In this document: piece by piece, positions 1 to 64,000 of the stretch | Layout of the letters: every line of letters starts with the position of its first letter | How positions within the stretch are numbered: position 1 is the first letter of the stretch | DNA from: Candidatus Kerfeldbacteria bacterium | Lineage (GTDB): Bacteria; Patescibacteriota; Patescibacteriia; SBBC01 | Length of the DNA: 64,000 nt | Assembly (NCBI GenBank): GCA_043799405.1 | Contig: JAZDNT010000002.1 | Coordinates: 171,320-235,319, forward strand | Direction of reading: 5' to 3' | Position numbers and translations under genes: made by a program | The notes under the pieces: generated by a model | The model's database searches: none | What the model was told of the DNA's origin: nothing | What the model saw: only the letters and a program-made list of their open reading frames with translations

Positions 1-789
1 CTGGGCTTTGGAAATGCGCCCGGAGTAGATCTTGCCGATGCCCATCTTTCCCTTGTATGAGTCGTAGGCGAGCGCAAGCACGAGCATTTGCAGCGGTTCC
101 TCTTTCCTTACTTCCGGTCCTGGGATCTTGTCGAGGATCATCTTCATGAGTGGTGTAAGGTTTTTACCTGGCGTGTTGTGGTCGAGCGCCGCGGTACCGG
201 CGACTGCGTTCGTATAGACGGTCGCAAAATCGAGCTGTTTATGGGTCGCGTTCAGGTGCGAGAACAGGTCGAACGTTTTGTTAACCGCGTTATCTGGATC
301 CGCATCCGGTCTGTCGATCTTGTTCACGACAACAATGGCGGGAAGGCCGAGTTCGAGCGCCTTTCGCAATACGAATTTTGTTTGCGGCATGGGCCCTTCT
401 TTTGCATCGACAAGAAGGAGCACACCGTCTGCCATACGAAGCGTACGCTCGACCTCGCCGCCGAAGTCGGCGTGCCCCGGCGTGTCGATGATGTTGATCT
501 TCACACCGGAGTAAGAGACGCTCGCGTTCTTCGCCTTGATCGTGATGCCGCGTTCGCGTTCGAGGTCCATGGAATCCATGATGCGCTCACCCATCTGGTT
601 GAGGTTGCGCTCGGCCTGCGTCTCACGCAGCATCGCATCGACGAGCGTTGTCTTGCCGTGGTCGACGTGCGCGATGATTGCAATATTTCGGATGTCGTTG
701 CGGCGTTGCATGTGGAGATGCTTCACTTCGTTCAGCATGACAACCGCTTCGCGATTGTCAAAATGCGCCAACGGCGCACTAGCAACCAT
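1..789 (-). CDS. typA: Translational GTPase TypA/BipA, N-terminal part (gene runs off the window start)
   Basis: Not in the ORF track because it is open at the window edge. Reverse translation from ATG 789 (alt. ATG 711) reads [28 protein letters not shown]...[14 protein letters not shown]...[16 protein letters not shown]...VVVNKIDRP, giving the G1-G4 GTPase motifs with a TypA-type N-terminus. The 88..825 + ORF is its antisense shadow. Confidence 0.9.
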
Positions 790-935
790 AGCGCGTTTTG
801 GCCCATACGTCAATCCTGCAGTTGACAAAAAAGTTAGCAGGAGTTATGGTGCAACGTCGTTGAAGCGCTGTTGCTAATGTCCACTGGGCAGCGTCGACTA
901 CGCTGCTCGTTACATCATCAGGGAGGATCCACGTC

Positions 936-1334
936 ATGTCCAGAAGGCCGTCGCGTCCTGTCGTGTTGGCGCTGTTCAGGAATCCGGAGCCCCGCGTTCC
1001 TGCCATGATGGCGCTCGTGTCCGAGCATGGATTCGGTTCTATCGTCACGGTGGACGAGGTCGAGTTCATGAATCGTCTCGGACAGTCTCCGGGACCAGAC
1101 GTCGTGCTCCTCGAGCACGCTGACCATCCGGTATGCAGCGCACTGAAGGCGCGTCCCGACACGGCGCACATCCCTGTCGTCCTGATCGACGATGAACCAA
1201 CCGTGCAAGCGGTGCACTCCTTCAAGGTGGGTGCGTCCGCGGTCTGCTGTCGACCGGATGATCCCGAGACGCTCGCGCGGATGCTCACGGTCGCCATGCG
1301 GTCCAGGGGCAAAGTCGCCCTCGCAGGGAGGTGA
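936..1334 (+). CDS. CheY-like receiver (REC) domain protein with degenerate phospho-acceptor pocket (pseudo-receiver)
   Basis: The beta/alpha periodicity resembles REC: PVVLALF..PDVVLLEHAD..IPVVLIDDEP..GASAVCCRPDDPETL. The canonical DD is replaced by RN, the acceptor D by E, and the conserved K by R. RBS AGGGAGGA lies 8 nt upstream of the ATG. The gene is high in GC. Confidence 0.55.
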   Translation: MSRRPSRPVVLALFRNPEPRVPAMMALVSEHGFGSIVTVDEVEFMNRLGQSPGPDVVLLEHADHPVCSALKARPDTAHIPVVLIDDEPTVQAVHSFKVGASAVCCRPDDPETLARMLTVAMRSRGKVALAGR

Positions 1335-1336
1335 AC

Positions 1337-1525
1337 ATGTTCGAACGCCAGAAAGAAGGCGGGCTCGTCATGCTGCTCGGACTCGCGTTCACGCTCTGGT
1401 GCCTTTGGAGCCTTGCGAAGAACGCCATGATGCGGCGCGAATCCGAAGTCTGCGCTGACGACTTTTGGTCGTCGATCCGCATGGCAGGGTACGGATTCGG
1501 GCACATCTTCGTTCCGATGTTCTAG
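1337..1525 (+). CDS. Small hydrophobic/membrane protein (62 aa)
   Basis: The ATG is preceded by AGGGAGGTG and overlaps the upstream stop. It has one clear TM segment (GLVMLLGLAFTLWCLWSL). The track ORF 1331..1525 starts at an in-frame GTG. Confidence 0.5.
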   Translation: MFERQKEGGLVMLLGLAFTLWCLWSLAKNAMMRRESEVCADDFWSSIRMAGYGFGHIFVPMF

Positions 1526-1569
1526 ACCCGTTCGGGGCGCGGCCGGACTCCGCGCACAGGGAGGTGTCT

Positions 1570-1938
1570 ATGCTGCACATTGCAGCACCGACAAGCCGGT
1601 CACTGGATGTACAGCTGAGGCGTTTGGGCATTTCCGGTGATCTCGGCAAGGTCGTTCCGCGCCAGATCGTGATCACGCAGGTCCCCGGCGTTATCGAGGA
1701 GATCGGCGACGCGCTTCCGGGCGTGATCGCCGGAACCGTCATGGGATTCGTGTTCGTCCCGTCCGCCGGTACCATCCGGTTCGCCATCACCGGCGCAATG
1801 GGCTTCAACGCGAAGCCCATCAAGTACGCCGAACACGATGAGCGGAACGGCAACGGACGATGGACCGTCGTGTACCACGATCCGAACGTTCTGTCCTTCA
1901 AGGCGAATGTCTCGTTCGGTCCGACCATCGGCTTCTAG
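1570..1938 (+). CDS. Hypothetical protein (122 aa) with central hydrophobic stretch
   Basis: Internal ATG of track ORF 1465..1938, preceded by the same AGGGAGGTG RBS. It carries the hydrophobic segment ALPGVIAGTVMGFVFVPSAG. I recognise no family. Confidence 0.5.
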   Translation: MLHIAAPTSRSLDVQLRRLGISGDLGKVVPRQIVITQVPGVIEEIGDALPGVIAGTVMGFVFVPSAGTIRFAITGAMGFNAKPIKYAEHDERNGNGRWTVVYHDPNVLSFKANVSFGPTIGF

Positions 1939-1957
1939 GGAGCCCGTGGAACAGACC

Positions 1958-3253
1958 ATGCGCCCGCTTTTCCAGAGAGGAAAGCGGGCGCTCGTACTAT
2001 TCACGTACGTTCGTTTTGCGAGTAGAAAAAATCCCATGGACATTTCATTGCGCGCGTCGTATGCTTTGTGCAGAAGTATGGCGCGCCAGAAAGAAACGTT
2101 CGAACTTGCGACAAAGATATCATTTTCCAACCGGGTGCGCCTGTGGTCGTTTTCGAGTGAGCTTGATGCCGCGTTCACGCGTCTTTATGAGACCTGCAAA
2201 CGGGAACGTTGGCTCATCGAAAATTTTAACAGGCCGCTTCCTGACGACATGGTCGACGCGCTTGGCACGTTTTTCGGTGAACTGCAACGCGGCGCCAGTG
2301 ATGCCGCTCCGGAGAAGCTAGAACATCTTTTCGAGAACTTCACCCCCCTCTGGCTCTGGTCGCAGAAACGCAACAGAAATTTGTGGTCCGCGGTCTTGAC
2401 CGCGGTTACCGAGTGGGAACGACGGAGTAAATTTGTCCTCTATAAGGCACCGCTCTTTTATCACTGGGGCGAATCGCACATACGCTACGGCGACAGCGAC
2501 CGCGGTTTCATCCTGCTCCACCGCGCGCAGGAAGAGGACCAGCGACGTCTCGGGCGCCGAACCATCGATACGCCTGCGCACTGGTTTCTGACGCTCGACG
2601 ATCGTCCCGCGTCCGATCTCCAGCCGCTCACGTTCGACACGGTGACCTACGTACGGACACGGCTCGTCATGTATCAGGACACGAGGAGAGGACTGCTATC
2701 CTACGAAGAGTTCCGGGCGAAGTTCCTCGATGCGGACGATCCCGCTCTCGATGATATCAGGCTGTTCTTTTCATACACGGCGTTCAAGCTCATCAAGCTG
2801 CGCCTCCTTCACAAGCACCGCGACATTGCGGACGACCAGATGGCTCCGCTCATCTTCACCTCGGTGCTCGGAAACCTGCTCCTCGTCGTTGATAGGATCT
2901 TCAAGATGAGCCTCTACGGGCGAGAACCTAAAATGAACGCTTCGTTCTTGAACCACCTCATTGTGCTTAAAAAACTGTCGTGGAAGCAGGGGGAGCGGTA
3001 CCGCAATGCGATCAGCAACTCGCGCCTCTTTGATGATAATTTCAATACAGTGCTCGACGCGCTTCTCAACGGGACGTACCGCGATAAAAACGGGCGTACC
3101 CCTGAACTGCTCGAACGGGACGTGCTGATTGCGTACCGGCTCCGTAACTACTCTGCGCATTCGGTAAAGAGCCAGTACGACCTCTGGAAGCGTTTTCCTG
3201 AGGTAAGTCAGGCAGTATTCAATGCTTTGTTCCTCGGTGTAGAGAAGAAATAA
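1958..3253 (+). CDS. Hypothetical protein with C-terminal RNxxAH (Rx4H HEPN / Abi_2-like) motif
   Basis: In-frame ATG of track ORF 1838..3253, 19 nt after the upstream stop. The C-terminus reads LIAYRLRNYSAHSVKSQYDLW, resembling the R-N-x-x-A-H motif of AbiD/AbiF-type HEPN proteins. It is followed by a canonical terminator. The start codon is uncertain. Confidence 0.6.
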   Translation: MRPLFQRGKRALVLFTYVRFASRKNPMDISLRASYALCRSMARQKETFELATKISFSNRVRLWSFSSELDAAFTRLYETCKRERWLIENFNRPLPDDMVDALGTFFGELQRGASDAAPEKLEHLFENFTPLWLWSQKRNRNLWSAVLTAVTEWERRSKFVLYKAPLFYHWGESHIRYGDSDRGFILLHRAQEEDQRRLGRRTIDTPAHWFLTLDDRPASDLQPLTFDTVTYVRTRLVMYQDTRRGLLSYEEFRAKFLDADDPALDDIRLFFSYTAFKLIKLRLLHKHRDIADDQMAPLIFTSVLGNLLLVVDRIFKMSLYGREPKMNASFLNHLIVLKKLSWKQGERYRNAISNSRLFDDNFNTVLDALLNGTYRDKNGRTPELLERDVLIAYRLRNYSAHSVKSQYDLWKRFPEVSQAVFNALFLGVEKK

Positions 3254-3285
3254 AGACGTTGCAGAATAAGGATTGACAGCTTCGT

Positions 3286-3315
3286 CAGCCGGTGCTAGAG
3301 TCACCGGCTGTTTTT
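3286..3315 (+). terminator. Rho-independent terminator of the REC-to-HEPN operon
   Basis: CAGCCGGTG-ctagagt-CACCGGCTG followed by TTTTT. Confidence 0.85.
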
Positions 3316-3403
3316 GTAGTGTGGGCGGACGAACGGCACGTACCTTATTGTCAATTCGACAACGGAACTTCGACACGGACACGACGGTACGGAGGGTACC
3401 GAG

Positions 3404-3658
3404 ATGGAAACCGGCACAAGAATTACGCTCTGGGCAATGATGGGCTGTCAGATGGCAGCCTGGGCCTGGATGCAGTCCCGGGGCGGGAAGCTCGGTGACT
3501 GGCAGTATCTGATTTTCTGCGCGTTGTTCCTCATCGGCCAGACCGGCGCTGCGATTGAGTGCTGGGAGGGGAAGGCCTGGGGAACAATGGTGGTGCAGAT
3601 CTACTTCTTCATCTTCACGTTCGTCGGCGCGATTGTACGCTGGCGGCAGATGCGATGA
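3404..3658 (+). CDS. Small integral membrane protein (84 aa, about 3 TM)
   Basis: GGAGGG RBS 8 nt upstream. The sequence is rich in W and aromatic hydrophobic segments (LWAMMGCQMAAWAW, YLIFCALFLIGQ, VVQIYFFIFTFVGAIV). Confidence 0.55.
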   Translation: METGTRITLWAMMGCQMAAWAWMQSRGGKLGDWQYLIFCALFLIGQTGAAIECWEGKAWGTMVVQIYFFIFTFVGAIVRWRQMR

Positions 3659-3681
3659 CGAAGGTCCGTTGAGGGTTCAAA

Positions 3682-3713
3682 GAAGGCCGCATGGTTTTTC
3701 CAGAGCGGCCTTC
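3682..3713 (+). terminator. Terminator-like hairpin (no U-tract)
   Basis: GAAGGCCGC-14 nt-GCGGCCTTC located 24 nt after the stop at 3658. Confidence 0.45.
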
Positions 3714-3845
3714 GTCATTGGTTATAGAAGATACTACGCTGCGCCTTCCTCGGAGTAGAGAAGAAATAATTGCGAATGGTTGCTATACAAAAAAGGAAAA
3801 GAATGCTACAATCACTAAGTATGTAAGATAATTTACGAAAAACAT

Positions 3846-5360
3846 ATGGCAAATAGTTCAATGAATCCTCGCATCGATAGCTCCGTAAAGACCGAAAGTA
3901 AAACTGGTACGTTAACCCGCGTCATCACATTTATCGCATTGGGCGTCAGCGCGGTAGCGATCGTCGCTGCGATTTTTGTAGTGAAGGGTCCGTCAGGATC
4001 GAGCGGTAAAACAACATCGCCGTCAGCTGACCCGCTGAAGGTGATGCAGGTATTTTCTTGGCGTTTGGTCTATGAAAATGGAGCTTCGTTCATCCCGCTC
4101 GATTTTTACGGAGGGAACACAAAGCTTGCGTGGCAGTATTTCGATGGAACGAACGTCCAGTGGCAGATGGGAAGCGGAGCTTCACTCCTGCCTACCCCGG
4201 CAGCGCTGAAGATCGTCACCCCATCAGCAACACCCGGTTTCGGTAACCTGCTGCTCCATCTTGAATATTTTGACGTAACCGATCCTACCGTGAACCTCAA
4301 TGCGCCCGGAGTGAACAAGTATCTTACTGTCTGTATCGGCGCTACGAACGCTACGACCGTGTATGTAGGTACTGACGGATCAACGTACCTCACGAAGACG
4401 GGCAACAAGCTCTATGACCGGATAACGACCAAGTCGTGCCCGGACATCATAGCGCAATCGCTCGATATGCTATCGATATCTGAGGTATCGACGACGATCA
4501 TGCAGTTCCCGGATAATGCAGCCGTTAGATTCTCAAACCTTAAAAGTATTCAGGGACTCGTCAGAGCTGTAAACGGCTTTCAACAAGGATGGGGATCGTC
4601 ACCGCAGGATCCTTGGTTTTTCCCGCAACCCTATTCTCCCCATGATCCGCTCATGCTTGAGGCTGCAAATGATTACCGAAAAATCGGGACATTCACGGTA
4701 CCTGCAGCGATGTATGGCATTACGGGTAAGGACATTAACGGCGCCGACCTCACGGTCACCGCGTGCGTTCCAGACCTAAAATTCACCGGAAGCTATAATC
4801 TCGGAACCGGGCCGTTTGCGCCGCGCGTCTTCCTCCGGAATGACGGACAGCCATTCTATGATCCGTTGCTGATAAAACCCGCTATATCGGCGAGCTGCGC
4901 AACAGCAAAAGCGAACAGCCTCAAGTTCTCCTCGATCACATCGATTGATTCGACAGTATTCGCTAGCGGGCAGTTTCCGTCGAATGCGACGATGCGGTTC
5001 GCGAATGCGGGCTTCCTGAACGCTGCGATCATACCTCCGGGCGGATACAGTGCAGGCGTTCCTGCCGTGGTCACGCCGTATGACGATCCTCTTATGGTAT
5101 TTGCGCAGAACGGCATGAGAACGCCAGGACTATTCACAATTCCTGTTGGAACCGTCATCATCGTCGGTAAGGACGCGGCAGGAGCCGCGAAGACCGTAAG
5201 CGCGTGCATACCGGAGCTGAGGTATACGACGAGTGCAACCGCTATGCTGCCGCCGTATCCGCACGTATACATCAGCAAGGACGGAAAACCCTATTCTGAT
5301 GTGTTCCTAACTACGGCGGTACCGTGTAGCGTTAGTGGAAAACAGAAGATTTCAGATTAG
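3846..5360 (+). CDS. Membrane-anchored extracellular protein with internal tandem duplication
   Basis: N-terminal TM anchor (ITFIALGVSAVAIVAAIFVV). Two units of about 145 aa (nt ~4431-4886 and ~4890-5327) align: HDPLMLEAANDYRKIGTFTVPAAMYGITGKDINGADLTVTACVPDLKFT versus DDPLMVFAQNGMRTPGLFTIPVGTVIIVGKDAAGAAKTVSACIPELRYT. The upstream region is AT-rich and lacks an SD. Confidence 0.7.
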   Translation: MANSSMNPRIDSSVKTESKTGTLTRVITFIALGVSAVAIVAAIFVVKGPSGSSGKTTSPSADPLKVMQVFSWRLVYENGASFIPLDFYGGNTKLAWQYFDGTNVQWQMGSGASLLPTPAALKIVTPSATPGFGNLLLHLEYFDVTDPTVNLNAPGVNKYLTVCIGATNATTVYVGTDGSTYLTKTGNKLYDRITTKSCPDIIAQSLDMLSISEVSTTIMQFPDNAAVRFSNLKSIQGLVRAVNGFQQGWGSSPQDPWFFPQPYSPHDPLMLEAANDYRKIGTFTVPAAMYGITGKDINGADLTVTACVPDLKFTGSYNLGTGPFAPRVFLRNDGQPFYDPLLIKPAISASCATAKANSLKFSSITSIDSTVFASGQFPSNATMRFANAGFLNAAIIPPGGYSAGVPAVVTPYDDPLMVFAQNGMRTPGLFTIPVGTVIIVGKDAAGAAKTVSACIPELRYTTSATAMLPPYPHVYISKDGKPYSDVFLTTAVPCSVSGKQKISD

Positions 5361-5378
5361 TGAATTGTATCCAACAAG

Positions 5379-5406
5379 AAAAGACCGGCAACCGCCGGTC
5401 TTTTTT
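5379..5406. terminator. Bidirectional rho-independent terminator
   Basis: AAAA-GACCGGC-aacc-GCCGGTC-TTTTTT between convergent genes. Confidence 0.85.
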
Positions 5407-5501
5407 GTCTCATAGCTTCGGTTATACGGAATGACCTATCGTCATTGGTTATAAAGGCTACTGTGTTGCGTTTTCGTCGTTCTGTTCTGCAAATTGTATA
5501 C

Positions 5502-5921
5502 TCATTTTCCGCCATAGGCGGATCCGCCGAACTTATTGGAAGAAAACAGCTCCTTCACTTTGGATCGGTTGAGAAAAATAACAGCATAAAGACTCAGTAA
5601 TGCTAATGGGGACATGAATACCAATCCAACCATATCTTGTCCTGTTGTATCGCCAGAGAAAGGATATGAAACCAAGGATACGCTAAAGAGTGTGAGGGAT
5701 ATCAGAGAAACAACAATAATGGCTTTACGGAAAATCTTTTTTAGGAAAAACAACCCAATGCTAGAAATAAATGCTAATGCAAAGAAAATAATATAGGTCA
5801 CTACTTCCAGATTTATAATGTTACTAGTTTCAAATAAAAGAAAGTTTCCATATCCAAGGCATAGTAAAACAGCGATAATTCTATTGGTCTTGATTAATCG
5901 ACTTGGATCGTCTTTCTCCAT
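5502..5921 (-). CDS. Integral membrane protein (4 TM), strongly AT-rich gene
   Basis: 139-aa ORF with four hydrophobic segments and a GAGAGG RBS. Its composition is visibly much lower in GC than its neighbours. Confidence 0.6.
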   Translation of the reverse strand: MEKDDPSRLIKTNRIIAVLLCLGYGNFLLFETSNIINLEVVTYIIFFALAFISSIGLFFLKKIFRKAIIVVSLISLTLFSVSLVSYPFSGDTTGQDMVGLVFMSPLALLSLYAVIFLNRSKVKELFSSNKFGGSAYGGK

Positions 5922-6068
5922 CGTGTGCCTCTCAGCTATAGTCCTTATCTCTCTTAATCGACCACGGTAACCACAGCTACATCACATTTCCGCTCGACCA
6001 AATGACTGCAGCGATCATAGTGAGCCCTTCGGGTGTGCGGCAGGTTCGGCCACGTCCTTCGCGGGCCC

Positions 6069-6359
6069 CTAGGTTTTTGTGTCGTCGGGTTCGGTTGCGT
6101 CGTTCTCGTCTTTGACGTTTACGCGCCCGCTCTCGTCGGTCTTGCTGATGAGGGCTTCTGCCTGCGGCCACATTGACTGGAGTGACTCGACGTAGTTCTT
6201 GATGTTCGAGTCGGGGTCGAGCTCGCCGTCCGCAACCTTTTCCTCGAGGACTTCGTCGATGAAGTTCACGTAGGCGTCGTGATCGTACGCGCCCTCGTTT
6301 TCCATACGGTTCACGATCTCCCTGAACACCTCGTTAAGGTCGAATTCGATGTTTTCCAT
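6069..6359 (-). CDS. Small acidic hypothetical protein
   Basis: 96-aa ORF, very D/E-rich, with no recognisable motif. Confidence 0.45.
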   Translation of the reverse strand: MENIEFDLNEVFREIVNRMENEGAYDHDAYVNFIDEVLEEKVADGELDPDSNIKNYVESLQSMWPQAEALISKTDESGRVNVKDENDATEPDDTKT

Positions 6360-6400
6360 ACATCAGTCAGTATACGCGACAGCAATAATTTCTGCAAAAG

Positions 6401-6982
6401 CTACGTACCGAGCGGTTCGATCGACACTTTCGTCATGACCTCGCCAGCGCGGATCTCCTGCGCAACGTCCATGCCCTTCGTCACCTTGCCGAAGATGGTG
6501 TAGCTTTTTGGGAGATCGTGGCGGTCTTCCAGCATGATGAAGAACTGGCTGCCGTTCGTGTTTGGGCCCGCGTTCGCCATAGCGACGATGCCGGCGTCGT
6601 ACTCGCGCACAACCTTCTCATCGTTGAACGAGTATCCCGGCCCGCCGGTTCCGTTCCCATCGGGATCACCGCCCTGAATGACGAACTCCGGCTCGTATCG
6701 ATGGAATGTCAATCCATTGAAGAACGCTTTCTGCGTAAGGGTAATGAAGCTGCTGACAGCGATCGGCGCTTCCGTACCGAAGAGCTCGAACACAATGGTG
6801 CCTTTCCCGGTCTCGATCCGAACCTGCTTACCAGTCCTGTCCACAGCCGGAAGGATTGATACTGCGCCTGGTGGATTGCTGATCGGGGTCGTATTTGTCG
6901 TGTTCATGGTCGTGTTCTTGTTAGAGCATGCAGCTCCGACGAGCAGCACTGCTGGTAGTATGCAAAAGAGGAACTTTTTCAT
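6401..6982 (-). CDS. Cyclophilin-type peptidyl-prolyl cis-trans isomerase, lipoprotein
   Basis: Motifs FHRYEPEFVIQGGDP, GTGGPGYSFNDE and MANAGPNTNGSQFFI. The signal peptide ends in a lipobox-like LVGAAC. Confidence 0.9.
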   Translation of the reverse strand: MKKFLFCILPAVLLVGAACSNKNTTMNTTNTTPISNPPGAVSILPAVDRTGKQVRIETGKGTIVFELFGTEAPIAVSSFITLTQKAFFNGLTFHRYEPEFVIQGGDPDGNGTGGPGYSFNDEKVVREYDAGIVAMANAGPNTNGSQFFIMLEDRHDLPKSYTIFGKVTKGMDVAQEIRAGEVMTKVSIEPLGT

Positions 6983-7002
6983 GGTGTGTGATTCGATACT
7001 AA

Positions 7003-7209
7003 TTATTCTCTCGGAGACGCTTCGTCAATTTTTTCCCAGAGTTCTAAGCCCTCGATGTAGTCGTCGTGCCCGCCCTTTGTGCCTGCCATGCAGGAAAGGC
7101 ACTCGGTAAAATAGTCACCCTTCTTCAAGTGGTGGCGGTATCCGCAGGGGACGCAGATGTACGAACCCTCTTCTTCGACGACTTCGCCCTTGTTGAACGT
7201 TTGTTTCAT
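7003..7209 (-). CDS. Small zinc-ribbon protein
   Basis: 68 aa with CVPCG...CLSC (two CxxC pairs). Confidence 0.5.
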   Translation of the reverse strand: MKQTFNKGEVVEEEGSYICVPCGYRHHLKKGDYFTECLSCMAGTKGGHDDYIEGLELWEKIDEASPRE

Positions 7210-7250
7210 ACGTCTCTAGTGTATCGTGGTGTTCGCTACTTCGCAACGCG

Positions 7251-7634
7251 TCAGTGCTTTCTTGGGTACCGCCGCGCCTGTGCTTTTCTGACCGCATGTT
7301 CGGAAAGGCCGAAGTGGTGCCCGATCTCGTGCCATACCGTCTTTCGTACCTCTTCACTGATCGCTTCGGGCGTTCGTGCAACTACCTCGATCGAGCGTTG
7401 GAAGATCGTTATCTTGTCCGGGAGGATCGGCGTCTGTCCGTAGCGGCCGGTCTTCGGGACGCCTTCGTACAGGCCGAGGAGGAGGGATCCTGCGTGTAAC
7501 CCGGTTTTTCGAAGCTGTTCAGGCGTCGGCTCATCCTGAACGACGATCGCGATGTTCTCAAGAAGCGCCCTGAACTTCTCCGGGATGTCTATGAGGCTTT
7601 CTCCGACGAGATGTTCGAATGTTTCTCGATCCAT
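7251..7634 (-). CDS. Metallopeptidase-family protein (minimal zincin, DUF1025-like)
   Basis: HExxH in VWHEIGHHFGLSE. The size and layout are typical of this small family. Confidence 0.75.
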   Translation of the reverse strand: MDRETFEHLVGESLIDIPEKFRALLENIAIVVQDEPTPEQLRKTGLHAGSLLLGLYEGVPKTGRYGQTPILPDKITIFQRSIEVVARTPEAISEEVRKTVWHEIGHHFGLSEHAVRKAQARRYPRKH

Positions 7635-7667
7635 GTGTATGAGTCGACTGCTAGTACAAACGGAACG

Positions 7668-8465
7668 TCAGGTTGCCGCTTTTATTCTGTCGAGATAGGC
7701 ACAGAACGGACACTCCGGAGCCGACGGCGGCAGTGGTCCTTCTAAGAGCGCAATCGCCTGCTTGATGCGCGGGAGCACGCGGCCAGGATCCGTTTTAAGG
7801 GTTTTTATTGTGATCTCCATTGGGAAGCCTTCGTGCAGCTTATTGCCATGACCCGGGAAGAAGTAGATAAGGTGACCGACGCCGGTCGTTGGACGTGCGT
7901 TCTGCTCCAGGAGGAAAGCGTACGAATCGAGCTGGAACTGGTACGCGGGAATGAGCTCCCTTGTGGCAGGATCGGATGAGGCGGTCTTATGGTCGACCGG
8001 GGTGTATTTTCCGTTGTTCACAAGGCACTCGTCGAGTTTGCCATAGTAGCCGTAGTGGCTGTCCACGTTGTACCAGTACTTTTCCTGGAACGGATACTGG
8101 AGTTTTCCCTCGACCTTGCCGGCGATCATGGGCGGTAGTTCTCCTGCGGGTCGGTAGAGATCGAAGTAGCGCTTGATCACGGCGTCGAAGCGGTTCGCGA
8201 GACGGGAGACAATTCCCTCCGGCTGCCTGATCCCTTCGTGTTTCTCAAGCCAGAAGCAGCGCGGGCAGCGGTTCATGTTTTCCATCGCGGTCGCGGAGAG
8301 CCAGAGGCGCTTATCGCCGATGTTCGCCATGGTGGTCTTGGGTTTTGACGACCGACGGGATGCTATGGCTTCGCGGAAAGTTGAAGGTTTTTCGATGTGC
8401 CTAGTCCGTTTCGCAGGCGTTGAAAAGAGAGACGGCTGGTCAGCAGGTTTTTTTCGTGGTGTCAT
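7668..8465 (-). CDS. PD-(D/E)XK nuclease, Cas4/RecB-like with terminal Cys clusters
   Basis: CPRC near the N-terminus of the domain, GKLDE...VDHKT (D..DxK), QFQLDSYAFLL (QxxxY), and a C-terminal CPFC. The N-terminal 60 aa form a basic low-complexity extension. Confidence 0.7.
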   Translation of the reverse strand: MTPRKKPADQPSLFSTPAKRTRHIEKPSTFREAIASRRSSKPKTTMANIGDKRLWLSATAMENMNRCPRCFWLEKHEGIRQPEGIVSRLANRFDAVIKRYFDLYRPAGELPPMIAGKVEGKLQYPFQEKYWYNVDSHYGYYGKLDECLVNNGKYTPVDHKTASSDPATRELIPAYQFQLDSYAFLLEQNARPTTGVGHLIYFFPGHGNKLHEGFPMEITIKTLKTDPGRVLPRIKQAIALLEGPLPPSAPECPFCAYLDRIKAAT

Positions 8466-8633
8466 GGAGATAGTTTACCGCAATAGTTAGACGCTGTCAT
8501 GGTCCTTGACGGAATATACATGGTAGGATAAGACCAAGGCGAATCCACGCCGTGTGGCATTCACTCGGAACACGGGGGAGTTCCGCGACGGCTCGTTGAG
8601 AAGTCGGACGAAACATTCTAGAGGAGGGAACCC

Positions 8634-8966
8634 ATGTTGATACTGAGGTGCACCGGTTTGGCATTGCCGCAACCGAGTCTGATACCGGTGTCACGCGAAC
8701 CGAGGGTACTCACGATCCTCGCGCTGAAGGACAATGGTGGGTGGTTCTCCGAGCATCTCGTCGACCGCGACGTAACGTTCATGGTGAGGGACGGCGAAGG
8801 GAAGACCTTCAATCTAGACGTCCATGTAACCCTACTTCATGCGGGATCCGTGGAGAAACCGTTCCATTTCGACTGCTTCGGCTTTCAGATGAGGTATGTC
8901 GGACAGTTCGCTCGAAGTCCAACGAGTGACATGGAGCCCAAAGGCACGCTTACCGAGAAGTTGTAG
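8634..8966 (+). CDS. Hypothetical protein (110 aa), high GC
   Basis: GGAGGG RBS 6 nt upstream of the ATG. I recognise no family. Confidence 0.45.
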   Translation: MLILRCTGLALPQPSLIPVSREPRVLTILALKDNGGWFSEHLVDRDVTFMVRDGEGKTFNLDVHVTLLHAGSVEKPFHFDCFGFQMRYVGQFARSPTSDMEPKGTLTEKL

Positions 8967-8997
8967 GACTGTGTCTATTGCGTCTCTGGAGGATTCA

Positions 8998-9456
8998 ATG
9001 TGTTGGAGAGATGATGTCGAAGAGGATAGGACATGTCTTGCATGCGGGCAGCAGTACTACGGGCCGCTTGGCCATCCGGGGTGTCCTGGTCCTCGTATCA
9101 CAAACGAGGCGTTCGTGCAGCTCGCCCGCGGTAGCGTTCTCTCGATCACCGGCAGGGTGCAGCCGCTCGAAGGACTGGTCGCTACAATGCCGAAAAGCGA
9201 CTACGTTCTGATGTACGCCGTGACGTGCGACGCAGCGGCGGGTGAGGCGATGGTCCATTCGCTCAAGCGTTTTGCGGCAATGGACCGGCGCGATGGACAC
9301 ATCATCAACTGCGCCGTCGATGGTACATCGTTCACCGTCGCGATCCCGCTTCCCGTCGGGTGCCTGGGGGAGGAGCATGCTGTATGTGAGCTTGCGAGCA
9401 TCGGCGCCGCGACGTTCGCGTGCGCGCTGCAGGTACTGCGGTCCGTTCCGGTATAG
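8998..9456 (+). CDS. Hypothetical Cys-rich protein (152 aa), high GC
   Basis: In-frame ATG of track ORF 8896..9456, preceded by GGAGG. The N-terminus has CLACG..HPGCPG. Confidence 0.45.
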   Translation: MCWRDDVEEDRTCLACGQQYYGPLGHPGCPGPRITNEAFVQLARGSVLSITGRVQPLEGLVATMPKSDYVLMYAVTCDAAAGEAMVHSLKRFAAMDRRDGHIINCAVDGTSFTVAIPLPVGCLGEEHAVCELASIGAATFACALQVLRSVPV

Positions 9457-9478
9457 ATTGATCTGTGCAACGGCAAAG

Positions 9479-9510
9479 GCCCGTGCTCTTCCTCTGAGGG
9501 GAGCACGGGC
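9479..9510. terminator. Hairpin between convergent genes
   Basis: GCCCGTGCTC-12 nt-GAGCACGGGC. Confidence 0.6.
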
Positions 9511-9523
9511 AGCTTGTTGTTAG

Positions 9524-10339
9524 TCAGTGACCGAGCAGGAGCGTGATCGCAACGATGGCAGCGACGGCAAACCGGTAGTACGCGAAGATGTTGAGTTTGT
9601 GGTTTGCAAGGAAACGCAGGAGGAATCGAATTGCGACGAGACCAACGAGTGCCGCAGTGACGATACCGACGAGCATTGCTGTTTTTTCGTCGCTCGGAAC
9701 CCCGGTTTTTTTTAAATCAAGCAGTTTCAGGAGCGCAGCTCCGGCGACAACCGGTATTGAAAGCAGAAACGTGAATCGTGCGGCCTGCTCCCGTTTTAAT
9801 CCTGCGAACATGCCGCTGACAATGGTGATGCCGGAACGGGACACGCCGGGAACGAGCGCTACAACCTGCGCAACGCCGATGCCGAGGGCAGTAGTCCAGC
9901 GCATGTCGCTGATCGTTCTGTTGGCGTTGCCCCTGATTTTTTCAATCCAGATGAAGAGTACGCCGAAAATCGCGAACGTTGCTACGATGACCCATGGGTT
10001 ACGGATCGATTCGAAGAACGAGTCGAATAATCCGCCGAACAGCGCTGCCGGAACCGCAGCAATGACGATGAGCCATGGAAGCTTGAGTTCAGGAGTGAGC
10101 GGCCGGACATGGAACGATCGGATAAAATCGTGGATGAGTTGACCGATATCGCCCCAGAAATATGTAATAAGCGCGAGCAGCGTCCCGACGTGGAGCGCGA
10201 CATCGAACGTCAGGGAATTCGCAACGTCGTAGTTCAGAAAGTGATGGGCAAGCACGAGGTGGCCCGAGCTCGAGATGGGCAGGAATTCGCCGAGTCCCTG
10301 GACCGCGCCGAGGATCAAAGCGTCAAAAAGATGCGTCAT
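9524..10339 (-). CDS. uppP: Undecaprenyl-diphosphate phosphatase
   Basis: The N-terminus reads ILGAVQGLGEFLPISSSGHLVL. The protein has 8 TM segments and a typical length of 271 aa. Confidence 0.92.
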   Translation of the reverse strand: MTHLFDALILGAVQGLGEFLPISSSGHLVLAHHFLNYDVANSLTFDVALHVGTLLALITYFWGDIGQLIHDFIRSFHVRPLTPELKLPWLIVIAAVPAALFGGLFDSFFESIRNPWVIVATFAIFGVLFIWIEKIRGNANRTISDMRWTTALGIGVAQVVALVPGVSRSGITIVSGMFAGLKREQAARFTFLLSIPVVAGAALLKLLDLKKTGVPSDEKTAMLVGIVTAALVGLVAIRFLLRFLANHKLNIFAYYRFAVAAIVAITLLLGH

Positions 10340-10385
10340 ACGACTGATGCATCATAGCACGGGCATGCTAAAAACTCGAAGGTGT

Positions 10386-12029
10386 TCAGGAAATCTCCTC
10401 CTTCTTTTCCCGGAGGAAGCTCGTGAGCTCTTCGAGGATCTCGAGGAACGACTTGAACGGCGCCTCGATGAGGAAGTCGAAGATGAACAGCATGATGTTG
10501 ACTTTCGGTGCACGGAGCGCGATCCAGCGGCCGACGCGGAGCACGGGGATCGTAAAGAAGTCAATGAGGAAACCGAGCGGTCCTTCTCGTTGGTCAAGGA
10601 CGACGAACTCCCGCGCCGAGATGCGGATGCGTACCGCGAAGAAGCTGACGATCGTCAGGAAGAAGACGAAGAGCAGTCCGCTCACAATATTGAACCCGAG
10701 CCGTGAAAGCGCGTAGCCGATCCCGCCGAAGCTGATAACGAACGTTGCGGCGTAGAGGAGCGCGACGAGAGAGCGCATGACGAGCCCTCGTTTCCCTGGA
10801 ACGCGCACTCGCTTGAGCAGTTGGCGTCCGCCGTCCTTGTAGGCGATCTCGTGGATCCCCTGGATGAGCTTGTCGGTGTTCTTCCTGCTCGGAACGCGGA
10901 TCGTTGATGCAATGAAAAACATGAGGATGGGGTGGAATAGCACGTTGATGGCAAGCGTTGCGCGGTCGACGAAGCCCTTAACGAAGATCTCGAACGGAAC
11001 CTCGATTACGAACGCGAGGAGCATCTTCGTTAAGAAAATGAAGATGAACGATCGAATGATGCTGCGGCGCAGCTTGACCTTTGCCTCGGTGTAGCGGCGT
11101 CCCGCAGCGCGCCGTATCGCCTCATCGAGGATCTCCGGAGAAGCGAACGTACGGATCGAGGCGCTCGGGTGCTCTTCCGCTACGTCGCGCATGATCCAGA
11201 AGAACGACGTGTAGTGTTTCACATACCGCAGCAGGAACTCCCCGAGTTTGTGGTACTGCTGGTTCTCAATCTCGTCGCGTATAGTATCGAAGTCCGCTCC
11301 GAGAGCGCGTACAGCCAGCTCGTCCATTGAATCCCAGTTCGGAACGTGCAGCTGGAAGAGCGCGTAGGTGACCATGATCTCGTCGGATTTCAGCAGCGCG
11401 CGCTGAATGGCGAGGTAGAGCTGCAGGTTACGGACCTTGACATCGGTCTTTTCCGATCCGACGATGACGATGTCGCTCAACATCACTTCGTACATCGCGT
11501 CCGCGAGAGCCCTGTCTTTCTTGTTCGAAGAGAGCGTCTGTTCGATCTCGACAGCGCAGAGGCCGAGGAACCATCGCTGCTGTTCATCGCGCTCAGCCCA
11601 CGGTAGTCGCTCACCGGCTGCATGCGCGAGGAGGAGGTAGCGGTCGATGATCTGACGGACTGCCGTGACCTTACCCTCAGCGACCTGGTCGTTCGGAAGG
11701 TACCGCGCCTGGATGAGCTCGACGACGAGCTGCCGCGCGACGCTTTCTCCGTTCCCGCCAGCGAGCATCCGGCGCTTCAGGATCCGGTGGATGGCGTTCT
11801 TGCGGAGGAGGTGGTCGTCTTTGTAGTCGATGATGTTCCGGAATTTCTCGTAGACGAACGCGAGCCGACTGACGGTATCGGATACGTGGATGCGGTTGCC
11901 CCCTTCATCTACGCCCTCGTTCGTCGATTTCTGGAACGAGGAGAGGATCCGCTGCAGCGGTTTCGAAAATGTGATGGAACTCGGATTAGTCATAGTATCT
12001 TGATGGAGATCCCGCCGATCCGCGGTCAC
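10386..12029 (-). CDS. Conserved membrane protein of unknown function (soluble N-terminal half, multi-TM C-terminal half)
   Basis: 547-aa ORF. Its C-terminal ~220 aa contain several TM helices. No catalytic motif is recognised. Confidence 0.6.
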   Translation of the reverse strand: MTADRRDLHQDTMTNPSSITFSKPLQRILSSFQKSTNEGVDEGGNRIHVSDTVSRLAFVYEKFRNIIDYKDDHLLRKNAIHRILKRRMLAGGNGESVARQLVVELIQARYLPNDQVAEGKVTAVRQIIDRYLLLAHAAGERLPWAERDEQQRWFLGLCAVEIEQTLSSNKKDRALADAMYEVMLSDIVIVGSEKTDVKVRNLQLYLAIQRALLKSDEIMVTYALFQLHVPNWDSMDELAVRALGADFDTIRDEIENQQYHKLGEFLLRYVKHYTSFFWIMRDVAEEHPSASIRTFASPEILDEAIRRAAGRRYTEAKVKLRRSIIRSFIFIFLTKMLLAFVIEVPFEIFVKGFVDRATLAINVLFHPILMFFIASTIRVPSRKNTDKLIQGIHEIAYKDGGRQLLKRVRVPGKRGLVMRSLVALLYAATFVISFGGIGYALSRLGFNIVSGLLFVFFLTIVSFFAVRIRISAREFVVLDQREGPLGFLIDFFTIPVLRVGRWIALRAPKVNIMLFIFDFLIEAPFKSFLEILEELTSFLREKKEEIS

Positions 12030-12087
12030 GCTGCTTGTGTGGTTGGCGTCCGGCGGGATGGCGATCGACGGATTTAATCTTGTAGCA

Positions 12088-12651
12088 TTAACTGGCGATA
12101 GTCGATCGCCACTTTATCGAGCACCCCATGCTCGGCTTCTGATCGAGGTCCGGCGTTTCGCCGCGGTGGATCCGGTCGATAGCATTTTTTAGGTCATGCG
12201 TTCTCGCTTTCTCTGGTTCTTTCCAGTTGTCATTGATGCGGCCGTGGTACGCGAGGTGGCGGTTCCGGTTGTAGACGAAGATATCCGGCGTGCAAACCGC
12301 CCCGAATTCGTGCGCCATGTCCTGCGATTCATCGCGGAGGTACGGGAACGGGTATGAGTACCGATCTTCCTTCATTTTATCCGTTGCATCTTCAGGATAT
12401 TCTTTTACATCGTTGCTGTTGATCGCGACGAACTGCAGGGACGCCTTTCTGTCTTGGTAGTGTTTCCAGAGGTCGATGAGCTGCGGGCGTACTGCCTGGG
12501 CGTACGGGCAGTGGTTGCAGGTAAAGATAACGACAAGCACAAGCTTATCTCCCCAGTCGCCGAGCGTGTAGACCTTGCCGAAAGCATCCGGCAGCTCGAA
12601 GAGCGGGATCGGTTCGTGGAATTGGGGTGGTTTCGAATAGGTGAGAGACAT
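12088..12651 (-). CDS. Thioredoxin-fold thiol-disulfide oxidoreductase (AhpC/TSA-redoxin-like)
   Basis: LVLVVIFTCNHCPYAQ contains a CxxC in a thioredoxin-fold context. Confidence 0.75.
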   Translation of the reverse strand: MSLTYSKPPQFHEPIPLFELPDAFGKVYTLGDWGDKLVLVVIFTCNHCPYAQAVRPQLIDLWKHYQDRKASLQFVAINSNDVKEYPEDATDKMKEDRYSYPFPYLRDESQDMAHEFGAVCTPDIFVYNRNRHLAYHGRINDNWKEPEKARTHDLKNAIDRIHRGETPDLDQKPSMGCSIKWRSTIAS

Positions 12652-12724
12652 AAGCGCCTTTTTCTATCACAAAGTATACCATGTGTCAATGGTCTTTGGA
12701 AGGCGCGAACGGCGTGTTTATTGC

Positions 12725-12796
12725 TGTCACTCCGGACCCCGAGCCGGAGTCCCGTCGATCGTCTCAGAAGACCCTGAAACAAGTTCAGGGTGACAA
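12725..12796. repeat. Dual-hairpin MITE-like mini-repeat, copy 1
   Basis: TGTCAC-TCCGG..CCGGA hairpin plus ACCCTGAAACAAGTTCAGGGT hairpin plus GACAA. Co-linear with 30155..30226. Termini are TTGTCA/TGACAA-like inverted repeats. Confidence 0.7.
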
Positions 12797-12819
12797 TCGT
12801 ACCGATGCGCCGTTCGCGC

Positions 12820-13503
12820 TTACAGGATGTCCGTACGCCGAACCTCGCGCCACTCTCCGGTCTTAAGCTCATTGAGCGCGAGTTTTCCAAGACGTACCCG
12901 TGTGAGACGGACGACGTCGTTTCTTACTTTGCCGATCATGCGCCGGATCTGGCGGTTCCAGCCCTGGTGGATGACGATGCGGTATGTCGTGCGGCCTGCC
13001 GGTTCGATGTGGTCCACGACCGCAGTACCCTCGGTCATCCTGATGCCTCTCCTGAGCCGGTTGATCGATGCGTCATCGAGCGGTTTCACGGTCGTGACGA
13101 GGTATTCTTTTTCATGACGGAAGCGCGGGTGCGTGAGCCGGTTGACGAATTCGCCGTCGTTCGTCAGTACGATCAGTCCGTCGGATTCCATGTCGAGCCG
13201 GCCGGCGATTGCCAGCTTCCCGCTGTTCGGAACGAGCTGGTATACGGTCCTCGCACGTCCTTGCGCGATTTTAGAACAAACGATGCCCGTCGGTTTGTTC
13301 AGGGCGATGTAGGTGAAAGCGGTGACGTTTGCGACGGGTCGGCCGTTGACAGTAACCGCGTCATGATCGGGATCGACGCTCGTTCCCATCTTCGTAACGA
13401 CCGAGCCGTTGACCGTGACATACCCGGCAGTAATGAGCTCTTCAGCTCTTCGGCGAGATGCGACGCCTGCTCCAGCAAGGAATTTTTGGAGGCGTTCTTT
13501 CAT
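12820..13503 (-). CDS. Pseudouridine synthase, RsuA/RluB family with S4 domain
   Basis: MKERLQKFLAGAGVASRRRAEELI (S4 domain), LNKPTG, AGRLDMESDGLIVLTNDG. Confidence 0.9.
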   Translation of the reverse strand: MKERLQKFLAGAGVASRRRAEELITAGYVTVNGSVVTKMGTSVDPDHDAVTVNGRPVANVTAFTYIALNKPTGIVCSKIAQGRARTVYQLVPNSGKLAIAGRLDMESDGLIVLTNDGEFVNRLTHPRFRHEKEYLVTTVKPLDDASINRLRRGIRMTEGTAVVDHIEPAGRTTYRIVIHQGWNRQIRRMIGKVRNDVVRLTRVRLGKLALNELKTGEWREVRRTDIL

Positions 13504-13639
13504 GGATGCAGTGTAGCATAATAGCTAGTAAGACTTGACAATGTGTTACACGCGTGCTATGCTTCTCTGCTTTTCCTGAAGTCCGTAAACCTGCACCCGG
13601 AACGCAGAGCGTTACCGGTAAGAAAGAGGAGAGAGCAGC

Positions 13640-14272
13640 GTGGGCATCGTCGATCGTTACAAGGAAGTTGCAGTACAGCCCAGATTCCAGGGATGGCCGC
13701 TCGTCGGCGAGTATGAGCTGGGGCCGAAGATCCCGTTCTTCGGCCAGGTACTGATGTACAAGCTCCAGACCGGCAACGGGGTCGAGGAGTACGTCTCCTT
13801 GCTCCGTCACTTCGGCTGGTCCGTCGTCTTCGGGGTGACCGAGGACCGCGAGGTCATTACGATCGTGCAGTGGAAGCCAGGTGCGAACCAGCCCGGATGG
13901 GAGCTGCCGCCCGGCGGGATCGGCAAGGTGCCGCCCAGCACGAGCGAGAGTGAGATCCGGGACATGACCCAGGCGGCGTTCCTGAAGGAGACCGGGTACA
14001 GCGGGGGGATGTGGGAGCGGCTCGGCCACGTGCTGATCGAGACCGGCAAGTTCCGCGGTTCGGGACCCGATGATCACGGTCTTCCTGCCCACCTGTACAT
14101 GGCTACTGGCCTGCGGCAGGTGCAGGACGCTCGGAGTCCGAATCCGAACGAGATCATCGAGACCTTGATGGTCCCGCTCGCGGAGTTCCCGGAGGTCGTC
14201 GGGTCCGGGCTGTTCGTGGAAACGAGCGCAGTGGCGTGCGCGCTGCTCGCGCTCAGGAAGCTCGGCCTCTAG
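13640..14272 (+). CDS. NUDIX-hydrolase-like protein (degenerate Nudix box), high GC
   Basis: WELPPGGIGKV...ESEIRDMTQAAFLKETGY. GTG start after AGGAGA. A TTGACA-17-TATGCT promoter lies about 85 nt upstream. Confidence 0.55.
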   Translation: MGIVDRYKEVAVQPRFQGWPLVGEYELGPKIPFFGQVLMYKLQTGNGVEEYVSLLRHFGWSVVFGVTEDREVITIVQWKPGANQPGWELPPGGIGKVPPSTSESEIRDMTQAAFLKETGYSGGMWERLGHVLIETGKFRGSGPDDHGLPAHLYMATGLRQVQDARSPNPNEIIETLMVPLAEFPEVVGSGLFVETSAVACALLALRKLGL

Positions 14273-14295
14273 CCGATTCGCTTCCGATGTTCGTC

Positions 14296-14325
14296 AGAGG
14301 GAGGTCGCGTCCGCGGTCTCCCTCT
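14296..14325. terminator. Hairpin between convergent genes
   Basis: AGAGGGAG-14 nt-CTCCCTCT. Confidence 0.55.
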
Positions 14326-14423
14326 TATCGTTGTATCGCTGTTTTTTTGTAACGAAGAAGACCAGCCGGTTGTACCGTCTGGTCCCCCTCCTTGTATCTC
14401 TATGTGCGTCCCTCCGTGGTGGA

Positions 14424-16016
14424 CTACTTCTTCTTCGGAAGAGCGATGACGTGGACCGTTCCGTCAGGTGCCAGCATGAAGTCCCAGTTCATCGCGCGAG
14501 CGAACGCGATGTGCGCGCTCGCCTGCAGAACGAGCTCACGCCGCTTGAGCAGATCAGGGTGCTCGGTGAAGAATTCGTGCCCCTCATGCAGAACGTCGTG
14601 CTGCGTCACTTCGGCATCGTCGAGGGCGTGTACCGGATGCCCCTCCGATGCGCCGCCCTTGCCGCCGTGCTCCTTCAGCGTGACCGGCGTATCGGTGACG
14701 GTGTACGTGCCATCGAAGTTCCGCTCGATGAGGTTCAGCTTCCGAAGCGCTGTCCACTGGTTGGCGAAGCCCCGTTCCCTCGCCCAGGTCGCGAGGTTTT
14801 CCGGCGGCTTCGCGCCTGCCGTTGCCTTCCGGCAGGCAGCGAGCGTATCATGCTCTTTCGGCGTCAGCTCGACCGGCTTCTTGTGTCGTGCCACGTCAGT
14901 ACCCTCCTCTTCCGGTTGTCCAACGTAGTCGGTTCCTTGTGGTGTCCCGTCCGCAGATCCCGATGGCGCATCTGGCGGTGGTGCTGGTTGCAGCGGAGCT
15001 TCATCGGGTTCTGCTGCCGGTTGTTCTTGCTGAATTGGCGCCGCCGCGGGTTGTTCGGAAGCCGATGTTCCGCGCGGCGCTTCTTCTTCGTGGCGCGGTT
15101 GTCCACTGGAACGTGTCTTGATCCGTCCGAGCGCTCCGAGCAGCCACTTCTCATCTATCTCGGGTGGCAGTCCGAAGCTGTGCAGTTCGGTCCAGAGACG
15201 AGCGACGTAGACCGTTGCCTCTGCCTCGTTCTTGAACCTGAACCGTTCGACGAGCTGTCCCATCCTTCGCGGCAATAGGTTGCCATCATCGTCTATGCCG
15301 TAGCAGAAGACGAAGACCTTCTGCTGTTTCGTTGCGAGCGAGACGAGTATCTCGTTCAGCCGTCTCATCCGTTCGCGGTCGGTCGGGAGCCTGCACCGCG
15401 GCGTAAGGTCCCTCAAGAGCGGAGGGGGGTGATCGCGGGTCGACAGCGGCGGAGCGTTCCGGCCGAGGTCGAGCTCACCTCCTTCGTCGTCCTCGTCCCC
15501 AGAGCACCTGCCGGTATGCCTTCTCGCGGTGACCTTGAGGAGCGTTGTGAGCCACGAACGGCCATAGGTCGCCGTCCATCCGTGGAGTTGCCGGAGCTGG
15601 GCGAAGATCCCGTTCAGGTGCGCGCTTGCCTCGTCCACGGTTGTGCAACCGAGGTGGTTGCGGACCTGGATGATGTCCCGCGGTTCGGTCAGGTGCTCGC
15701 TGTTGATCCCGAAGGCGAACAAAAGGTCGTTCCGCGGGTTTTCGCTCAGGCGCCCGATCACCCGGTAGAATCCCTCGAGACGTTCCCGGTCATCGCGTAC
15801 TGCGCACTGCTGGAGCGACTGCAGCATCGCTCCTGTCCAGATGAACGTCGTTTCAGACGGAGGCGGATTAACACGCCGCTCAGGTACTGCCGGAGCCCTT
15901 GCCATCCCGTTCCTCCTTGGATCCCTGGGATTACTGGTTTCGGCAGCGCTAGAAGCACGCTTCCCTGTCGTGTATTGCGTATACGTACGCACCTTACTAG
16001 TACGGTGTCGTATCAA
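14424..16016 (-). CDS. Hypothetical 530-aa protein, high GC, with two sigma-70 region-4-like HTH segments and a P/Q/E-rich linker
   Basis: Segments resemble sigma region 4, for example LATKQQKVFVFCYGIDDDGNLLPRRMGQLVERFRFKNEAEATVYVARLWTEL. Low-complexity QPAAAPIQQEQPAAEPDEAPLQPAPPPD. The 14331..15278 + ORF is its antisense shadow. Confidence 0.55.
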   Translation of the reverse strand: MIRHRTSKVRTYTQYTTGKRASSAAETSNPRDPRRNGMARAPAVPERRVNPPPSETTFIWTGAMLQSLQQCAVRDDRERLEGFYRVIGRLSENPRNDLLFAFGINSEHLTEPRDIIQVRNHLGCTTVDEASAHLNGIFAQLRQLHGWTATYGRSWLTTLLKVTARRHTGRCSGDEDDEGGELDLGRNAPPLSTRDHPPPLLRDLTPRCRLPTDRERMRRLNEILVSLATKQQKVFVFCYGIDDDGNLLPRRMGQLVERFRFKNEAEATVYVARLWTELHSFGLPPEIDEKWLLGALGRIKTRSSGQPRHEEEAPRGTSASEQPAAAPIQQEQPAAEPDEAPLQPAPPPDAPSGSADGTPQGTDYVGQPEEEGTDVARHKKPVELTPKEHDTLAACRKATAGAKPPENLATWARERGFANQWTALRKLNLIERNFDGTYTVTDTPVTLKEHGGKGGASEGHPVHALDDAEVTQHDVLHEGHEFFTEHPDLLKRRELVLQASAHIAFARAMNWDFMLAPDGTVHVIALPKKK

Positions 16017-16197
16017 TTACAGAATTGTGTAAGGTGCCTGCAGTATCCGGAGTAGTCCGTAAGCTTTTTAACAGAAAGACCAGCGATGTGTCAACTAGTA
16101 AGAACAGCCGTTCGCGGTACGTAATAACAGAAAGAGCACCGGATTATATCCCAGGCGCCCTTCCATATGCTGATTGTGCTGTGCGTTTTCAGTTAGT

Positions 16198-17763
16198 CTA
16201 CTTTACCGAAACGAGGAGGATCGTGCCCTTGCTCTTAAGGGTCGCGGAAGCCCTTCCGCTCGAGGGGTAGTTCTTTCCGGCATACTGCCACTTTTTTGTT
16301 GATTCGTTGTAAAAGGCGATCTTGAGCTTATCGGCTTTCACATTCTTTGCTGCGAGTTTATTGCTGTCGTAGTAGAAGGTGACGGTGTAGGATTTCTTTA
16401 TCGACGTTGCGCTCACCTTGTATGCTTTCGAGAATGCCGCGCTGTATCCTGCCAGCTTTACCTTTGGTGTCGATACCTTTCTAAGGGTAAGGTTGAGGTT
16501 TCCGTAGGGATTCGAAAGCTGGACCTCTGACTGCGGACGGAGGGTAACATTACGTGGCCAGTCGATCTTCGTGAACTGGTTGTCGTTGACGTCGAGCTGG
16601 TACATCCGTTTGTCGCCATAGACGAGGACGTAGGTTTCCGGCGGAAGGTATACGTCTCTGTAACCGAGCTCGCCCGTTGAGATGTTCGTGAGGATCGTCG
16701 TAACGAGGACCGGCTTGCCCGCAGCATCAATTCTCTGGGTGCCGATATTGAACTTCGCTCCCTTGATGACGGCGCCCGTTGCATCCCGGATGATGATCCT
16801 GAATCCGCTCATCCGGTACGTTACCGTCGTAAGCTCCTGGCTCGTCATCACAACGTTGTATCGATAGAAGTAACCGTTTGACCCGTTGATCCTGATGACG
16901 TAGGTTCCCGGCTTCAGGTAGGCGACAGCGCCGCCCGTACTGCCGGTAGAAAGGTCGCTCACCACCTGAGCGCCGAGGATCGCCTTCCCGCGTACGTCGT
17001 GGTCCTGGACGTAAATCGAGATCTTCTGGCTCAGCACAAGGTTCCCGTACCCGTCCTCGACGATCGTTCGGAGCGTACTGAGCTTATAGTCGAGAAGCGT
17101 TACTGCACCAGCGCTGACCTGCTGATTCCAGAGGTAGAAGTAGTCTTTGCCGCCGCTCATCTTTACGCGTACGACGTAGTTCCCTGCGGCCAAAAACGTG
17201 TTCTTCGCGCCAAAGTCGCCGGTATCGTAGTTCGAGATAACAAGTTTATCAACGTCAAGCCTCGTTTCATCGACGATCGGCTGATTGTTGACATCATACC
17301 CTTGCAGGTAAACGTCGAAGTAGGCTTTTTTTATGACATTATTCTCCGCGTTCCGCATGAGCACGTAGAGACCGCTCATCTTGATTTCCGCGATATACAT
17401 GAGGGTATCCGTTTGCGTCATCTGGTTCGACCAGATCGTAAAGTAGCCGTACGTTGCGCTCGATTCATAGATCTTCACTGCGAACGGGAACTTCTTCGCG
17501 TCGCCGCAGATGAGGGCGCTCTGTCCGCCGGCATCCGTTTTTCCGGACGCGACAACCGAGCCGAAGTAGGGGCCGCCGTCGGGATTGGTGAGCTGCTGGT
17601 AGACGACGTAGTTAATGCCGGCCTGGAGCGTTCCGCCTGCGTCACGCGTTATGACCTTGATCGGTATCGGGGTTCCATTGCAGGGACCGATGGCATGAGC
17701 GCTGTGACGCGCGAAGAGCACGGCCGCGACCACGATGACGATGACTGATGCGATTTTTTTCAT
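16198..17763 (-). CDS. Secreted protein built of tandem ~85-aa beta-sandwich (CarboxypepD_reg/Ig-like) repeats
   Basis: Signal peptide MKKIASVIVIVVAAVLFARHSAHA. It carries the recurring pattern ..GxxVxxAxFxVY....G..YxxxxxxGxYVVRVxxxG. Confidence 0.7.
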   Translation of the reverse strand: MKKIASVIVIVVAAVLFARHSAHAIGPCNGTPIPIKVITRDAGGTLQAGINYVVYQQLTNPDGGPYFGSVVASGKTDAGGQSALICGDAKKFPFAVKIYESSATYGYFTIWSNQMTQTDTLMYIAEIKMSGLYVLMRNAENNVIKKAYFDVYLQGYDVNNQPIVDETRLDVDKLVISNYDTGDFGAKNTFLAAGNYVVRVKMSGGKDYFYLWNQQVSAGAVTLLDYKLSTLRTIVEDGYGNLVLSQKISIYVQDHDVRGKAILGAQVVSDLSTGSTGGAVAYLKPGTYVIRINGSNGYFYRYNVVMTSQELTTVTYRMSGFRIIIRDATGAVIKGAKFNIGTQRIDAAGKPVLVTTILTNISTGELGYRDVYLPPETYVLVYGDKRMYQLDVNDNQFTKIDWPRNVTLRPQSEVQLSNPYGNLNLTLRKVSTPKVKLAGYSAAFSKAYKVSATSIKKSYTVTFYYDSNKLAAKNVKADKLKIAFYNESTKKWQYAGKNYPSSGRASATLKSKGTILLVSVK

Positions 17764-17828
17764 AGAAATTGAAATGATTGTACGATGTTGTCACTGTACC
17801 ATCATAGATGGTGTCGGTCAACGAACGC

Positions 17829-18458
17829 CTATGTCCGACAGCGGGCGATCATCTTTATCCACGTCGTTTGCTTGTCCTGCGTTTTCGTTTCGGTCGCGTG
17901 GACAATATCGAAACCAGCTTTCTCGAGCACCTTTCGTAACTGTGGTGATGTCCAGAACGAAAAGTAACGAGAGTACGGGTATCCGTAGTCATTCTCAGTG
18001 ATGAATCCGTCCTGCTGTCGCGGCGTTTTCTTTTTCACTGCGACGTGAAAAAGACCTTTTGGAACGAGGATGCGCTCTGCCTCGCTTAAGACCTTCGGGG
18101 CATCACCCTTCTCAATGTGGAGGAGAGACGCTTTCGCGAAAACGCCGTCGAACGACGCATCCTCAAAGGAGAGCTTCCTCATATCGCCTCGCGTAAAAGG
18201 GGAGTCGGGATTGAGCCGTCTCGCGACTGAAAGGATACGTTCGGAAATATCCAGGCCATGAACGTTATACCCTCGGTTACGCAGCTTTTTTACTTCGACT
18301 CCCGGACCGCAACCGAGCTCGAGAATGTTTGCGCCAGTTGGGAGGAGCAGCGAAAAAAGCTCGATGTAGTCGTCGTCCCACGTGTCGTTCGGGTGATTAT
18401 TCGCATAGTCCTCTGCAATGGCGTCGTACGTCGACCGGACGTGATCGGTATAGTCCAT
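17829..18458 (-). CDS. Class I SAM-dependent methyltransferase
   Basis: Motif I ILELGCGPG, followed by downstream HGLDIS and FDGVFA. Confidence 0.85.
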   Translation of the reverse strand: MDYTDHVRSTYDAIAEDYANNHPNDTWDDDYIELFSLLLPTGANILELGCGPGVEVKKLRNRGYNVHGLDISERILSVARRLNPDSPFTRGDMRKLSFEDASFDGVFAKASLLHIEKGDAPKVLSEAERILVPKGLFHVAVKKKTPRQQDGFITENDYGYPYSRYFSFWTSPQLRKVLEKAGFDIVHATETKTQDKQTTWIKMIARCRT

Positions 18459-18522
18459 AGTATAAGTATAGCAAGAACAGCCGAAACAAGCCTTTGCCGA
18501 TCAGCAGGGGCGAAAACTATCC

Positions 18523-19929
18523 CTAGGTTTTTTTCGCGGTTTTGCCGCGCCCGTTTGCTGTATCGAACGTTACGATGAACTGGGAGCCGACGCCCTCGAT
18601 GCTCTCGACCTCGATTCCGCCGCTCATCTTCTCGACGATCTGCTTCGTGATCCAGAGCCCGAGACCTGTTCCGCTGATCTCGCTCGTCTTATCGTTCTGC
18701 ACGCGGTAGAATTTCGTAAAGAGGCGCTCGAGCTCCTTCGGGCTCATGCCGATGCCAGTGTCAGCGACCTTGATGCGGAGCGTTCCCTCATGTACTTCGG
18801 GCTGGACCGAAACGTTCCCCTTCGGCGTGTACTTGATGCCGTTGCCGACGAGGTTGACCATGACCTGCTTGAACCGGTCGCGGTTTACGGAAATGACCGG
18901 AAGCGGACCTGAGCTAGTACACGTCAGGGCAAGATTCTTCTCTTGCGCCATTGGCATGAGCTCGGTGATGACCTCTTGGATGACCGCGAAGGGTTCGACG
19001 TCAGAAAGCTTAAGGTCGAGCCGGCCCTGCTCGATGCGCGAGACGTTCAAAAGGTCCTCGACGAGCACGTTCAGGCGGTCCGCGCTCTTCGCGACGGTCG
19101 TTAACGCCTCTTTTGCCTTGTCGGGGATTGTACCGAAGCTGCCATCGAGCGTCATATCGATGTACCCGCGGATCCCCGTGATTGGCGTTCTAAGCTCGTG
19201 TGATGCAATGGAGATGAATTCATCCTTCATCTGGTCGACCTCCTTGAGCTTCTGGAAGAGGATCGTGTACTGGAACAGCTTCGTGTTGCTCGCGAGCAGG
19301 AGGATCACGACGAGGATCGTCGCTATCAGCATCACCGTTGCTCTCGTAACGCTTCCTCGGACGAGGTCATCGACGACCTGCGATGAGAACTTCATGCTGA
19401 TGAGCGCGACGTGTTTACCTTCGGAATTCTTGATCGGACTCACGACGACCCAGAACCGGCGTGTTGAATCACCCGGCAGGATCTCCTGGTTAACGGTCGC
19501 CTTATCGGATGAGATCGTCTGGTATGCGATCGCTTCGTTGCGGTGCCACGCAATGACCGCATTGAGATCATCGACATCCTTGCCGACGAGCGACGGGACG
19601 GCGCTTGCTACGACCGTGAACAATTCGCCCTGCGGTTTAAGAACGTCAATGCCCCACACTTCTTCGCTCGAGGACTTCACGTTATCGACGTACTCCTGCA
19701 GCTTTGTTTGGTCTTGTACTGCTGTTCCGACGACCGACTGGAACACCTGTTCAGCGAGGAACGCCTTCCGCTGCAGCTCGATGTCCATGTTCTGTCGCGC
19801 CGACTGGACCGTAGAGAGCGTGTTGAATACCATCGTCGTCGGTATGAGGATGAGGAGCAGGACCGCGAAAACGACCTGACCCCGTTCGCTCAGGAAGAAC
19901 GCCTGGATTGCTTTGAACAGTTGTTTCAT
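18523..19929 (-). CDS. Sensor histidine kinase (HisKA + HATPase_c), no adjacent response regulator
   Basis: H-box SIASHELRTPIT, N/G boxes NLVGNGIKYT and DTGIGM..GTGLGLWI. Two TM segments flank an extracytoplasmic domain. The start is taken at MKQLFKAIQ; the track ORF extends to 19983. Confidence 0.9.
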   Translation of the reverse strand: MKQLFKAIQAFFLSERGQVVFAVLLLILIPTTMVFNTLSTVQSARQNMDIELQRKAFLAEQVFQSVVGTAVQDQTKLQEYVDNVKSSSEEVWGIDVLKPQGELFTVVASAVPSLVGKDVDDLNAVIAWHRNEAIAYQTISSDKATVNQEILPGDSTRRFWVVVSPIKNSEGKHVALISMKFSSQVVDDLVRGSVTRATVMLIATILVVILLLASNTKLFQYTILFQKLKEVDQMKDEFISIASHELRTPITGIRGYIDMTLDGSFGTIPDKAKEALTTVAKSADRLNVLVEDLLNVSRIEQGRLDLKLSDVEPFAVIQEVITELMPMAQEKNLALTCTSSGPLPVISVNRDRFKQVMVNLVGNGIKYTPKGNVSVQPEVHEGTLRIKVADTGIGMSPKELERLFTKFYRVQNDKTSEISGTGLGLWITKQIVEKMSGGIEVESIEGVGSQFIVTFDTANGRGKTAKKT

Positions 19930-20078
19930 GGTGTTGTAGTCGATGTATTCATACGGACAAGGAAAAACACGAGGCGTGAGCATGAACGCTCGCTCCTGCG
20001 ATCAGTAAGCCTCTTATATTTTGGATCCTCTCCCGAGAATCGTTTTTTTTCATGGTTGGTTGTTTATTTGACTTATCT

Positions 20079-20107
20079 ATTATACCACGTATTTCAGGTT
20101 CGGTCAA
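20079..20107 (-). promoter_or_regulatory. Sigma-70 consensus-like promoter for the histidine kinase
   Basis: On the minus strand: TTGACC-17 nt-TATAAT. Confidence 0.55.
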
Positions 20108-20463
20108 TGAAAAATTAATTTTCAATACAGCCAAAATGCAAAGCTACGAACACATTAATACGCGTACAAGTTGGTTTTAAAAATTTTTTATAACTATACA
20201 CCCTGGAGTAGCCATCGACACACGAACAATTTGTTTCATTCGGGCTCGGTGTTTCAGATTCGAACCCTTGAATAATAGATACATCTTGCGCAGAGTGGCG
20301 ACCTTTGGATTTCTTTTAAGAACTTGATTGGAGTCAAACTATGGAAACAGTGAGATCTGCTTTGCACAAATATAATAATAAAAACTACACTTATATGTAA
20401 TGGTAATTATTTCGGCTCGCCCTGCATGCGCAGGGCGAGCCGTCCAACAGAACTTCTGCTTCA

Positions 20464-21757
20464 TCAGGCCCCGGTCTCTGCCTCCGCGGCGACCTTCTGT
20501 GCGACCTTCACGGACGCGAACTTCTTCAGCACGTCGAGCAGGATGCCGGGCACCTTCTCCAACTCCTCGGTCACCACGAACTCCAGGGGGCCATGGAGGT
20601 TGTCGCCACCGTACCCCATGTTCGGCGTGGGGACCTTCGGGTAGGTGTTGTTGAACATGGCACCATCGGTGCCGCCCCTGGCCATGTGATCCGTCGCCGT
20701 CACGCCAGCTGCCTCGTGCGCAGCGTGGAGGATCTCCAGCACCTCGGGGGTCATGGACTGCACGTTGTTGATGCAGGCCAGGCGGTTCTTGGTCACCTCG
20801 AGCGTGCAGCCCCCCCCGCGCCGCCTCCTCCTCGGCGATGCGGAGCAGAGTCGCCGTCATCTCGTCGGACACCTCGGCCTCGAAAGCCCGGGGCGCCAGC
20901 ATCAGGACGGTCTGGCTCGGGTTGCCCTCGATGTTGGTGACGTAGAAGAACGACCTCGTCTTGTCCTTGATCCCATCCCACGGTGACGGGTACATTGCCG
21001 TCATCCGTTGGATGAACCGGAGCGCAGCGTAGTGCGACGCCTTCAGCAGCTTCGGGTACTCGCCGGGGTGCGCGTCCTGGCCCCTGAAGGTCAGCATGAC
21101 CTGGCGGCAGTGGAAGCACCCGACGGAGAGGTTCCCGAGCCGAGTGCCGTCCACGGTCAGGAACATGCCGAACGACTCGGCGAGCTCCTTCGGCAGGTGC
21201 TCGATGCCGAGCTGGCCGATCTCCTCGTCCACGCAGAACCAGATCATGACCGGTCCGTGCGTGTATGCGCCGGTGAGCAGCGCCTCGATCAGGGTGACCA
21301 GTGAGGCAACGCCGGCCTTGTCGTCGCCGCCCAGCAGCGTCGTCCCGTCCGAGGTGATGATGTGTTTCCCTTCGAGGCCCGCGAGGTGGTCCGCCGGAAT
21401 CACCACGTCGTTGAAGGGCAGCTTGATGTCTCCGCCCGCGTAGTCGTGGATCGTCGGCTTCGCATCGCCCGGCATGCCATAGTAGGTGTCGACGTGCCCT
21501 GCGAGGCACATGCGCTTCGCGTCCTCGAAGCCGGGAGTGGCCGGGATGTCGACGAGGATCGAGTGGTCGCCGAGGTGCGTAATGCAGGCATCGGGCACGC
21601 CGATCGTAGTCAGCTCCACCGCCAGCATGCCCATGAAGGTCAGCTGGCCAGGACTGCTGGGCGTCGTGACCTCCTCACCCGGGCCGAAGTTGTGTGAGCG
21701 GGTACCCACACGGACGTACTGCAACAAGCGTTCGAGTACTGGAGACTGTGAACCCAA
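20464..21757 (-). pseudogene. pepT: Peptidase T (M20B tripeptidase)-like gene with a frameshift in a G8/C8 homopolymer; very high GC
   Basis: SPVLERLLQYVRVGT.., GHVDT, GGDDKAGVA, VDEEIG. The C-terminal third (RGGTDGAMF..YGGDNLHGPLE) lies in another frame (track ORF 20464..20796). The frames join if the C8 run at 20810-20817 is 7 nt. Probable TTG start at 21757 after GGAGGTG. Confidence 0.75.
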
Positions 21758-21941
21758 GGGTACACCTCCGTGTTGGGAATGAGCTGCTATGCTAAGCGTT
21801 CGCTTAGCGCGGACACGGCAACATCCTACAGTTACTGAAATATTTGTCAAGAAAGATATTTTCCAACGCCGCTTGCTGGATACAAAAAAACGGACCGTGA
21901 TCGTTTGTCACAGCAACTGATATCTGAGTATTGTTATATAT

Positions 21942-22146
21942 CTGGGATGGCTAATGGCCACAGCACCAATCGCTGCGCTCTGGTGCTGGGTCTCCGCGGA
22001 GTTTACCCCGCCGAATGGCGGGGCTTCGAGATTCGAACCCATGCTAAAGGTTTACCCAGCACCCATCGTGGTGTTGGGCTCCACCCCGTAGAACGCTCTC
22101 CCCGATCTAGTCGGGGATCGTTCGTGTCCACGGAGCGCGGCAGGCC
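21942..22146 (-). ncRNA. Candidate structured RNA element A (paralogue of B) containing an interrupted tRNA-His 3' half ending in C-CCA
   Basis: It begins at the arsM stop codon. It shares conserved blocks with 22899..23060, separated by covarying hairpins. It contains CCTTTAGCATGGGTTCGAATC and CCATTAGCCATCCCA, which match tRNA-His at 20/21 and 14/15 nt. Confidence 0.5.
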
Positions 22147-22872
22147 CTACTTTGTCGCTTCGATCATGAGGCTTTCGAGAGGAATTCCCTCGTACTGCTG
22201 TTTGCTGATGTCCTTGTTATCCGACAGAACGCATACCGTAAAACCTGCTTCGCGTACCAGTCCGATGTACGCATCCTTCAGTATCGCTCCCGCAACGCAC
22301 CCGGCAATGAGTTCCTTGTCGTTTTTCTGTTCAGGCGAAAGCTTGACGAGGAGGACGATGTCGGATACGTACATGCGTCCGCCGGACTTGAGCACCCGGT
22401 GCGCCTCGCTAAAAACCTTGCGCTTGTCCGGCGCGAGGTTGATCACGCAGTTGGAGATAATCACGTCGACGGAATTGCTCTCAAGCGACAGCCGCTCGAT
22501 GTCTCCGAGGATGAACCGGACGTTGTCATGGCCGTTTGCCTTCGCGTGTGTGCGTGCGCGGTCGACCATCTCCTGAGTGAAGTCGATGCCGATGACTTTT
22601 CCGTGCGTACCGACCTTCTCTGCGGCGAGGAAACAATCAATCCCGCCGCCGCTGCCGAGGTCAAGGACGGTGTCACCTTTCCGTATAACGCTGAACGCGG
22701 TCGGGTTGCCGCACCCGAGCCCGAGGTCCGCGCTGCCGACCTTCTGCAGCTGTTCGTCGGTGTAGCCAATCTGTTTCGAGACGTTCCTATCGGAGCATGA
22801 ACACGCGCACGGTTTTTTCGTTGCAGCGATCGACGAGTACTTTTTCTTGACGATGGATTTTACGTTCTTCAT
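22147..22872 (-). CDS. arsM: Arsenite S-adenosylmethionine methyltransferase
   Basis: VLDLGSGGGID (SAM motif I), DVIISNCVINLAPDK and LIAGCVAGA (the conserved ArsM cysteines), plus an N-terminal CACSC. The start is taken at ATG MKNVKS; the track starts at an upstream TTG. Confidence 0.85.
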   Translation of the reverse strand: MKNVKSIVKKKYSSIAATKKPCACSCSDRNVSKQIGYTDEQLQKVGSADLGLGCGNPTAFSVIRKGDTVLDLGSGGGIDCFLAAEKVGTHGKVIGIDFTQEMVDRARTHAKANGHDNVRFILGDIERLSLESNSVDVIISNCVINLAPDKRKVFSEAHRVLKSGGRMYVSDIVLLVKLSPEQKNDKELIAGCVAGAILKDAYIGLVREAGFTVCVLSDNKDISKQQYEGIPLESLMIEATK

Positions 22873-22898
22873 ATATTCTTGACACAAAATAAGATTTT

Positions 22899-23060
22899 AG
22901 GGTGGCTATCGGCCACAGCACTACTCGTTTCACTCGAGTGCTGGGTAAAGATTCTGCCCCCGAGCTAAAGGTTTACCCAGAACCCGAATGCAATGAGTGG
23001 TTCTGGGCTTCCACCCCGTAGAACGCTCACGATGTTCGCGTCCACGGGGCGCGGCAGGCC
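22899..23060 (-). ncRNA. Candidate structured RNA element B between tRNA-His and arsM
   Basis: Co-linear with element A (GGCCTGCCGCGC, GAGCGTTCTACGGGGTGGA, CTGGGTAAACCTTTAGC, GTGCTGTGGCC, TAGCCACCC). No ORF and no terminator separates it from tRNA-His. Confidence 0.5.
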
Positions 23061-23089
23061 AAGTATGTCCACGCAGGTGGCTACCACCT

Positions 23090-23164
23090 TGGGGTGGCTA
23101 ATGGGAATCGAACCCATGCTAAAGGCTCCACAGGCCTCTGTGCTACCGCTACACCATAGCCACC
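23090..23164 (-). tRNA. tRNA-His (anticodon GTG) with encoded G-1 and CCA
   Basis: Manual cloverleaf: G-1, acceptor GTGGCTA/TAGCCAC, D-arm GTGT-AGCGGTA-GCAC, anticodon arm GAGGC-CTGTGGA-GCCTT, T-arm ATGGG-TTCGATT-CCCAT, discriminator C, CCA. Confidence 0.9.
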
Positions 23165-23185
23165 ACGTAAGCACTTTGCGCTCGG

Positions 23186-23214
23186 AATGTAGCAAAAAAG
23201 TCGCTGTTTCGCAA
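23186..23214 (-). promoter_or_regulatory. Putative promoter of tRNA-His (and possibly the downstream B-arsM-A unit)
   Basis: On the minus strand: TTGCGA-17 nt-TACATT, about 15 nt upstream of the tRNA 5' end. Confidence 0.4.
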
Positions 23215-23293
23215 CCCTCGGCCGTTGCAACGGAGTTGACGGTAGTCGAGTACCCCAAGCAACGAACTATCATCAGCATGATATACTTCATCT

Positions 23294-23917
23294 ATGCTCG
23301 ATACGATCGTCATTGCAACGCAGAATCCCGCGAAGAAAGCACGATACGGCCGCATCCTGAAGACGCTGGCGAAGAATGTTGTGAATCTCAAGGATCTCGG
23401 CGTCGCTGAAAAACCCACGGAATCTGGGGAAACGGCAGAGCAAAACGCGGAGATCAAGGCGCGGTTCTACGCCGACCGCGTGAAGTTTCCTGTGCTTGCC
23501 GAGGACGAGGCGCTATTTCTGGATTACCTGTCGGTCAACGAGCAGCCCGGCGTCCATGTCCGGCGTGTGAACGGCAGGGAAGAGGTGAACGACGACGAAC
23601 TTCTCGCGCATTGGGAGGGGATCGTGTCGAAACTTCCCGAAGGAAAGAGGACGGGCAAGTGGCATATCGCATACTGCCTCGCAGTTCAGGGAAAACCGGT
23701 CGCGACCGTTGCGCTCGATCATCCAATCCTTTTCTTTTCACCGCCGTCGAAAGTCCGCATCCCCGGCTGGCCCATGAGCAGTTTGGAAGGTCCTGTCCGT
23801 TTTGGAAAGCCACACACCGAACTGACGGAAGAGGAGCATCGGATGAATGATGCGACAGCAGATGAGGCGATTCGGGGGAAGTTGGGGGAGTTGATGCGGT
23901 CTAAGTATAGTAATTGA
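23294..23917 (+). CDS. Ham1/RdgB-like non-canonical NTP pyrophosphatase (divergent)
   Basis: IVIATQNPAKKARYGRIL, ESGETAEQNAEIKA, AEDEALFLD. The C-terminal half diverges from canonical RdgB. Confidence 0.55.
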   Translation: MLDTIVIATQNPAKKARYGRILKTLAKNVVNLKDLGVAEKPTESGETAEQNAEIKARFYADRVKFPVLAEDEALFLDYLSVNEQPGVHVRRVNGREEVNDDELLAHWEGIVSKLPEGKRTGKWHIAYCLAVQGKPVATVALDHPILFFSPPSKVRIPGWPMSSLEGPVRFGKPHTELTEEEHRMNDATADEAIRGKLGELMRSKYSN

Positions 23918-23923
23918 AATACA

Positions 23924-25429
23924 ATGAACAGAAAGGTGTTTCAAAAAAATTTGGAGGCATTACTACCATCGGTGTTGTCATATGCTGTCGATGAGATTCC
24001 AAAATTGAAAAAAGTATTAGAAACACGTCATCAACAAGATTCTACATCGAGTGAATTCAAAACATTTATTAATAAATGTCATGAGGGCTTTAAGAAAGCT
24101 CAAACACAAATCATCCCCATTTTACTTGTACTTGAAGACGAGATAATTATCGTCAAACAACAAATATTCGCCTGCGAGAGGGGCAAGCATAAAAAGGAAT
24201 TAGAAAGAGACGAAATCCATAATCGGCTTTCTGATGAACTATTTGAGCTTGAAATTCAAAGACGTGCAATAAAAAATGTTGCGGATGTAATTGTTTGGAA
24301 TATCTTTCATTTGGAAAAAACGCATATTAAAGCATTCATGACACCCTCTATGCATAGCGGCTATTTGAAGGATAGGGACATAAAATCTGTAAAGAAAATT
24401 GCTGAAGAATATAATCGGGACGAAAATAGTTTTGCGTTGATTACCGATATCACTTCTACGATAGGCATCGGTGATATTTTACTGATTAAAGGGGGCGAAT
24501 TTCATGTAATTGAAGTCGGAGGAGGAGAAAAAAATGACAAGGTTGAAAATACACTGCATGAGGTTTTTGGATCTGGATTAGATAAAGCCGATATCAATAA
24601 ATGGCGGGATCTAATGAGAGATTCAGACTTCCATGAAAAAAAACATCTCTACCGAAAAACAAAACAATTACTAAGATCAATGGCGGCGGTTCATTATCTG
24701 CAATTCGACGAAGGATATGATCCTACACTGAAAGCATACAAAAAAGCGACCACAATTGAAGCTCCTTCACAATCTTTTTCAGAAATTATTAATCTTGCTC
24801 TCGATCAAGAAGACAAGTGGTCAAAATATCCATTTCTATTGCCATTGGATTGTGTCATTGTTGGAATCGTAAAAAGAAATACCCCCGCATCCTATTTAAC
24901 TAGCGAGTGGGAATTCAAACATCATCTATACCATTTTATTTATGAACCTTGGGAGAATTGTGGTTACGGCAAGTTGCAAGAGTCAAATAAAGAATCCGAC
25001 GAAAGTTTTTTTGAATTTCCAAAATACTATAATATTCCAATATTCCGATTGCTCCAAGCGGTTTTTTATCCCGTAGTTTTACCGCTTTACATTACTCTGA
25101 AACCACAACATGCGATTAGTTTATATTGCAGAATAATGTCCATCTTCATGTTCTTTGATGGTGATCGGTTTATAGATATGTGTCATGAAAGAGGCCTTGA
25201 TGCAGAGTGGAACGAGTATCCAAATCAATTGAAAGGAGGAAATACTCGTGATCTCGCAAAATTCGACAAGGGTTATATTCAAATATCTTACGAGGGAACA
25301 ACGATTTTTCTTGGAAACGGTATTTTATTTCGCATGCTTTACGAATTTCAATCGGGCTATAGCACTATTGAACAAATTAAAGAAATGTTAATCACTACCA
25401 CAGAACAACATATGAGAAAAGAAAAATAA
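23924..25429 (+). CDS. AT-rich orphan protein (501 aa) with coiled-coil N-terminus and a possible PD-(D/E)xK/NERD-like core
   Basis: Its composition is far lower in GC than its flanks and it has no SD. The central segment ALITDITSTIGIGDILLIKGGEFHVIEVGGGEKN resembles the D..(hhh)..hhExK strand pattern, but the K is displaced. Confidence 0.6.
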   Translation: MNRKVFQKNLEALLPSVLSYAVDEIPKLKKVLETRHQQDSTSSEFKTFINKCHEGFKKAQTQIIPILLVLEDEIIIVKQQIFACERGKHKKELERDEIHNRLSDELFELEIQRRAIKNVADVIVWNIFHLEKTHIKAFMTPSMHSGYLKDRDIKSVKKIAEEYNRDENSFALITDITSTIGIGDILLIKGGEFHVIEVGGGEKNDKVENTLHEVFGSGLDKADINKWRDLMRDSDFHEKKHLYRKTKQLLRSMAAVHYLQFDEGYDPTLKAYKKATTIEAPSQSFSEIINLALDQEDKWSKYPFLLPLDCVIVGIVKRNTPASYLTSEWEFKHHLYHFIYEPWENCGYGKLQESNKESDESFFEFPKYYNIPIFRLLQAVFYPVVLPLYITLKPQHAISLYCRIMSIFMFFDGDRFIDMCHERGLDAEWNEYPNQLKGGNTRDLAKFDKGYIQISYEGTTIFLGNGILFRMLYEFQSGYSTIEQIKEMLITTTEQHMRKEK

Positions 25430-25523
25430 GTAAAGCCCTTCCTCTCTTGAAAGTCTATTCTTTCCCTACACTCTCATCATCCCGTTTGCCATTGCCGGCC
25501 GCATCGGTTTCGGCGGGGTAAAT

Positions 25524-25549
25524 ACAGCGCGGCATTAATGCCGCGCTGT
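25524..25549. repeat. REP-like perfect palindrome, left copy
   Basis: ACAGCGCGGCATTAATGCCGCGCTGT, identical to 26114..26139. Confidence 0.9.
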
Positions 25550-25594
25550 GTGTATGTGGGTCGTGATGTAGGGTGTTGCGATGACACGCTGCGA

Positions 25595-26032
25595 TCAACT
25601 GCCAACCTTTTCGCGCGCCGCCTCATCGATATACACCCACGGCGGCTTTCCGTACCTTTCCGGTAATTCCGTTTTCCTGAAGTTGTAACGAATATATTCG
25701 ACTGTCCGATTGAATCGCAAGTCACTGTCGATAATGCGGAAATTGAATCGTGGCTGCCAAAACCTTCCTTGCCTCAATAGAATCGAATATCTCCCCTTCA
25801 CGATGTTCATCAATTTCGACAATGAATAGCGCCCGTTCCTCCGTACAAGAAGATGGACGTGATTCGGCAAAACGCAGAAACCAAAAAGCGCGAAGTCGTA
25901 CTGGATGCAGGATCGTCGCAGTACCCGACTGAAACGCACGGCGGTTTTAGATGCAGTAAAATGCAACAAACCAAACGCGGTGTTCGTGGTGACGAAGTAG
26001 ATATGCTGCCCGTCGATTGCGCGTTGCGTCAT
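25595..26032 (-). mobile_element. IS200-like Y1 (HUH) transposase / REP-associated tyrosine transposase (RAYT)-like gene
   Basis: HUH motif in VLPNHVHLLV and a C-terminal tyrosine region EYIRYNFRK. About 146 aa from the internal ATG (MTQRAIDGQHIYF). The track ORF start at 26125 lies inside the right palindrome. Confidence 0.75.
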
Positions 26033-26113
26033 GGCAAATGTTCCGTGACGCGCCACCGACGATGTGAGCGTAAATGCAAATATCGTCGTTGTCAACGTTG
26101 CAGCCATTTCATT

Positions 26114-26139
26114 ACAGCGCGGCATTAATGCCGCGCTGT
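26114..26139. repeat. REP-like perfect palindrome, right copy
   Basis: ACAGCGCGGCATTAATGCCGCGCTGT. Together with 25524..25549 it brackets the RAYT-like gene. Confidence 0.9.
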
Positions 26140-26249
26140 AAATTGCTGTTGCGATTGCGTCCTTATATTCTCATCATTCCATTCGCCATTGCTGGCATCG
26201 GTCTCATGGTCGGTTTCGGCGGTTCCTCTGCCATCGGTGCGACGGAGTG

Positions 26250-26366
26250 CTACTTCGTGATCATCTTCTGGAACAGGGGAACGGCAATGCCGAGCGTTAC
26301 GACACCGAAGGCACCGAGGATAATAAGTTCGAGGCTGACTGCAGAGATACCGGCGCCGAGCACCAT
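26250..26366 (-). CDS. Possible 38-aa hydrophobic peptide
   Basis: Below the ORF-track cutoff. It reads MVLGAGISAVSLELIILGAFGVVTLGIAVPLFQKMITK, with GGAGA about 13 nt upstream. It is co-oriented with tRNA-Arg and the RAYT gene. Confidence 0.3.
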   Translation of the reverse strand: MVLGAGISAVSLELIILGAFGVVTLGIAVPLFQKMITK

Positions 26367-26450
26367 GAAGGTGCGGGATCTCCGCTACGCTCCGAGAGTC
26401 GGTTGGGAGAAAGCGCACGGTTTTGGGCTTACCCGCCCGCCTGACTCGTC

Positions 26451-26525
26451 TGGTGCCCTCGAGAGGAATTGAACCTCTATAACCGGCTTAGAAGTCCGGT
26501 GTTCTATCCGTTGAACTACGAGGGC
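26451..26525 (-). tRNA. tRNA-Arg (anticodon TCT) with encoded CCA
   Basis: GCCCTCG acceptor pairs with CGAGGGC, the anticodon loop is CTTCTAA, the T-arm is AGAGG-TTCAATT-CCTCT, and the 3' end is ACCA. Confidence 0.88.
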
Positions 26526-26690
26526 GTGTCAGGCGAGTCGGGCGGGAAAGTCTCTTGCTCTACCTGCCCCGTACCTAGCGAGCACACGCGAGCATTGGTT
26601 CGGGGTCCATTGTCCCGCGAAGTGGGATCCCGCCTTCCTTGAGAATGTATCATTGAATGAGGCGGAAAGCTACGGGGGCACGCGCAGTGC

Positions 26691-26719
26691 AGTGTAGGGA
26701 TTTGGTAAGAGAAGGTCAA
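26691..26719 (-). promoter_or_regulatory. Putative promoter about 160 nt upstream of tRNA-Arg
   Basis: On the minus strand: TTGACC-17 nt-TACACT. It overlaps the stop codon of the upstream DUF2079 gene. Confidence 0.4.
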
Positions 26720-28164
26720 CGCCTTGTCGCTGGATCTTCCGGCGGATCCGGTATGTAGCTTGTGTCGTCGCGCAGGAAGATCGTTAGGGGACCATCCGAC
26801 TGAATGAGTTTCCAGGAGGCGTCGTTCCGGTACTGTTCTTGTCGAATTGATATGTCAGCGGAAGAAAGAGGGAATGATGGTGCCCGAGGATCGAGCACAA
26901 TCCACTGTGCATCGCGTATCCGTGGGTACCGGTAGATCGTGTTCCGTTCGGAAAGATGAGGAACGAACGCGTCTAGCGCGGAAACGCTCGCGTCAGACGG
27001 GATCGTCGAAAGGGCTTTGTTCCACATGGCTGTCGGACGTTCGGAAACGGACGGATTCCAGAGGATCCGGATCGAGCCTGTGCGCGTATGGACGAACAGC
27101 GTTCCGGCGAGCATAAGTGCGGCGACTGCCGTTGTCCATACCGGTTGCCACCATCGCCGTCGAGACAGCACCGAGAGCGTATAGAGCGAAGCGACGGCCA
27201 TGACCGCGACAGGCATGATCTGATAGTGGAATTGGAACAGCCAGAGCGTCGGGAGATCCGACCAGAAGCGTTCTGCGAACGTGATGAGGAGGAGCGGCAG
27301 CGTCGTTATCGATAAGAGCGGCATAAAAGCGAACGAGCCGAGCATGAGGAGCATGGTCTGTATCTTTTCAGACGAATCAGCGAACGCACTGATGAATCGT
27401 AGTGGGTGATGCAGGAACGTGAACGGAAGGCGCAACGGGCTTGCGGCAAGATGGCGGTACTGGTCCCAGTACGGGAATCCCTGCCCCGATGAGAATGCGG
27501 GGATTACAAAGAGCGTAATGAGGAGGTACGCTGTGACGCTTGCGGTAAGCGTAATGAGCGCTGGACGCCACCATTTTCGAATGAGGAATGCAAAACCAAT
27601 ACCTGCAGCGTACACTGCGAGCGATTCCTTTGTTAGGATGAGAAGCGCGAGCGTTACGGTAAACCATAGCCATCGTTTCTTTTCGGCGAATAGGAACGAG
27701 GCAACAAAGAGCGGCAGAGCGAACGCGAGCTCATGAAAATCAAAACCGAGCGCGGTCGTGAGCCCCGGATTGATCCCGACCGCGAGTGTTATGACTGCTG
27801 ACGGCCATTCGGGGATCCGGAGCTGCCGCGCCAACAGGAAGAGCAGAGGAATTACGGCAGCAAAGAGCAGCGCCTGTATAACGAGCAAGACATACGGCGA
27901 CGGAACGACGCGGTAGACCGGCGCGATAAGAAGGAGGATCGGATGGAAGTGGTCGCCGAAGAGGTTCGTAAGTCCCCGGACCGTGCTCGCGGGAGCCTCG
28001 AGGTGCGAGAGGTGCCAGACCGCCTGGTCGAAGATGCCAAGGTCGAACGCGTGCGTTTCGTAGTGCGAATGATGCCAGCAGGAAAATACGACGTTCACCG
28101 ATGCGATAAGAATCGTCGCAATGACGATGACCCACGTTGAAACCTTGAATTTTGGAAGCGTCAT
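26716..28164 (-). CDS. DUF2079-family polytopic membrane protein
   Basis: The N-terminal motif HAFDLGIFDQAVWH..FGDHFHPILL is followed by more than 10 TM segments. Confidence 0.8.
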   Translation of the reverse strand: MTLPKFKVSTWVIVIATILIASVNVVFSCWHHSHYETHAFDLGIFDQAVWHLSHLEAPASTVRGLTNLFGDHFHPILLLIAPVYRVVPSPYVLLVIQALLFAAVIPLLFLLARQLRIPEWPSAVITLAVGINPGLTTALGFDFHELAFALPLFVASFLFAEKKRWLWFTVTLALLILTKESLAVYAAGIGFAFLIRKWWRPALITLTASVTAYLLITLFVIPAFSSGQGFPYWDQYRHLAASPLRLPFTFLHHPLRFISAFADSSEKIQTMLLMLGSFAFMPLLSITTLPLLLITFAERFWSDLPTLWLFQFHYQIMPVAVMAVASLYTLSVLSRRRWWQPVWTTAVAALMLAGTLFVHTRTGSIRILWNPSVSERPTAMWNKALSTIPSDASVSALDAFVPHLSERNTIYRYPRIRDAQWIVLDPRAPSFPLSSADISIRQEQYRNDASWKLIQSDGPLTIFLRDDTSYIPDPPEDPATRR

Positions 28165-28337
28165 GACTTATTGCTGCAATGTCGTCAGTGGAACGTTTTG
28201 TATAGGAATGGCGTCGCGCCATTGAGGATCGCCACATCCTTCTCCGAGCGAAGCGAGGAGTCCCGCAGACCTCGGGACCCCCTCACTAACGTTCAGGGAT
28301 GGAATGAAGCACAATGAGGCGCGACGGGAATGCTTGA

Positions 28338-29390
28338 TCATTTTGATCTCCTTCTCCGTCCATGGAAGGCTTTATATACGTCACGTAATTGTTGATTGGT
28401 GACATGAGTATATATTTGAGTTGTCGTTATCGATGCGTGACCGAGCATTGCCTGCACCGAACGAATGTCCGCGCCGTTAATAAGGAGATCGGTCGCATAG
28501 CTATGTCGGAGCGTATGTGGCGTGATGCGCTTGTTCACGCCGGCGAGCTTCGCGTACATTGCAACGAGCCGCTGGATGCTGCGGGGCGTGAGTCCCGTTA
28601 GAAGCCCTCGTTGAGAAATGCTATGAGACGAATATTGAGTACGCACTTTATTTTTAGTAGCTTCTAACGGGATGAGTTCGTTAATTTCGGACGATCTCGC
28701 AGCAGCGTGGTCGTGACGGATGAACAACGCCTTGTGGTCGTCGCGCCGGGCATTCAAGTACTCGCCGATGAAGTGCCGCGCGTGGTTCGAAAGGAAGACG
28801 ACGCGGTACTTCCCGCCCTTGCCGCGGACCGTGAACTCGTCCTTATTAAGGTTTAGCTCATCGCGCGAGAGCCGCGATAGCTCGGAAACGCGCAAGCCGG
28901 TCGAAAACAGCAGCTCGAGGATCGCCTTGTCGCGGAGCTTGATGATCTCAGGTTCCTTCGTCTTGAGTGGCGCTTCGAGCAGTCGCTCAAGGTCATCCCC
29001 CTCGATGAAGTTCACCTGCCGTTCGGATGTTTTTGCAAGCTCTATCTTTTCCGGGGCAAGCGTAGTAACGTCGTTCTTCGCGAGGTACTTTAAGAAAGAC
29101 CTGAGCGCGATCAGGTGATAGTTCTGCGTTGACTTTGTAAGGCGCTCGCCGCGGTTGTTCAACTGCTGGTTGAGATACAGACGGAAGTCACGGACATCGT
29201 CGAGCGTTATATCCGAAGGCTTTGTTAATTTCGAGTATGCGAGAAAACGCGTAAGGTAAAATTCGTAGTTGCGTTTCGTAAGTTCCGACGCGCCGCGTTC
29301 GACCACGAGCGAGGTGAGGTACCGTTTCACCCACCGCTCAAGCTCGGACGACGTGCCGCCCTCCTTTTTCTGTATCTGGTTGTCTACCAT
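28338..29390 (-). CDS. Tyrosine recombinase, XerC/XerD family
   Basis: The C-terminal catalytic region reads TPHTLRHSYATDLLINGADIRSVQAMLGHASITTTQIYTHV. The N-terminus has an SAM-like core-binding domain. Confidence 0.9.
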   Translation of the reverse strand: MVDNQIQKKEGGTSSELERWVKRYLTSLVVERGASELTKRNYEFYLTRFLAYSKLTKPSDITLDDVRDFRLYLNQQLNNRGERLTKSTQNYHLIALRSFLKYLAKNDVTTLAPEKIELAKTSERQVNFIEGDDLERLLEAPLKTKEPEIIKLRDKAILELLFSTGLRVSELSRLSRDELNLNKDEFTVRGKGGKYRVVFLSNHARHFIGEYLNARRDDHKALFIRHDHAAARSSEINELIPLEATKNKVRTQYSSHSISQRGLLTGLTPRSIQRLVAMYAKLAGVNKRITPHTLRHSYATDLLINGADIRSVQAMLGHASITTTQIYTHVTNQQLRDVYKAFHGRRRRSK

Positions 29391-29440
29391 GATGATATTT
29401 TACGACACTTGGCATTTTTATTCAATTTGCATACGTGAAC

Positions 29441-29473
29441 CCGCCCACCCTCGTGAAGAATGAGAGTGGGCGG
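29441..29473 (-). terminator. Hairpin downstream of 29503..29958
   Basis: CCGCCCAC-17 nt-GTGGGCGG. Confidence 0.5.
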
Positions 29474-29502
29474 TAGTGCGCTGTGCGCCATGTGCCATAC
29501 GG

Positions 29503-29958
29503 CTAGAACCGAGCCGGGATCGTCTTGTCGAACCTGACGAGGAAGGTAATGGCGCGTCGTCCTCCACGCCTCCGTGTCTTCAGGACGGTCGTACTGACGA
29601 CGATGCCCTGCATGCGGAAGCCGTGCTTCACGGCGGTCTCGCAGGTCTGGTCGTCATCGGCGAGCGGAGCAGGCCGGGGTCGGCTCAGGATGGTCTGGCG
29701 TTCCCACCATGGGACCCCACTGAGGTCGGGCTCCGGCGGCGAAAGGCCGGCCTCCGGGAACGAGCAGATCAGCCGGACCGGCGTGTCGGGCCGCTGCAGC
29801 ATCTGGTCCCGATGGAACTCATAGAACCTCGCAGACGCGTGACCAGGGTGTACGGAGAGCTGGGTGTCGGTCACCTCTCCCTGGGTCATTGAACGTACTT
29901 GTTTCTCGCGCTCCCTGCGCGCGCGGTTTGCCCTGCGGCGCATCGTTCCTGTCTTCAT
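29503..29958 (-). CDS. Hypothetical basic protein (151 aa), high GC
   Basis: AAGGGGGA RBS 7 nt upstream of the ATG, and its own downstream hairpin. The opposite-strand ORFs overlapping it lack signals. Confidence 0.5.
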   Translation of the reverse strand: MKTGTMRRRANRARREREKQVRSMTQGEVTDTQLSVHPGHASARFYEFHRDQMLQRPDTPVRLICSFPEAGLSPPEPDLSGVPWWERQTILSRPRPAPLADDDQTCETAVKHGFRMQGIVVSTTVLKTRRRGGRRAITFLVRFDKTIPARF

Positions 29959-30154
29959 GAGGATCCCCCTTGGGCTGACTGCGAATTCGTGGACGAGTTC
30001 GTCGCTATCCGAAAGCGTGGTTGATGAGTTCTGCTATACCGTGACGAAATGAGCGAATGATCTCTACTACGTTAACGCTGCACGCAGAACCTATCGGATG
30101 CAATGGGAGATGTCAAATCGATCGTTTTTGAATCGTAGGCACCTTCGCATTTGT

Positions 30155-30226
30155 TGTCATTCCGAACTCGTTTCGGAATCTACATTACTGGAAAATTGAG
30201 ACCCTGAAACGAGTTCAGGGTGACAA
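30155..30226. repeat. Dual-hairpin MITE-like mini-repeat, copy 2
   Basis: TGTCATTCCGAACTCGTTTCGGAAT ... ACCCTGAAACGAGTTCAGGGTGACAA, co-linear with 12725..12796. Confidence 0.7.
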
Positions 30227-30241
30227 CTGTGGCGAATGATA

Positions 30242-30270
30242 TTGACAATTCTACAAGCGAATGGTAGACT
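30242..30270 (+). promoter_or_regulatory. Sigma-70-like promoter of the rpsO operon
   Basis: TTGACA-17 nt-TAGACT, about 105 nt upstream of rpsO. Confidence 0.55.
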
Positions 30271-30376
30271 CTCTCCATTCAATATTCACTTGATAACACA
30301 ACTACGGCCACTTGGCCACCTTCGCATGGCATGCTACGGTGACTCGGTGACCGCGGACGTATAGAAAGGAACGCGC

Positions 30377-30646
30377 ATGCCGTTAGAGAAAAACGCAAAA
30401 AACCGTATCATCAAAAAGTTCAAGACACACGAAGGCGATACCGGATCGCCCGAGGTTCAGATTGCTATTTTGTCTGCCGAGATCGAGCAGCTGACCAATC
30501 ACCTCAAGGATCACAAGAAGGACTTTTCTTCGCGTCGCGGACTGCTCCGCAAGGTCGGGCTCCGTCGGCGCCTCTTTCGTTACCTGCAGAAAGAGAACCC
30601 GAACGCATCTGTGAGCATGGCTGAGAAGCTAAAGTTGAAGCTCTAA
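30377..30646 (+). CDS. rpsO: 30S ribosomal protein S15
   Basis: [50 protein letters not shown]. Confidence 0.95.
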
Positions 30647-30650
30647 GCAT

Positions 30651-31232
30651 ATGGACGCTAAAGCATCAAAGCACAAGGAGCAGCGCGTCGGCGTGTTCGT
30701 CGACGGATCGAACATGTACCATTCGTCGAAGGCGCTGTACCAGACGAACGTCAACTTCGGGAAGATACTCGAGCAGGCGGTCGCGGGGCGAAGGCTCGTC
30801 CGTGCGATCGCGTATGTGATAAAATCCTCTGCCTCGAACGAAGAGCAGACGTTCTTCGATGCGCTTGAAAAGCAGGGCTTCGAAGTGAAGTCGAAGGATC
30901 TTCAGGTGTTCTCGAGCGGGGCGAAGAAGGGCGACTGGGACGTCGGGATCACGGTCGATGCGATAAAGATCGCGGACCGGCTCGATACGGTCGTTCTCGT
31001 TTCCGGCGACGGGGACTTTACGCCGCTCGTTGAGTTCCTCCAGATGACGAAGGGATGCAGGGTCGAGATCATGGCGTTCGGCGAGTCTGCGGCGCTCCGC
31101 CTCAAGGAGAGGGCCGACGAATTTATAGACATTTCTTCGGACCGTAAGACGTTTCTGCTCCCTATCCGACCGTTCCGCCGCTTCAGCAGAGGGAATCGCC
31201 CTCAGGGGCAGCCGCAGGGAGATCGTCAGTAG
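30651..31232 (+). CDS. NYN-domain (LabA/DUF88-like) putative ribonuclease
   Basis: RVGVFVDGSNMYH ... GDWDVGITVDA ... VVLVSGDGDFTPLVEFLQ. It starts 4 nt after the rpsO stop. Confidence 0.8.
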   Translation: MDAKASKHKEQRVGVFVDGSNMYHSSKALYQTNVNFGKILEQAVAGRRLVRAIAYVIKSSASNEEQTFFDALEKQGFEVKSKDLQVFSSGAKKGDWDVGITVDAIKIADRLDTVVLVSGDGDFTPLVEFLQMTKGCRVEIMAFGESAALRLKERADEFIDISSDRKTFLLPIRPFRRFSRGNRPQGQPQGDRQ

Positions 31233-31252
31233 CATCACTTATTAATTTTCTG

Positions 31253-31332
31253 ACCGGTAGACCGATAGACTATACCAGCTGTGCCCAGTACCACTTACCA
31301 CGTTTGGGTACCGGGTAAACTGATAGTCTAGA
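31253..31332 (+). promoter_or_regulatory. Long imperfect hairpin in the pnp 5' leader
   Basis: GATAGACTA..TAGTCTA and CCCAGTACC..GGTACCGGG pairings enclose a 13-nt loop. An RNase III-type leader stem is known for E. coli pnp; any analogy here is only inferred. Confidence 0.35.
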
Positions 31333-31365
31333 GCCTGCCGGCCAGGAGAACAGAAAGGATCAGTT

Positions 31366-33738
31366 GTGAACGAACAATTCTCTACAGAGCTCGGTGGCCG
31401 AACATTGACCATCGAGACGGGCCAGTTCGCCGCCCAAGCGAACGGCAGCGTAACCGTGCGCTACGGCGACACGGTCGTATTGGGCACCGCCGTAATGAGC
31501 AAGGAGATCCGCGAGGGTATGGATTACTTTCCGCTCCTCGTCGATTACGAAGAGAGGCTCTATGCGGCAGGGAAGATCAAGGGTTCCCGGTTCATCAAGC
31601 GCGAAGGTCGCCCATCCGATGAAGCGATCCTGACGGCGCGGCTCGTCGACCGGTCGATCCGACCGCTGTTCGACAATACTGCGCGGAACGATGTTCAGGT
31701 CGTCATTACGGTTCTGTCGGTCGATCAGGAGAACGATCCTGACATCGTCGCGCTCATTGCCGCTTCTGCTGCGCTCGCGGTCTCCGATGTTCCCTGGAAG
31801 GGTCCGATCGGTGCCGTTCGCATCGGACGCATCAACGGCGAGTGGGCGCTGAATCCGACGTACGCAGCGCGCGAGAAGAGCGAGATCGACCTCGTGCTTG
31901 CCGGAACGAAAGAAGAACACATCATGATCGAGGCAATGGCGAACGAGGTCACGGAAGAAATAGCGCTCGGCGCGCTCGAGTTCGGTCAGAAGTGGGTGAA
32001 ACAGGTGATCGAGCTCATCGAGAAGGTCGTCGCGAAGGTTGGCCGTGAGAAAGCATCGTTCGATATCGTTGAGCTCACTGACGAGGAAAAGGCCGCATCC
32101 GTGAAGGTCGAGAAGAAGGTACGGGCATTCGCAAAGGACAAGCTCCGCGATGTCGTTATGACGAAAGATAAGATGGAACGCGAGGAGAAACTTACGTCGC
32201 TTACAAAGGAACTCGAAGAGACGCTTAAAGCGGATAACGACGTAACAAAAGAACAGCGTGCGCAGGGACTGACTATCCTGAACTCGCTCCTCGAGGAAGA
32301 AACGCGCCGTCTCGTTCTCGAGGAAAACAAGCGCGTTGACGGGCGAGCCCTCGACGAGATCCGTCCCCTTTCTGCAGCTGCTGGAATACTTCCGCGTACG
32401 CACGGAAGCGGCCTGTTCCAGCGCGGCGAGACGCAGGTGCTATCGATCGTTACGCTAGGCTCCCCCGGCGACGAACAGCTGCTCGACACTATGGAGCTTT
32501 CGGGCAAGAAGCGCTACATGCACCACTACAACTTTCCCGGCTTCTCGACCGGCGAGGTCAAACCGATTAGGACTCCCGGACGCCGGGAAATAGGGCATGG
32601 CGCGCTTGCGGAAAAGGCCCTTCTGCCCGTTCTGCCGCAAAAAGAGCAGTTTCCGTACACAATCCGCGTAGTTTCCGAGGTTTTAAGCTCGAACGGCTCG
32701 ACGTCGCAGGCCTCTATCTGCGGCTCGACGCTTGCGCTCATGGATGCCGGGGTGCCGATCGCTTCCCCAGTTGCTGGCATATCAATGGGGCTCATTACCG
32801 ACCTTAAAACCAAGAAGTACAAGATCCTGACCGATATTCAGGGGCTTGAGGATCACTACGGAGACATGGACTACAAAGTCGCAGGGACAAAGAAGGGCAT
32901 CACGATCATTCAGCTCGACATAAAACTCGGAAGCATTCCGTACAAGGTTTCGGTCGAGGCACTCGAGGGCGCGAAAAAGGCGAGAGCGAAGATACTCGAC
33001 GTGATCACGCAGGCGATCGCCGAACCGCGTAAGGAACTCTCACCCTACGCGCCGCGCATCGTGTCGATCCAGATCGATCCGGAAAAGATCCGCGAGGTCA
33101 TTGGTAAGGGCGGCGAGACGATCAACAAGATCATCGATGAGTGCGGTGGGCAAGACGTCACGAAGATCGACATCGAGGATTCAGGGTTAGTCATGGTCAC
33201 CTCGCACTTGAAGGAAATGTCTGATCGTGCGCTCACGTGGATCCAGAATCTGACGCGCGAGATCCAGCCCGGCGAGATCATCGAGGGGACCGTATCGAAG
33301 ATCGTAACGGACCGCATGAGCGGTAAGGAGATCGGCGCGGTCGTCGACCTGTATCCCGGCAAGGACGGCATGGTGCACATTTCCGAACTCTCCCCTCGGC
33401 GCGTGAACGTTGTCGGCGATGTCGTGAAGATCGGCGATAAGGTTAAAGTGAAGGTGCTCGAGGTCGACAAAGAGCGAGGACGCATTTCGTTGTCGATAAA
33501 GCAGCTCGATCCTTCTTACGATCCTGCGAACGACGTGCGCCGCCCAGACCGCGGTCCGCGTAATGGCGGGTTCGGCGGAGGCCGTGGTTTCCGTGATGAC
33601 CGAAGGGGACCACCGCGCCGCGGAGGTTTCCGTGATGACCGAAGGGGACCACCGCGAGGATACGATCGCGGTCCCCGTCGAGACGAGGGTCCGACGATCG
33701 ATCCGTTGAAGCCAATGGACGATCTTGGATTGAAATAG
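31366..33738 (+). CDS. pnp: Polyribonucleotide nucleotidyltransferase (PNPase) with C-terminal Arg/Gly-rich tail
   Basis: Two RNase PH domains (TGQFAAQANGSV.., GRREIGHGALAEKAL), KH (GKGGETINKI) and S1 (GEIIEGTVSKIV). GTG start after AAAGGA. The tail reads GGFGGGRGFRDDRRGPPRRGGFRDDRRGPPRGYDRGPRRD. Confidence 0.95.
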   Translation: MNEQFSTELGGRTLTIETGQFAAQANGSVTVRYGDTVVLGTAVMSKEIREGMDYFPLLVDYEERLYAAGKIKGSRFIKREGRPSDEAILTARLVDRSIRPLFDNTARNDVQVVITVLSVDQENDPDIVALIAASAALAVSDVPWKGPIGAVRIGRINGEWALNPTYAAREKSEIDLVLAGTKEEHIMIEAMANEVTEEIALGALEFGQKWVKQVIELIEKVVAKVGREKASFDIVELTDEEKAASVKVEKKVRAFAKDKLRDVVMTKDKMEREEKLTSLTKELEETLKADNDVTKEQRAQGLTILNSLLEEETRRLVLEENKRVDGRALDEIRPLSAAAGILPRTHGSGLFQRGETQVLSIVTLGSPGDEQLLDTMELSGKKRYMHHYNFPGFSTGEVKPIRTPGRREIGHGALAEKALLPVLPQKEQFPYTIRVVSEVLSSNGSTSQASICGSTLALMDAGVPIASPVAGISMGLITDLKTKKYKILTDIQGLEDHYGDMDYKVAGTKKGITIIQLDIKLGSIPYKVSVEALEGAKKARAKILDVITQAIAEPRKELSPYAPRIVSIQIDPEKIREVIGKGGETINKIIDECGGQDVTKIDIEDSGLVMVTSHLKEMSDRALTWIQNLTREIQPGEIIEGTVSKIVTDRMSGKEIGAVVDLYPGKDGMVHISELSPRRVNVVGDVVKIGDKVKVKVLEVDKERGRISLSIKQLDPSYDPANDVRRPDRGPRNGGFGGGRGFRDDRRGPPRRGGFRDDRRGPPRGYDRGPRRDEGPTIDPLKPMDDLGLK
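33586..33656 (+). repeat. Tandem 39-nt repeat inside the pnp tail
   Basis: GGTTTCCGTGATGACCGAAGGGGACCACCGCG occurs twice (33586-33617 and 33625-33656), encoding GFRDDRRGPPR twice. Confidence 0.9.
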
Positions 33739-33749
33739 ATGCATATTGG

Positions 33750-33779
33750 AAGCGCCCCGGTCGTACGACCGGGGCGCTT
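33750..33779 (+). terminator. pnp terminator hairpin
   Basis: AAGCGCCCCGGTCG-TA-CGACCGGGGCGCTT. Confidence 0.7.
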
Positions 33780-33802
33780 ATGTATTGTGGTACACTAATC
33801 TC

Positions 33803-34390
33803 ATGATCATCACCTTCGGCGGCATGCCGGGATCAGGGAAGAGTACGATTGCAGAACGACTGGCACGGGCGCTGGGGTACCGTCGTTATTATATGGGACA
33901 GATCATGCGCGATATCGCTAAGAAGAGAGGGATGACCATGGACGAGTTCGGAAAGCTCTGTGAAAAGGATCCAAAGGTTGACCGCGAGGTCGATGCGTAT
34001 CAGGCGCGCCTCGGGAAGCGGTACACAAACCTCGTGGTCGAAGGGCGCACGTCATACTACTTCATTCCCCATTCGGTTAAGATCTTCCTGTCGGTTTCTA
34101 TGCGAGAAGGGGCGCGCCGTATCATGAACGTTCTGAAAAAAAGGAACGACCGGAACGAGATCCGCCGCGTCGGGACACTTCCGACCCTCGAACGGTCGAT
34201 CAAGAGGAGGATGGTGAGTGAACGGAGGAGATACCGGAAGTGGTTCCGTATAAACCCATTTAACAAAAAAAACTACGACCTCTACCTCGACACAACGACG
34301 CTCACCGTCGATCAGGTGTACCAGCGCGTTGCCGATTTCCTTGTGGAAAAAGGCCTCGTAACGCTCAGAAAAAAGGGTAGGACAGCATAA
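33803..34390 (+). CDS. cmk: Cytidylate kinase, archaeal/short type
   Basis: MIITFGGMPGSGKSTIAERLARALGY..MGQIMRDIAKKRGMTMDEFGKLCEKDPKVDREVD. The start is the internal ATG of track ORF 33746..34390. Confidence 0.75.
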   Translation: MIITFGGMPGSGKSTIAERLARALGYRRYYMGQIMRDIAKKRGMTMDEFGKLCEKDPKVDREVDAYQARLGKRYTNLVVEGRTSYYFIPHSVKIFLSVSMREGARRIMNVLKKRNDRNEIRRVGTLPTLERSIKRRMVSERRRYRKWFRINPFNKKNYDLYLDTTTLTVDQVYQRVADFLVEKGLVTLRKKGRTA

Positions 34391-34425
34391 ATAACTTAGT
34401 AATTTTGTTCTTTGCCTCGTTTATA

Positions 34426-34454
34426 TTGACATGGGCTATTTTTAGTGCTATACT
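34426..34454 (+). promoter_or_regulatory. Near-consensus sigma-70 promoter with no ORF behind it
   Basis: TTGACA-17 nt-TATACT. Confidence 0.6.
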
Positions 34455-34460
34455 TGCGCT

Positions 34461-34878
34461 ATCTCTCGTTAACAAAGCATGTTTCTAGGGATGGTCGTTA
34501 TGCCTGCGTTACGATGTCGCCGTAGCTCGAGCTTCTCGACTATCCGAATATGGGGTCCGAGCCCCTGTAAAAAACAAAACAAAATGGTGAATCCTATATG
34601 CCTACGTGGTATATGGGTGTCACCGGAAGGACGGTCGAGATACACGCTCATTGAACAACTCGGAAGTCAAAGAGCAATGGCTTTTCAGGCCTTGATCGCC
34701 ACGCCTGCCACTTCGCGCATCGGTTTGTAAACTGAATGGATGCGCAGAGTGGCGGGAGTGACGTTAGCCCGAAGAGCTTTGGGCGCGTTATGCCTTACAT
34801 TTTCAATCCCGTGATTACGGGAAGGGGCGCTTAACGCGCCCTTTCCATATCCGAAAAATATGATAGGCTTCAAAAAGT
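34461..34878 (+). ncRNA. Candidate unclassified structured RNA or long leader upstream of lspA
   Basis: About 410 nt with no convincing ORF. It has several strong hairpins (CCTATATGCC/GGTATATGGG; CGCCTGCCACTTCGCGCATC/GATGCGCAGAGTGGCGGG; GGAAGGGGCGC/GCGCCCTTTCC) and an A-rich linker. Confidence 0.35.
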
Positions 34879-35346
34879 ATGAAGCAACGCACCGCCGCGC
34901 TACTGACCGTCGGTTTCGGATTTATCCTCTTTTGCATTGATAGGGCACTGAAACAGCTCGCACTTGCCGGAACTACCCTCGGGCCCGCTCACGGAGGGGT
35001 GCGATTCGAGTTTTTCCAGAATCCGGCTATCGCGTTCAGCATCGCGTTCCCAAAAACACTTTCCATCGTGCTCATACCGGTCGTGCTCGGACTTTTCATG
35101 TTCGTAGCGTTGTACTGGTACCGGAAAAATGACGTCGTTCGCTCTTCTGTTTTATTCGTCCTCATCATGGCGGCATTCAGCAACTATCTCGACAGGCTGC
35201 AGCACGGGTACGTCATCGATTACGTGAGCGTCGGTGACTGGTTCCCCGTTTTTAATGTGAGCGATCTGGTCATCGTTTTCGCACTGATCGTAATCGTGGC
35301 GAGTGGATGGGCGGAGAAGCGGAAAAAAACGCTTGAACACAAGTAG
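34879..35346 (+). CDS. lspA: Lipoprotein signal peptidase II
   Basis: NYLDRL..GYVIDYVSV..FPVFNVSDL within four TM segments. Confidence 0.88.
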   Translation: MKQRTAALLTVGFGFILFCIDRALKQLALAGTTLGPAHGGVRFEFFQNPAIAFSIAFPKTLSIVLIPVVLGLFMFVALYWYRKNDVVRSSVLFVLIMAAFSNYLDRLQHGYVIDYVSVGDWFPVFNVSDLVIVFALIVIVASGWAEKRKKTLEHK

Positions 35347-35437
35347 TGTTCGTCTTTTTACTATGCGCGTTTGACAGGGCGCGTATAATGATGTAGTGTT
35401 TTGTTGACGAACGGTGGCGCGAACCCACCGTTATTTT

Positions 35438-36952
35438 ATGACCTTTCAGGTCACAACGGCAACGCTCGTCGGCATTGATGCGGTCCCGGTCACCGTCGAA
35501 GCGGATATCTCGAACGGGATCCCCCGCATGTTCATTGTCGGACTTCCTGACACCGCCGTAACCGAAGCGCAGGAACGGGTTCGTTCGGCGATCAAGAACA
35601 CGCCAGGGATCGATTTTCCGTTGCAGCGGATTACCGTGAACCTTGCTCCGGCTGACGTACGGAAGGAAGGATCAGCGTTCGATCTAGCGATAGCGCTTGC
35701 GATCCTTGGAGCGAAGCGATCACTCATTGCTCCGAAGAGATCGGTATGTGTTCTCGGCGAATTAAGCCTCGACGGTCAGCTCCGTCCGACAACGGGGATC
35801 CTCCCGATCGTTGCGAGCCTCTTCGAGCAGGGTGTCAGTGCGTTCATCGTGCCAGAAGCGAACGCGATCGAGGCAGGGCTCGTCGAGAGCGCCGCTATTT
35901 ATCCTGTGACATCGCTTCGAGAAGTCGTCAGACATTTCCGAGGATCACATTCGATCTCACAGTACGTGCGGGCAAGAACACCACGCCGTACGATCGTTCC
36001 CTCTGTCGATTTTCGAGACATCGCAGGTCAGCACCTTGCTAAACGATGCCTGGAAATCGCGGCCGCAGGGGGCCATAACCTGCTGTTTTCCGGGCCTCCG
36101 GGCTCCGGAAAAACGCTGCTTGCAAGGGCTTTTTTAGGGATTTTACCGGCTCTTGAAGGGCAGGAAGCGCTCGAGGTTACGAGGATCTACAGCGTTGCAG
36201 GCCTCCTGGATCCTTCGAGTCCGCTCGTAACCGTGAGACCTTTCAGGAGCCCGCACCATACCGCGTCATCCGCCGCTATTGTCGGTGGCGGTTCGAATCC
36301 GCACCCGGGAGAGATCACGCTTTCCCATCGTGGAGTGTTGTTTCTCGATGAGTTTCCTGAGTTTCCCCGTGCCGTTCTTGAGTCTCTCCGACAGCCGCTC
36401 GAGGACGGATTCGTGAACGTGAGCAGGGCGGCAATGAGCGTACGGTTCCCATCGCGATTCACGCTCATCGCGAGCCAGAATCCGTGTCCCTGCGGATACG
36501 CCGGAGATCCGGTGAACCAGTGCCGTTGTTCGGCGTACCAGATCGAACGGTACCGGCGCCGCATTTCCGGGCCACTGATCGACAGGATCGATCTTCGTTG
36601 CGACGTGCCTCGTCAGTCGTCAGAAGTGTTCGGGATGTCCTTCGAGAGCGAAGCATCAGAAACAATAAGAGGCAGGGTCAGCAGTGCGCGGCTCCAACAG
36701 CGGGAGCGTTTCGGGAATTCAGGCACGATGATGAATTCGGAGATGAGCATCAATGAGATAAAACATTTTTGTATTCTTAATGAGAGGTCGCGGACGCTGT
36801 TGCACACTGCGGTAGACAACCTTCGACTATCCGGTCGCGCGTATCACCGTGTCCTTAAAGTATCGCGCACCATCGCGGACCTTTTTGGTGATGAGGCTAT
36901 TAGCGAAACGCACGTTGCCGAAGCGCTGCAGTACCGACAACGTGAAAAGTGA
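35438..36952 (+). CDS. comM: Mg-chelatase-like ATPase ComM/YifB
   Basis: The N-terminal Lon-protease-like domain (GIDAVPVTVEADIS) is followed by Walker A GPPGSGKT, VLFLDEFPEF and a C-terminal ChlI-like region. Confidence 0.9.
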   Translation: MTFQVTTATLVGIDAVPVTVEADISNGIPRMFIVGLPDTAVTEAQERVRSAIKNTPGIDFPLQRITVNLAPADVRKEGSAFDLAIALAILGAKRSLIAPKRSVCVLGELSLDGQLRPTTGILPIVASLFEQGVSAFIVPEANAIEAGLVESAAIYPVTSLREVVRHFRGSHSISQYVRARTPRRTIVPSVDFRDIAGQHLAKRCLEIAAAGGHNLLFSGPPGSGKTLLARAFLGILPALEGQEALEVTRIYSVAGLLDPSSPLVTVRPFRSPHHTASSAAIVGGGSNPHPGEITLSHRGVLFLDEFPEFPRAVLESLRQPLEDGFVNVSRAAMSVRFPSRFTLIASQNPCPCGYAGDPVNQCRCSAYQIERYRRRISGPLIDRIDLRCDVPRQSSEVFGMSFESEASETIRGRVSSARLQQRERFGNSGTMMNSEMSINEIKHFCILNERSRTLLHTAVDNLRLSGRAYHRVLKVSRTIADLFGDEAISETHVAEALQYRQREK

Positions 36953-37032
36953 GCCATCGGTAATGTTTGAAAAAGAAGGCCGGCTACGGAGGGCGTCCGC
37001 AGCCGGGATGGGGGTCGTTCGCGTAGAGAGCG

Positions 37033-37278
37033 TCAGGTGGTGTGGATGGAGTGATGGATTGTCACGCCACGTGCGTTGAGGAACGCCACGGCAAACTGTG
37101 TGAATGACGCGTCTCTTGCCGTCGTCGTTCGATACTGGTCGAACGCGTCGAGGAGCTCCTGTCCGCTCGGGGTGAGCGCGCAGAACAAGCTGAAGTGGTG
37201 GGGGAGGTCGTGACAAACCTGTGATAGGTGTGTCGCGAGCTCGCGCATTTCCTCAAGAAGCGTATCGAGGAACCTCAT
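37033..37278 (-). CDS. Small hypothetical protein (81 aa)
   Basis: Internal ATG (MRFLDTLLEEM..) of track ORF 37033..37449, preceded by GGAAGGAG at 7 nt. Confidence 0.35.
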   Translation of the reverse strand: MRFLDTLLEEMRELATHLSQVCHDLPHHFSLFCALTPSGQELLDAFDQYRTTTARDASFTQFAVAFLNARGVTIHHSIHTT

Positions 37279-37473
37279 GCGCCCGCTCCTTCCGTGAACG
37301 AGTGGGGGGAACGTGTAAACGAACGGACGTGAGGCCGTTCGCAGTTGCCTAGATCGTAGGCGGTCTGACGTTTGTGACAACCCCGCGTCGGCCGTCATTT
37401 CGACCTTAGCGTATCGTACAGAAAATTGCAAACGTGATTGCCGTGACATATAGGTGAACAGCGCCTCGTATCC

Positions 37474-38296
37474 TTACGGGGCGCTGTGTCTAACGAGCCG
37501 TTCTGTCTCCTCCTTGAGCGAACGAAGTACCTGTTCGACGTACTGCGTGAGCCGTTCTCTCTGTTCGGCGCGGGTTCCGTCGCCGGCAATCTTCCGAACC
37601 TCCTCGGCCGTAAGCAGCGGGCCGTAGACGAATCCGATGCGCTTTCCCCACCTGAACGAAGTGAGCCAGCTCGTGTGCCGTACGATCCGCCGCCACCATA
37701 CAGGATCATCGAGCGGATTTGTCGCGTAGCGCTGGACGTCGTGCATACCGTGGAAGGCGCATATGAGAACGGGTGTTGCGACCGCAAGGGCGTACGTGAG
37801 CGCTTTCGGCTGGAGCGGGCGCAGAAATTCGCCCGGCCTTTCGCGCCCTCCTTCCGGAAAGACACAGAGCACGCGTCCGTTTTGGAGCGCCTTGACCGCC
37901 GCCTTATACGCTTGCATGTCCTGCTTCGTCCGGTCGACCGGGATTGCCCGGAGTGCGTCGTAGAAGATCCCGAGGAACGGATGTTTCCCGAAGTTCCTCC
38001 CGTCGGCGAGATGGAACGGCGGATCGCGCCAGTACCAGAGCACGCGTGGAAAGAAGAGGACAATCCCCAGCAGGAATGAGTCGATCATCGACTGGTGGTT
38101 TGTCACTAGTAAGTAGCGGACCCTTCCCGACAGGCACGCGCGTACCACCGATGATCAGCCGGTTTACGACACGGAAGGCGAACGTTCCGATGAGGAATGC
38201 CGCCCAGATCCCGATGAACCGCAGCGTCAGACGGGTTGCTTTACGGAGCGTGCGTCGGAAGGCGTCCGATGCACGCGCGTCGTGCTGTGCATTCAT
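37474..38296 (-). pseudogene. plsC: 1-acyl-sn-glycerol-3-phosphate acyltransferase with an apparent +1 frameshift
   Basis: The N-terminal TM and ..RVPVGKGPLL are in one frame (track 37904..38296). LLVTNHQSMIDS (HX4D) and VFPEGGR are in another frame (37474..38148). The frames join if one nt near 38110 is removed. Confidence 0.75.
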
Positions 38297-38469
38297 GGCG
38301 TCCCCCGTAGGTGGCGGTGTTTGAACGAGCGCGAGATGCTGCGCTATCAGCGGGAACCTACAGGAACGGCGTCCGTTCTGTCAATATTTCGCCATCGTTT
38401 GCTATACTACTGGAGTGGATAAACCTGTAATATACCAACACAGGCTAATAATGTAATAATCATGCACCT

Positions 38470-39897
38470 ATGAAAGTGAACCCCCAGATATTCCGCGGCT
38501 ACGACCTTCGCGGTATCGTCAATGAAGACTTGAATCCTGGAATCGTCGAATGTATCGGTAAGGCACATGGGACCTACATGAAACGGAAGGGTATTACGGA
38601 GGCTGTCGTGGCGCGAGACTGCAGGGCGACCAGTGAGGAATACGCTGCTGCACTGATGCGAGGCTATGTCTGGTCAGGAATCGACGTCATCGACATTGGC
38701 ATGAACCTTGTCGGAACGTTTTACTGGTCGCAGTACTATCTCAACCGTCCGGGCGGAGCAATGGTTACCGCCTCGCATAATCCAAAACAGTTCAACGGCT
38801 TTAAGTTTTCCATTGGCTATTCTGAAACGCTCGTATCCGACGGCATGAAAGAATTGCTCCGGATGGTAGAGTCCGATGATTTTGAGCAAGGAGCGCATCC
38901 GGGAAAGGTCACTCAGCGCGATATACGGCAAGCGTACTACGATGACGTTATCAAGAGATTGCCGCTAAAAAGAAAGTTCAAGGTCGTCATTGATCCAAGC
39001 TGTTCGACGGCTGGCGCCATCGCGCCGGATCTGTTCCGTCAGGCGGGGTGCGAGGTTATTGAAAAAAATACTACGATCGATCCAGCCTTCCCGCTCGGCA
39101 CGCCTGATCCGACCGAGCACATTGTTGCAGAACGGTTACGCAATGAGGTAATTGAGTCTAAGGCCGATCTTGGATTCACGTACGATCCTGACGGTGACCG
39201 CATTGGTATCATCGATGAAAAGGGCACAATCATTTGGAACGACGTCCTTGTTGCCCTTTTTGCGATCGATGTCCTTCAGCAGCACCCGGGAGAAAAGATA
39301 ATGTTCAATACGCTGTGCTCGCAGGTCGTGCCGTTGACGATTACTAAGTACGGCGGCGTTCCGTTCATGTGGCGTACCGGCCATTCGTTCTTAAAAAAGA
39401 AGAATCAGGAGATAAAAGCCGCTTTCATCGGCGAACTCTCCGGCCACTTCTTCTTTTCAGCCGATTTTTACAATCACGATGACGGCTTGTATTCCAGTAT
39501 GCGGCTGCTGCACTACCTTGATCATACGAACCAAAGCCTCTCTCAGGCGTTGGCGGGCCTCCCGCAGTACAAATCCAGCCCAGAGATCAAGCTCTTTTGC
39601 GCTGACGATCGCAAGGCGGCGCTCATGGAGAAGATTAGTCCGATCCTGAAAAAGGACTTTCCAGAAGCAGAGATCATTGACGATGAACGGGCCGGCGATG
39701 GAGTTCGGCTCGATCTATCCGATAGCATGTTCGTTGTTCGATATTCTCAGAACGGTCCCTATCTAACGATAAAATTCGAAGCAACCGGCGAACAACAGTA
39801 TACTCGGTTGAAGCAATACATCGGCACATTACTGCATAAGTTTCAGGAAGTGGATTGGACATCGAGTATTAATGTTAACCTTGAGGCGTTAGTATAG
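38470..39897 (+). CDS. Phosphomannomutase/phosphoglucomutase (alpha-D-phosphohexomutase family)
   Basis: Active-site loop TASHNPKQFNGFK, metal loop FTYDPDGDR, and sugar-binding GELSGH. Confidence 0.88.
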   Translation: MKVNPQIFRGYDLRGIVNEDLNPGIVECIGKAHGTYMKRKGITEAVVARDCRATSEEYAAALMRGYVWSGIDVIDIGMNLVGTFYWSQYYLNRPGGAMVTASHNPKQFNGFKFSIGYSETLVSDGMKELLRMVESDDFEQGAHPGKVTQRDIRQAYYDDVIKRLPLKRKFKVVIDPSCSTAGAIAPDLFRQAGCEVIEKNTTIDPAFPLGTPDPTEHIVAERLRNEVIESKADLGFTYDPDGDRIGIIDEKGTIIWNDVLVALFAIDVLQQHPGEKIMFNTLCSQVVPLTITKYGGVPFMWRTGHSFLKKKNQEIKAAFIGELSGHFFFSADFYNHDDGLYSSMRLLHYLDHTNQSLSQALAGLPQYKSSPEIKLFCADDRKAALMEKISPILKKDFPEAEIIDDERAGDGVRLDLSDSMFVVRYSQNGPYLTIKFEATGEQQYTRLKQYIGTLLHKFQEVDWTSSINVNLEALV

Positions 39898-39945
39898 GCG
39901 TTACTCATCTGCTCGTAAGGCATACGTTCATTATTGAGGACTAAG

Positions 39946-41301
39946 ATGATGGCACAACGCCCGTCGATCTACGGCTCGTACGGTATTCGCGGTATTTGGG
40001 GTAAGGATATCGATAGTATCCTCGCGGTAAAGCTCGCGAAAGCATATGTCACCATGAAGAAACCCGGTCGCGTCGGTGTCGGACGGGATGGCCGGGTATC
40101 CAGCAATGATTTTGCGGAAGCGATCATTGTCGGGATGCGTGATGTCGGGGACGACGTGGTTGATTTCGGATTGGTACCAGTCGATGCCTTTTACTTTGCG
40201 GTCGACCGCTACAAGTGCGACGGGGGCGCAATGGTGACTGCGTCGCACAATCCCCCGGAGTGGAATGGTGTAAAGTTTGTGGATGCTCGTGCACAACTGC
40301 TAGTCGGAGAAAAAAACAGTGCGCTTGGTCATATAGCCGAACAGGGTACATTCGTTCCCGTTTCAAGCCACTTTGGTTCCTATAGTGAGATCGATGTCAT
40401 CCCAGACTTCACCTCGTTCATTGTACAGGCGGTGGATTTCACCCGAGTCCGATCGCTGAGGGTCGTCATCGATCCTGGCAACGGTGTATCTGCTCCCGCA
40501 GCAGTTGCGCTCATGCACGCACTTCAGTACAAGTGGTCCGGTATCAACATGGACGTCCACGGACTGTTTCCCGGAAGGGGTCCCGATCCGAAGGAAAAGG
40601 GAGCGCTCGTGGGTCTAAGTCGGGCGGTCCGTGATCGCGGCGTCGATCTCGGCATTTCGTTCGACGCGGACGGCGACAGGATGTTCCTCGTTGATGAGCG
40701 CGGGAGCGAACTCATCGGCGAGGAAACGGGGATCATACTCGCACGGATGTTCCTTACGGAGCACCCAGGCGCACACATCGTCTACAATGTCGTGTGCTCG
40801 CGTATTGTTCCGGAAATGATCACTGCGGCAGGCGGGATCCCGATACGCGCCGGTGTCGGGAGCGTGAACATGGTTCCGGCGATTGTCCGGAGCAAGGCCG
40901 TGATGGGCATCGAGACATCCGGGCACTATATCCAACGAAAATACAACTGCATTGATTCGGGATTGCTCCCTGCTGCATTCGCGCTTAGGGCGATTGCTAC
41001 TGACGGTCGGCCGTTATCGAAGATCAGGGAGGGCTTGGATCCGTATGCCCATGATCGCGTTGAGTTGCACATCGAAGACCACTCAAAAGCACTCGATACG
41101 ATCCGGCAGAGATTCAGCGACGGGATACGCGATGAGCTCGATGGTATAACCGTGGAGTATCCCGATTGGTGGTTCAATGTCCGCCCGTCACGTTCAGAAC
41201 CCTACCTTCGTCTGACAGTAGAAGCTAAACATCGCGATGATATGGAACGGCACAGGGACGAACTGGTACGAATAATTAAAGGAGAATCGACTTTAACGTA
41301 A
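39946..41301 (+). CDS. Second alpha-D-phosphohexomutase paralogue (GlmM/PMM-like)
   Basis: TASHNPPEWNGVK, FDADGDR, GIETSGH. ATG 12 nt inside track ORF 39934..41301. Confidence 0.85.
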   Translation: MMAQRPSIYGSYGIRGIWGKDIDSILAVKLAKAYVTMKKPGRVGVGRDGRVSSNDFAEAIIVGMRDVGDDVVDFGLVPVDAFYFAVDRYKCDGGAMVTASHNPPEWNGVKFVDARAQLLVGEKNSALGHIAEQGTFVPVSSHFGSYSEIDVIPDFTSFIVQAVDFTRVRSLRVVIDPGNGVSAPAAVALMHALQYKWSGINMDVHGLFPGRGPDPKEKGALVGLSRAVRDRGVDLGISFDADGDRMFLVDERGSELIGEETGIILARMFLTEHPGAHIVYNVVCSRIVPEMITAAGGIPIRAGVGSVNMVPAIVRSKAVMGIETSGHYIQRKYNCIDSGLLPAAFALRAIATDGRPLSKIREGLDPYAHDRVELHIEDHSKALDTIRQRFSDGIRDELDGITVEYPDWWFNVRPSRSEPYLRLTVEAKHRDDMERHRDELVRIIKGESTLT

Positions 41302-41413
41302 GGTCGGGGTAGAGTATCGCACGTATGCCACATAATGGCTGTTTTTTGCTACACTACAAGGGTGTGCGTAACCTCGTCCGACTAACAATAGTAGAGGGCC
41401 CTGTCAGTCGGCA

Positions 41414-42016
41414 ATGATGGCTGCGCACAGAGAAAAAGGCACACTGATGAATACTACACACGCGCAGTTGGTAGATGAGGGGCTAGCGGCAGCCGCACAG
41501 GCTGGCGACGAAAGCGCTCTGTCGCAACTCTACGACAGGCACCTCACCCCCCTTTATCGATACATTTTCCGCCACGTGAACCACCTTCAGGACGCGGAAG
41601 ATCTTACCTCAGACGTGATGCTCCGTATGGTCAACAGCCTTCCAACCTACCAGAGAACAGCCTCGTTCAGAACGTGGTTGTACGGCATTGCCCGGCACGC
41701 AATCGCTGATTTTTGGCGATCGAGGTACAAGGTTCGCGAAGAGCTCGTTGCCGATTTTTCCGGGATCGGTGCGAAGCAAGACGAGAGATTCGAGTCAGAG
41801 CCTGCCGATGAATCGTCAGACGTACGTCACATGCGAGCGCAGAAGGTGTTTGAAAAACTTCCGAACCACTATCGTGACGTGCTCCGGTATCGATTCATTG
41901 AACAGCGGACAGTAGCCGAGACCGCGGAGGTAATGGGAATGTCCCACGGCAACGTTAAAGTGCTTCAGTACCGCGCTCTAAAAAAAGCGGCGGTCATTGC
42001 AAAGGAGGTCGTATGA
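41414..42016 (+). CDS. ECF-type RNA polymerase sigma-70 factor
   Basis: Region 2 reads LTPLYRYIFRHVNHLQDAEDLTSDVMLRM..FRTWLYGIARHAIADFWR. Region 4 reads RDVLRYRFIEQRTVAETAEVMGMSHGNVKVLQYRALKK. The start may be the internal MNTTHAQ. Confidence 0.88.
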   Translation: MMAAHREKGTLMNTTHAQLVDEGLAAAAQAGDESALSQLYDRHLTPLYRYIFRHVNHLQDAEDLTSDVMLRMVNSLPTYQRTASFRTWLYGIARHAIADFWRSRYKVREELVADFSGIGAKQDERFESEPADESSDVRHMRAQKVFEKLPNHYRDVLRYRFIEQRTVAETAEVMGMSHGNVKVLQYRALKKAAVIAKEVV

Positions 42017-45000
42017 GTAACAACCCGACAGAAACCACTGACGAGTACCTTGAGTTCCTTGCTGGAAGACGCAAGCAGCCTCCGGTGTTTTCTGATTCCG
42101 ACCGCGACGTTCTCGATGCAGCGAACGCCCTCCGCTCGCTTCGCCATTCTCCAGAACCCTCGCCACATTTTTCTTCATCCTTAAAGAAGGTTGTTATGCG
42201 AACGCCTGATGAGTCATACGCGCCAAAACGTTCGGATACGCGCGCGAAAAAAAGTCGGGGCTTCCTTCCGAACGTGTTTAAGTTCGGAATACCGGCCGTG
42301 GTCATCGCGGGAGTACTAGTTGCGATTGCCATTGTCCCGGATGATTTTTTTACAAAGTTTTTTCACCGGACGCCGCTTAGTTCATATATAGCACAGGAAG
42401 CAAAAGCGGCGACCATCACGCTCGAGGCGACGAAGGGCGATACGCTCGGTGTCGAAGCCGGAACGACCTTTACCCTCAAGGCAGAAGAAGGAACGGTCAC
42501 AGCCGAAGACGTCAAGAGCAACTTCAAGCTCACGCCGGACGTCGCATACAGCGTCAAAGAAAAAGGGAAGAACTCCTTTGAGATCGTTCCTGAGAAAGCC
42601 CTTTCGGAAAAAACAGTCTACACGGCGAGTTATGAGGGATACGCAAAGACCGATAATGGCGCACCTTCGCCGCGCACCTACTCGTGGGCATACCAGGTCA
42701 GGAACGCGTTCCAAATTATAGGAACATTGCCGCGCAATAAGGCAACGAGCGTGGCGCAGGAGACGGGCATCGAGGTCACGTTCAGTTCGAGCGGCGTCTC
42801 CGCGAAGGATTTTGAAAAGAAACTCGACATCTCGCCGAAGACCGACGGACGCGTCGAGGTCCATAACCGGACGCTGGTATTCGTTCCAGCAAAGAAGTTG
42901 AAGGAAAAGTCCGTGTATACGGTTACTGTGAAAAAAGGACTTACGCCGCAGGGAGCATCGGAAGGACTTGCAGAAGACTTCGTGTTCCAATTCGAGGTTA
43001 TGGGCAAATCAAAAGATCAGGATACTGGATATTCACGTATCGTCCCGAGGAATGTGTTCGAGAGCATCCGTCCGAATGAACCGATCGTTTTTGCCGAGTA
43101 CTCGTTCCCGTCGGCGTATAACGAAAAGGACGACACGCGCACGCCGAAGAGCTACGAGTTCACCGTGTACCAGTACAAGGACCTCAACGCTTTTCTTGCC
43201 GCCCTTGAGGAGTATCAGCAGGATGTCGTTCCGTGGTCAATGTACGCCAATGAGGGAACGCTGTACGAAACTAAAGGGCTCACAAAGGTAGGGACGTTCA
43301 AGACGAAAGCGGAGAACGGTGTCATCACTCTCGGTACTAGCTTTTCCGAGGGCTTCTACCTCGCCGACTCAACATCGAACGACACCCACTCTCAGATACC
43401 ATTCCTCGCAAGCCCGATCGGAGCATACGCTGTAGCGACGCAGACCGATACGCTCGTCTGGGTCAACGACCTCGTTAGCAGCGCTCCTGTGAGCGGAGCA
43501 TCTATAGCGCTCCGGAATTCATCGGTAACTGCACAGACCGATGAAAAAGGTATTGCTACGTTCACAACCCCTGATGATATCCGTCAGAACCAGACCGGCG
43601 TCATCTTTGCAACGGTCCGCGCGAACGATAAGGATACCGTGATCCTTGCTAAGGGGAACAGCTACAACTGGTACGGCGGGAATGCATCGATGTACGGCGA
43701 TTCGCTCAAATTGACCTATGCTCCGGAGAAATATTGGAGCTATCTGTCGACCGATCGCAGTCTGTACCTGCCGAACGATACCATCCGTTTCTGGGGCGTT
43801 CTTAAGCGACGTGATAATCCAAAGACGTCCGAGAAGGTGACGATCAGGCTCATACAGACGAACTACGAAGGCCGTTATTCTGCGGATGTCCTAAAGACGC
43901 TCGAGCTTTCGACTAACCAGACCGGTACCTACATCGGCAGCATCGACCTCAATGACGTTTCAACGGTCGGATACCCAGAGATCGTTGTATCGGTCGGAGA
44001 TGAGTGGGTAACGAGCAAGTCCGTTTCAGTCGAAACGTATAAAAAACCTCCCTACCAGATCACGGTGAAGCCTGATCGGTACGCAGTATTCGCTGGCGAA
44101 ACGGCGAACATTACGGTAACGACGACGTTCTTCGACGGTACGCCGGTATCGAACGTCGGATTACGGTTCGAGCAGAACTATGGCGTGAGCAAGCCGGATT
44201 TTTCGACTGATTCGAACGGCAAGGCGGTTTACACGAAGACGTTTGAACGCATGGGGGACCACACGAGCACATCGGACATTTCGGTCGTACCGTTCGAACA
44301 GTACGAAGGCGATATCCGGGGATCGAACCAGGTCATGGTGTACCCTGCCCGGTTCCAGATCGAATCAGAGGGCACTGTACAGGGGGCGAAGGCGGAGGTT
44401 TCCGGTACGGTCCGGAACCTCCACCCCGAGCTCGCCGATCCGACTGCGGATGACCCCTTCAGTAAGGTTGTCGGTGAGGTTCGCCCCAATCAGACGATCG
44501 AGGGAAAGCTCTACGCGACGATAACCGAGGAAATCCCTGATGGGACGTACTATGATTTTCTCTCTAAGAAGGTAGTCGAGCGGTTCCGCTACGAGACGCG
44601 TGAGGAGCTTCGTGAGACGTTCAACGTTACTACCGATCGCAACGGGACCTTCAGTAAAACGTTGACCGTCGATCCAAAGCTCTTCTATCACGTCGATCTA
44701 TCAGGCGTTGATGAAAAGGGTGATACAGCCCGCGATACCGCGTACATCTGGTCACGAGGCGAGTACTACTACTCGAGCGTATATGGCGGAGAAGGAGGGA
44801 GTAGCGTTCCTAACCTGTCACTCGTCGACCTGAATGCCGTAAGCAACCAGTCGAACCCGTCGTACGTACCAGGCGATACGGTTAAGCTCCAGGTGAATCG
44901 CGGAAACAGCGCTGTATCGAAGGATCTTGCGCAAAAAATCCTGTTCATATCGAGCCAGCGAGGACTCCGGAACTTCACTGTTAAGGATTCCCCAACCTAC

Positions 45001-47232
45001 AGCTTCAAATTTAGCGACAGCGATATCCCGATGCTGTATACGCGCGCAGTGGTGTTCACTGGTGTCGGATTTGCCGAACTCTATGGGCCGACAATCGAAT
45101 TCGACAAAACGACGCGGGCGCTTAAGATCGAGATTGTTCCTGACCATGAAACCTACGGCCCTGGTGATACGGCAAAGCTCGATGTACGGGTGACTGATAA
45201 GGACGGCAATGGGCAGCGTGCGCGCGTGAATTTGAGCGCCGTTGACGAAGCTATTATTGCGTTGCAGGGACAGCGATATGACGATCCGCTTGCAATGCTC
45301 TACCGGTGGGTCAGCGAAGGAGTCATCAGCACGTATGCGAGCCATAAGGAGGCGCTGACTTCTGATGTCGGCGCAGAACGGGGCGGCGGTGGCGGCGACC
45401 GTATTGATTTCCGGGACAACGCGCTCTATACCGAGATCGAAACCGACGCAAGCGGGAACGGGACAGTAAGCTACAAGCTTCCCGATAACCTCACGTCGTG
45501 GCGCATAACGGCGCAGGCCGTTACTGACGACCTGAAGGCCGGATTAGATGACCGCGTCGTGTCAGTCCAGAAACCGCTCTTCGTTGTTACCTCGTTTTCG
45601 GACCGGGTCTTAAGCCGTGATAAGCAGAAGCTCGCTGCAACGGCCTACGGAAGCGATCTTTCGGCGGGCGATGCCGTTGACTTCAGTTTTTCCATTGTTG
45701 ACATGCCGGGCACGGAAGCGACGGTTCGCGGAAAAGCGTTCGAGTCGGTAAGCATCGATATTCCGAAACTCGATGTCGGTGACTACAAGGTTCGGGTTTC
45801 TATTACTGCAAAGGATCAGAATGACGCCGTTGTCGAGCCGCTCCACGTCCTCGGCTCGAACCTCATGCAGCGGACGGTGAAGACCGCGTACCTCGAGAAA
45901 GCCGAGACGCCGGTGTTCGCTGCGAGCGGGAGGACGCAGCTTCGGATCGGCGATGCAGACCGGAACCTTGCCTACGACCTGCTGTGGGGTCTTCTCTGGA
46001 GTCCGTACAGTCGTCTTGATGACACGGTCGCAGCGCGTATCGCATCGAACGCGCTCGAGAGCGAATTTAAGGACCAGCCATGGACGTCTCCTGGCGACCC
46101 ATCGGTGTTCATGACCGAGAAGGGTCTTGCGCTGTACGCAATCGGGAGCGAAGACCTTGAGTACGGCGCACTCGCTGCTGCCGATCCTGCATTCATCGAC
46201 AACGCTGGGAAGCTGGTTAGGTGGTTCCGCAGAACGATCGACGATCCAAAGTCGAATACAGAACAGGTTGCCTATGCGCTCTATGGACTTGCGCAGCTGA
46301 AAGAGCCTGTGCTCAATGAGATCAAGACGCTTCTGAAAGTCGAGGGGCTACCGGACCGGGATCAGCTGACGCTCGCACTCGCGCTCGAAACGCTCGGCGC
46401 AAAAGAAGAGGCGCGGCCGATCGCACGGCTCATCCTCGATCGGTACAGCCAGACGCAGGACGAGTACGTGCGTCTGAAGCTCGGCGCAAACGACGACGAG
46501 AAAATCGTGAACACGGCGCGGTTCGCCATACTTGCGGCAAGCCTTGCTCTTAACGAACGGTACGGGCTGATCAAGTACGTTGTCGCAAATCCTCCAAAGG
46601 ATACTTCGACGCACCTTGAAGAGGCGCTTGCCATAGTACGGCTGCTCAAGAACGCCTCGGCCGGTACCGTGAGCGTGACGTATACGTTGAATGGCGCAAG
46701 CGAGACGAAACAGCTGGGAAAGAAGGATGCGCTAACATTGAGCCTGTCTGTTGATGAAGCAAAGACTTTTTCTGTAACCGCCCACACAGGGAACGTGTCC
46801 GTTGTATCGACGTACAGCGAGCCGTTCGATTCCTCGAAGGCCGCTCGGGACGCGAATCTATCGATCAGCCGTAAGTACTCTGTGAGCGGAAAAGCGACGA
46901 CGAAGTTCAAGAAAGGCGATCTCGTGAAGATCGAGTTCACGTGGTCGAAGAAATCCGGTGCGCTCGGCAAGCAGTTCGGCCTCGTCGATCTGCTCCCGGC
47001 TGGACTTCGGGTCGTCAGCAATCCGTGGCTCTTCGATCGCAGCGATCACGTTTACTATCCATACAGCGTCGAGTACAACCGCGCGAAGTTCTACGCGGGT
47101 GACAATATATTCTACTACTATGCGCGGGCGGTTGTGGCCGGTACGGTCATTGCTGAGCCGGTTACCATCCAGGCGTTCGACGCGCCGTCGAACGTCCAGT
47201 ACAGCAGCGAGGCGCCGCTCGTTATCGAATAG
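42013..47232 (+). CDS. Giant membrane-anchored alpha-2-macroglobulin-like protein (no thioester motif seen)
   Basis: ATGA overlap with the sigma gene. Layout: ~95-aa cytoplasmic N-terminus, one TM (FGIPAVVIAGVLVAIAIV), Ig-like repeats, then the A2M hallmark RIDFRDNALYTEIETDASGNGTVSYKLPDNLTSWRITAQAV. There is no CxEQ anywhere. Confidence 0.75.
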   Translation: MSNNPTETTDEYLEFLAGRRKQPPVFSDSDRDVLDAANALRSLRHSPEPSPHFSSSLKKVVMRTPDESYAPKRSDTRAKKSRGFLPNVFKFGIPAVVIAGVLVAIAIVPDDFFTKFFHRTPLSSYIAQEAKAATITLEATKGDTLGVEAGTTFTLKAEEGTVTAEDVKSNFKLTPDVAYSVKEKGKNSFEIVPEKALSEKTVYTASYEGYAKTDNGAPSPRTYSWAYQVRNAFQIIGTLPRNKATSVAQETGIEVTFSSSGVSAKDFEKKLDISPKTDGRVEVHNRTLVFVPAKKLKEKSVYTVTVKKGLTPQGASEGLAEDFVFQFEVMGKSKDQDTGYSRIVPRNVFESIRPNEPIVFAEYSFPSAYNEKDDTRTPKSYEFTVYQYKDLNAFLAALEEYQQDVVPWSMYANEGTLYETKGLTKVGTFKTKAENGVITLGTSFSEGFYLADSTSNDTHSQIPFLASPIGAYAVATQTDTLVWVNDLVSSAPVSGASIALRNSSVTAQTDEKGIATFTTPDDIRQNQTGVIFATVRANDKDTVILAKGNSYNWYGGNASMYGDSLKLTYAPEKYWSYLSTDRSLYLPNDTIRFWGVLKRRDNPKTSEKVTIRLIQTNYEGRYSADVLKTLELSTNQTGTYIGSIDLNDVSTVGYPEIVVSVGDEWVTSKSVSVETYKKPPYQITVKPDRYAVFAGETANITVTTTFFDGTPVSNVGLRFEQNYGVSKPDFSTDSNGKAVYTKTFERMGDHTSTSDISVVPFEQYEGDIRGSNQVMVYPARFQIESEGTVQGAKAEVSGTVRNLHPELADPTADDPFSKVVGEVRPNQTIEGKLYATITEEIPDGTYYDFLSKKVVERFRYETREELRETFNVTTDRNGTFSKTLTVDPKLFYHVDLSGVDEKGDTARDTAYIWSRGEYYYSSVYGGEGGSSVPNLSLVDLNAVSNQSNPSYVPGDTVKLQVNRGNSAVSKDLAQKILFISSQRGLRNFTVKDSPTYSFKFSDSDIPMLYTRAVVFTGVGFAELYGPTIEFDKTTRALKIEIVPDHETYGPGDTAKLDVRVTDKDGNGQRARVNLSAVDEAIIALQGQRYDDPLAMLYRWVSEGVISTYASHKEALTSDVGAERGGGGGDRIDFRDNALYTEIETDASGNGTVSYKLPDNLTSWRITAQAVTDDLKAGLDDRVVSVQKPLFVVTSFSDRVLSRDKQKLAATAYGSDLSAGDAVDFSFSIVDMPGTEATVRGKAFESVSIDIPKLDVGDYKVRVSITAKDQNDAVVEPLHVLGSNLMQRTVKTAYLEKAETPVFAASGRTQLRIGDADRNLAYDLLWGLLWSPYSRLDDTVAARIASNALESEFKDQPWTSPGDPSVFMTEKGLALYAIGSEDLEYGALAAADPAFIDNAGKLVRWFRRTIDDPKSNTEQVAYALYGLAQLKEPVLNEIKTLLKVEGLPDRDQLTLALALETLGAKEEARPIARLILDRYSQTQDEYVRLKLGANDDEKIVNTARFAILAASLALNERYGLIKYVVANPPKDTSTHLEEALAIVRLLKNASAGTVSVTYTLNGASETKQLGKKDALTLSLSVDEAKTFSVTAHTGNVSVVSTYSEPFDSSKAARDANLSISRKYSVSGKATTKFKKGDLVKIEFTWSKKSGALGKQFGLVDLLPAGLRVVSNPWLFDRSDHVYYPYSVEYNRAKFYAGDNIFYYYARAVVAGTVIAEPVTIQAFDAPSNVQYSSEAPLVIE

Positions 47233-47240
47233 GATCGTAC

Positions 47241-48119
47241 ATGCAGCGTCGCGCAGTGGCTTGGAGTATCGGTGTTTTAGCTGTAGCTACCGGGATCGTC
47301 GGCGGTACCCTGTGGATCCGTGGTTTCCAAACGGATCGCAATGCCTCAGCTGCGATCATTCCGGTACAGGATACGAGCTCATGGGCGGTCAATGACGCAT
47401 TCGTAAGAGCTATTCCGTACACAGTACAACCGAAAGGTCGCGTCGTTGCGGGTATCGTGCCGCACCACACCCTCGTCGCTCCGCTGATCGCAGCGTTTTT
47501 CCGTGGACTTGAGGCATCTTACAAACCAGAAACCGTTGTCATTGTCGGGCCTGACCACGAAAATAAGGGAACCGCGTACGTAACGACTGCGAAAAATTCA
47601 TGGGGCACGCCTGATGGCGTTGTTTCGGCAAACCAAGAAATGATCCAGGCGCTTGTTGACCGAGGGGTCGCAGTGTACGACGATGCGCTGATCATACATG
47701 AGCCGAGCGTATCAGCTGCGATTCCATACCTAGCGCATCAGTTTCCAAACGCTTCTATCGTACCGCTCGCTATCCGAGGCGATCTCCGCTCCGACAAACT
47801 CGACCAGCTCGCTGACGCCATCTCTGACCTTATCGGTCCTAACGACCTTCTCATTGCGAGCGTGGATTTTTCTCACTATAAGGATATCGAAGGCGCGCGT
47901 ACTGATGATGAGCGCTCCCTGTCCGTTCTGACAGCTGGCGATGCCGATACTGCTCTCGATATCCCGGTCGATTCTCCGCCGTCGATCTCGCTGCTTCTCC
48001 GGTTTGCGAAGAAGCGCGGACTAACCTATCAGCAGCTCGTACACACAAACTCAGCCGAGTTCCTTAATGACCCGACAATTACCTCGACAACCTCGTACCT
48101 TACCGCTTACTTCTATTGA
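47241..48119 (+). CDS. MEMO1/AmmeMemoRadiSam-B family protein with N-terminal TM anchor
   Basis: VVAGIVPHHTLVAPLI, VVIVGPDHENKG, ASVDFSHY. Confidence 0.6.
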   Translation: MQRRAVAWSIGVLAVATGIVGGTLWIRGFQTDRNASAAIIPVQDTSSWAVNDAFVRAIPYTVQPKGRVVAGIVPHHTLVAPLIAAFFRGLEASYKPETVVIVGPDHENKGTAYVTTAKNSWGTPDGVVSANQEMIQALVDRGVAVYDDALIIHEPSVSAAIPYLAHQFPNASIVPLAIRGDLRSDKLDQLADAISDLIGPNDLLIASVDFSHYKDIEGARTDDERSLSVLTAGDADTALDIPVDSPPSISLLLRFAKKRGLTYQQLVHTNSAEFLNDPTITSTTSYLTAYFY

Positions 48120-48261
48120 TGAACGCAGCGGCTAGAGGTAGGAGAGTGGATTGATCCTTCGGTGACGCTCAGGATGAATCCGCGGTTATGAAAACGCTAA
48201 TCCGAATATAAAAAAACAGGACCCTTCGTTGCGCTCAGGGTAAATCCCTTTTTTAGTTAGA

Positions 48262-49518
48262 TTATAAATATGATAATGGATTGACCTTTCGTCCGTTCAC
48301 GATCGTCTCGAAGTGCACGTGAGTACCGGACGATCTCCCGGTCGAACCGCACATAGCGATCGATTGTCCTCGTGCAACGCGCTGGCCGGGCTTGACGAAT
48401 ATCTTCGATGCGTGGCCATAGAGCGTCTGGAGACCGCCTGCGTGGCTGACGATGATGTGATAGCCGTACCCGTACCGCTGGTAGATGACCGCAGATACTG
48501 TTCCATCGCGAGCTGCATACAGCGGATTGCTGTATTTGCACTCAGCATCGATCCCGGTATGGCCGTAACGGAAGTACTGGTTTATCTTTCTTCCGACCGT
48601 TGGCCAGTTGAGCTTGCCTCCGCCGATCGACGGTGCGGAACCGGGTATTCTCCCGCGGTAGCCTGGCGCACTTCCTGAAGGTTGCGGTACCGGCGTTGGT
48701 TCAGGCAAGGTACCGCCGGGAACCATTAGCGTCTGATCGACCGCTATCGCGGAAGCATCAGCAAGGTGGTTGAAGTCGAGGATATCCTGCGCATCGACCT
48801 CGTACTTCTTTGCTAACGAAGCGACCGTTTCGCCCTTCGCCACTTTGTGGAGCACGCCGGTTATCGGCGGGATCAGAAGTTCCTGTCCCGGTTTCAAAAA
48901 ATCTGCGTTCGATATACTGTTCGCTGAGAGGATGGTTTTTTGCGTTACGCCGTACCTGTTCGCGATGCCGCCGAGCGTATCGCCGTTCTGAACGATGTAG
49001 GTGGTAACGTCCGAACGCTGTGGGATGCCGTCGCTCGTGAGCGTCGGTATCTGGAGCGCGTTCCCAGTGTCCGCAACCGATCCTTCTGCTCCGGGGTCTG
49101 CACCGAGCTCTGCCTCGAACGCGACCTCCTGTGAGATCGCCCGCTCCTTCTTGATATACGAGACCTTCGTCGCGGGTGTGCGCTCGATGATGTCCTCCGT
49201 ATTTTCGTCCGTAACGAACGTGCTCAAGATGCTGTCACCGCCGATATCGCTTAACCCTGTGCCTCGGGCGCTTACGTTGTTAATCGCGACACCGAGCGTA
49301 AGGACGACGACCGAAGCGTGGATGATGTACCGGCTCGTTAGGAGCGCGAGCACGGAGGGCCGCCCTCCCTGCTTCTTCTGAAGCGAGACCGTCCGGTGCT
49401 TCGCATTGAACGAAAGACGGTAGAACGGAAGCGATATTTTTAAAATAAAACGTCCAATGACGCGAGCTGGCGCGACAACAAGCCCCGAAATCACAAAGAG
49501 CACGCTTTTGCCGAGCAT
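48262..49518 (-). CDS. M23 metallopeptidase with two LysM domains
   Basis: LysM domains: YIVQNGDTLGGIANRYGV and HKVAKGETVASLAKKYEV. M23 motifs: HTGIDA..., LYGHASKIFV, GSTGRSSGTHVHFE. Confidence 0.9.
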   Translation of the reverse strand: MLGKSVLFVISGLVVAPARVIGRFILKISLPFYRLSFNAKHRTVSLQKKQGGRPSVLALLTSRYIIHASVVVLTLGVAINNVSARGTGLSDIGGDSILSTFVTDENTEDIIERTPATKVSYIKKERAISQEVAFEAELGADPGAEGSVADTGNALQIPTLTSDGIPQRSDVTTYIVQNGDTLGGIANRYGVTQKTILSANSISNADFLKPGQELLIPPITGVLHKVAKGETVASLAKKYEVDAQDILDFNHLADASAIAVDQTLMVPGGTLPEPTPVPQPSGSAPGYRGRIPGSAPSIGGGKLNWPTVGRKINQYFRYGHTGIDAECKYSNPLYAARDGTVSAVIYQRYGYGYHIIVSHAGGLQTLYGHASKIFVKPGQRVARGQSIAMCGSTGRSSGTHVHFETIVNGRKVNPLSYL

Positions 49519-49721
49519 GCCCAGGAATTTTACAAACCCGATTGCGATACGGAGCGCGATCTGTGTGAAGCGTGTGGCGATAGAAGTTCCTCATGTGCGA
49601 GCCCGTCCGTAGAGGGCGTACATCGAATTTCCAGTAATACAGAAGAGGACGGGAACGCAAAAAGTGCAACAGATAAGCTACCATGCCTGAAAAACCGTGT
49701 CAAATGTGGTACTATGCAACC

Positions 49722-52700
49722 ATGTCGAAGTACGATCACAAGGCGATCGAGGCGAAATGGCGGAAGCGATGGGAGCACGAGAAGCTTGGCATCGCCAAAG
49801 ACGCTTCTTCGTCACCGAAGTCGTACGTACTGGTCGAATTTCCGTATCCCTCCGGCGATGGGCTGCATGTGGGGCACGTACGCTCGTACACAGCGCTCGA
49901 CGCGGTCGTGCGGAAGCTGCGCATGCAAGGGAAGAACGTCCTGTTCCCGATCGGGTGGGACGCGTTCGGGCTGCCGACAGAGAACTACGCGTTAAAAACT
50001 GGCGTGCACCCGCGCGAGGCGACGGACAAGAACATCGCGAACTTCCGGCGGCAGATGAAGTCGCTCGGCCTTTCGTTCGATTGGTCGCGCGAAGTGGACA
50101 CGACTGACCCTGCGTACTACAAATGGACGCAGTGGATTTTCTTGAAATTACTGAAAGCAGGGCTCGCGTACCAGGCGACAATCCCGATCTCGTGGTGCCC
50201 GAAGGATATGATCGGCCTTGCGAACGAGGAGGTCGTTGGTGGAAAGTGCGAGCGGTGCGGAACAACCGTCGAGCGCAGGATGCAGAAGCAGTGGATGCTG
50301 AAGATCACGGCGTACGCGGATCGGTTGCTGAAGGATTTGGACACAGTAGACTACTCGGAGCGAATCAAGACGCAGCAGCAGAACTGGATTGGCAGGAGTG
50401 AGGGAGCGGAAGTGAGGTTTGAGATTCACAAAACGGAAAAACCAGTAGCGCTTATTATCCATGGCAGTCCGCAAGAACCAAACTACTCATTGCAAATGGC
50501 TAGACACTTTTATCCGTGGTTACAGCGCGAACTTCATACGCTTGGTTACGAAGTGATTGCATCTGATCTTCCAAGAGCAAATGCACCAGATTATGAAATA
50601 TGGAAACAAGCGGTCAAAAAGGCGTTAGGGAAGAGCAAGCTCGACCATTCTTCGCTCGTGATCGGAGTCAGCGCTGGCGGGAGTTTTGTAGCGAGGTATT
50701 TGGCCGAGCAGAAAGAATCTGTTGCAAATATTATCTTGATTGCGCCGGCATGCATTGCACGTATAGATGATACCGAACGCGATAATGCACTTCAGAAGCT
50801 TTACACATTCACGTTCGTTCCTGGTATTGCCAAAAACATCACCGTGGTGTATTCAACGGACGATGATGAACGATATATTACCAGTGCGAAAAAATTTATC
50901 AAGGGACTTCATGCACAATCAATCGTACTACCTGGGCGCGGACACTTCACTCAGCACGATGGCGTCAGGGATATTCCGGAGTTGCTTGATTTAATAAACA
51001 AACAGCGATCGATTCAAGTGTTTACTACCCGCGCAGACACGCTGTTCGGCGCGACGTATTTGGTGTTATCGCCAGAACATCCGCTCGTTGATGAAATTAC
51101 GACCGCAAAGCAGAAAAAGGCAGTGGAGAAATACAAGAAAGATGTAGCGAAGAAGTCGGAGCTTGAACGCACTGTGTTGGAAAAGGAAAAAACCGGCGTG
51201 TTCACCGGCGCCTTTGCAGTGAATCCGGTGAACAACGAAAAAATTCCGGTCTGGATCGCGGACTACGTGCTCATAAGTTACGGCACGGGCGCGATCATGG
51301 CAGTCCCTGCGCACGATGAGCGCGATTTCGAATTTGCTACGAAATTCAAGCTGCCGATCCGTGAGGTCATTGTTCCGGAGTTTGAGGACGAAGGTTCGAA
51401 GCGGCAAGCCGGAAAACCAACAGTAATTCGAAAAACCGTGTACGCGCTTTTGCGTAATCCGAAGAACGACACCTACCTCTGTCTCAACTGGAACGATTAT
51501 TACTGGAATACGCTGATCATCGGCGGCGTTGACGGCGATGATCCTGTTGAAGCGGCGAAAAAGGAAATTGCCGAAGAAACGGGTTTCACCAACGTCCGGT
51601 ATGTCAGATCCCTTGGCCGCCAGATAGGACACTACTATGCCGCGCACAAGGAAGAAAACCGCGTTGCCGACGCCGTCGGGCTATTGTTCGACCTTCTTGA
51701 TGAGGAACGGACGGAAGTGAAGCAGGAAGAACTCAAGAAACACACGCCGAAATGGTTGACGCGGGATGAGGTCGGAGCATTCCTAAACATCTCGTCGCAG
51801 CGGTACGTGTGGGAACGATATTGCGCGGGAACGGGCGCGTACATCGGAGAAGGCAGGATGATCGATTCGGGCCAGTTCGATGGCATGAAGAGCAAGGAGG
51901 GCGGGAAGAAGATCGTCGCGATGTTGGAAAAAGAAGGAAAAGCAAAACCCGCTGTGAACTACAAGCTCCGCGACTGGGTGTTCTCGCGGCAGCACTACTG
52001 GGGCGAGCCGATCCCGGTCGTGCACTGCGAGCACTGCAAGGCGGAAGCAGAATCGACGAAGTGGAAGCTGAATTTCTACGAAGGTCCGTGGCGAGCATTG
52101 CAATCCGGTGAAAAAACCGTTGAGACGCGCGCGTTGAATCCTGACGAGAAGGATCGATACTTCGTCGACATCAAGGTCGGTGACATCATTAAGGGATCTC
52201 TCAAAGGCATGGATGAGACGATGTACCTTCGTGTGACAGAACGGTATCTATTGAAAGATCTCAAAGAGCTGTACGGAAGAAAGGACCTGCTCGGGCAATT
52301 GAGAAGGAATTTCTCACCGACGCTGGATGAATTGCGACGGTTCTATTCATTGACGCCGGACTACCTCGAACGCATTGAGAAGAACGGACTCGTCGCATGG
52401 AAGGTCGAACACGTGATGCCGGGCGTCGTGCCGATTTCCGAAAAGGACTTGCCCGTTGAACTTCCGCAGGTCAAAAAATACCAGCCGTCGGGCACTGGAA
52501 AATCTCCCCTCGATGGGATCAAGGAATGGGTGAACGTGAAGTGCCCGCACTGCGGCGGACCGGCGAGGCGCGAGACCGACACCATGCCGAACTGGGCTGG
52601 CTCGTCGTGGTATTTCTTACGCTACTGCGATCCGAAGAACGACAAGGAGCTCGCAAGCATGAAGAAGCTCAAGTACTGGATGCCGGTCGATCTCTACAAC

Positions 52701-53498
52701 GGCGGCATGGAACACACGACGCTGCACCTTTTGTACTCACGTTTCTGGCACAAGTTCCTCTTTGATGAGAAATTGGTACCAACGCCTGAACCGTACCAAC
52801 GGCGCGTTTCTCACGGCATGGTGCTCGCAAGCGACGGAAGGAAGATGTCGAAAAGCTTCGGAAACGTAATCAACCCCGACGAGCTCATAGAGCAGTACGG
52901 CGCAGACAGCGTGCGGCTCTATGAAATGTTCATGGGGCCGTTCGAAGACGCGATTCCGTGGGATCCGAAGGGGATCGTGGGGATGAGAAGATTCCTACAG
53001 CGTGTGTGGGATGCGCGAGAAAAAGTTGTTGAGAATAAGACCATACTTTTAAGCGAACTCGAGGGGGCTGGTACAGCACATGAGGTTTCGAAAGGTATTA
53101 ATGAGATGCGTTTCAATACCTGTATTAGTGATTTAATGAAATGGGTGAATCGTTGGAATAACGAAAAAACGATTAATCGTCGTGAATATGGGATTTTTCT
53201 GAAAGTGTTGTCGCCCTTTGCGCCATATATCGCTGAAGAACTATGGAATCAATTAGGCAATGGACATTTATTGCTGCATGAGAGTTGGCCACGCACAGAG
53301 CGTTGGATGAAAAAGGATGTAACCATTGCTATTCAGGTGAACGGTAAGCTCCGCGGCACGCTCACAGTATCGAGCGGTTCGGAGCAGGAAATTGTTGCTT
53401 CAAAAGCAATGGAATTGGACAATGTGAAGAAGTTTATGGCCGGCGATCCGAAAAAGGTCATCTTCGTGAAGGATCGGTTGATTAATTTTGTTGTGTGA
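49722..53498 (+). CDS. leuS: Leucyl-tRNA synthetase with three inserted accessory domains
   Basis: YPSGDGLHVGHVRSY (HIGH), WDAFGLPTEN, VFTTRADTLFGATY (CP1 editing), AVPAHDERDFEFA, NYKLRDWVFSRQHYWGEPIP, KMSKSFGN (KMSKS). It is about 1258 aa, versus the ~800-860 aa I recall for typical bacterial LeuRS. Confidence 0.95.
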   Translation: MSKYDHKAIEAKWRKRWEHEKLGIAKDASSSPKSYVLVEFPYPSGDGLHVGHVRSYTALDAVVRKLRMQGKNVLFPIGWDAFGLPTENYALKTGVHPREATDKNIANFRRQMKSLGLSFDWSREVDTTDPAYYKWTQWIFLKLLKAGLAYQATIPISWCPKDMIGLANEEVVGGKCERCGTTVERRMQKQWMLKITAYADRLLKDLDTVDYSERIKTQQQNWIGRSEGAEVRFEIHKTEKPVALIIHGSPQEPNYSLQMARHFYPWLQRELHTLGYEVIASDLPRANAPDYEIWKQAVKKALGKSKLDHSSLVIGVSAGGSFVARYLAEQKESVANIILIAPACIARIDDTERDNALQKLYTFTFVPGIAKNITVVYSTDDDERYITSAKKFIKGLHAQSIVLPGRGHFTQHDGVRDIPELLDLINKQRSIQVFTTRADTLFGATYLVLSPEHPLVDEITTAKQKKAVEKYKKDVAKKSELERTVLEKEKTGVFTGAFAVNPVNNEKIPVWIADYVLISYGTGAIMAVPAHDERDFEFATKFKLPIREVIVPEFEDEGSKRQAGKPTVIRKTVYALLRNPKNDTYLCLNWNDYYWNTLIIGGVDGDDPVEAAKKEIAEETGFTNVRYVRSLGRQIGHYYAAHKEENRVADAVGLLFDLLDEERTEVKQEELKKHTPKWLTRDEVGAFLNISSQRYVWERYCAGTGAYIGEGRMIDSGQFDGMKSKEGGKKIVAMLEKEGKAKPAVNYKLRDWVFSRQHYWGEPIPVVHCEHCKAEAESTKWKLNFYEGPWRALQSGEKTVETRALNPDEKDRYFVDIKVGDIIKGSLKGMDETMYLRVTERYLLKDLKELYGRKDLLGQLRRNFSPTLDELRRFYSLTPDYLERIEKNGLVAWKVEHVMPGVVPISEKDLPVELPQVKKYQPSGTGKSPLDGIKEWVNVKCPHCGGPARRETDTMPNWAGSSWYFLRYCDPKNDKELASMKKLKYWMPVDLYNGGMEHTTLHLLYSRFWHKFLFDEKLVPTPEPYQRRVSHGMVLASDGRKMSKSFGNVINPDELIEQYGADSVRLYEMFMGPFEDAIPWDPKGIVGMRRFLQRVWDAREKVVENKTILLSELEGAGTAHEVSKGINEMRFNTCISDLMKWVNRWNNEKTINRREYGIFLKVLSPFAPYIAEELWNQLGNGHLLLHESWPRTERWMKKDVTIAIQVNGKLRGTLTVSSGSEQEIVASKAMELDNVKKFMAGDPKKVIFVKDRLINFVV
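50427..51011 (+). other. leuS insertion 1: alpha/beta-hydrolase (YdeN/RBBP9-like serine hydrolase) domain
   Basis: It lies between ..GAEVRFEI and IQVFTTRADT. PVALIIHGSP..., nucleophile elbow VIGVSAGGS, and C-terminal LPGRGHF. It is visibly more AT-rich than the flanking leuS sequence. Confidence 0.6.
51380..51830 (+). other. leuS insertion 2: NUDIX hydrolase domain
   Basis: Nudix box GGVDGDDPVEAAKKEIAEETGF, located between PIREVIVPE and GAYIGEGRMIDSGQFDG. Confidence 0.65.
52038..52418 (+). other. leuS insertion 3: ASCH/PUA-like domain
   Basis: It lies between HCEHC and GVVPISEKDLPVELP. WRALQSGEKTVETRALN...IKVGDII resembles the ASCH N-terminal signature. Confidence 0.5.
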
Positions 53499-53529
53499 TT
53501 CGCCGGCCGAATTGTTTACATACCACCCC

Positions 53530-53571
53530 GTCCGGTCATTCGACCGGACACCCCTCCTCGGTGAGGAGGGG
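53530..53571. repeat. Dual-hairpin repeat upstream of tsaC
   Basis: GTCCGGTC-attc-GACCGGAC followed by CCCCTCCTC-ggt-GAGGAGGGG. Confidence 0.7.
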
Positions 53572-53595
53572 ATATCGAGGAGGCTGGCGGAAGTC

Positions 53596-54198
53596 GTGAC
53601 GAGTAATATTTCAAAGGCAATCGAAGTACTGAAGGCAGGAGGCCTGGTTGCGTATCCGACCGAATCGTTCTGGGCGCTCGGTGCTGATGCAACGGACGCT
53701 CGTGCAGTAAAAAAAGTTTTTAGATTGAAGGGCCGCGGCAAAAAACCAATTGCGCTCATTGCCGGGTCGATTGCACAAGTCGGACGTTATTTCCATGTCA
53801 CCGCAGAGGAACAGATTCTGATGAAGCGATATTGGCCTGGGGCATTGACGGTTCTGCTGCAGCCGAAACGACGGATTGCTGCGCGGGCGCTTGCTCCCAC
53901 CTCCCCCAGCCCCTCCTCGGGCAGGAGGGGGGATTTTGTGCGCCCGCGCATAGGCGTGCGGGTACCGAAACATACGATTGCGCGGAAGCTTGCAATCGCT
54001 GTTGGCGTCCCGCTGACGGCAACGAGTGCGAACATCTCAGGAAAAAAGCCGACGAAGTCGCTGGCCGTGATTCAGAGACGGTTCCCTGGTATCATGGTTG
54101 TATTCGGCAGTTGCGGTAAAGCGCGTATTCCATCGACTATCGTCAAGGTGCGTCGCAAACGCACGTATATCATACGGAAAGGATCAGTAACCATATAG
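53596..54198 (+). CDS. tsaC: L-threonylcarbamoyladenylate synthase (YrdC/TsaC type)
   Basis: LKAGGLVAYPTESFWALGADA, VFRLKGRGKKPIALI, YWPGALTVLL, IGVRVPKH, LTATSANISGKKP. GTG start assumed after GAGGAGG; the track ORF starts at 53488, inside the hairpin repeats. Confidence 0.85.
   Translation: MTSNISKAIEVLKAGGLVAYPTESFWALGADATDARAVKKVFRLKGRGKKPIALIAGSIAQVGRYFHVTAEEQILMKRYWPGALTVLLQPKRRIAARALAPTSPSPSSGRRGDFVRPRIGVRVPKHTIARKLAIAVGVPLTATSANISGKKPTKSLAVIQRRFPGIMVVFGSCGKARIPSTIVKVRRKRTYIIRKGSVTI
53910..53930. repeat. CCCCTCCT..AGGAGGGG hairpin copy located inside the tsaC coding sequence
   Basis: CCCCTCCTCGGGCAGGAGGGG, 18/21 nt identical to 53551..53571, read in frame as ..SPSSGRRG.. Confidence 0.65.
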
Positions 54199-54202
54199 TA
54201 GC

Positions 54203-55363
54203 ATGAGCCGATTCCGCCTTACCTGGCACTTCCCCCACTACTTTAAGAAGCACCTCTCGGTCCAGCTCGAGGAGTTGTACCTGACGTCTGCGATCACCGA
54301 CTTCGCAGTATCGGCGCTGACACTGTTCGAGCCGATCTACCTCTGGTCGCTCGGGTACCGCATCCGAGAACTGATGCTGTACTACTGCATGTTGTACGTC
54401 TTGTACTTCTTCCTCGTACCGCTCGGCGGGAAGTTCGTCGCGCGGTTCGGCCACGAGCGTTCGATCCTCATCTCGACCGTATGGATGGTCGGGTATTACG
54501 CCGCGCTCATGGCGATCGCCGATGTGTCCGCGTTCTTTTACATAGCGCCCGTCTTCTACGCATTACAAAAGACGTTCTACTGGCCGGCGTACCACTTTGA
54601 CTTCATTCGATTCTCGGTAAAAGAGGAGCGGGCGACCGAGTACTCCGGCATTGCCGCGCTCTCGACGATCATGTATACGATCGGACCGATCGCAGGCGGC
54701 GTTATAACGAAGTTTTTCGGCTTCAATGCCCTCTTTTTTACGGGAATCGTCGCAATACTCCTCTCGAGCATCCCGCTCTTTGCGATAACTGCTCCGCCAA
54801 AACGCGAGGAATTCTCGTACTGGAAGAGCTTCATACTCCCGTTCCGTAAGCGATACCACCGTACGACCCTTGCGTACCTTTCTCTCGGCAATGAACTCAT
54901 CCTGATGACCGTGTGGCCTGTGTTCATGCTGCTCGTCCTCGGTGACATTCTCGACGTCGGTGTGCTTGTCGGAGTTTCGGCGCTCTTTACTGCGATCATT
55001 ACGCTTATTATCGGTAAGTGGACCGACCGAACACCGAAGAGGAATGTCCTCGCGGTCGGCGGGCTCGGTACGATGGCGATCTGGATGCTCCGGATCGTGA
55101 GCAGGATCCCTCCGCTCGTTCTTGCGCTCGAGTGGCTCGGACGTCCGTTCTACAACTCCGCCGTGGTGAGCATGACCTCAATGACGTACGACCGCGCGCA
55201 TGAGGACGACTACTCGTGGCACGGCGTGCTCTACGAGCAGGGATACGCCATTGCGAAGTCGCTGATAGCGCTCGCCGTCTTCTTTCTAGCAAGCATAACT
55301 GATCCGTTCGCCGCGGCGTTCGTCCTCGCTGCGCTGGTAAGTCCGCTGTACTGTGTCTTCTAA
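54203..55363 (+). CDS. MFS-type transporter
   Basis: 386 aa with about 12 TM segments and a GGKFVARFGHER loop between TM2 and TM3. Confidence 0.7.
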   Translation: MSRFRLTWHFPHYFKKHLSVQLEELYLTSAITDFAVSALTLFEPIYLWSLGYRIRELMLYYCMLYVLYFFLVPLGGKFVARFGHERSILISTVWMVGYYAALMAIADVSAFFYIAPVFYALQKTFYWPAYHFDFIRFSVKEERATEYSGIAALSTIMYTIGPIAGGVITKFFGFNALFFTGIVAILLSSIPLFAITAPPKREEFSYWKSFILPFRKRYHRTTLAYLSLGNELILMTVWPVFMLLVLGDILDVGVLVGVSALFTAIITLIIGKWTDRTPKRNVLAVGGLGTMAIWMLRIVSRIPPLVLALEWLGRPFYNSAVVSMTSMTYDRAHEDDYSWHGVLYEQGYAIAKSLIALAVFFLASITDPFAAAFVLAALVSPLYCVF

Positions 55364-56189
55364 CACCGCTCAGAGCAACAGAGAACAGCTCCGCGCGCTG
55401 CTGCGTACGGCAGGCGTCGTTCCCCGCAGGAGCTCCGGACAGAATTTTCTGACTGACGGAACGGTTGTTGCCGACCTCATCGATGCTGCTCATGTTACGC
55501 GTGACGATACGGTGCTCGAGATAGGGCCAGGCTTGGGAGCAGTGACCGGCGAGCTCCTCGAGAGGGGCGCCTCAGTTATTGCGATAGAGCTTGATAGAAA
55601 ACTTGCGTCGTTTCTCGCGGAACGTTTCAGAACTACGGAACGCCTGAACATTGTTGCCGGAGATATCCGTACGGCTCATCTCGCCGCACTCGTTACTGAC
55701 GGACGCTTTAAGGTCGTTGCCAGTCTTCCGTTCAACGTAACGTCGTTCGTTCTCCGACGCCTGCTAGAGGAACCCCCGCGTCCGTCCGTCGTCTCGCTCG
55801 TTGTCCAGAAAGAGGTCGCTGAGCGCATCACTGCTCCGCCGGGCAAGATGAGCTTACTAAGCCTTGCAGCTCAGTACTTCGGAGTTCCGTCGATCGTCCG
55901 AGACGTGCAGCGTACATGCTTCTGGCCCACACCTGACGTCGATGCGGCTATCGTTCGTATCAAGATAAAGGACCCTCGACCTGTCGAGCTAACTCAGAAT
56001 GTTTTTCGGCTCGCCCGTATTGCGTTTTCTTCGAGGAGGAAGCTGTTCAGCAACACGCTGTCGTCTGGTCTCCATGTTTCGCCGGACCGCGTAAAAGAAA
56101 AATGCGTAAAAATCGGCCTGAATCCCCTGTGCAGACCCCAGGAAATTTCTGTAGAACAGTGGGAAAAAATGGCAGTTGAAATATTTTGA
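55353..56189 (+). CDS. rsmA: 16S rRNA (adenine1518/1519-N6)-dimethyltransferase
   Basis: SGQNFLTDGTVVADLI, VLEIGPGLGAVTGELL, VVASLPFNVTS. Confidence 0.92.
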   Translation: MSSNTAQSNREQLRALLRTAGVVPRRSSGQNFLTDGTVVADLIDAAHVTRDDTVLEIGPGLGAVTGELLERGASVIAIELDRKLASFLAERFRTTERLNIVAGDIRTAHLAALVTDGRFKVVASLPFNVTSFVLRRLLEEPPRPSVVSLVVQKEVAERITAPPGKMSLLSLAAQYFGVPSIVRDVQRTCFWPTPDVDAAIVRIKIKDPRPVELTQNVFRLARIAFSSRRKLFSNTLSSGLHVSPDRVKEKCVKIGLNPLCRPQEISVEQWEKMAVEIF

Positions 56190-56214
56190 CAATAGAACCC
56201 TGCTGTGCTATAAT
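56186..56214 (+). promoter_or_regulatory. Perfect-consensus sigma-70 promoter of the surface-protein operon
   Basis: TTGACA-17 nt-TATAAT. Confidence 0.65.
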
Positions 56215-56237
56215 TTATCCAACTATTAACATAAAAA

Positions 56238-56993
56238 ATGGGCACTGAATCACAAGAAGAAGGTAGCCCAAAGGGCTATGGAAAAACGCCTGAAAAACCG
56301 TCAGACGAAGCGGCGCAGCGACAGCGCCTTTTCAGCGTGGTTCTTGCCGTCGGCGTTGCAGGACTTGTCATCGGCGGTCTGTACCTTTATAACAGCATCA
56401 ATGCGCAGTTCCCGAAGGCGAAGGACGTAAACACGAACGCGCAGATAGCGGATGCAGAGGCTATAAACGAGCTCAAGAACTCTGATACGGATAAAGATGG
56501 TCTCTCGGATTACGATGAGCTGTTTCAGTACAGCACGAGCCCGTTCCTAAAAGACAGCGACGGCGACGGCGTTACGGATGACAAAGATGCCGACCCGAAT
56601 TGCCCGTCGGAGATCACGGGAAAAACGTGCGGTCCCGTCGCAACCTCCAATGCGAACAGAAACACCAATACATCCACAAGTTCTCAGGCAGCGGCCCTCC
56701 GTGAAGCGCTGAAGAAGTCAGGTGCGCCCGCGAACGTCGTCGACAACACTGATGACCAGACGCTGCTCAGGCAGTATCAGACATCGGTCTACGGTACGAA
56801 CGGGAACACGAACGGGAACACCAATGATTCGCTGGAAAATGCCGACCTCTCGGATCTCAATGCGACACAGGTGCGATCGCTCCTCGAGGCGAACGGCGTC
56901 GATGCAGCAACACTGGACACTATCGATAATGATACGCTCATGACGATCTACTACGACGCCGTCAGCGGATCTGACTCATCCTCGACTAACTAA
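56238..56993 (+). CDS. Membrane-anchored protein with thrombospondin-type-3-like Ca-binding repeats
   Basis: TM segment FSVVLAVGVAGLVIGGLYLY, then DTDKDGLSDYDE and DSDGDGVTDDKDADPN. Confidence 0.65.
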   Translation: MGTESQEEGSPKGYGKTPEKPSDEAAQRQRLFSVVLAVGVAGLVIGGLYLYNSINAQFPKAKDVNTNAQIADAEAINELKNSDTDKDGLSDYDELFQYSTSPFLKDSDGDGVTDDKDADPNCPSEITGKTCGPVATSNANRNTNTSTSSQAAALREALKKSGAPANVVDNTDDQTLLRQYQTSVYGTNGNTNGNTNDSLENADLSDLNATQVRSLLEANGVDAATLDTIDNDTLMTIYYDAVSGSDSSSTN

Positions 56994-57070
56994 TACGAGT
57001 GAAAAACTGTTTCGAACAACACGTCACGAAATCTCCCCCGTTACGAAAGGTTAGCGTCTTTAGCGCTAGA

Positions 57071-60000
57071 ATGACGCGCATCGTTGTATCCACGGTGCTC
57101 GTTGGATTTTCTCTCCTCGCCCTGACCTCGTCCGTACATCCGCAACCGGCGAGCGCCCAATTCCTCGATCCGACCTACCTCGGAGAACAAATGAATCAAT
57201 ATTCGGATGCTGTAAGCGATACAATGCAAAATGCCGTTGGCGGCGCTCTTTCGCAACCTGTAAACGTTGTCGCTAACCCCATCTCGACGAAACAACGGTT
57301 CATGGATAAAGTTCTGGCCAGGATAAAAGCAATACTGAAGGCCGCCGGAGACGTTGCGTATAAAACGAGCGTCAGGATCTTTTACCAGCAGCTCGCGAAC
57401 GTCACGACCGAGTTCATCCGGACAGCGGGAACCGGCATGAAGCCGATATTCATCACTGATCCGCACTACTGGGAGAAGGTCTTGGTCGGGGCGCAGAACG
57501 ACTTCCTCGACTCGATGGCGCAGGACGTTTTCGGGGTCGACCTCGCTGCTCCTGACGTTGAAAAGGAGAAGCAGATAGGCCTCCTCGTTAGGGGAGTATT
57601 AAACCCGGGGACCGTTTGCGAGGACGCGGTCGTGAAAGAGTACAACGAGAAGCAGGACTACATCGCGAAGATCAGCAAAGCGCTCGATAAGGCGAACCAG
57701 GACAAACGAGACGCGAAAAAGCAGCAACAGTCGGGCACCGCAGGCACGTACTCCATCTTCTGCCCGGTCGTCGGCGACATGACGAAAGATGCGAGGTTCA
57801 CAACGAGGGATGGCGAGGGGCAGTGGTCAGACCCGAACCTCTGTATAAACACCCTTGAGAGCATTCTATCCGAGGAACGCGCGCTCGCGACAAAGACCTT
57901 TACGAACAGGATGCAGGCATGCCGTAACAGCAGGGCATCGGTCCGGACCGACCCCATCTTAAAGGAGACGGTCGGTAATGAAGCAGTTGCTGCTGCTGTC
58001 CAGGAGTACTACGATCCGCGCAAGAACGATTTCGGCAACATCCTTGAGCTCTTGAACAAATCAGCTGACCGATCGCAGAGCGCTGTTTCAGCCGAGCAGA
58101 CCGCAATGAATACGCGCATCGCACCTCGGCGTACGACCGCGGGTCTTATCACGGCTCCGGCGGTCCTCGTCGAGGAGTACACGAAGCAGGCACTTTCAAA
58201 ATCGACCGAAGATATCAGCGTTTACACCGGCACGAAATTCGCCGACGTGATCTCGAGAGCGATCGGTAACGCCTTGATACAGCGAATCATGTACGAGTGG
58301 TTTAGGAAGCAGTGCGGCCTCAATCCGGACGCCTGCAAGGCGCCTTCAGGCACATCCCAGCAGGCACGGATCGTGTTCGGAAGTTCGACGAACGCGGAGG
58401 TCCGAAAGGTTTCGCTCGGTAAACCTACGATAATCGCCGGAGAACCTGGTCGTAATGCGACGCCAACCATAGACCTGATCGAATCGCAGGGGATCATCGA
58501 CCAGAGGTTCCGCGAAGCTATCGAGGAGCAGCTAACGGTCCAAGAGGCGATCGACAAGGGGCTCATTGACGGATCGAAGACCTTCGGGTTCGATCAGAGC
58601 AACAATATGGCGCTCGACGGTTACTCGTACCAGACGATCCTCTACCTTCGCAAAGCGCGCGTCGTTCCGGTAGGATGGCAGCTCGCGGCAGAGTACAAGT
58701 ACAAAGCGAGCGCCGCTGCATCGAGCCTCGGTGAACTCGCGTATAGCTTTGACGTATGCGGGCAGGACGAGTTCCACGACGACGATCCGCGGGTAACGAA
58801 GTACTGTACCGGCGGCTCCAAAGCCGATTCGGTCTGTACCGATAATAACGACTGCACCGGCGGCGGAACCTGCCTTGAGCGGTTCACGCCAAGCCCGTAC
58901 TGCGGCCTCGTCGATCCGGACTGGGTGCTTAAGGCTCCGCTCTCGTACTGCCGGAAGCAGGGCGCAGGAGAGGAGCTGGTCTCGAAGATATACCTCTGTG
59001 ACGATGATACAAACGGGAACGGCAGGGTCGACTGCAGCAACAACACAACAACGGGCGGAGACATCGGCCACTTCGATATCCAGCGCACCGAGGACACCTG
59101 CGTCGATGAGCCGACGTGCGTTGCTGAGAACGAGGACGGCTCGTGCCTCTCCTACGGATACTGCTTCGAGGATCGGCGGACGTTCCGCTTTGACGGCGAC
59201 CAGTGTCCGTCGTACTACAACTCGTGCCAGGCGTACTCGAATGCCGCAGGGGAGAGCGTCGCGTACCTTACGAAGACGATCGACAGGAACGGCTGTTCAT
59301 CCGATAACGCCGGCTGCTATGCATACTGCGGCGACCGGAGCGGTAGCAGCAAGAAGTGGATGTGCGTATCCGATCCTGGCATCGAAGGCGACTATCAGAG
59401 CGTCGCGTGTACTGCTGGCGATACCTGTACGTGCCACAACGCCGACGGCGAGACGTGTGCCATTTCCAACGGCACAGACCAGTGCACGCTGCCGTCAGGA
59501 CTCTTGTGCGTTCTCGGAAAGAACTACCTCTTCTTCAACAGGAACGCCGAGCAGTGCGATTCGACCGATGCCGGATGCCGAAAGTATATCGATACGATCG
59601 CGCCGACGAACCTCCTCGGGAATTCGAGCTTCGAGGCGATAAGTGGAGGCACAATTCCTGGCTGGGGTGGGCCACTACAGAGCGTTACGAGCGACCTGAC
59701 GCTTTCAGGCGATAATAAGTTAGCAGCAAAAATTCCTTCGGGAAGCAATCTCTTCTATTCGAATAACAAGATTGGTAACGAAGCCGGTATCGACACTGGC
59801 CGCCCGATCAGTTTCCAGACGTTCACGTTCTCATACTACGGTAAGGCAGAAGCGAACTCGTGCGGCGGGACGTTCGGCGTCCGGACGCCTGACGGAGCGT
59901 ATACCGATCAGTCGCCGACGAACGCTGTATACATTAATACGGCATGGCAGCGTTTCACCCATACCTTTACCGTTCCTGACCTCGGGTATGACAATGATAT

Positions 60001-62539
60001 TACAAAAGCGCCGCGAATCCTTCAGCCGTACATCAATGGCTGCGCTGAAAATGTTGACATCGACGCTGCCCAGCTCGAGATCGGAGATACCGCGACGGAC
60101 TTTAAGGAGTACGGTTCAACGAACCTTACGTACCTTAATGATCGTCGTCGTACGTGCGAAAGGGTTGATGTCGGTTGCGAGCGGTACTCGCCAGTAGTCG
60201 GCGGTGATTCGATCACCGGCGTCGTCAATCCGAAAGATCGGTGTTTGAAGGAAGATGTCGGATGCAAGCAGTATCGGAAAGAAGCGATCACTCATGTACC
60301 GTACCGTGATAAAGTTGATCCTATCAATCTTGTACCGACGTCGGGTAAAAGCTGCCTAGCAAGCGACGTTGGATGCGAAGAGTATACGAATCTCGATAAA
60401 CTCGCTGCGGGCGGGGAAGCGCGCGAGTACTACACGAGGATCAAGCAGTGCGTAAAACCAGTAACGAACTCAGCAGAGCAAGCGACCTACTACTCGTGGG
60501 TCGGCGACGATCGTTCCGGGTTCCAGCTGCGATCGTATCGGCTCAAAGTGTCTAATGTTTCACTCCCTGGTGAGGTTGGGAACGCACCATGCACAAACCT
60601 GACTATAACCGCTGCCGCAGATCAGAATAATCCGGCGTGTCAGGATTCGAACATTGTCGGTAACCAGTACTACCCGAAGATTTGCACCGCAGCAGACATC
60701 GACACGAATCCGGACTGCGTACAGTACTTTGACGAGAACGGCAACGTCTTCTACCGCCTCGACAGCTACATCGTACCGGTGAGCGATCAGTGCGCCCCGT
60801 ACCGGAACACGCTCGATGAGTCAGAGGGAAAAAAGTTCGTATACCTTATCCTCCCAGACGAAAGCACGACGTGCTCTGCAGGCGCTGCGATGTGCCGCGC
60901 GTTCACCGGGAACGCCGGAACCAATGTACGCGTCGCTGCGAACTTCAACTTCGAGACTCAGAACGCGATCGGGGAATGGCAGACAACAGGGACTCCTCCA
61001 GAACTCAGCAGCGAGAGCGTCAATCCGCAGGGGCATTCATTAAAGGTTACGGATTCCGTCGCAACAGCCAATGCCGCATTGAACGGGAAACTCAAGACCG
61101 GCGGTACGTACACGATGTCGTTCTGGGCAAAACCGGAGGTTGGGAGCACGCAATTGTCTCAGGCTTACCTCTATATCAACGACGCAATTACCGTACCGAT
61201 CGTGACGAACCTCTCGCTAGCAGACGGCTGGCATAACTACACTGCGGGACCGGCGACAATCGGAGCCGGGGTAACGACGATCAACACGGCGGAGCTGCGA
61301 TTCGCAGTGGCCAGCGCAGTATTCTTCGACAACATCCAGCTGCAGGAGATCACTGACAGCGTCTACCTCATCGATAAATCATACCACGAGTGCGTTCCCG
61401 CGAACCTCGGCTGTCAGGCGTATACCGACCGCGCGAACAAACCCAACTATATAAAGAGCTTCACGAAACTCTGCGATCCTAACGTCGTCGGGTGCAGCGC
61501 TTTGATCGATATGCAGAACACGTCCGATCCGTATACGTCGCTTCCGATACACGGCGTGAGCGTTCCGCAGGATGTCACTTCGAACTTCATCATTGAGAAG
61601 AACGCGATGTGCAAAGCGGATGCGGTCGGCTGCACCGCGCTCGGTATGCCGATCCTCGACGTCAACAAGAAGGTGAAGTCCTTCGAGACGGTCTATATCA
61701 AGGACAATGGCGACAAGCACGTCCAGATCCTCTGCGGAAAGGATGACCTCTACTGCTCCGAGTTCACGACGGACAAGGGTACGAAGTCGTACTTTAAGGA
61801 CCCGGGATCGCAGACGTGCCAGTACAAGCGGCTCGGCGGAGAAAAGGGGTACCACTGGTACATAAGAGGCACAACGATCCTCTGTCCGATCGTATCTCCG
61901 CCGACCGAGGGAATTCCGAGCGGCAGATCGTGCGTCAGAACATGCGATGCTGGGTCTCGTGCAGGACTCGCGTGTGTTAACAGTTACGACTGTCCCGACG
62001 GCTTATGCGCCGGCGCCGATGAGCTCATCGGGAAGTCGTGCACGAAGAACATCGACTGCACGGTCGGAGGCAATGCCGTCGGTATGAAGTGCGATACGTG
62101 GGTCGGTATCTGCCCCGAGGAACAGAGCGGGTGCAATGAGTACCGCGATCCGACCGAGCCTAATCCGTGCCGTTCGATGTGCGGCTATCAGGTCGATAAC
62201 GGACGCGTCGTGTATTTCGATTCGGAGTGCCGACCGACGACCTGCGTCGGAGGGGCACGAGATGGCGCGTACTGCCGCATTGACAGCGACTGTCCGGGAA
62301 AGTGCGAAGGCGGTAAGAACAAGGATTTTGCCTGTACGTACGACACCCAGTGTCCGACGAGCACGTGCGTACGGGCAACGTGTTCTGGCGAAGGGGTTTC
62401 GGGTTGCCGTTCCTACTACTACATCCGCGACACTGTCGAGAAGAACTCAGCTGAGTGCAACGGAAGGATCGACTACACGCTCGGCTGCCGTCCGTTCAAC
62501 GATACGTCGAATTCCGTCCTTAACTATCGGTCATACTAA
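57071..62539 (+). CDS. Giant secreted Cys-rich surface protein (~1820 aa)
   Basis: Signal peptide MTRIVVSTVLVGFSLLALTSSVHPQPASA, many C..D.DC.GG.C-type modules, and two CBM-like segments (NLLGNSSFEA..GWGG; NFNFETQNAIGEW). The track ORF starts at an upstream GTG, 56999. Confidence 0.75.
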   Translation: MTRIVVSTVLVGFSLLALTSSVHPQPASAQFLDPTYLGEQMNQYSDAVSDTMQNAVGGALSQPVNVVANPISTKQRFMDKVLARIKAILKAAGDVAYKTSVRIFYQQLANVTTEFIRTAGTGMKPIFITDPHYWEKVLVGAQNDFLDSMAQDVFGVDLAAPDVEKEKQIGLLVRGVLNPGTVCEDAVVKEYNEKQDYIAKISKALDKANQDKRDAKKQQQSGTAGTYSIFCPVVGDMTKDARFTTRDGEGQWSDPNLCINTLESILSEERALATKTFTNRMQACRNSRASVRTDPILKETVGNEAVAAAVQEYYDPRKNDFGNILELLNKSADRSQSAVSAEQTAMNTRIAPRRTTAGLITAPAVLVEEYTKQALSKSTEDISVYTGTKFADVISRAIGNALIQRIMYEWFRKQCGLNPDACKAPSGTSQQARIVFGSSTNAEVRKVSLGKPTIIAGEPGRNATPTIDLIESQGIIDQRFREAIEEQLTVQEAIDKGLIDGSKTFGFDQSNNMALDGYSYQTILYLRKARVVPVGWQLAAEYKYKASAAASSLGELAYSFDVCGQDEFHDDDPRVTKYCTGGSKADSVCTDNNDCTGGGTCLERFTPSPYCGLVDPDWVLKAPLSYCRKQGAGEELVSKIYLCDDDTNGNGRVDCSNNTTTGGDIGHFDIQRTEDTCVDEPTCVAENEDGSCLSYGYCFEDRRTFRFDGDQCPSYYNSCQAYSNAAGESVAYLTKTIDRNGCSSDNAGCYAYCGDRSGSSKKWMCVSDPGIEGDYQSVACTAGDTCTCHNADGETCAISNGTDQCTLPSGLLCVLGKNYLFFNRNAEQCDSTDAGCRKYIDTIAPTNLLGNSSFEAISGGTIPGWGGPLQSVTSDLTLSGDNKLAAKIPSGSNLFYSNNKIGNEAGIDTGRPISFQTFTFSYYGKAEANSCGGTFGVRTPDGAYTDQSPTNAVYINTAWQRFTHTFTVPDLGYDNDITKAPRILQPYINGCAENVDIDAAQLEIGDTATDFKEYGSTNLTYLNDRRRTCERVDVGCERYSPVVGGDSITGVVNPKDRCLKEDVGCKQYRKEAITHVPYRDKVDPINLVPTSGKSCLASDVGCEEYTNLDKLAAGGEAREYYTRIKQCVKPVTNSAEQATYYSWVGDDRSGFQLRSYRLKVSNVSLPGEVGNAPCTNLTITAAADQNNPACQDSNIVGNQYYPKICTAADIDTNPDCVQYFDENGNVFYRLDSYIVPVSDQCAPYRNTLDESEGKKFVYLILPDESTTCSAGAAMCRAFTGNAGTNVRVAANFNFETQNAIGEWQTTGTPPELSSESVNPQGHSLKVTDSVATANAALNGKLKTGGTYTMSFWAKPEVGSTQLSQAYLYINDAITVPIVTNLSLADGWHNYTAGPATIGAGVTTINTAELRFAVASAVFFDNIQLQEITDSVYLIDKSYHECVPANLGCQAYTDRANKPNYIKSFTKLCDPNVVGCSALIDMQNTSDPYTSLPIHGVSVPQDVTSNFIIEKNAMCKADAVGCTALGMPILDVNKKVKSFETVYIKDNGDKHVQILCGKDDLYCSEFTTDKGTKSYFKDPGSQTCQYKRLGGEKGYHWYIRGTTILCPIVSPPTEGIPSGRSCVRTCDAGSRAGLACVNSYDCPDGLCAGADELIGKSCTKNIDCTVGGNAVGMKCDTWVGICPEEQSGCNEYRDPTEPNPCRSMCGYQVDNGRVVYFDSECRPTTCVGGARDGAYCRIDSDCPGKCEGGKNKDFACTYDTQCPTSTCVRATCSGEGVSGCRSYYYIRDTVEKNSAECNGRIDYTLGCRPFNDTSNSVLNYRSY

Positions 62540-62543
62540 CCCT

Positions 62544-64000
62544 ATGGCACGCCTCACGTTCCCCCAAAGAATAGTCATCGTCTGCATTGCTGTCGCTGCG
62601 TGCGTCGTGCTCCTTCCGAAGCACGCATCCGCGGTACAAGCCGCACCCGGTGTAATGACGTTTACTGCCCAGCAGGGAGGACCTAACCCAGCCCCTCAGA
62701 ACGTAGTTGTATCGATTGCCGGAGGAGCAACCTGGCATGCGACCGTTTCGTCGCCGTGGGTCACGTTGTCGAAGATGACGGGAGGACCTGTTGCGATGAC
62801 GATCGCTAGCGTTACGGTAAGCAACACGTTAGCCCCGAACGCGCTACCGTACAGCGCGACCGTGGACTTTATCGACGATACGGGGGCTTCCCCGACCGCA
62901 ACCGTTATCGTAAGATTCACCGTCACCGCCTCTCCAGTGCTCTCTGTGAGCAAAACCAGCTTTACATTCACAACGACGCAGGGCAACAATCCGGCGGATC
63001 AGATGTTTTCCGTTCAGAGCGGCGGACCAGGCGGATGGACAGGCACGACGTCCGTCGCGCCGGGGCTTTCATGGCTCTCAATCGCTCCGGCGAGCGGAAC
63101 AGCAGCAGAATACAATGATCCGTCAAAACCCGTCCGCGTCAAGATCAACACGGCGGGGCTTCTGATCGGCCAGTATCAAGGCACGGTAACGGTAACGTCC
63201 GCCGGCGCAGTACCTGGTTCGATCGATATACCCGTTACGCTCAAGATCACGTCAGCCCCCATCCTCGATACGTCCCCGCGCTCGATTACGCTTAACGTCG
63301 AGCAGGGAAATTCTGCTTCGCCGACGCTCCAGATCGTGAATAACGGAGGCTCTGAAACCGAGCTCAGCTGGCAGATCGTCCAGCCGGCCGAGACGTGGCT
63401 GCGGCTCTCGCTCTCCGGATGCACAGGACCATACCCGGCATCTGTTGCAGGGAATACCGCGGGCGGAAGGAAGACTGCCGTGAGCGTATGCATCGACACT
63501 ATTGTTCCGGCGGTGCTCCCTCTCGGCAACCACACATCGACGCTCAAAGTAGTCGTTCCTGCCGGAACAATGATGATGGCGCCGGGAGTTGATTCTGTTC
63601 TTGTATCCATTACCGTCATCAATCACACATCAAAACCGACGGTTGTGCCCGGTACGCTCGTATACACGAGTGAGAAGACCTGTGGTCCTCCTAATACGTA
63701 TAAAATTACAATTACATGGGATTCGAGCGAGAACGGCGATACCCAGCTTAAGTGGGGAGAGACGCTCGATGCGAACGGCGTACCGCAGTACGAACGGGGT
63801 ATTATTCTGAAACCAGAAGGGCTCAATACGGTTACGCATACTGGCGGCGTCATATCGCATTCAGTCACCCTCGATAACCTGAACTTAGTCTACGGCGGGC
63901 ACAGGTACTACTTTGCGATCCGGTCGACCGACCGCTGGGGACTGACCGGCGACTGGACAGACCACGATCCGATGAACCCGGCGATGTTCTTAAGCATCAC
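62544..64000 (+). CDS. Secreted protein with three BACON/Ig-like repeats and an FN3-like domain (3' end beyond window)
   Basis: Not in the track because it is open at the window end. ATG 4 nt after the previous stop. Signal peptide IVIVCIAVAACVVLLPKHASA. Repeats: MTFTAQQGGPNPAPQNVVVS..W..WVTLS, FTFTTTQGNNPADQMFSVQS..W..WLSIAP, ITLNVEQGNSASPTLQIVN..W..WLRLS. Confidence 0.75.
   Translation, partial: MARLTFPQRIVIVCIAVAACVVLLPKHASAVQAAPGVMTFTAQQGGPNPAPQNVVVSIAGGATWHATVSSPWVTLSKMTGGPVAMTIASVTVSNTLAPNALPYSATVDFIDDTGASPTATVIVRFTVTASPVLSVSKTSFTFTTTQGNNPADQMFSVQSGGPGGWTGTTSVAPGLSWLSIAPASGTAAEYNDPSKPVRVKINTAGLLIGQYQGTVTVTSAGAVPGSIDIPVTLKITSAPILDTSPRSITLNVEQGNSASPTLQIVNNGGSETELSWQIVQPAETWLRLSLSGCTGPYPASVAGNTAGGRKTAVSVCIDTIVPAVLPLGNHTSTLKVVVPAGTMMMAPGVDSVLVSITVINHTSKPTVVPGTLVYTSEKTCGPPNTYKITITWDSSENGDTQLKWGETLDANGVPQYERGIILKPEGLNTVTHTGGVISHSVTLDNLNLVYGGHRYYFAIRSTDRWGLTGDWTDHDPMNPAMFLSI

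Follow-up and report, generated by a model that had tools for sequence, protein, structure and literature searches.

Hairpin-interrupted copies of tRNA-His sequence flank arsM in a Candidatus Kerfeldbacteria genome

In a Candidatus Kerfeldbacteria (CPR) MAG, two similar elements, A and B, lie on either side of an arsM-like gene downstream of tRNA-His, and they raise the question of whether they are RNAs with a function of their own or pieces of the neighboring tRNA gene. We analysed the whole 64,000-nt stretch of DNA that holds them (the window), for which an initial annotation, made from the sequence alone, had proposed a structured RNA family. The layout and the features that it listed are all present in the sequence, and those of the locus itself are as follows.

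23186..23214, minus strand: promoter-like TTGCGA-17 nt-TACATT before tRNA-His (read by eye; coordinates computed)
23163-23090, minus strand: intact tRNA-His(GTG), with encoded G-1 at 23164 and encoded CCA (ARAGORN; Rfam tRNA, 66.5 bits)
23088-23076, minus strand: 13-nt minihelix GGTGGTAGCCACC (GGTGG-TAG-CCACC), directly 3' of CCA (read from the sequence)
23064..23075, minus strand: TGCGTGGACATA, orphan 3' arm of a leader-trailer helix (comparison with L202 and L203)
23060-22898, minus strand: element B (alignment to A and tRNA-His; profile match, E=8e-44)
22872-22147, minus strand: arsM-like SAM-dependent methyltransferase, 241 aa (Pfam; NCBIfam)
22146-21943, minus strand: element A, beginning directly after the arsM TAG stop (profile match, E=9e-43)
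21914-21884, minus strand: predicted intrinsic-terminator-like hairpin with T7 run, 3' of A (terminator scan)

The TTGCGA-17 nt-TACATT motif, which scores under the threshold of the consensus scan, is a putative promoter of tRNA-His, and the leader before tRNA-His is homologous to that of the outer tRNA-His gene of a related locus (L202), described below. The tRNA-His is of the type called alpha here (T stem ATGGG/CCCAT) and holds the inner position of a nest. The minihelix that follows it looks like two acceptor strands fused together, and the same hairpin is found 3' of the inner tRNA-His in L001/L203 and L202. Its 5' strand has a predicted alternative pairing with the 3' end of B, the local hairpin being the MFE structure and the long-range pairing the centroid. 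The arsM product scored 293 bits against NCBIfam arsenite methyltransferase (cut-off 263) and is 100% identical to an NCBI protein from a Candidatus Kerfeldbacteria MAG. A promoter scan gave no convincing arsM promoter between B and the ATG; the terminator-like hairpin with its T7 run appears to end a unit of tRNA-His, B, arsM and A that would be co-transcribed, with B as the putative 5' untranslated region of arsM and A as its 3' untranslated region. The pepT-like gene has its own promoter in the promoter scan, and the profile search found no element on its far side.

A and B are paralogues and the sole two copies in the window. Three conserved blocks were searched, and each occurs exactly twice in the window, against 0.00-0.06 occurrences expected by chance. 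Identity between the elements is clustered in runs of 18, 17, 12, and 11 columns, whose sum was reached by none of 20000 shuffles, so that the shared blocks on which the initial annotation had based their kinship are real. Both elements are predicted to fold better than shuffled controls (z=-4.5 for A and -3.5 for B); their single-sequence MFE folds are mutually inconsistent and were not taken as structures. The anticodon-loop hairpin has 95.6% of its cells paired (29-54% with the partners slid) and shows changes on both sides in 6 of 12 pairs, and RNAalifold reported compensatory pairs at 10 of 35, statistics that rest on four sequences because only about five distinct lineages with the elements were found in total. 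On the tRNA-sense strand, six G.U pairs stand against one A.C. Of the stems that the initial annotation quoted as keeping their pairing, one, CCCAACACC/GGTGCTGGG in A, has an A.C mismatch. A 10-bp repeat around the inner tRNA is fully complementary in both lineages, despite their differing sequences. As an argument against selection on RNA, template-switch repair can preserve the complementarity of palindromic DNA. The covariation in the T stem of B was rejected as a sign of selection on the element; its TCGG/CCGA is that of a tRNA-His variant, beta, which is intact in L202.

What the conserved blocks consist of became clear on alignment to tRNA-His. The initial annotation had found two tRNA-His segments in A, matching at 20/21 and 14/15 nt and split by a 72-nt insert, and these stand. 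However, GGCCTG is tRNA-His nt 29-34 and GTGGAGCC is nt 34-41, and therefore the whole of A and B, rather than two segments, is collinear with nt 27-76, from the anticodon stem to the acceptor end. The collinearity is broken at three fixed sites by GC-rich hairpins: in the anticodon loop (34/35), in the 3' strand of the anticodon stem, and in the T loop. The aligned parts are as follows.

23060-23055, minus strand: B, tRNA piece GGCCTG
23054-23014, minus strand: B, hairpin insert in the anticodon loop
23013-23006, minus strand: B, tRNA piece TGGAAGCC
23005-22972, minus strand: B, hairpin insert in the 3' strand of the anticodon stem
22971-22959, minus strand: B, tRNA piece CCTTTAGCTCGGG
22958-22913, minus strand: B, degenerate T loop with CCCAGCAC..GTGCTG hairpin
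22912-22898, minus strand: B, tRNA piece CCGATAGCCACCCTA
22146-22141, minus strand: A, tRNA piece GGCCTG
22140-22084, minus strand: A, anticodon-loop insert with extra hairpin TCCCCGA/TCGGGGA
22083-22077, minus strand: A, tRNA piece TGGAGCC
22076-22051, minus strand: A, hairpin insert
22050-22030, minus strand: A, tRNA piece CCTTTAGCATGGGTTCGAATC, 20/21 to tRNA-His
22029-21958, minus strand: A, 72-nt T-loop insert with two extra hairpins and the CCCAGCAC..GTGCTG hairpin
21957-21943, minus strand: A, tRNA piece CCATTAGCCATCCCA, 14/15 to tRNA-His

A and B are thus two paralogous copies of the 3' two-thirds of tRNA-His genes, interrupted by hairpins at the same three places. Since no curated family matches them, homologues exist, and the helices covary, nothing that the initial annotation had named as speaking against a structured RNA family was found; yet this is not a novel RNA with a tRNA half embedded in it, but tRNA-His nt 27-76 throughout. 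The two copies differ in type. A is alpha-like; B is beta-like, with T stem TCGG/CCGA and 3' end CCTA. For near-identical inserts to be shared across the two types, an extra step is needed: either duplication plus conversion, or inserts that are themselves mobile.

Homologous pieces in sister genomes make up an outer tRNA-His gene that is interrupted and that surrounds an intact one. L001, L203 (=L170), and L202 carry, upstream of the intact gene, a 5' half of the form GGTGGCTATGG..GTAG(C/T)GGTAGCA..CAG with inserts, and the order in all three is 5' half, inverted repeat, intact tRNA-His, minihelix, inverted repeat, and 3' part. The inverted repeat is a leader-trailer helix that encloses the inner tRNA-His (TGTCCGAACA/TGTTCGGACA in L202, CGTCAATTGC/GCAATTGACG in L203); the orphan arm in our locus is its 3' strand, and the 5' partner is absent from the window. 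The outer piece of L202 consists of tRNA-His nt 26-34, a 37-nt insert, and nt 35-76. The L001 element corresponds to the L203 locus minus the segment between two CTTTAGCCTGGG repeats, and recombination among copies therefore took place. B is orthologous to the elements upstream of arsM in L001 and L203, and in both lineages with arsM at the locus the element lies 25-40 nt upstream of it. L001 has no counterpart of A downstream of arsM; L202 and L205 have the pieces and no arsM. Every genome examined carries an intact inner tRNA-His, and across different tRNA-His variants the homologous inserts occupy the same tRNA positions. B and the L001 copy both have a destroyed T loop, and the 3' ends vary (CCCA in A, CCTA in B, TACA in L001). 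The same architecture was recovered in assemblies from NCBI, Logan, JGI, and ENA; no exact empty site between the repeats was seen among the relatives.

A second tRNA gene has the same architecture. In L202, a 112-nt unit of arm, tRNA-Arg, and arm stands exactly at 35/36 of an outer tRNA-Arg gene, the arms forming a leader-trailer helix around the inner gene, and a further outer layer lies beyond the outer gene. A degenerate version occurs in the window.

26356..26679, minus strand: degenerate nest at tRNA-Arg(TCT) (comparison with the L202 nest)
26679-26668, minus strand: degenerate outer 5' half, GCCCCCGTAGCT; hairpin inserts follow
26612-26606, minus strand: outer 5' half, piece CAATGGA
26564-26547, minus strand: outer 5' half, piece GGTAGAGCAAGAGACTTT
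26546-26528, minus strand: helix arm, 5' side
26525-26451, minus strand: intact inner tRNA-Arg
26445-26432, minus strand: helix arm, 3' side
from 26431, minus strand: outer 3' part, beginning TAAGCCC
26393-26356, minus strand: hairpin module, its 11-mer GGAGCGTAGCG common to the L202 tRNA-His anticodon-loop insert

With moderate confidence, we favor the view that A and B stem from older copies of the tRNA-His gene, of which they are the displaced 3' parts; they would have arisen at the DNA level, would now be co-transcribed as structured untranslated ends of arsM, and would have their folds kept by selection. Classical attachment sites, an acceptor mimic, and a multi-intron tRNA all appear less likely. 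In the Kerfeldbacteria clade, a complete replacement tRNA gene with its leader-trailer inverted repeat would have come to lie inside the anticodon region of the older copy, so that a 5' half remained upstream of it and a 3' part downstream, in the manner of a Russian doll. The lineage of the window would then have lost the upstream 5' half. B would be the 3' part that adjoins arsM, and A a second copy that arose downstream of arsM, its tRNA-like stretches matching the resident tRNA-His probably through gene conversion. A and B may form the two untranslated ends of an arsM message transcribed together with tRNA-His, and selection may keep their helices. A likely reason is that self-folded relics could not mispair with the adjacent, real tRNA-His; a likely second is that A and B would supply stable, structured ends to the arsM message, and a stem of the post-tRNA GGTGG and the end of B may mark the site at which the tRNA is cut from the message. 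Against a relic, a streamlined genome would be expected to delete what is useless.

The nests could tentatively be given a further cause, one that we consider possible but less likely than not: a self-replacing cassette, in which a complete tRNA gene within a conserved GC-rich inverted repeat (CCCGCCCG...CGGGCGGG at tRNA-Arg) has the anticodon loop of its own cognate tRNA gene as its specific insertion site. Insertion would both inactivate the resident copy and supply its replacement, nests would build up over repeated rounds, and A and B would be footprints of the process. The small hairpins at fixed tRNA positions would belong to a related class of modules that also insert site-specifically or, in the idea's extreme form, would be removable intervening sequences of an outer tRNA that still functions.

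Rather unlikely, in our judgment, is that A and B are dedicated cis-acting modules, tRNA-like and kept for processing or stability functions of their own. B, closed by a GGTGG/GCCACC stem, would then act as a pseudo-tRNA guiding RNase P (or RNase Z) to separate tRNA-His from the arsM message, and A would protect the 3' end of that message. The alternation of identical blocks with variable hairpins that keep their pairs, the predicted folding of both elements beyond shuffled controls, and the position of an element 25-40 nt upstream of arsM in both lineages are consistent with such a role, as is the modelled centroid fold of B with its upstream strand, which is closed by a GGUGGU/GCCACC stem whose first pair, G-C in the window, is A-T in L001/L203. 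However, that long-range stem competes with the local hairpin of the MFE prediction, the T loop destroyed in B and L001 forms the elbow recognised by both RNase P and RNase Z, a 5' acceptor partner is missing from A, and the 3' ends are not conserved. In addition, other arsM loci (68-71% identity) are without the element, and the L202 and L205 pieces occur without arsM. Pseudo-tRNAs and tRNA-like structures with roles outside translation, such as tRNA-Other of B. cereus (PMC3399842), viral 3' tRNA-like structures, and mascRNA, are alike in being tRNA-derived sequence near a tRNA or island locus or an mRNA end, possibly read by tRNA-processing enzymes; unlike them, A and B have neither a 5' acceptor strand nor a D arm, their T loop is disrupted, and they score far under threshold with the Rfam tRNA-like families. 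The His-type acceptor mimic offered by the initial annotation is a weak proposal, as A has no 5' acceptor strand, the ends of B and L001 are CCTA and TACA, and the T loop is replaced by inserts, so that neither element has the G-1:C73 acceptor stem and 3' CCA stacked on an intact T arm.

The usual interpretation of tRNA-gene fragments is that island integration left them as passive scars, and A and B depart from such fragments in three ways: they have conserved, covarying hairpin inserts at fixed tRNA positions, sister genomes show complete interrupted genes around a working gene, and a second tRNA (Arg) follows the same pattern with a base-precise 35/36 insertion. That they are attL/attR-type direct repeats, left by tyrosine-recombinase integration of an arsM cassette at tRNA-His, is improbable. 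The likeness to displaced tRNA-gene fragments at the ends of islands integrated in tRNA genes (Islander, PMC4383910; PMC9897764) is considerable: A and B are direct repeats and partial 3' copies of the adjacent gene, in its orientation and downstream of it, that start at the anticodon stem and extend to the 3' end, and the locus collects foreign DNA (e.g., the low-GC ORF at 23924-25429). In L202, a low-GC island lies 3' of the outer gene, followed by a degenerate T-arm fragment; in L204, an island with a serine recombinase adjoins tRNA-Arg, and in the window a Xer-type recombinase (28338-29390) lies 5 kb upstream. Against this, the identity block is not contiguous, with three inserts in B and more in A (41-72 nt), and the segment between A and B holds arsM and no integrase. 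The Xer gene keeps its syntenic place beside tRNA-Arg in every relative, whether or not nests are present, and is therefore probably a housekeeping enzyme. Further, in L001 and L203 arsM has the element on its upstream side only, and integration on the 3' side does not make the 5' halves found upstream of the intact gene. Unlike island ends, the intact gene here is bracketed by a covarying inverted repeat, and the inner tRNA-Arg unit is inserted cleanly, without duplication of any tRNA segment. The initial suggestion of att scars from serially captured arsM and pepT cassettes thus comes nearest to the origin that we favor, and fails as a classical account on the split block, the missing integrase, the 5' halves, and the pepT-like gene, which no element bounds.

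Least probable, and very doubtful in our view, is that the hairpins are introns or intervening sequences of an outer pre-tRNA, one of them carrying tRNA-His, with A and B as decayed sets of 3' exons. The outer gene of L202 fits a functional gene better than an old, dead copy: its "exons" are identical to the functional tRNA-His of the window (9/9 for nt 26-34 and 41/41 for the 3' "exon", nt 35-76, by alignment; 11/11 and 12/12 for the 5' segments, by reading), although the flanking leader has diverged from that of the window by roughly 35%, and it has a promoter-like leader of its own and an encoded CCA. The homologous inserts at the same positions in different variants point the same way. Nevertheless, the inserts are hairpins of 26-130 nt, too small for group I introns, and none matched an Rfam intron; an intact inner copy stands in every genome, the 5' half is lost in the window, and the T loop and CCA of B are degenerate. 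By eye, the junctions appear to lack a bulge-helix-bulge motif: CTG..TGGA (His) and CTTC..TAA (Arg) seem to form internal loops beside a long helix and not two 3-nt bulges 4 bp apart. We know of no bacterial enzyme system that splices such inserts and, unlike for archaeal disrupted tRNAs, of no splicing endonuclease for these bacterial loci. The archaeal genes (split, multi-intron, and permuted) resemble the present ones in being broken at several non-canonical positions, with halves apart and a complementary leader-trailer helix, and in the proposal of an origin by mobile-DNA insertion at a tRNA gene, as in the mobile-element model for the Caldiarchaeum tRNA-Thr 5' fragment (PMC3293823); they differ in that the host here is a bacterium, no bulge-helix-bulge was seen, and the disrupted gene encloses an intact copy of the same tRNA. 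Introns in tRNA genes abound in Patescibacteria, with group I introns at 35/36 among them (PMC13011429, whose main text does not discuss tRNA-His), and our loci share with these the phylum and the insertion site, exactly for L202 tRNA-Arg and closely (34/35) for tRNA-His. In contrast, the insert here is either a whole tRNA gene with arms or, in the anticodon loop, a single hairpin of 37-57 nt, with no group I core (P3-P9, typically at least 200 nt).

If a tRNA-carrying insertion element is the true cause, selfish DNA would have a new means of residing in an essential single-copy gene at no harm to the host; if the outer genes are functional, they would show bacterial tRNA genes to be interrupted in a manner that is new. 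For CPR annotation, the findings imply that pseudo-tRNA pieces are missed and that, in genes co-transcribed with tRNAs, the untranslated ends escape notice, and they may bear on the accretion of expansion-like hairpins on RNAs in this phylum (Patescibacteriota/CPR). The nested arrangement has no earlier description for bacteria in the literature that we searched.

Searches of databases agreed with the initial statement that no known RNA family fits. With the Rfam covariance models, only intact tRNAs passed the gathering threshold among A, B, and the related loci; the best match on A was RAGATH-32 (17.5 bits against a threshold of 41.8, E=0.78). A known ribozyme or riboswitch was rejected, the best match being the fluoride riboswitch at 17 bits against 34. 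No match was obtained by blastn of A against phages and plasmids, by two exact-pattern scans of a genome collection with the conserved blocks, by a first metagenome scan, or by exact look-ups of the window proteins. A second metagenome scan gave 33 matches, of which only L170 was real and the others lay in coding DNA; viral contigs, scanned loosely twice, yielded nothing beyond chance matches in coding DNA, in agreement with a profile search of all 1.85 Mb of retrieved sequence. A dispersed MITE/REP (RAYT-associated) was dismissed, as the modules are confined to tRNA-His and tRNA-Arg, both in the window and in the relatives' loci searched, and the RAYT palindrome TACAGCGCGGCATTAATGCCGCGCTGT differs from the hairpin modules of A and B. 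An integron attC-type site was likewise set aside on account of the long, non-palindromic blocks conserved in A and B. The idea of an element tied to arsM was abandoned as well, the ArsM relatives at 68-71% identity (L004-L007) having neither tRNA-His nor the element beside them. As a separate observation, upstream of one ArsM relative (74% identity) lies a suggestive stretch of 349 nt with no gene called.

Elements A and B are paralogous, RNA-like elements that bracket arsM next to tRNA-His. The features of the locus, all on the minus strand, are as follows:

23163-23090, minus strand: tRNA-His(GTG), with G-1 at 23164
between tRNA-His and element B, minus strand: 13-nt hairpin GGTGGTAGCCACC
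23060-22898, minus strand: element B
22872-22147, minus strand: arsM
22146-21943, minus strand: element A, beginning immediately past the arsM stop codon
21914-21884, minus strand: hairpin and T7 run
20793-21850, minus strand: N-terminal part of a pepT-like gene
20464-20796, minus strand: C-terminal part of the pepT-like gene, in a different frame

Since scans of the stretch from B to the arsM ATG gave no promoter of acceptable quality, and further scanning gave a terminator-like site downstream of A and a good promoter (21850-21823) belonging to the pepT-like gene beyond that site, the simplest transcription unit to be read from the sequence would comprise promoter, tRNA-His, B, arsM, A and terminator. 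ArsM matched a protein from a Candidatus Kerfeldbacteria MAG (CPR bacterium) at 100% identity. A frameshift near 20796 divides the pepT-like peptidase gene (20339-21850, minus strand), which reflects either loss of the gene to a pseudogene or an error in assembly; no element was found on the far side of this gene.

The resemblance between A and B described in the initial annotation was confirmed. MAFFT aligned the two in long identical blocks, and three conserved blocks searched for in the 64 kb each occurred 2 times against 0.00-0.06 expected. Their identity was clustered, since the sum of the four longest identical runs (18, 17, 12, and 11 columns) was reached by 0/20000 shuffles, and both folded well below shuffled controls (z=-4.5 for A and -3.5 for B). 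The annotation had also proposed tRNA-His mimicry from two segments of A. Both matches (20/21 and 14/15) were correct, as was the 72-nt gap separating them, but the remainder of the elements, which had been overlooked, is tRNA-His as well. Since GGCCTG (tRNA-His nt 29-34) and GTGGAGCC (nt 34-41) are also tRNA-His, A and B are collinear with nt 27-76 throughout and share the positions of three interruptions; the 5' acceptor strand and D arm are missing from both. The first interruption is a hairpin in the anticodon loop after G34 (41 nt in B, 57 nt in A), the second lies in the 3' strand of the anticodon stem (34 nt in B, 26 nt in A), and the third in the T loop (46 nt in B, degenerate loop included, and 72 nt in A). 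The T-loop inserts of both contain a CCCAGCAC..GTGCUG hairpin, and A has three additional small hairpins absent from B. The T stem of A is that of the window's own tRNA-His, and that of B (TCGG/CCGA) is found in the inner tRNA-His variant of L202, a related locus from a sister genome. As had been surmised, A and B correspond to no known RNA family: in Rfam only tRNA reached threshold, in the window and related loci alike. A had zero matches to phages and plasmids.

Pattern scans of the genome collection and a first metagenome scan found nothing, and viral scans gave chance matches in coding DNA only. A second metagenome pattern recovered one true relative, L170. Loci L001-L003 were obtained by ArsM protein look-up and L202-L205 by look-up of the Xer recombinase adjoining tRNA-Arg, an enzyme that defines a clade of about 20 relatives (71-81% identity). 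Relatives of ArsM at 68-71% identity had neither tRNA-His nor an element at the locus, and matches of an element profile over all 1.85 Mb fetched were confined to these tRNA-His loci.

In L001, L202, and L203, an intact (inner) tRNA gene lies within the pieces of an interrupted (outer) one. The clearest case is L202. Its outer 5' side consists of a leader homologous to that of the window tRNA-His, GGTGGCTATGG, an insert, GTAGCGGTAGCA, a hairpin, and CAG; the inner part comprises arm TGTCCGAACA, an intact tRNA-His, a minihelix (the short hairpin after its CCA), and the inverted-repeat arm TGTTCGGACA; and the outer 3' side comprises GAGGCCTG, a 37-nt hairpin, and TGGAGCC...CCA. The inner gene is a different variant (T stem TCGGG/CCCGA), and the outer "exons" matched the functional tRNA-His of the window at 9/9 and 41/41 positions by alignment (11/11 and 12/12 by reading). 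L203, identical to L170 across the region read, begins with the tRNA-His 5' half GGTGGCTATGGTGTAGTGGTAGCA, a 32-nt hairpin, CAG, and arm CGTCAATTGC, followed by an intact tRNA-His (13908-13981), a minihelix, and the complementary arm GCAATTGACG. Its 3' part runs from GAGGCCTG to CCCCAGTAGCCACCCC and includes the anticodon-loop hairpin, a UUCG-capped hairpin at the stem position seen in A and B (its sequence unrelated), and a T-loop insert of ~130 nt. A second partial 3' copy starts at CCTTTAGC, contains a CCCGGCACC..GGTGCTG hairpin, and is followed by arsM. L001 is an L203-type locus minus the DNA between two CTTTAGCCTGGG repeats, with an additional ~91-nt insert in the D stem, and L205 has an intact gene, then a T-arm fragment whose ~105-nt T-loop insert is homologous to that of L203.

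Low-GC DNA also adjoins these nests. Upstream of the L203 nest, an insert of ~800 nt (12912-13800) carries promoter-region copies on both flanks (TTGAAAAAT..GGTACGA(T/C)GAGC) and opens with another tRNA-like piece (AGGCCTGCATCCGTCAGG ... GATTCGAACCCCTCCTAAGAACCA) similar to the start of the 3' elements. After the outer tRNA-His 3' end of L202 comes a low-GC island (6560-7320) with a 160-aa ORF; together with the degenerate T-arm/acceptor-like fragment after it (CTCGGGTCAGCGGACACCCTCGATAAGCGCC), it resembles a classical island with its displaced fragment.

Nesting was not histidine-specific, as tRNA-Arg(TCT) is nested too (L202 4951-5231; window 26356-26679, minus strand). In L202, a 112-nt unit with GC-rich inverted arms, made up of CCCCGCCCGCCATAGCGA, an intact tRNA-Arg, and GTATGGCGAGCGGGGCGGG, interrupts a tRNA-Arg of the window type precisely at the junction of nt 35 and 36. 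The outer pieces matched the window tRNA-Arg at 31/35 and 25/28 positions, and a second, more decayed outer layer with a T-loop hairpin lies beyond. The intact tRNA-Arg of the window (26525-26451) has arms CCCGCCCG..CCTGAC and GTCAGGCGGGCGGG on either side. Before it lies an outer 5' half, degenerate and carrying hairpin inserts, and after it an outer 3' start (TAAGCCC..). Its trailer hairpin module shares the 11-mer GGAGCGTAGCG with the anticodon-loop insert of the L202 tRNA-His, and hairpin modules of this kind were located only at tRNA-His and tRNA-Arg loci.

Covariation among homologues was examined in a sample of only four or five lineages. When the 12 pairs of the anticodon-loop hairpin were compared in A, B, L203, and L202, 95.6% of cells were paired, versus 29-54% with the 3' partners slid; both sides had changed in 6/12 pairs, and the covariation score was reached by 0/500 shuffles. 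RNAalifold on four elements gave 35 pairs, 10 of them compensatory. The closing pair of the D-arm hairpin changed from T-A to C-G, and the 10-bp arms around the inner tRNA-His were perfectly complementary in both lineages with most positions different. Palindromic DNA can retain complementarity without selection at the RNA level. The tRNA-sense strand had 6 G.U versus 1 A.C pairs, which leans slightly toward RNA in the tRNA-sense orientation. For B with its upstream strand, the MFE structure was the local minihelix and the centroid was B self-closed by GGUGGU/GCCACC; this long-range stem starts with a G-C pair in the window but with A-T in L001/L203, a single, suggestive covariation.

The finding is real, non-random, and conserved, and the initial annotation interpreted it correctly in part. 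We consider A and B established as tRNA-His nt 27-76 with inserts and as members of a family of nested tRNA gene pieces that is specific to this clade. We infer an origin in DNA rearrangement: the resident gene would have received, in its anticodon region, a replacement tRNA gene together with flanking arms, copies would then have recombined (e.g., the L001 deletion), and one 3' part would later have been duplicated to the opposite side of arsM. There is a substantial chance that a novel tRNA-targeting insertion process lies behind them. More tentatively, the helices may now be under selection, since transcription would place the pieces beside an essential tRNA and at the ends of the arsM message. 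A dedicated processing signal is a possible reading of B, but not of A. That A and B are pieces of a multi-intron tRNA is unlikely, as it lacks any known mechanism, but this reading keeps some probability because the outer exons of L202 show perfect conservation next to a leader only about two-thirds identical to that of the window. The suggestion that they are classical att scars does not hold up: the identity block is interrupted, an integrase is missing, L001/L203 have the arrangement on one side only, and 5' halves occur upstream.

The nearest concept to the nested pieces is that of displaced tRNA fragments of integrated islands (PMC4383910, PMC9897764), from which the A/B family differs by its inserts, its 5' halves, and the clean 35/36 insertion. 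Similar in form, but with another host and motif, are the disrupted tRNA genes of Archaea and the mobile-element model for a tRNA-Thr fragment (PMC3293823). Group I introns occur at 35/36 in tRNAs of Patescibacteria (PMC13011429); the site is common to both, but what occupies it here is a hairpin or an entire tRNA gene. Nested tRNA genes in bacteria were not found described in the literature searched, the coverage of which was incomplete, and we class A and B as a new variant of tRNA-gene fragments.

Several other features were noted. On each side of a RAYT (REP-associated tyrosine transposase, Y1_Tnp; 25595-26125, minus strand, within 25523-26139) stands a copy of the same 27-nt perfect palindrome, TACAGCGCGGCATTAATGCCGCGCTGT. 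The sequences just outside the two palindromes are similar to each other, which gives the impression that a short stretch was duplicated. A 501-aa ORF (23924-25429, plus strand) without a Pfam or NCBIfam match has 36% G+C, compared to about 55% elsewhere; this DNA, situated between the two tRNA loci, is probably foreign. In L204, where tRNA-His is absent within 10 kb, tRNA-Arg is immediately followed by a segment of roughly 9 kb (11033-20275) encoding a large serine recombinase, HTH, RuvC-like, and TIR proteins, and a tyrosine integrase, which looks like a mobile element integrated at this hot spot. Finally, 33581-33656 holds a tandem pair of 37-nt copies that share 95% identity and lie 39 nt apart (GC(C/G)G(T/A)GGTTTCCGTGATGACCGAAGGGGACCACCGCG).

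Follow-up and report, generated by a model that had tools for sequence, protein, structure and literature searches.

Shedu is a single-protein defence system whose nuclease is presumed to stay autoinhibited as long as the cell is not infected. Its logic, a PD-(D/E)xK nuclease combined with variable non-catalytic domains (SduA, DUF4263/SduA_C), is comparable to that of the family described here, named after the defence protein DS-37, but the domain order and the partner domains differ. The Pfam SduA_C model reached E = 0.027 in only 1 of 50 family members, and the PADLOC SduA model gave 0 matches at E ≤ 10 for the protein under study and 0 at 1e-3 for a homologue (locus L013). The cores of Type II and Type IV restriction enzymes, such as EcoRI and Mrr, have the D...(D/E)xK metal-binding hairpin in common with the family. 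However, the DS-37-family protein has no methyltransferase partner, and no sequence or Foldseek similarity to these cores was detected here.

DS-37 itself is the E. coli protein WP_000982358.1, which was identified in the DefensePredictor study (Science 2026, PMC13092281). It was cloned alone as one CDS and scored as defensive (defensive=TRUE, replicated), with a -log10 EOP of 4.3 on Bas69 and 1.9 on SECphi27 (PMC13092281). Its authors annotated it as PDDEXK/NERD with an HHpred probability of 0.47, list it as SC24 in their domain table and marked D199 and E210-K212 (PMC13092281). By their account, the PD-(D/E)xK proteins of the study can be superposed on the catalytic region of EcoRI (PMC13092281). 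A structural model of DS-37 has a pTM of 0.89. Catalytic mutants of DS-37 were looked for in that paper and not found (PMC13092281), so the nuclease mechanism is deduced even for the validated member.

The locus in Candidatus Kerfeldbacteria

The window, i.e. the whole 64-kb stretch of DNA that was analysed, carries an intact ORF of 501 aa on the forward strand (23924..25429, stop included). The GC content of the ORF is 0.353 (GC3 0.31) compared with 0.552 for the remainder of the window, and no other kilobase of the 64 kb has a GC as low as 24001-25000 (0.356, the runner-up being 0.448), which bears out an earlier observation that GC falls far below both flanks. The low-GC segment corresponds approximately to the ORF alone. 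Directly upstream lies a Ham1-like gene for a non-canonical NTP pyrophosphatase (23294..23917, forward strand), whose composition is host-like (GC 0.56, GC3 0.66). The ATG of the ORF is located 6 nt beyond the Ham1-like TGA (23915-23917), and the sequence before it is ...AGTATAGTAATTGAAATACA-ATG. As the sequence-only reading had noted, the ORF begins just past the Ham1-like stop with no GGAGG-like Shine-Dalgarno in its upstream sequence; no promoter-like site was found upstream either. Transcription is probably supplied by the Ham1-like gene.

Downstream, and convergent with the ORF, is a Y1_Tnp/IS200-like transposase gene (25595..26125, reverse strand) with a GC of about 0.50, near the host value, which is bracketed by identical 27-nt palindromes (25523-25549 and 26113-26139). 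This region had been described from the letters alone as a RAYT/REP unit. The transposase gene and its flanking palindrome are indeed present, but a dispersed REP family is not visible in the window, where the palindrome was found twice only, both times at the ends of the Y1 gene. A tRNA-Arg(TCT) (26451..26525, reverse strand) completes the context of mobile-element gene and tRNA that had been recognised before. Other genes around the ORF include a tRNA-His (23090-23163, reverse strand), a methyltransferase, a DUF2079 protein and a Xer-like recombinase. No recognisable defence genes were found near the ORF in the window, which contains no defence island.

Membership of the DS-37 family

A word-indexed search identified 8 homologues, and a profile search for homologous proteins returned the same 8 proteins only. 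There were 306 representative hits, 124 of them at E ≤ 1e-10, and the family consists of at least 306 protein clusters. It spans CPR bacteria, Omnitrophota, Cloacimonetes, Bacteroidota, Bacillota and Enterobacterales. Phyletic distribution and homologue neighbourhoods had been proposed as a check on a defence role, and they point to a wide family in a defence or mobile context, without a partner gene common to its loci.

The homology of the window protein to WP_000982358.1 is significant, colinear and full-length. BLASTP gave E = 5e-16 at 23% identity, with the alignment colinear over residues 40-483, and the family HMM matched the E. coli protein at 2e-99. Judged by this homology, the window ORF is a full-length, distant and divergent member of the DS-37 family in Candidatus Kerfeldbacteria. 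As the window protein is only 23% identical to DS-37, its phage specificity, and even its function, may differ.

DS-37 and the window protein resemble each other throughout their length. They are of similar size (463 and 501 aa, respectively), are built from the same three parts and have in common the D, GD, E, G, N, R and Q that are conserved in the family. D199 and E210-K212 of DS-37 align with D184 and E197-K199 (window-protein numbering, used throughout below). Both are encoded by single genes without an obligate partner that are AT-rich relative to their host, and both lie on mobile or accessory DNA. There are also clear differences. Where DS-37 has the canonical E-V-K, E-V-G is found in the window protein, along with K245; in DS-37 the arginine equivalent to R244 lies in the motif N-R-I-K-R-Q. 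The DS-37 gene lies in a lambdoid prophage beside an AbiH gene, whereas the window gene stands alone behind Ham1, a housekeeping gene, in the genome of a CPR bacterium. Finally, protection against phage has been demonstrated for E. coli DS-37, whereas the window protein is placed with it by homology.

Predicted architecture and mode of action

An AlphaFold2 model of the window protein (pTM 0.76) and the family alignment divide it into three parts. The N-terminal region (residues 1-137; 23924..24334, forward strand) is predicted to be helical, with helices at 3-22, 25-35, 43-85 and 97-127, of which the last two form a long hairpin; a long helical N-terminus had been anticipated from the sequence. 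Its conserved motifs are CHxGFKxAQ (H53, G55, Q60) and ADxIxW (D121, W125). The putative PD-(D/E)xK-type core follows at residues 150-262 (24371..24709, forward strand), as delimited by the model, the alignment and the DS-37 domain table (PMC13092281). The C-terminal alpha/beta domain (residues 263-501; 24710..25426, forward strand) has no known family match. It had previously been called aromatic-rich and unassigned, and this holds: F, W and Y make up 16% of these ~240 aa compared with 11.6% overall, and no library matches the domain, though it is conserved within the family (D266, C310, G314, P387, D412, G466).

In the core the predicted order is a helix (153-164), three strands (169-173, 185-189 and 192-196), a helix (202-215) and a long helix (236-261) which bears R244 and Q248. 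GD184 opens beta2, E197 ends beta3 and the two strands are joined by a 2-residue turn, so D184 and E197 would be cross-strand partners; in the model this placement is the canonical PD-(D/E)xK arrangement.

We consider it likely that the gene encodes a stand-alone, horizontally acquired anti-phage protein of the DS-37 family, consisting of a helical hairpin, a PD-(D/E)xK (NERD-like) core with a rewired active site, and a C-terminal alpha/beta domain. The protein would be made from the Ham1 transcript, since its start lies 6 nt past the Ham1 stop and it has neither a promoter nor an SD of its own. It would combine sensor and effector in one chain and be kept inactive until infection, upon which a Mg2+-dependent centre, in which D184 and E197 face each other on the two strands of the beta2-beta3 hairpin and D175 lies close by, would cut nucleic acid.

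Conserved residues and the missing lysine

Residue conservation was counted in a 130-sequence family alignment. D175, D184, E197 and R244 occur in 130/130 members, Q248 in 129/130 and K199 in 128/130, and the constellation that characterises the DS-37 family is D175 / GD184 / E197-x-K199 / G201 / N204 / R244 / Q248. In the window the invariant D175 is encoded by GAT at 24446..24448 and D184, also invariant, by GAT at 24473..24475, where the GD motif marks the start of beta2 (both on the forward strand). The sequence-only reading had pointed to a central D...ExK-like segment. The motif is real, well beyond what chance would give, and proves to be the feature most conserved in the family, with D175, D184 and E197 as its invariant acidic residues. 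That reading had also remarked that the lysine was displaced, which is a real and almost unique deviation. E197-V198-G199 is encoded by GAA GTC GGA (24512..24520, forward strand), whereas the other members have E-x-K, with K in 128/128. The first two bases of GGA are not those of a lysine codon (AAA/AAG). K199G is limited to the window protein and its nearest relative (2/130). The family consensus has the GD184 plus E197-x-K199 pattern of the superfamily, while the window protein keeps D184 and E197 but not the lysine; all other positions of the constellation are present. With Gly in place of K199, membership by descent stands, but equal catalytic function does not follow automatically.

The segment R244-K245-T246-K247-Q248 (24653..24667, forward strand) carries the invariant R244 and the near-invariant Q248, and K245 between them is a candidate for the relocated lysine. 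It is present in both K199G proteins, whereas K or R is found there in only 2% of other members, although with two sister sequences this covariation represents one evolutionary event. At family positions conserved at ≥80%, the deviations common to both sisters are only K199G, N152D and Q241H. K203 was also considered as a migrated lysine but is not specific, as it occurs in 33 of the 128 K199-containing members too. Rewiring of the active site is the likeliest interpretation: the positive charge would come from K245, on the helix with R244 and Q248, or from K203.

That the copy was simply inactivated is less probable than rewiring. On this view, catalysis was lost when K199 became Gly, and the gene is either drifting towards a pseudogene or kept for a role that needs no catalysis, for instance in binding DNA or as a decoy. 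The presence of K199 in every other member favours this, as does the state of the only other K199G gene, that of the sister locus (L001, on JBFOMN010002467.1), which is frameshifted near its 3' end. Copies of the family also decay elsewhere, one in B. cereus being split into three ORFs and two in E. coli being cut by IS1, and the window has no defence neighbours. However, the sister frameshift falls in A6/G7/C6 homopolymer runs and the frame downstream of it retains 56% identity to the window protein, which suggests that it is recent or an assembly error. The window gene has all 501 codons intact and aligns with the family from end to end. Furthermore, D175, D184, E197, G201, N204, R244 and Q248 are all kept in both sisters at only 48% identity, which would be unexpected from drift, and the specific, compensating K245 is common to the two proteins. 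We regard inactivation as unlikely, though not negligible.

A more specific version of the rewiring reading is put forward tentatively. The two sisters may represent a functional rewiring in which the lysine, acting as general base or stabilising charge, moved from beta3 (K199G) to the R244/Q248 helix (M/V/I245K), giving a PD-(D/E)xK-type defence nuclease without the ExK lysine, carried as a promoter-less single-gene cassette behind a housekeeping gene in ultra-small CPR episymbionts.

Comparison with nuclease families

When the window protein was searched against Pfam, PADLOC, NCBIfam and PHROGs, the best matches were at chance level (malic enzyme, E 0.04; WD_0964, 0.12; one PHROG, 0.19). The PADLOC check suggested with the sequence-only reading accordingly lent it no support, as no model recognises the protein. 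A Pfam scan of 101 full-length members produced single spurious matches only, and three family profiles searched against PDB sequences returned no relevant match. Foldseek had been suggested as a check on the nuclease fold, with a divided outcome: the predicted secondary-structure order fits an alpha-beta-beta-beta-alpha-beta core, but neither model matched a nuclease. The full-length model retrieved only long-helix proteins from PDB and BFVD (E ≥ 0.3), and the core-only AlphaFold model, which is poor (pLDDT 54), gave noise.

Below threshold, core segments matched six PD-(D/E)xK-clan families in Pfam, namely NERD (0.084-0.23), PDDEXK_9 (0.015), TnsA_N (0.018), SduA_C (0.027), VRR_NUC (0.036-0.18) and MmcB-like (0.095), in every case over the beta1-beta3 segment. 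No profile match to any family of this clan was significant; it is suggestive that the weak matches concentrate on one clan. Among Pfam and HHpred matches, that to NERD (PF08378) ranks first, weak as it is, in this analysis and in the annotation published for DS-37 (PMC13092281). NERD has a similar local pattern, in which a hydrophobic strand and GD are followed by a hydrophobic strand, a short turn, a further hydrophobic strand, E-x-K and G. The match nevertheless falls short of the Pfam threshold here (E 0.08-0.23), and the published HHpred probability is 0.47 (PMC13092281). Only 2 of 50 members matched it (best E 0.084), and the family consensus scored 12.4 bits compared with a gathering threshold of 22.1 bits. 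NERD also has no counterpart to three features of the DS-37 family: the hairpin of helices at the N-terminus, the helix with R244 and Q248, and the C-terminal domain.

These results bear on a further explanation, in which the D...D...E-x-K...R...Q constellation belongs to another enzyme chemistry and the family defends by a non-nuclease mechanism. Neither structure nor profile searches gave a significant match to a nuclease, which speaks for it, together with the modest NERD probability published for DS-37 (PMC13092281) and the two thirds of the protein that have no assignable fold. Motif order, spacing and the predicted alpha-beta-beta-beta-alpha placement nevertheless fit the PD-(D/E)xK superfamily, the weak matches to its clan fall on a single segment, and DS-37 is listed as PDDEXK by authors whose PD-(D/E)xK set superposes on EcoRI (PMC13092281). 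We therefore think a non-nuclease mechanism improbable.

Homologue neighbourhoods and horizontal acquisition

Known defence genes adjoin the homologues, though not the window copy. Neighbours of homologues include a complete Gabija system (GajA 3e-215, GajB 1.5e-227), Old/GajA-like proteins, AbiU, PDC-S64 and PD-Lambda-3_B, and on plasmids and an E. coli prophage AbiH, an Abi family protein (Abi_2), RT, Avs1a and integrases. PtuA, mREase, integrases and conjugative-transposon genes are found among 87 neighbour ORFs of homologues. An all-vs-all comparison of neighbours across ~40 loci revealed no conserved adjacent gene. A two-gene system was considered and rejected, as the upstream genes are AbiH, Abi_2, AIPR, OLD, RT or unknowns, or there is none. 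With the window protein as the query, neither a scan of viral contigs nor tblastn searches of phage and plasmid collections gave a match; when a main-clade member was used instead, plasmid copies were found and phage copies were not.

The window gene was horizontally acquired. Its GC is 20 points under its flanks, as it is in the sister locus, and in 24 of 28 loci across the family the gene has a lower GC than its flanks (Wilcoxon p = 1e-4). Ham1 orthologues in relatives have no family member downstream. A clean 'empty site' beside them was looked for and rejected, because synteny breaks immediately 3' of these orthologues, and only the absence of the gene is demonstrated there. The foreign GC and the Ham1 orthologues without the gene agree with the earlier proposal of recent acquisition. 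The proposal of a nuclease-type defence gene is likewise supported, at the level of the family, by the D...ExK motif, the defence context of homologues, the phage protection given by DS-37 and the homology of the window protein to it.

That the gene is instead non-immune cargo of a selfish or mobile element, e.g. a nuclease for the mobility or addiction of a Y1-associated element, is very improbable: it adjoins the Y1 gene with its palindromes, its base composition is foreign and homologues are often on plasmids, prophages and conjugative elements, but neither a Y1 transposase nor any other gene is conserved beside the family over ~40 loci, the low-GC segment is limited to roughly the ORF while the convergent Y1 gene is at ~0.50, and the E. 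coli homologue cloned alone protects against phage (PMC13092281).

Implications for defence surveys and active-site studies

The comparison connects DS-37, a system validated in E. coli, with a CPR gene that had been an orphan and with a family of ~300 clusters of 'hypothetical proteins'. As no model in Pfam, NCBIfam, PADLOC v2 or PHROGs captures the DS-37 family, CPR defensome surveys that use these libraries would miss it, and one such survey itself says that unknown systems may be overlooked (PMC12259885). Apart from this and from what the alignment offers, the gene is an ordinary case of another horizontally acquired accessory defence gene of nuclease type. The family alignment provides a testable map of the DS-37 active site (D175, D184, E197, K199, N204, R244 and Q248), and the natural pairing of K199G with K245 is a ready test of the migration of catalytic residues in PD-(D/E)xK enzymes.

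Homology to the DS-37 defence family

Sequence homology places the intact 501-aa ORF at 23924-25429 (+) as a distant member of a very recently validated defence family. The reference protein, WP_000982358.1 of Escherichia coli strain MS6198 (working id SC24), is DS-37 of the DefensePredictor study, where it was cloned as a single CDS in MG1655 and recorded as defensive=TRUE with replication, with -log10 EOP values of 4.3 against Bas69 and 1.9 against SECphi27 (PMC13092281). There it carries the label 'Predicted novel defense gene', and HHblits detected no relationship to known defence (PMC13092281). In its genome it is encoded within a lambdoid prophage, in the accessory region, beside an AbiH gene. 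The window protein matches DS-37 by BLASTP over residues 40-483 (5e-16, 23% identity), and DS-37 is recovered by an HMM built from 130 relatives (2e-99) and by one built from the 14 closest relatives only (8.9e-27), both scaled to 1.8e9 sequences. On these comparisons homology over the whole length, and with it family membership, is near certain.

The window protein has no meaningful match in Pfam, NCBIfam, PADLOC v2 or PHROGs, Pfam likewise recognises none of 101 members, and family profiles found no match among PDB sequences. A word-indexed search with the window protein returned 8 relatives, and when 1.84 billion cluster representatives were searched exhaustively, 306 matched at E<=1e-3, 124 of them at E<=1e-10. 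The ORF is an orphan for profile libraries, yet it has many relatives in sequence space. Across the loci recovered from genomes, metagenomes and plasmids, the family occurs patchily, as an accessory gene, and its range is newly extended to CPR (Kerfeldbacteria, Magasanikiibacteriota, Pacebacteria, Paceibacterota) and other phyla (Cloacimonetes, Omnitrophota, and Bacteroidota, as Paraflavisolibacter caeni). Members also occur on a B. cereus megaplasmid, on Enterobacterales plasmids and in 67 of 5,426 complete E. coli genomes; no copies were found in the phage genomes searched.

Members are typically about 450 aa long, and a few reach about 680 aa. In the latter, about 200 conserved residues are added at the N-terminus (ILAFGSLVDEPG...), which neither Pfam nor PADLOC recognises; this extension is seen at loci L013 (9254-9900) and L006 (1298-1990) and in proteins P0044, P0088, P0101 and P0129. 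At L013 the family gene comes after one for an uncharacterised 1351-aa protein and is oriented towards a complete Gabija system.

A putative PD-(D/E)xK active site

In a MAFFT alignment of 130 members, each of at least 400 aa, D175, D184, E197 and R244 are invariant, Q248 is present in 129 and K199 in 128, and G55, Q60, W125, G183, G201, N204, D266 and P387 are nearly invariant. This provides a new, family-wide map of the putative active site, with the core motif FALITD-ITSxIxIGD-LLxI-(turn)-xxxIIEVKEGxxN ... Q..R...Q. The DefensePredictor authors' domain table lists DS-37 as PDDEXK through an HHpred match to NERD (residues 154-204, probability 0.47), with active-site residues D199 and ExK 210-212 (PMC13092281). 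These align exactly with D184 and E197-K199 in the family alignment, but whereas DS-37 has a canonical ExK, the window protein has Gly at the matching Lys position. The sequence-only reading had proposed just such a D...ExK arrangement with a displaced lysine in a nuclease-type defence gene, and it is now supported by the DS-37 homology, the family motif and the defence context of relatives.

An AlphaFold2 model of the window protein (8-sequence alignment, pTM 0.76, pLDDT 71-87 over residues 151-200) predicts the long helical N-terminus noted earlier, with a long hairpin (43-85 and 97-127). This is followed by a helix (153-164), strands at 169-173, 185-189 and 192-196, a helix (202-215), a long helix (236-261) and an alpha/beta C-terminal domain. 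Since beta2 runs from D184 and beta3 leads to E197 across a two-residue turn (190-191), D184 and E197 would be cross-strand partners; with K199 two residues on, the predicted secondary structure corresponds to classical PD-(D/E)xK geometry. Foldseek returned only helical proteins for the full-length model (best E 0.3) and noise for a poor core-only model (pLDDT 54). In a relaxed-threshold Pfam search with 50 core segments and family consensus sequences, sub-threshold matches recurred on PD-(D/E)xK-clan families, always across the beta1-beta3 segment: NERD for two members and again for the consensus, as well as PDDEXK_9, Tn7 TnsA_N, SduA_C, VRR_NUC and MmcB-like. This concentration is suggestive, though not significant. 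No catalytic mutants of DS-37 were found in the study or its supplements (PMC13092281), and a nuclease mechanism is therefore something we still infer for the whole family, which is absent from the copies of Pfam, NCBIfam, PADLOC and PHROGs searched.

A natural K199G/K245 variant

The ExK lysine is absent only from the window protein and its nearest relative, P0002 (48% identical), which both read E-V-G-G-G. The window Gly codon, GGA, is two positions away from a Lys codon, so K199G is not a single sequencing error. Both proteins depart from positions conserved in at least 80% of members only at N152D, K199G and Q241H. A lysine gained at 245 is a further feature of both; it comes next to invariant R244 on the C-terminal side, one helical turn away from Q248. 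Other members usually have M, V, I or T at this position, and just 2% of them are basic there. The covariation of K199G and K245 is a single evolutionary event. The substitution could have inactivated the window copy, but all remaining invariant residues are retained in both proteins despite 52% divergence, and we therefore favour active-site rewiring, in which the lysine function would have moved from 199 to 245, over inactivation. The odds that this newly described variant works as a defence nuclease are about even or somewhat better.

The apparent truncation of P0002 is a frameshift within adjacent A6/G7/C6 homopolymer runs (L001 11330-11370), beyond which the conserved C-terminal part runs on in another frame, with 56% identity to the window protein. 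The shift probably arose either recently or in the assembly; besides a misassembly, a new pseudogene or a slippery tract could explain it. The P0002 gene has a GC of 0.39 in a 0.60 genome and is set among housekeeping genes. Both K199G copies lie directly 3' of a nucleotide-metabolism gene of host GC, a Ham1 ITP/XTP pyrophosphatase (23294-23917) for the window copy and GTP cyclohydrolase II (L001 9107-9871) for P0002, which may be coincidence with two cases only.

Acquisition and local context

The base composition of the ORF is strikingly foreign to its surroundings, as had been noted: GC is 0.353 (GC3 0.31), against 0.56 (GC3 0.66) for Ham1 and 0.552 for the remaining window. The lowest-GC kilobase of the 64 kb is 24001-25000, and the low-GC tract covers approximately the ORF only. 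The ORF starts just after the TGA of the Ham1-like gene (Pfam Ham1p_like, 5.5e-17), at 6 nt rather than the 7 first counted, and neither a Shine-Dalgarno-like purine run (...GTAATTGAAATACA-ATG) nor a promoter-like match was found upstream. As a housekeeping gene, Ham1 is common across CPR; at the loci of its two closest orthologues (76% and 63% identical) synteny is limited to Ham1 itself, and no family member comes next. This absence and the GC data support a model in which a single-gene cassette lacking its own promoter was inserted immediately 3' of Ham1; a clean empty site was not reconstructible from the orthologue loci. A protein identical to the ORF product has been recorded for a MAG of Candidatus Kerfeldbacteria (CPR).

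A mobile-element gene and tRNAs lie nearby, in agreement with the sequence-only reading. Convergent with the ORF is a Y1_Tnp/IS200-like gene (25595-26125, -; Pfam 1.3e-11), with tRNA-Arg, a DUF2079 membrane protein and a Xer-type recombinase further downstream; tRNA-His and a methyltransferase lie upstream of Ham1. Of the proposed RAYT/REP unit, the Y1 gene and bracketing palindromes stand, as two identical copies of a 27-nt palindrome, TACAGCGCGGCATTAATGCCGCGCTGT (25523-25549 and 26113-26139); the palindrome has no further copy in the 64 kb (0 expected by chance). A diverged duplication also flanks the gene (whole region 25463-26222), pairing 25463-25499 with 26160-26196 (37 nt, 81% identity) and 25504-25516 with 26210-26222 (13 nt, 100%).

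Elsewhere in the window, a Peptidase T (M20) gene (20464-21850, -) is divided between two reading frames, with residues ~4-314 at 20797-21850 (PDB 3ife, 9.6e-28) and ~330-431 in the ORF 20464-20796 (1.5e-10); it is a frameshift pseudogene or an assembly error, and local GC is high (0.65). Other GC dips, against a mean of about 0.55, occur at 5001-6000 (0.448) and, between a histidine-kinase gene and the Peptidase T gene, at 20000-20500 (about 0.40).

Neighbourhoods of relatives

Relatives were found in a patchy distribution with defence and mobile genes nearby. One lies beside a complete Gabija (GajA 3e-215, GajB 1.5e-227), and other neighbours include AbiU, PDC-S64, PD-Lambda-3_B, AbiH, 'Abi family', a reverse transcriptase with Avs1a, and tyrosine recombinases. 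Among another 87 neighbouring ORFs, housekeeping genes occur alongside PtuA, methyl-directed REases, phage and Tn916 integrases, rve and TraM. The relatives' loci share no conserved neighbour, which indicates that the family gene is a stand-alone module. At 24 of 28 loci it is poorer in GC than the flanking DNA (mean difference -6 points, Wilcoxon p=1e-4), most extremely in the window and in L001, both at -20 points.

An Abi-type gene, not always the same one, lies 16-90 nt upstream of the family gene, on the same strand, in four independent contexts (L045 6790-9140, L046 3481-5947, L048 11003-13392, L012 7929-11413), as AbiH in E. coli and Klebsiella, 'Abi family' in Pantoea and AIPR/AbiU in Omnitrophota. 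The two genes are possibly paired functionally, but since cloned DS-37 works alone the adjacency may be mere island clustering. In Magasanikiibacteriota (CPR), a three-gene low-GC island (L009 7973-12241; 0.27-0.29 against 0.43) may be a composite system: an OLD-family ATPase/TOPRIM nuclease (Old/GajA-like; PADLOC Old 1.7e-52) is followed after 12 nt by the homologue and after a further 6 nt by an unassigned 260-aa protein. Copies are decaying in some hosts: that of the B. cereus megaplasmid (L047 7986-9363), which lies in an Avs1a-containing island and is immediately preceded by a reverse-transcriptase gene, is split into three annotated ORFs, and two E. coli copies (H15, H16) are interrupted by IS1.

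Follow-up and report, generated by a model that had tools for sequence, protein, structure and literature searches.

A Kerfeldbacteria gene unit coupling an ECF sigma factor to a cysteine-free alpha-2-macroglobulin-like membrane protein, its candidate anti-sigma sensor, and to a Memo-like protein

Pairs of ECF sigma and anti-sigma factors are a major signalling device of bacteria, and for most of them the input is unknown. Single-pass membrane anti-sigma factors such as RseA, RsiW and RsiV control ECF sigma factors through regulated proteolysis, and in the RsgI-SigI pair of Clostridium thermocellum the anti-sigma factor bears a functional sensor ectodomain. In the RsbN-BldN pair, RsbN, which is confined to Streptomyces, has a class III anti-sigma domain of three helices (PMC6101532). 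Among the bacterial alpha-2-macroglobulins (A2Ms), ECAM/YfhM and Salmonella A2M (SaA2M) are of the thioester type and are paired with PBP1c, whereas YfaS/MagD is thioester-less. RsbN is not known to have an A2M-type ectodomain, and a literature search for A2M-type anti-sigma factors found none.

Here we describe a three-gene unit on the + strand of a Candidatus Kerfeldbacteria MAG, at positions 41414-48119 of the 64-kb stretch of DNA that was analysed (the window), comprising an ECF sigma factor gene, a gene for an A2M-like giant protein and a Memo-like gene. In common with RseA, RsiW, RsiV and RsgI, the unit has a sigma gene followed by that of a candidate anti-sigma factor, translational coupling and a likely autoregulated operon, and the candidate combines a short, helical N-terminus in the cytoplasm with one TM helix and a putative extracytoplasmic sensor. 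Unlike those systems, the putative sensor is an A2M-fold ectodomain of ~1630 aa, and the unit includes an exported Memo-like enzyme.

Gene order and the sigma factor

The three genes of the unit are:

41414-42016, + strand: ECF sigma gene (200-aa ORF)
42013-47232, + strand: A2M-like protein gene (1739-aa ORF)
47241-48119, + strand: Memo-like protein gene (292-aa ORF)

The original prediction had described an ECF sigma gene coupled through ATGA to a 1739-aa A2M-like membrane protein, the giant occupying the slot usual for an anti-sigma factor. Both ORFs are present, and they overlap by 4 nt in the ATGA at 42013-42016, which is preceded by AGGAGG; the A2M-like stop codon and the Memo ATG are separated by a gap of 8 nt. 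According to Pfam and the annotated flanks, the genes around the A2M-like gene are those for the sigma factor, Memo, a PGM/PMM and a LysM-M23 peptidase.

The sigma protein matches Sigma70_r2 (63.7 bits) and Sigma70_r4_2 (46.6 bits), with these two domains only, and scores 98.4 bits with TIGR02937 sigma70-ECF, above the cutoff of 42.9; it is an ECF (group 4) sigma-70 factor. Its nearest NCBIfam equivalog is BldN (TIGR02952), whose score of 111.7 bits lies under the cutoff of 206.45 and so rules out membership of the BldN family. The top PDB match is 6dxo (E = 4e-20), which we take to be BldN in its complex with RsbN. The true start of the sigma gene is probably 41447 (Met12) and not 41414, since homologues begin at the equivalent position and the 200-aa version is absent from the protein collection, where both neighbouring proteins are present.

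The cytoplasmic N-terminus and its link with the sigma factor

Two features of the A2M-like protein lie before its ectodomain:

42013..42207, + strand: cytoplasmic N-terminal domain, aa 1-65, candidate anti-sigma domain (conservation, AF2, co-occurrence with sigma)
42274..42342, + strand: single TM helix, aa ~88-110 (hydropathy; AF2 helix 87-107)

The TM helix contains the hydrophobic segment FGIPAVVIAGVLVAIAIV (aa 91-108); a basic linker, RAKKSR, comes before the helix and acidic residues come after it, and the positive-inside rule predicts an N-in/C-out topology. A cytoplasmic N-terminus of ~95 aa, with no Cys/His zinc motif and a single TM segment, had been proposed; the last two points hold, and the position of the hydrophobic segment shortens the cytoplasmic part to about 87-90 aa. 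For its N-terminal domain AF2 predicts helices at aa 5-16, 28-44 and 51-62 with moderate confidence (pLDDT 65, pTM 0.22), and the conserved motifs are YLEFLAGR and P-x-P-x-F-xxx-L-K-xx-V. Among 1.84 billion representatives, the domain was found on this A2M family only.

Comparison with anti-sigma domain profiles, a check that the original prediction had called for, matched no known class. The first 100 aa hold no Cys and two His, the HxxxCxxC zinc motif of class I anti-sigma domains (zf-HC2/ZAS, RsiW/RseA/RskA type), whose fold is a bundle of three helices with a fourth helix added, is absent from the N-terminus, and Pfam zf-HC2 gave no match there even with E up to 10; in this the domain differs from those of RseA, RsiW and RsiV, having no detectable class I similarity. 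PDB profile searches with the domain and Foldseek with its AF2 model returned no match to any anti-sigma class, and its alignment by hhalign to a ZAS profile built from 113 sequences covered 11 residues at P = 0.017, with a probability of 2.7%. Class III is recognised by homology to RsbN and by three helices, of which a long alpha-3 is clamped between sigma-2 and sigma-4. The window pair recalls RsbN-BldN in that its sigma is nearest to the BldN family (TIGR02952; PDB 6dxo) and its partner has a ~60-90-aa cytoplasmic domain with three predicted helices followed by a TM segment. It differs in that comparisons of the N-terminus by sequence and by fold yielded no match to RsbN, which was not among the PDB search matches of the domain, and in that the sigma falls under the BldN equivalog cutoff.

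We compared 77 non-redundant related loci, scoring as an extension any N-terminus with 40 aa or more in the cytoplasm. A sigma gene lies directly upstream in 21 of the 27 loci with an extension and in none of the 50 without (Fisher p = 7.4e-14), and half of the exceptions that have an extension without sigma (3/6) are start-codon artefacts. The sigma-A2M(-Memo) order is kept at 65%, 44%, 32% and 28% A2M identity while the flanking genes differ, so that the adjacency, whose conservation had been set as a test of the model, is retained down to 28-32% identity in varied contexts. Identity between sigmas is correlated with identity between ectodomains (Mantel r = 0.72, reached by 0 of 2000 permutations), although this could stem from shared vertical descent alone.

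The proposed survey of ECF sigma and A2M co-occurrence tied the sigma to the N-terminal extension, and it also brought to light zf-HC2-A2M fusions. In one protein, P0058, whose gene lies downstream of a sigma gene, the N-terminus scores 22.6 bits with zf-HC2, for which the cutoff is 22.2. A larger group, the P0103 family, comprises at least 646 Planctomycetota-type thioester A2Ms unrelated to the window's family; among its best 120 proteins, HxxxCxxC stands at about aa 31 in 113, the first TM segment begins at aa 45 or later in 106 (~aa 84 in those inspected) and CxEQ is present in all. An ECF sigma gene lies 15-39 nt upstream in all three loci checked, and three of the proteins carry the JGI name 'anti-sigma factor RsiW'. 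As in the window, the gene that immediately follows an ECF sigma gene encodes an A2M ectodomain joined through one TM helix to a cytoplasmic domain at the N-terminus. Unlike the window protein, these proteins have an A2M_recep domain, their anti-sigma domain is of the canonical HxxxCxxC kind, their TED is complete and includes CxEQ, and they have no Memo neighbour. Their sigmas share only 26-31% identity with the window sigma, which marks the family as an independent lineage.

From this comparative genomics, which is strongly supportive, the A2M-like protein is most likely the cognate anti-sigma factor and sensor of the window sigma, and binding of the sigma by its N-terminus is highly probable. 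Alternatively, the sigma could be merely a dedicated, co-transcribed activator of the A2M and Memo genes that is controlled elsewhere, the N-terminus serving in targeting, localisation or oligomerisation without binding sigma. The failure of the N-terminus to match any anti-sigma class fits such an arrangement, as do L020, L023 and L075, loci that have long N-termini of other types and no sigma gene. We nevertheless consider it very unlikely: no locus lacking the extension has the sigma, the 4-nt overlap leaves no room for a further anti-sigma gene, and other A2M proteins 3' of ECF sigmas bear canonical anti-sigma domains at the same position.

The A2M-fold ectodomain and its Memo-like partner

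Beyond the TM helix, the following features were located:

42703..43995, + strand: N-terminal ectodomain with Big_5 Ig-like (aa 231-327), bMG3 (469-546) and MG2 (577-661) domains (Pfam)
44851..45264, + strand: A2M bait-region domain, aa 947-1084 (Pfam A2M_BRD, 42.9 bits; within the AF2 model)
45325..45399, + strand: flexible, Gly-rich bait-position loop, aa ~1105-1129, with GAERGGGGGD (AF2, conservation)
45421..45642, + strand: A2M family domain, MG7-like, containing LPDNLTSWRITAQAV (Pfam A2M, 40.8 bits)
45955..46650, + strand: all-helical TED-like domain without thioester, aa ~1315-1546 (AF2 secondary structure)
46861..47187, + strand: C-terminal domain resembling bMG10, aa 1617-1725 (Pfam E = 4.9e-4, under the cutoff; fold covered by Foldseek)

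The Pfam domains are thus Big_5, bMG3, MG2, A2M_BRD, A2M and bMG10, and TED_complement had no match in the protein. The A2M hallmark that had been read earlier from the sequence, beside Ig-like repeats, is LPDNLTSWRITAQAV, at aa 1156-1170 (45478-45522). The AF2 model of the ectodomain (pLDDT 84.5, pTM 0.74) is matched by Foldseek over its whole length to E. coli ECAM (5a42, E = 6e-49), SaA2M (4u48), CD109, C3/C5 and TEP1, with E-values of about 1e-49 to 1e-30. At the sequence level there is next to no similarity to A2Ms of solved structure, TEP1 alone being detected (E = 0.0085). By the multi-MG, bait-region, TED-like and C-terminal MG architecture of the model, the giant is a member of the alpha-2-macroglobulin/thioester-protein superfamily.

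Like bacterial A2Ms, it has the whole-length MG/bait-region/TED-like/MG10 fold and is predicted to be anchored in the cytoplasmic membrane and to face outwards, and it lacks a thioester as MagD/YfaS does. It differs from ECAM, SaA2M and YfaS in having a TM anchor and a cytoplasmic domain instead of a lipoprotein anchor, as well as N-terminal Big_5 domains. An ECAM/YfhM-type A2M, with lipoprotein anchor and pbpC (PBP1c), was excluded on the grounds that a TM helix follows after ~90 aa and that there is no Cys for a lipobox; pbpC is not among the neighbours of the A2M-like gene at the window locus. Where bacterial A2Ms have pbpC or mag/yfa genes, the partner gene of the window protein is Memo.

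The product of 47241-48119 scores 69.2 bits with Pfam Memo and 99.6 bits with TIGR04336 AmmeMemoSam_B, whose cutoff is 26, and has a TM segment at aa ~6-26 and the His-containing motifs VPHH, GPDH and DFSHY; by these features it is a membrane-anchored, extracytoplasmic Memo/AmmeMemoRadiSam-B-like protein. It resembles AmmeMemoRadiSam system protein B and MEMO1 in exceeding the curated TIGR04336 cutoff and conserving the His-containing motifs, and departs from protein B, which is cytoplasmic and associated in the genome with AMMECR1 and a radical-SAM activase, in being exported or membrane-anchored, in having an A2M-like partner, and in that neither AMMECR1 nor radical-SAM genes are among its annotated flanking genes. 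A TM-anchored MEMO-like protein 8 nt downstream, missing its usual partners, had been predicted correctly but understated. A Memo gene follows that of the A2M-like protein at 55 of the 77 related loci, and at least 50 of 64 Memo homologues carry a TM segment or a lipobox signal at the N-terminus; judged from these loci, an exported Memo is a conserved partner of the Cys-free A2M-like family in Bacillota, Chloroflexota and Patescibacteria, whether or not a sigma is present.

The absence of a CxEQ thioester motif noted at the outset is borne out, the 1739 aa containing no Cys at all, so that no such thioester is possible and covalent trapping is impossible. The thioester is absent across the Cys-free A2M family, the lone CLEQ, in one relative (P0066), falling in a non-conserved column. 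In the original model, a surface A2M protein of the protease-trapping or bait type doubles as sensor and anti-sigma for its own sigma factor, which a foreign protease attacking it would set free. The anti-sigma part of the model is supported by adjacency, the link with the extension and the zf-HC2 precedents; its 'trap' part is weakened by the family-wide lack of a thioester. The P0103 analogues keep a full thioester TED, so that anti-sigma wiring can go together with a true protease trap.

The loop at the bait position is predicted to be disordered (pLDDT < 50 at AF2 model residues 566-588), yet its GAExGGGGGxRxDF motif is nearly invariant throughout the Cys-free family, so that unlike true baits it is conserved and not variable. 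In many relatives it is interrupted by a HINT domain, self-cleaving in appearance, which suggests that cleavage there is part of the family's biology. Taking these features together, we propose proteolysis as the signal only tentatively and with some doubt. Possible, but rather unlikely in our view, is that the protein is an anti-sigma factor whose ectodomain senses no protease, responding to host contact, to the condition of the cell wall or the S-layer, to a Memo product or substrate, or to its own abundance or export, the last amounting to a homeostatic negative feedback or assembly checkpoint. Such a sensor would agree with the conserved loop, which is not hypervariable, with a family devoid of thioesters and with a conserved exported enzyme partner, which suggests a dedicated biochemical function. 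It would also agree with the AF2 ectodomain being nearer to activated than to spring-loaded ECAM (TM 0.59 to 4ziq versus 0.35 to 5a42), and with the organism being a CPR bacterium, probably an episymbiont. Against it are the whole-length A2M fold, in which the disordered loop coincides exactly with the bait position, the self-cleaving-type HINT insertions in relatives and the full thioester TED retained by the Planctomycetota analogues.

Upstream elements and a proposed release pathway

Two elements lie 5' of the sigma gene:

41343..41355, + strand: TTTTTGCTACACT, similar to the extended -10 element TGnTAnnnT of promoters (conserved in relatives; putative function)
41368..41384, + strand: GTAACC-N5-CGACTA cis-element (upstream of sigma, conservation)

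The first is common to the window, L001 and L008, occurs as the variant TGCTATCCT in L002 and was not found in L005 or L015. In the second, GTAACC and CGACT are invariant in six loci spanning 32-80% A2M identity, and in other loci GTAACC-N5-CGACT was found directly 5' of sigma only, within the Kerfeld-like clade. It is a putative ECF-type autoregulatory promoter (with GTAACC as -35) or an operator, its spacing being a poor fit to a simple -35/-10 pair. The window holds a single exact copy of GTAACC-N5-CGACTA, so that no regulon is defined, and the chances that the operon regulates itself appear even.

In the protease-release model that we favour, (i) the three-helix cytoplasmic N-terminus (aa 1-65) would keep the sigma at the membrane; (ii) the ectodomain would suffer proteolytic damage or processing, by a cut at the exposed, family-invariant Gly-rich loop or by wholesale trimming; (iii) the remaining stub would be cleared by intramembrane and cytoplasmic proteolysis, setting the sigma free; and (iv) the free sigma would transcribe at least its own operon from GTAACC-N5-CGACT, replenishing the A2M/Memo surface module. 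The complete reading, in which an ECF sigma, a single-pass anti-sigma factor with a ~1630-aa Cys-free A2M-fold sensor and an exported Memo-like partner form one operon with protease-triggered release, is one that we hold to be evenly balanced. More doubtful, though conceivable, is that A2M-fold proteins form an undescribed class of anti-sigma sensors that turn surface proteolysis into transcription, bait-loop cleavage followed by conformational change or loss of the ectodomain releasing the ECF sigma; they would have arisen independently in Planctomycetota (thioester, zinc domain) and in Patescibacteria (Cys-free, new three-helix domain, Memo partner).

For a signalling device so often without an assigned input, an A2M-fold sensor suggests a concrete one, surface proteolysis or the loss of a protective surface protein, and the sigma-A2M wiring occurs in two or three phyla at least and in hundreds of sequences. 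The analysis also defines a large Cys-free, TM-anchored A2M family with an exported Memo-like partner in Bacillota, Chloroflexota and CPR bacteria, extending bacterial A2M biology beyond the Gram-negative periplasm. CPR bacteria have tiny genomes and few regulators, and the retention of a dedicated sigma despite this implies that the module matters for their surface-dependent lifestyle.

The three-gene unit and its surroundings

The window comes from a metagenome-assembled genome of the Patescibacteria/CPR (Candidatus Kerfeldbacteria), in which ORF calling delimits three adjacent genes.

Open reading frames of the unit
41414-42016, +, ECF sigma factor, 200 aa
42013-47232, +, giant protein resembling alpha-2-macroglobulin (A2M), 1739 aa
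47241-48119, +, Memo-like protein, 292 aa

The giant and Memo-like proteins are represented at NCBI by MFH0828885.1 and MFH0828886.1, both at 100% identity. The original prediction described a start-stop overlap between the sigma and A2M-like genes and a Memo-like start 8 nt past the A2M-like stop codon; both were confirmed, the overlap being ATGA, with a Shine-Dalgarno AGGAGG within the 3' end of the sigma gene. The assignment of the first protein as an ECF sigma factor also held, since it matches Sigma70_r2 and r4_2 (Pfam) and passes TIGR02937. Among named families BldN (TIGR02952) comes closest to it, the score of 111.7 bits falling under the 206.45 cutoff, and its top PDB match is 6dxo, the entry for BldN sigma bound to RsbN. 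The true start is probably Met12 (41447) and not the first ATG at 41414, because orthologues start there and the 200-aa form is missing from the protein collection; an AAAAAGG stretch precedes Met12.

Upstream of the sigma gene, the element GTAACC-N5-CGACT (41368-41384) is invariant in six clade loci. It is preceded in four of the six by an extended -10-like element, TGCTACACT, and followed about 17 nt downstream by a conserved TAGAG-like element; it may serve as the -35 of an autoregulated ECF promoter. A regulon motif search found no second exact copy in the 64-kb window, and a consensus promoter/terminator scan gave a site count no higher than in shuffled sequence. We give even chances to the operon being autoregulated by its own sigma factor.

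Genes of the phosphoglucomutase/phosphomannomutase family adjoin the unit in three differently arranged clade loci (the window and two relatives, L001 and L002), an adjacency hinting at a possible connection with the synthesis of envelope precursors; across the wider A2M-like family they are not among the commonest upstream-neighbour families. Elsewhere in the window, a leucyl-tRNA synthetase far exceeds the usual bacterial length and has internal Ser_hydrolase/alpha-beta-hydrolase (aa about 257-438) and NUDIX (aa 583-699) matches. A low-GC stretch within 23000-29400 (GC 0.39 at 24001-26000 vs about 0.55 elsewhere) may be an integrated element, and a second giant ORF, whose sole match is a CBM_4_9 carbohydrate-binding domain, is probably another large surface protein. 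PADLOC returned 0 matches.

Neighbouring and other features
Window 38470-41301, +, two phosphoglucomutase/phosphomannomutase-family paralogues
L001 12143-13570, phosphoglucomutase/phosphomannomutase-family gene
L002 3536-4861, phosphoglucomutase/phosphomannomutase-family gene
Window 23090-23163, tRNA-His, flanking the low-GC ORF
Window 23924-25429, 501-aa ORF inside the low-GC stretch, no Pfam match
Window 26451-26525, tRNA-Arg, flanking the low-GC ORF
Window 28338-29390, -, tyrosine integrase/recombinase gene near the low-GC ORF
Window 49683-53498, +, leucyl-tRNA synthetase, 1271 aa
Window 56999-62539, +, second giant ORF, 1846 aa

Sigma pairing and the cytoplasmic N-terminal domain

When sigma-A2M co-occurrence was surveyed, the sigma-A2M-Memo order was found to be kept in relatives at 65%, 44%, 32% and 28% A2M identity, in neighbourhoods that otherwise differ. 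A genome-wide scan yielded at least 581 related loci in Patescibacteria, Chloroflexota and Bacillota, 80 of which were retrieved; each was scored with HMMs built from sigma and Memo seeds, and 77 non-redundant loci were tabulated.

N-terminal extension of the A2M-like protein and upstream sigma gene (77 non-redundant loci)
Residues before first TM segment; same-strand ECF sigma immediately upstream; sigma absent
At least 40 aa; 21; 6
Fewer than 40 aa; 0; 50

The extension and the upstream sigma gene are strongly associated (Fisher p = 7.4e-14), and among the six extension-bearing loci without a sigma gene, three are start-codon artefacts and the rest have unrelated or low-complexity N-termini. 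By sequence, the N-termini that accompany sigma are of several types, each of which is sigma-linked. Divergence of sigma and ectodomain correlates (Mantel r = 0.72), which is consistent with co-inheritance and could also result from shared vertical descent. These results show that the sigma-A2M pairing is real.

Eleven loci (L008, L012, L015, L020, L033, L057, L066, L076 and L085-L087) come from public MAG records titled 'uncultured Gammaproteobacteria bacterium'. Some bear Patescibacteria-like sigma and N-terminal types, and L008 shares 79% identity with the Kerfeldbacteria protein. The taxonomic labels are probably wrong.

In the window protein, aa 1-65 are conserved within the close clade, with the motifs YLEFLAGR and P-x-P-x-F-xxx-L-K-xx-V. 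AlphaFold2 predicts three helices (aa 5-16, 28-44 and 51-62), then a basic linker leading into a TM helix that spans about aa 88-110 (pLDDT 65), and the arrangement of charged residues points to an N-in/C-out topology. As originally predicted, this segment lacks a Cys/His zinc motif, the first 100 aa containing 0 Cys and 2 His. An anti-sigma likeness was not recovered: PDB profile searches gave no anti-sigma match, Foldseek with the N-terminal model gave no match, and hhalign was not significant against either a 113-sequence profile of canonical zinc anti-sigma domains or the 'rlDeAL'-type N-termini. Kerfeld-type and Uhrbacteria/Magasanikbacteria-type N-termini aligned weakly through a P-x-F-xx-L helix (hhalign E = 4.7e-4, probability 14%). 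A phmmer search of 1.84 billion representative proteins matched the same A2M family only, so that no small stand-alone anti-sigma factor was found to carry the domain. None of these sequence and model searches thus likened it to a known anti-sigma class; the three-helix layout, together with a sigma of BldN-like type, bears a resemblance, and no more, to the RsbN-BldN pair of class III (PMC6101532).

Recognizable zinc anti-sigma domains occur on other A2Ms. P0058, a Cys-free member of the A2M-like family (29% identity), carries a zf-HC2 anti-sigma motif (22.6 bits vs a cutoff of 22.2), and a sigma-2-containing gene lies 150 nt upstream. P0103, a distant A2M whose TED (the helical, thioester-bearing domain) is complete, represents a Planctomycetota family of at least 646 proteins (source names Gemmataceae, Pirellulales, Tepidisphaerales). 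In its best 120 of at least 646 (P0103 and P0117-P0235), HxxxCxxC lies at about aa 31 in 113, the first TM segment lies at aa 45 or later in 106 (about aa 84 where inspected), and CxEQ is present in all. JGI names three of the family 'anti-sigma factor RsiW'. In all three loci inspected an ECF sigma gene lies 15-39 nt upstream, with no Memo gene; these sigmas share just 26-31% identity with that of the window.

Gene positions in two P0103-family loci
L088: sigma 3405-3968, A2M 4001-8803
L089: sigma 3417-3962, A2M 4001-8743

Because P0058 and the P0103 family both place an anti-sigma domain, a TM helix and an A2M ectodomain after a sigma gene, this architecture is recurrent and probably has more than one origin. 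We consider the A2M-like protein of the window a strong candidate anti-sigma factor, and probably one in function.

The A2M-like ectodomain and its bait-position loop

The giant protein matches Big_5, bMG3, MG2, A2M_BRD, A2M and bMG10 in Pfam and no NCBIfam model. Its sequence kinship to solved A2Ms is near zero, TEP1 being the sole match (E = 0.0085). An AlphaFold2 model of aa 540-1739, built from a 42-sequence alignment (pLDDT 84.5, pTM 0.74), aligns over the full length with ECAM of E. coli (E = 6e-49), Salmonella A2M, CD109, complement C3/C5 and TEP1, and for this reason we regard the A2M fold as confirmed. The reported absence of CxEQ was borne out: the whole protein has 0 Cys and therefore no thioester, and AlphaFold2 keeps a TED-like helical domain at aa about 1315-1546. 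The 'CLEQ' of relative P0066 was ruled out as a thioester, its column not being conserved; as it is the only one in the family, the thioester is absent family-wide.

A Gly-rich loop (model residues 566-588, corresponding to protein aa about 1105-1127, ...GAERGGGGGD), predicted to be disordered, separates the bait-region domain from the MG7-like A2M domain, and the motif GAExGGGGGxRxDF is nearly invariant across the A2M-like family. In many Parcubacteria-type/Patescibacteria relatives a HINT domain (PF07591, 50-57 bits) is inserted exactly at this loop, equivalent to window 45370-45399; bearers include P0025, P0026, P0034, P0043, P0051, P0054 and P0063, and the insert is present in a locus that has sigma (L084) as well as in loci that lack sigma (L080, L085, L087). 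It follows 'GAEGGG', starts 'CF(L/T)xGT' (e.g. 'CFLAGT') and ends 'YVHN'. The next residue is Q/S/D/E and not consistently C/S/T, which makes a splicing intein unlikely; a bacterial-intein-like domain that cleaves accounts for the pattern better, and this suggests that scission at the bait-position loop contributes to the way these proteins function.

The sigma factor would most likely be sequestered by the cytoplasmic three-helix domain; once the ectodomain is lost or processed, intramembrane proteolysis would follow and free the sigma factor, which would then re-express the operon. That proteolysis is the signal we propose tentatively, at somewhat below even chances. The missing thioester, a loop that is conserved and an ectodomain model in an 'activated-like' conformation (TM 0.59 to 4ziq, activated ECAM, vs 0.35 to 5a42, spring-loaded ECAM) keep viable the reading that the ectodomain of this candidate anti-sigma senses something other than proteases, which we judge rather unlikely.

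The Memo partner and the place of the sigma factor

The third protein had been described as a TM-anchored MEMO/AmmeMemoRadiSam-B-like protein, and it indeed exceeds the curated cutoffs of both Memo and AmmeMemoRadiSam-B and is anchored by a TM segment at its N-terminus. Of 64 Memo homologues, at least 50 carry either such a segment or a lipoprotein signal. Memo genes lie downstream of A2M-like genes in 55/77 loci (17/21 with sigma, 38/56 without), among them Clostridia loci that possess neither the sigma gene nor the N-terminal domain. No upstream neighbour other than sigma was conserved in the 66 loci examined, nor was any neighbour beyond sigma and Memo. Since the Memo association holds with or without sigma and no other neighbour is conserved, the deeper conserved unit is an extracytoplasmic A2M-like/Memo pair, to which sigma and the cytoplasmic domain are an add-on, mainly in Patescibacteria.

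Full-text literature searches yielded no relevant paper for A2M combined with Memo, nor for A2M with anti-sigma, ECF, Patescibacteria or Planctomycetes, a prior mention in planctomycete ECF papers (PMC3497475, PMC7286433) being possible. In its main text, the ECF reclassification paper makes no mention of an A2M-anti-sigma link. Planctomycete anti-sigma/A2M fusions had been noticed by automated annotation (JGI 'RsiW'), and we found no paper describing them. The novelty lies in a candidate sigma/anti-sigma pair with a new class of sensor, together with an unclassified sigma-associated domain.
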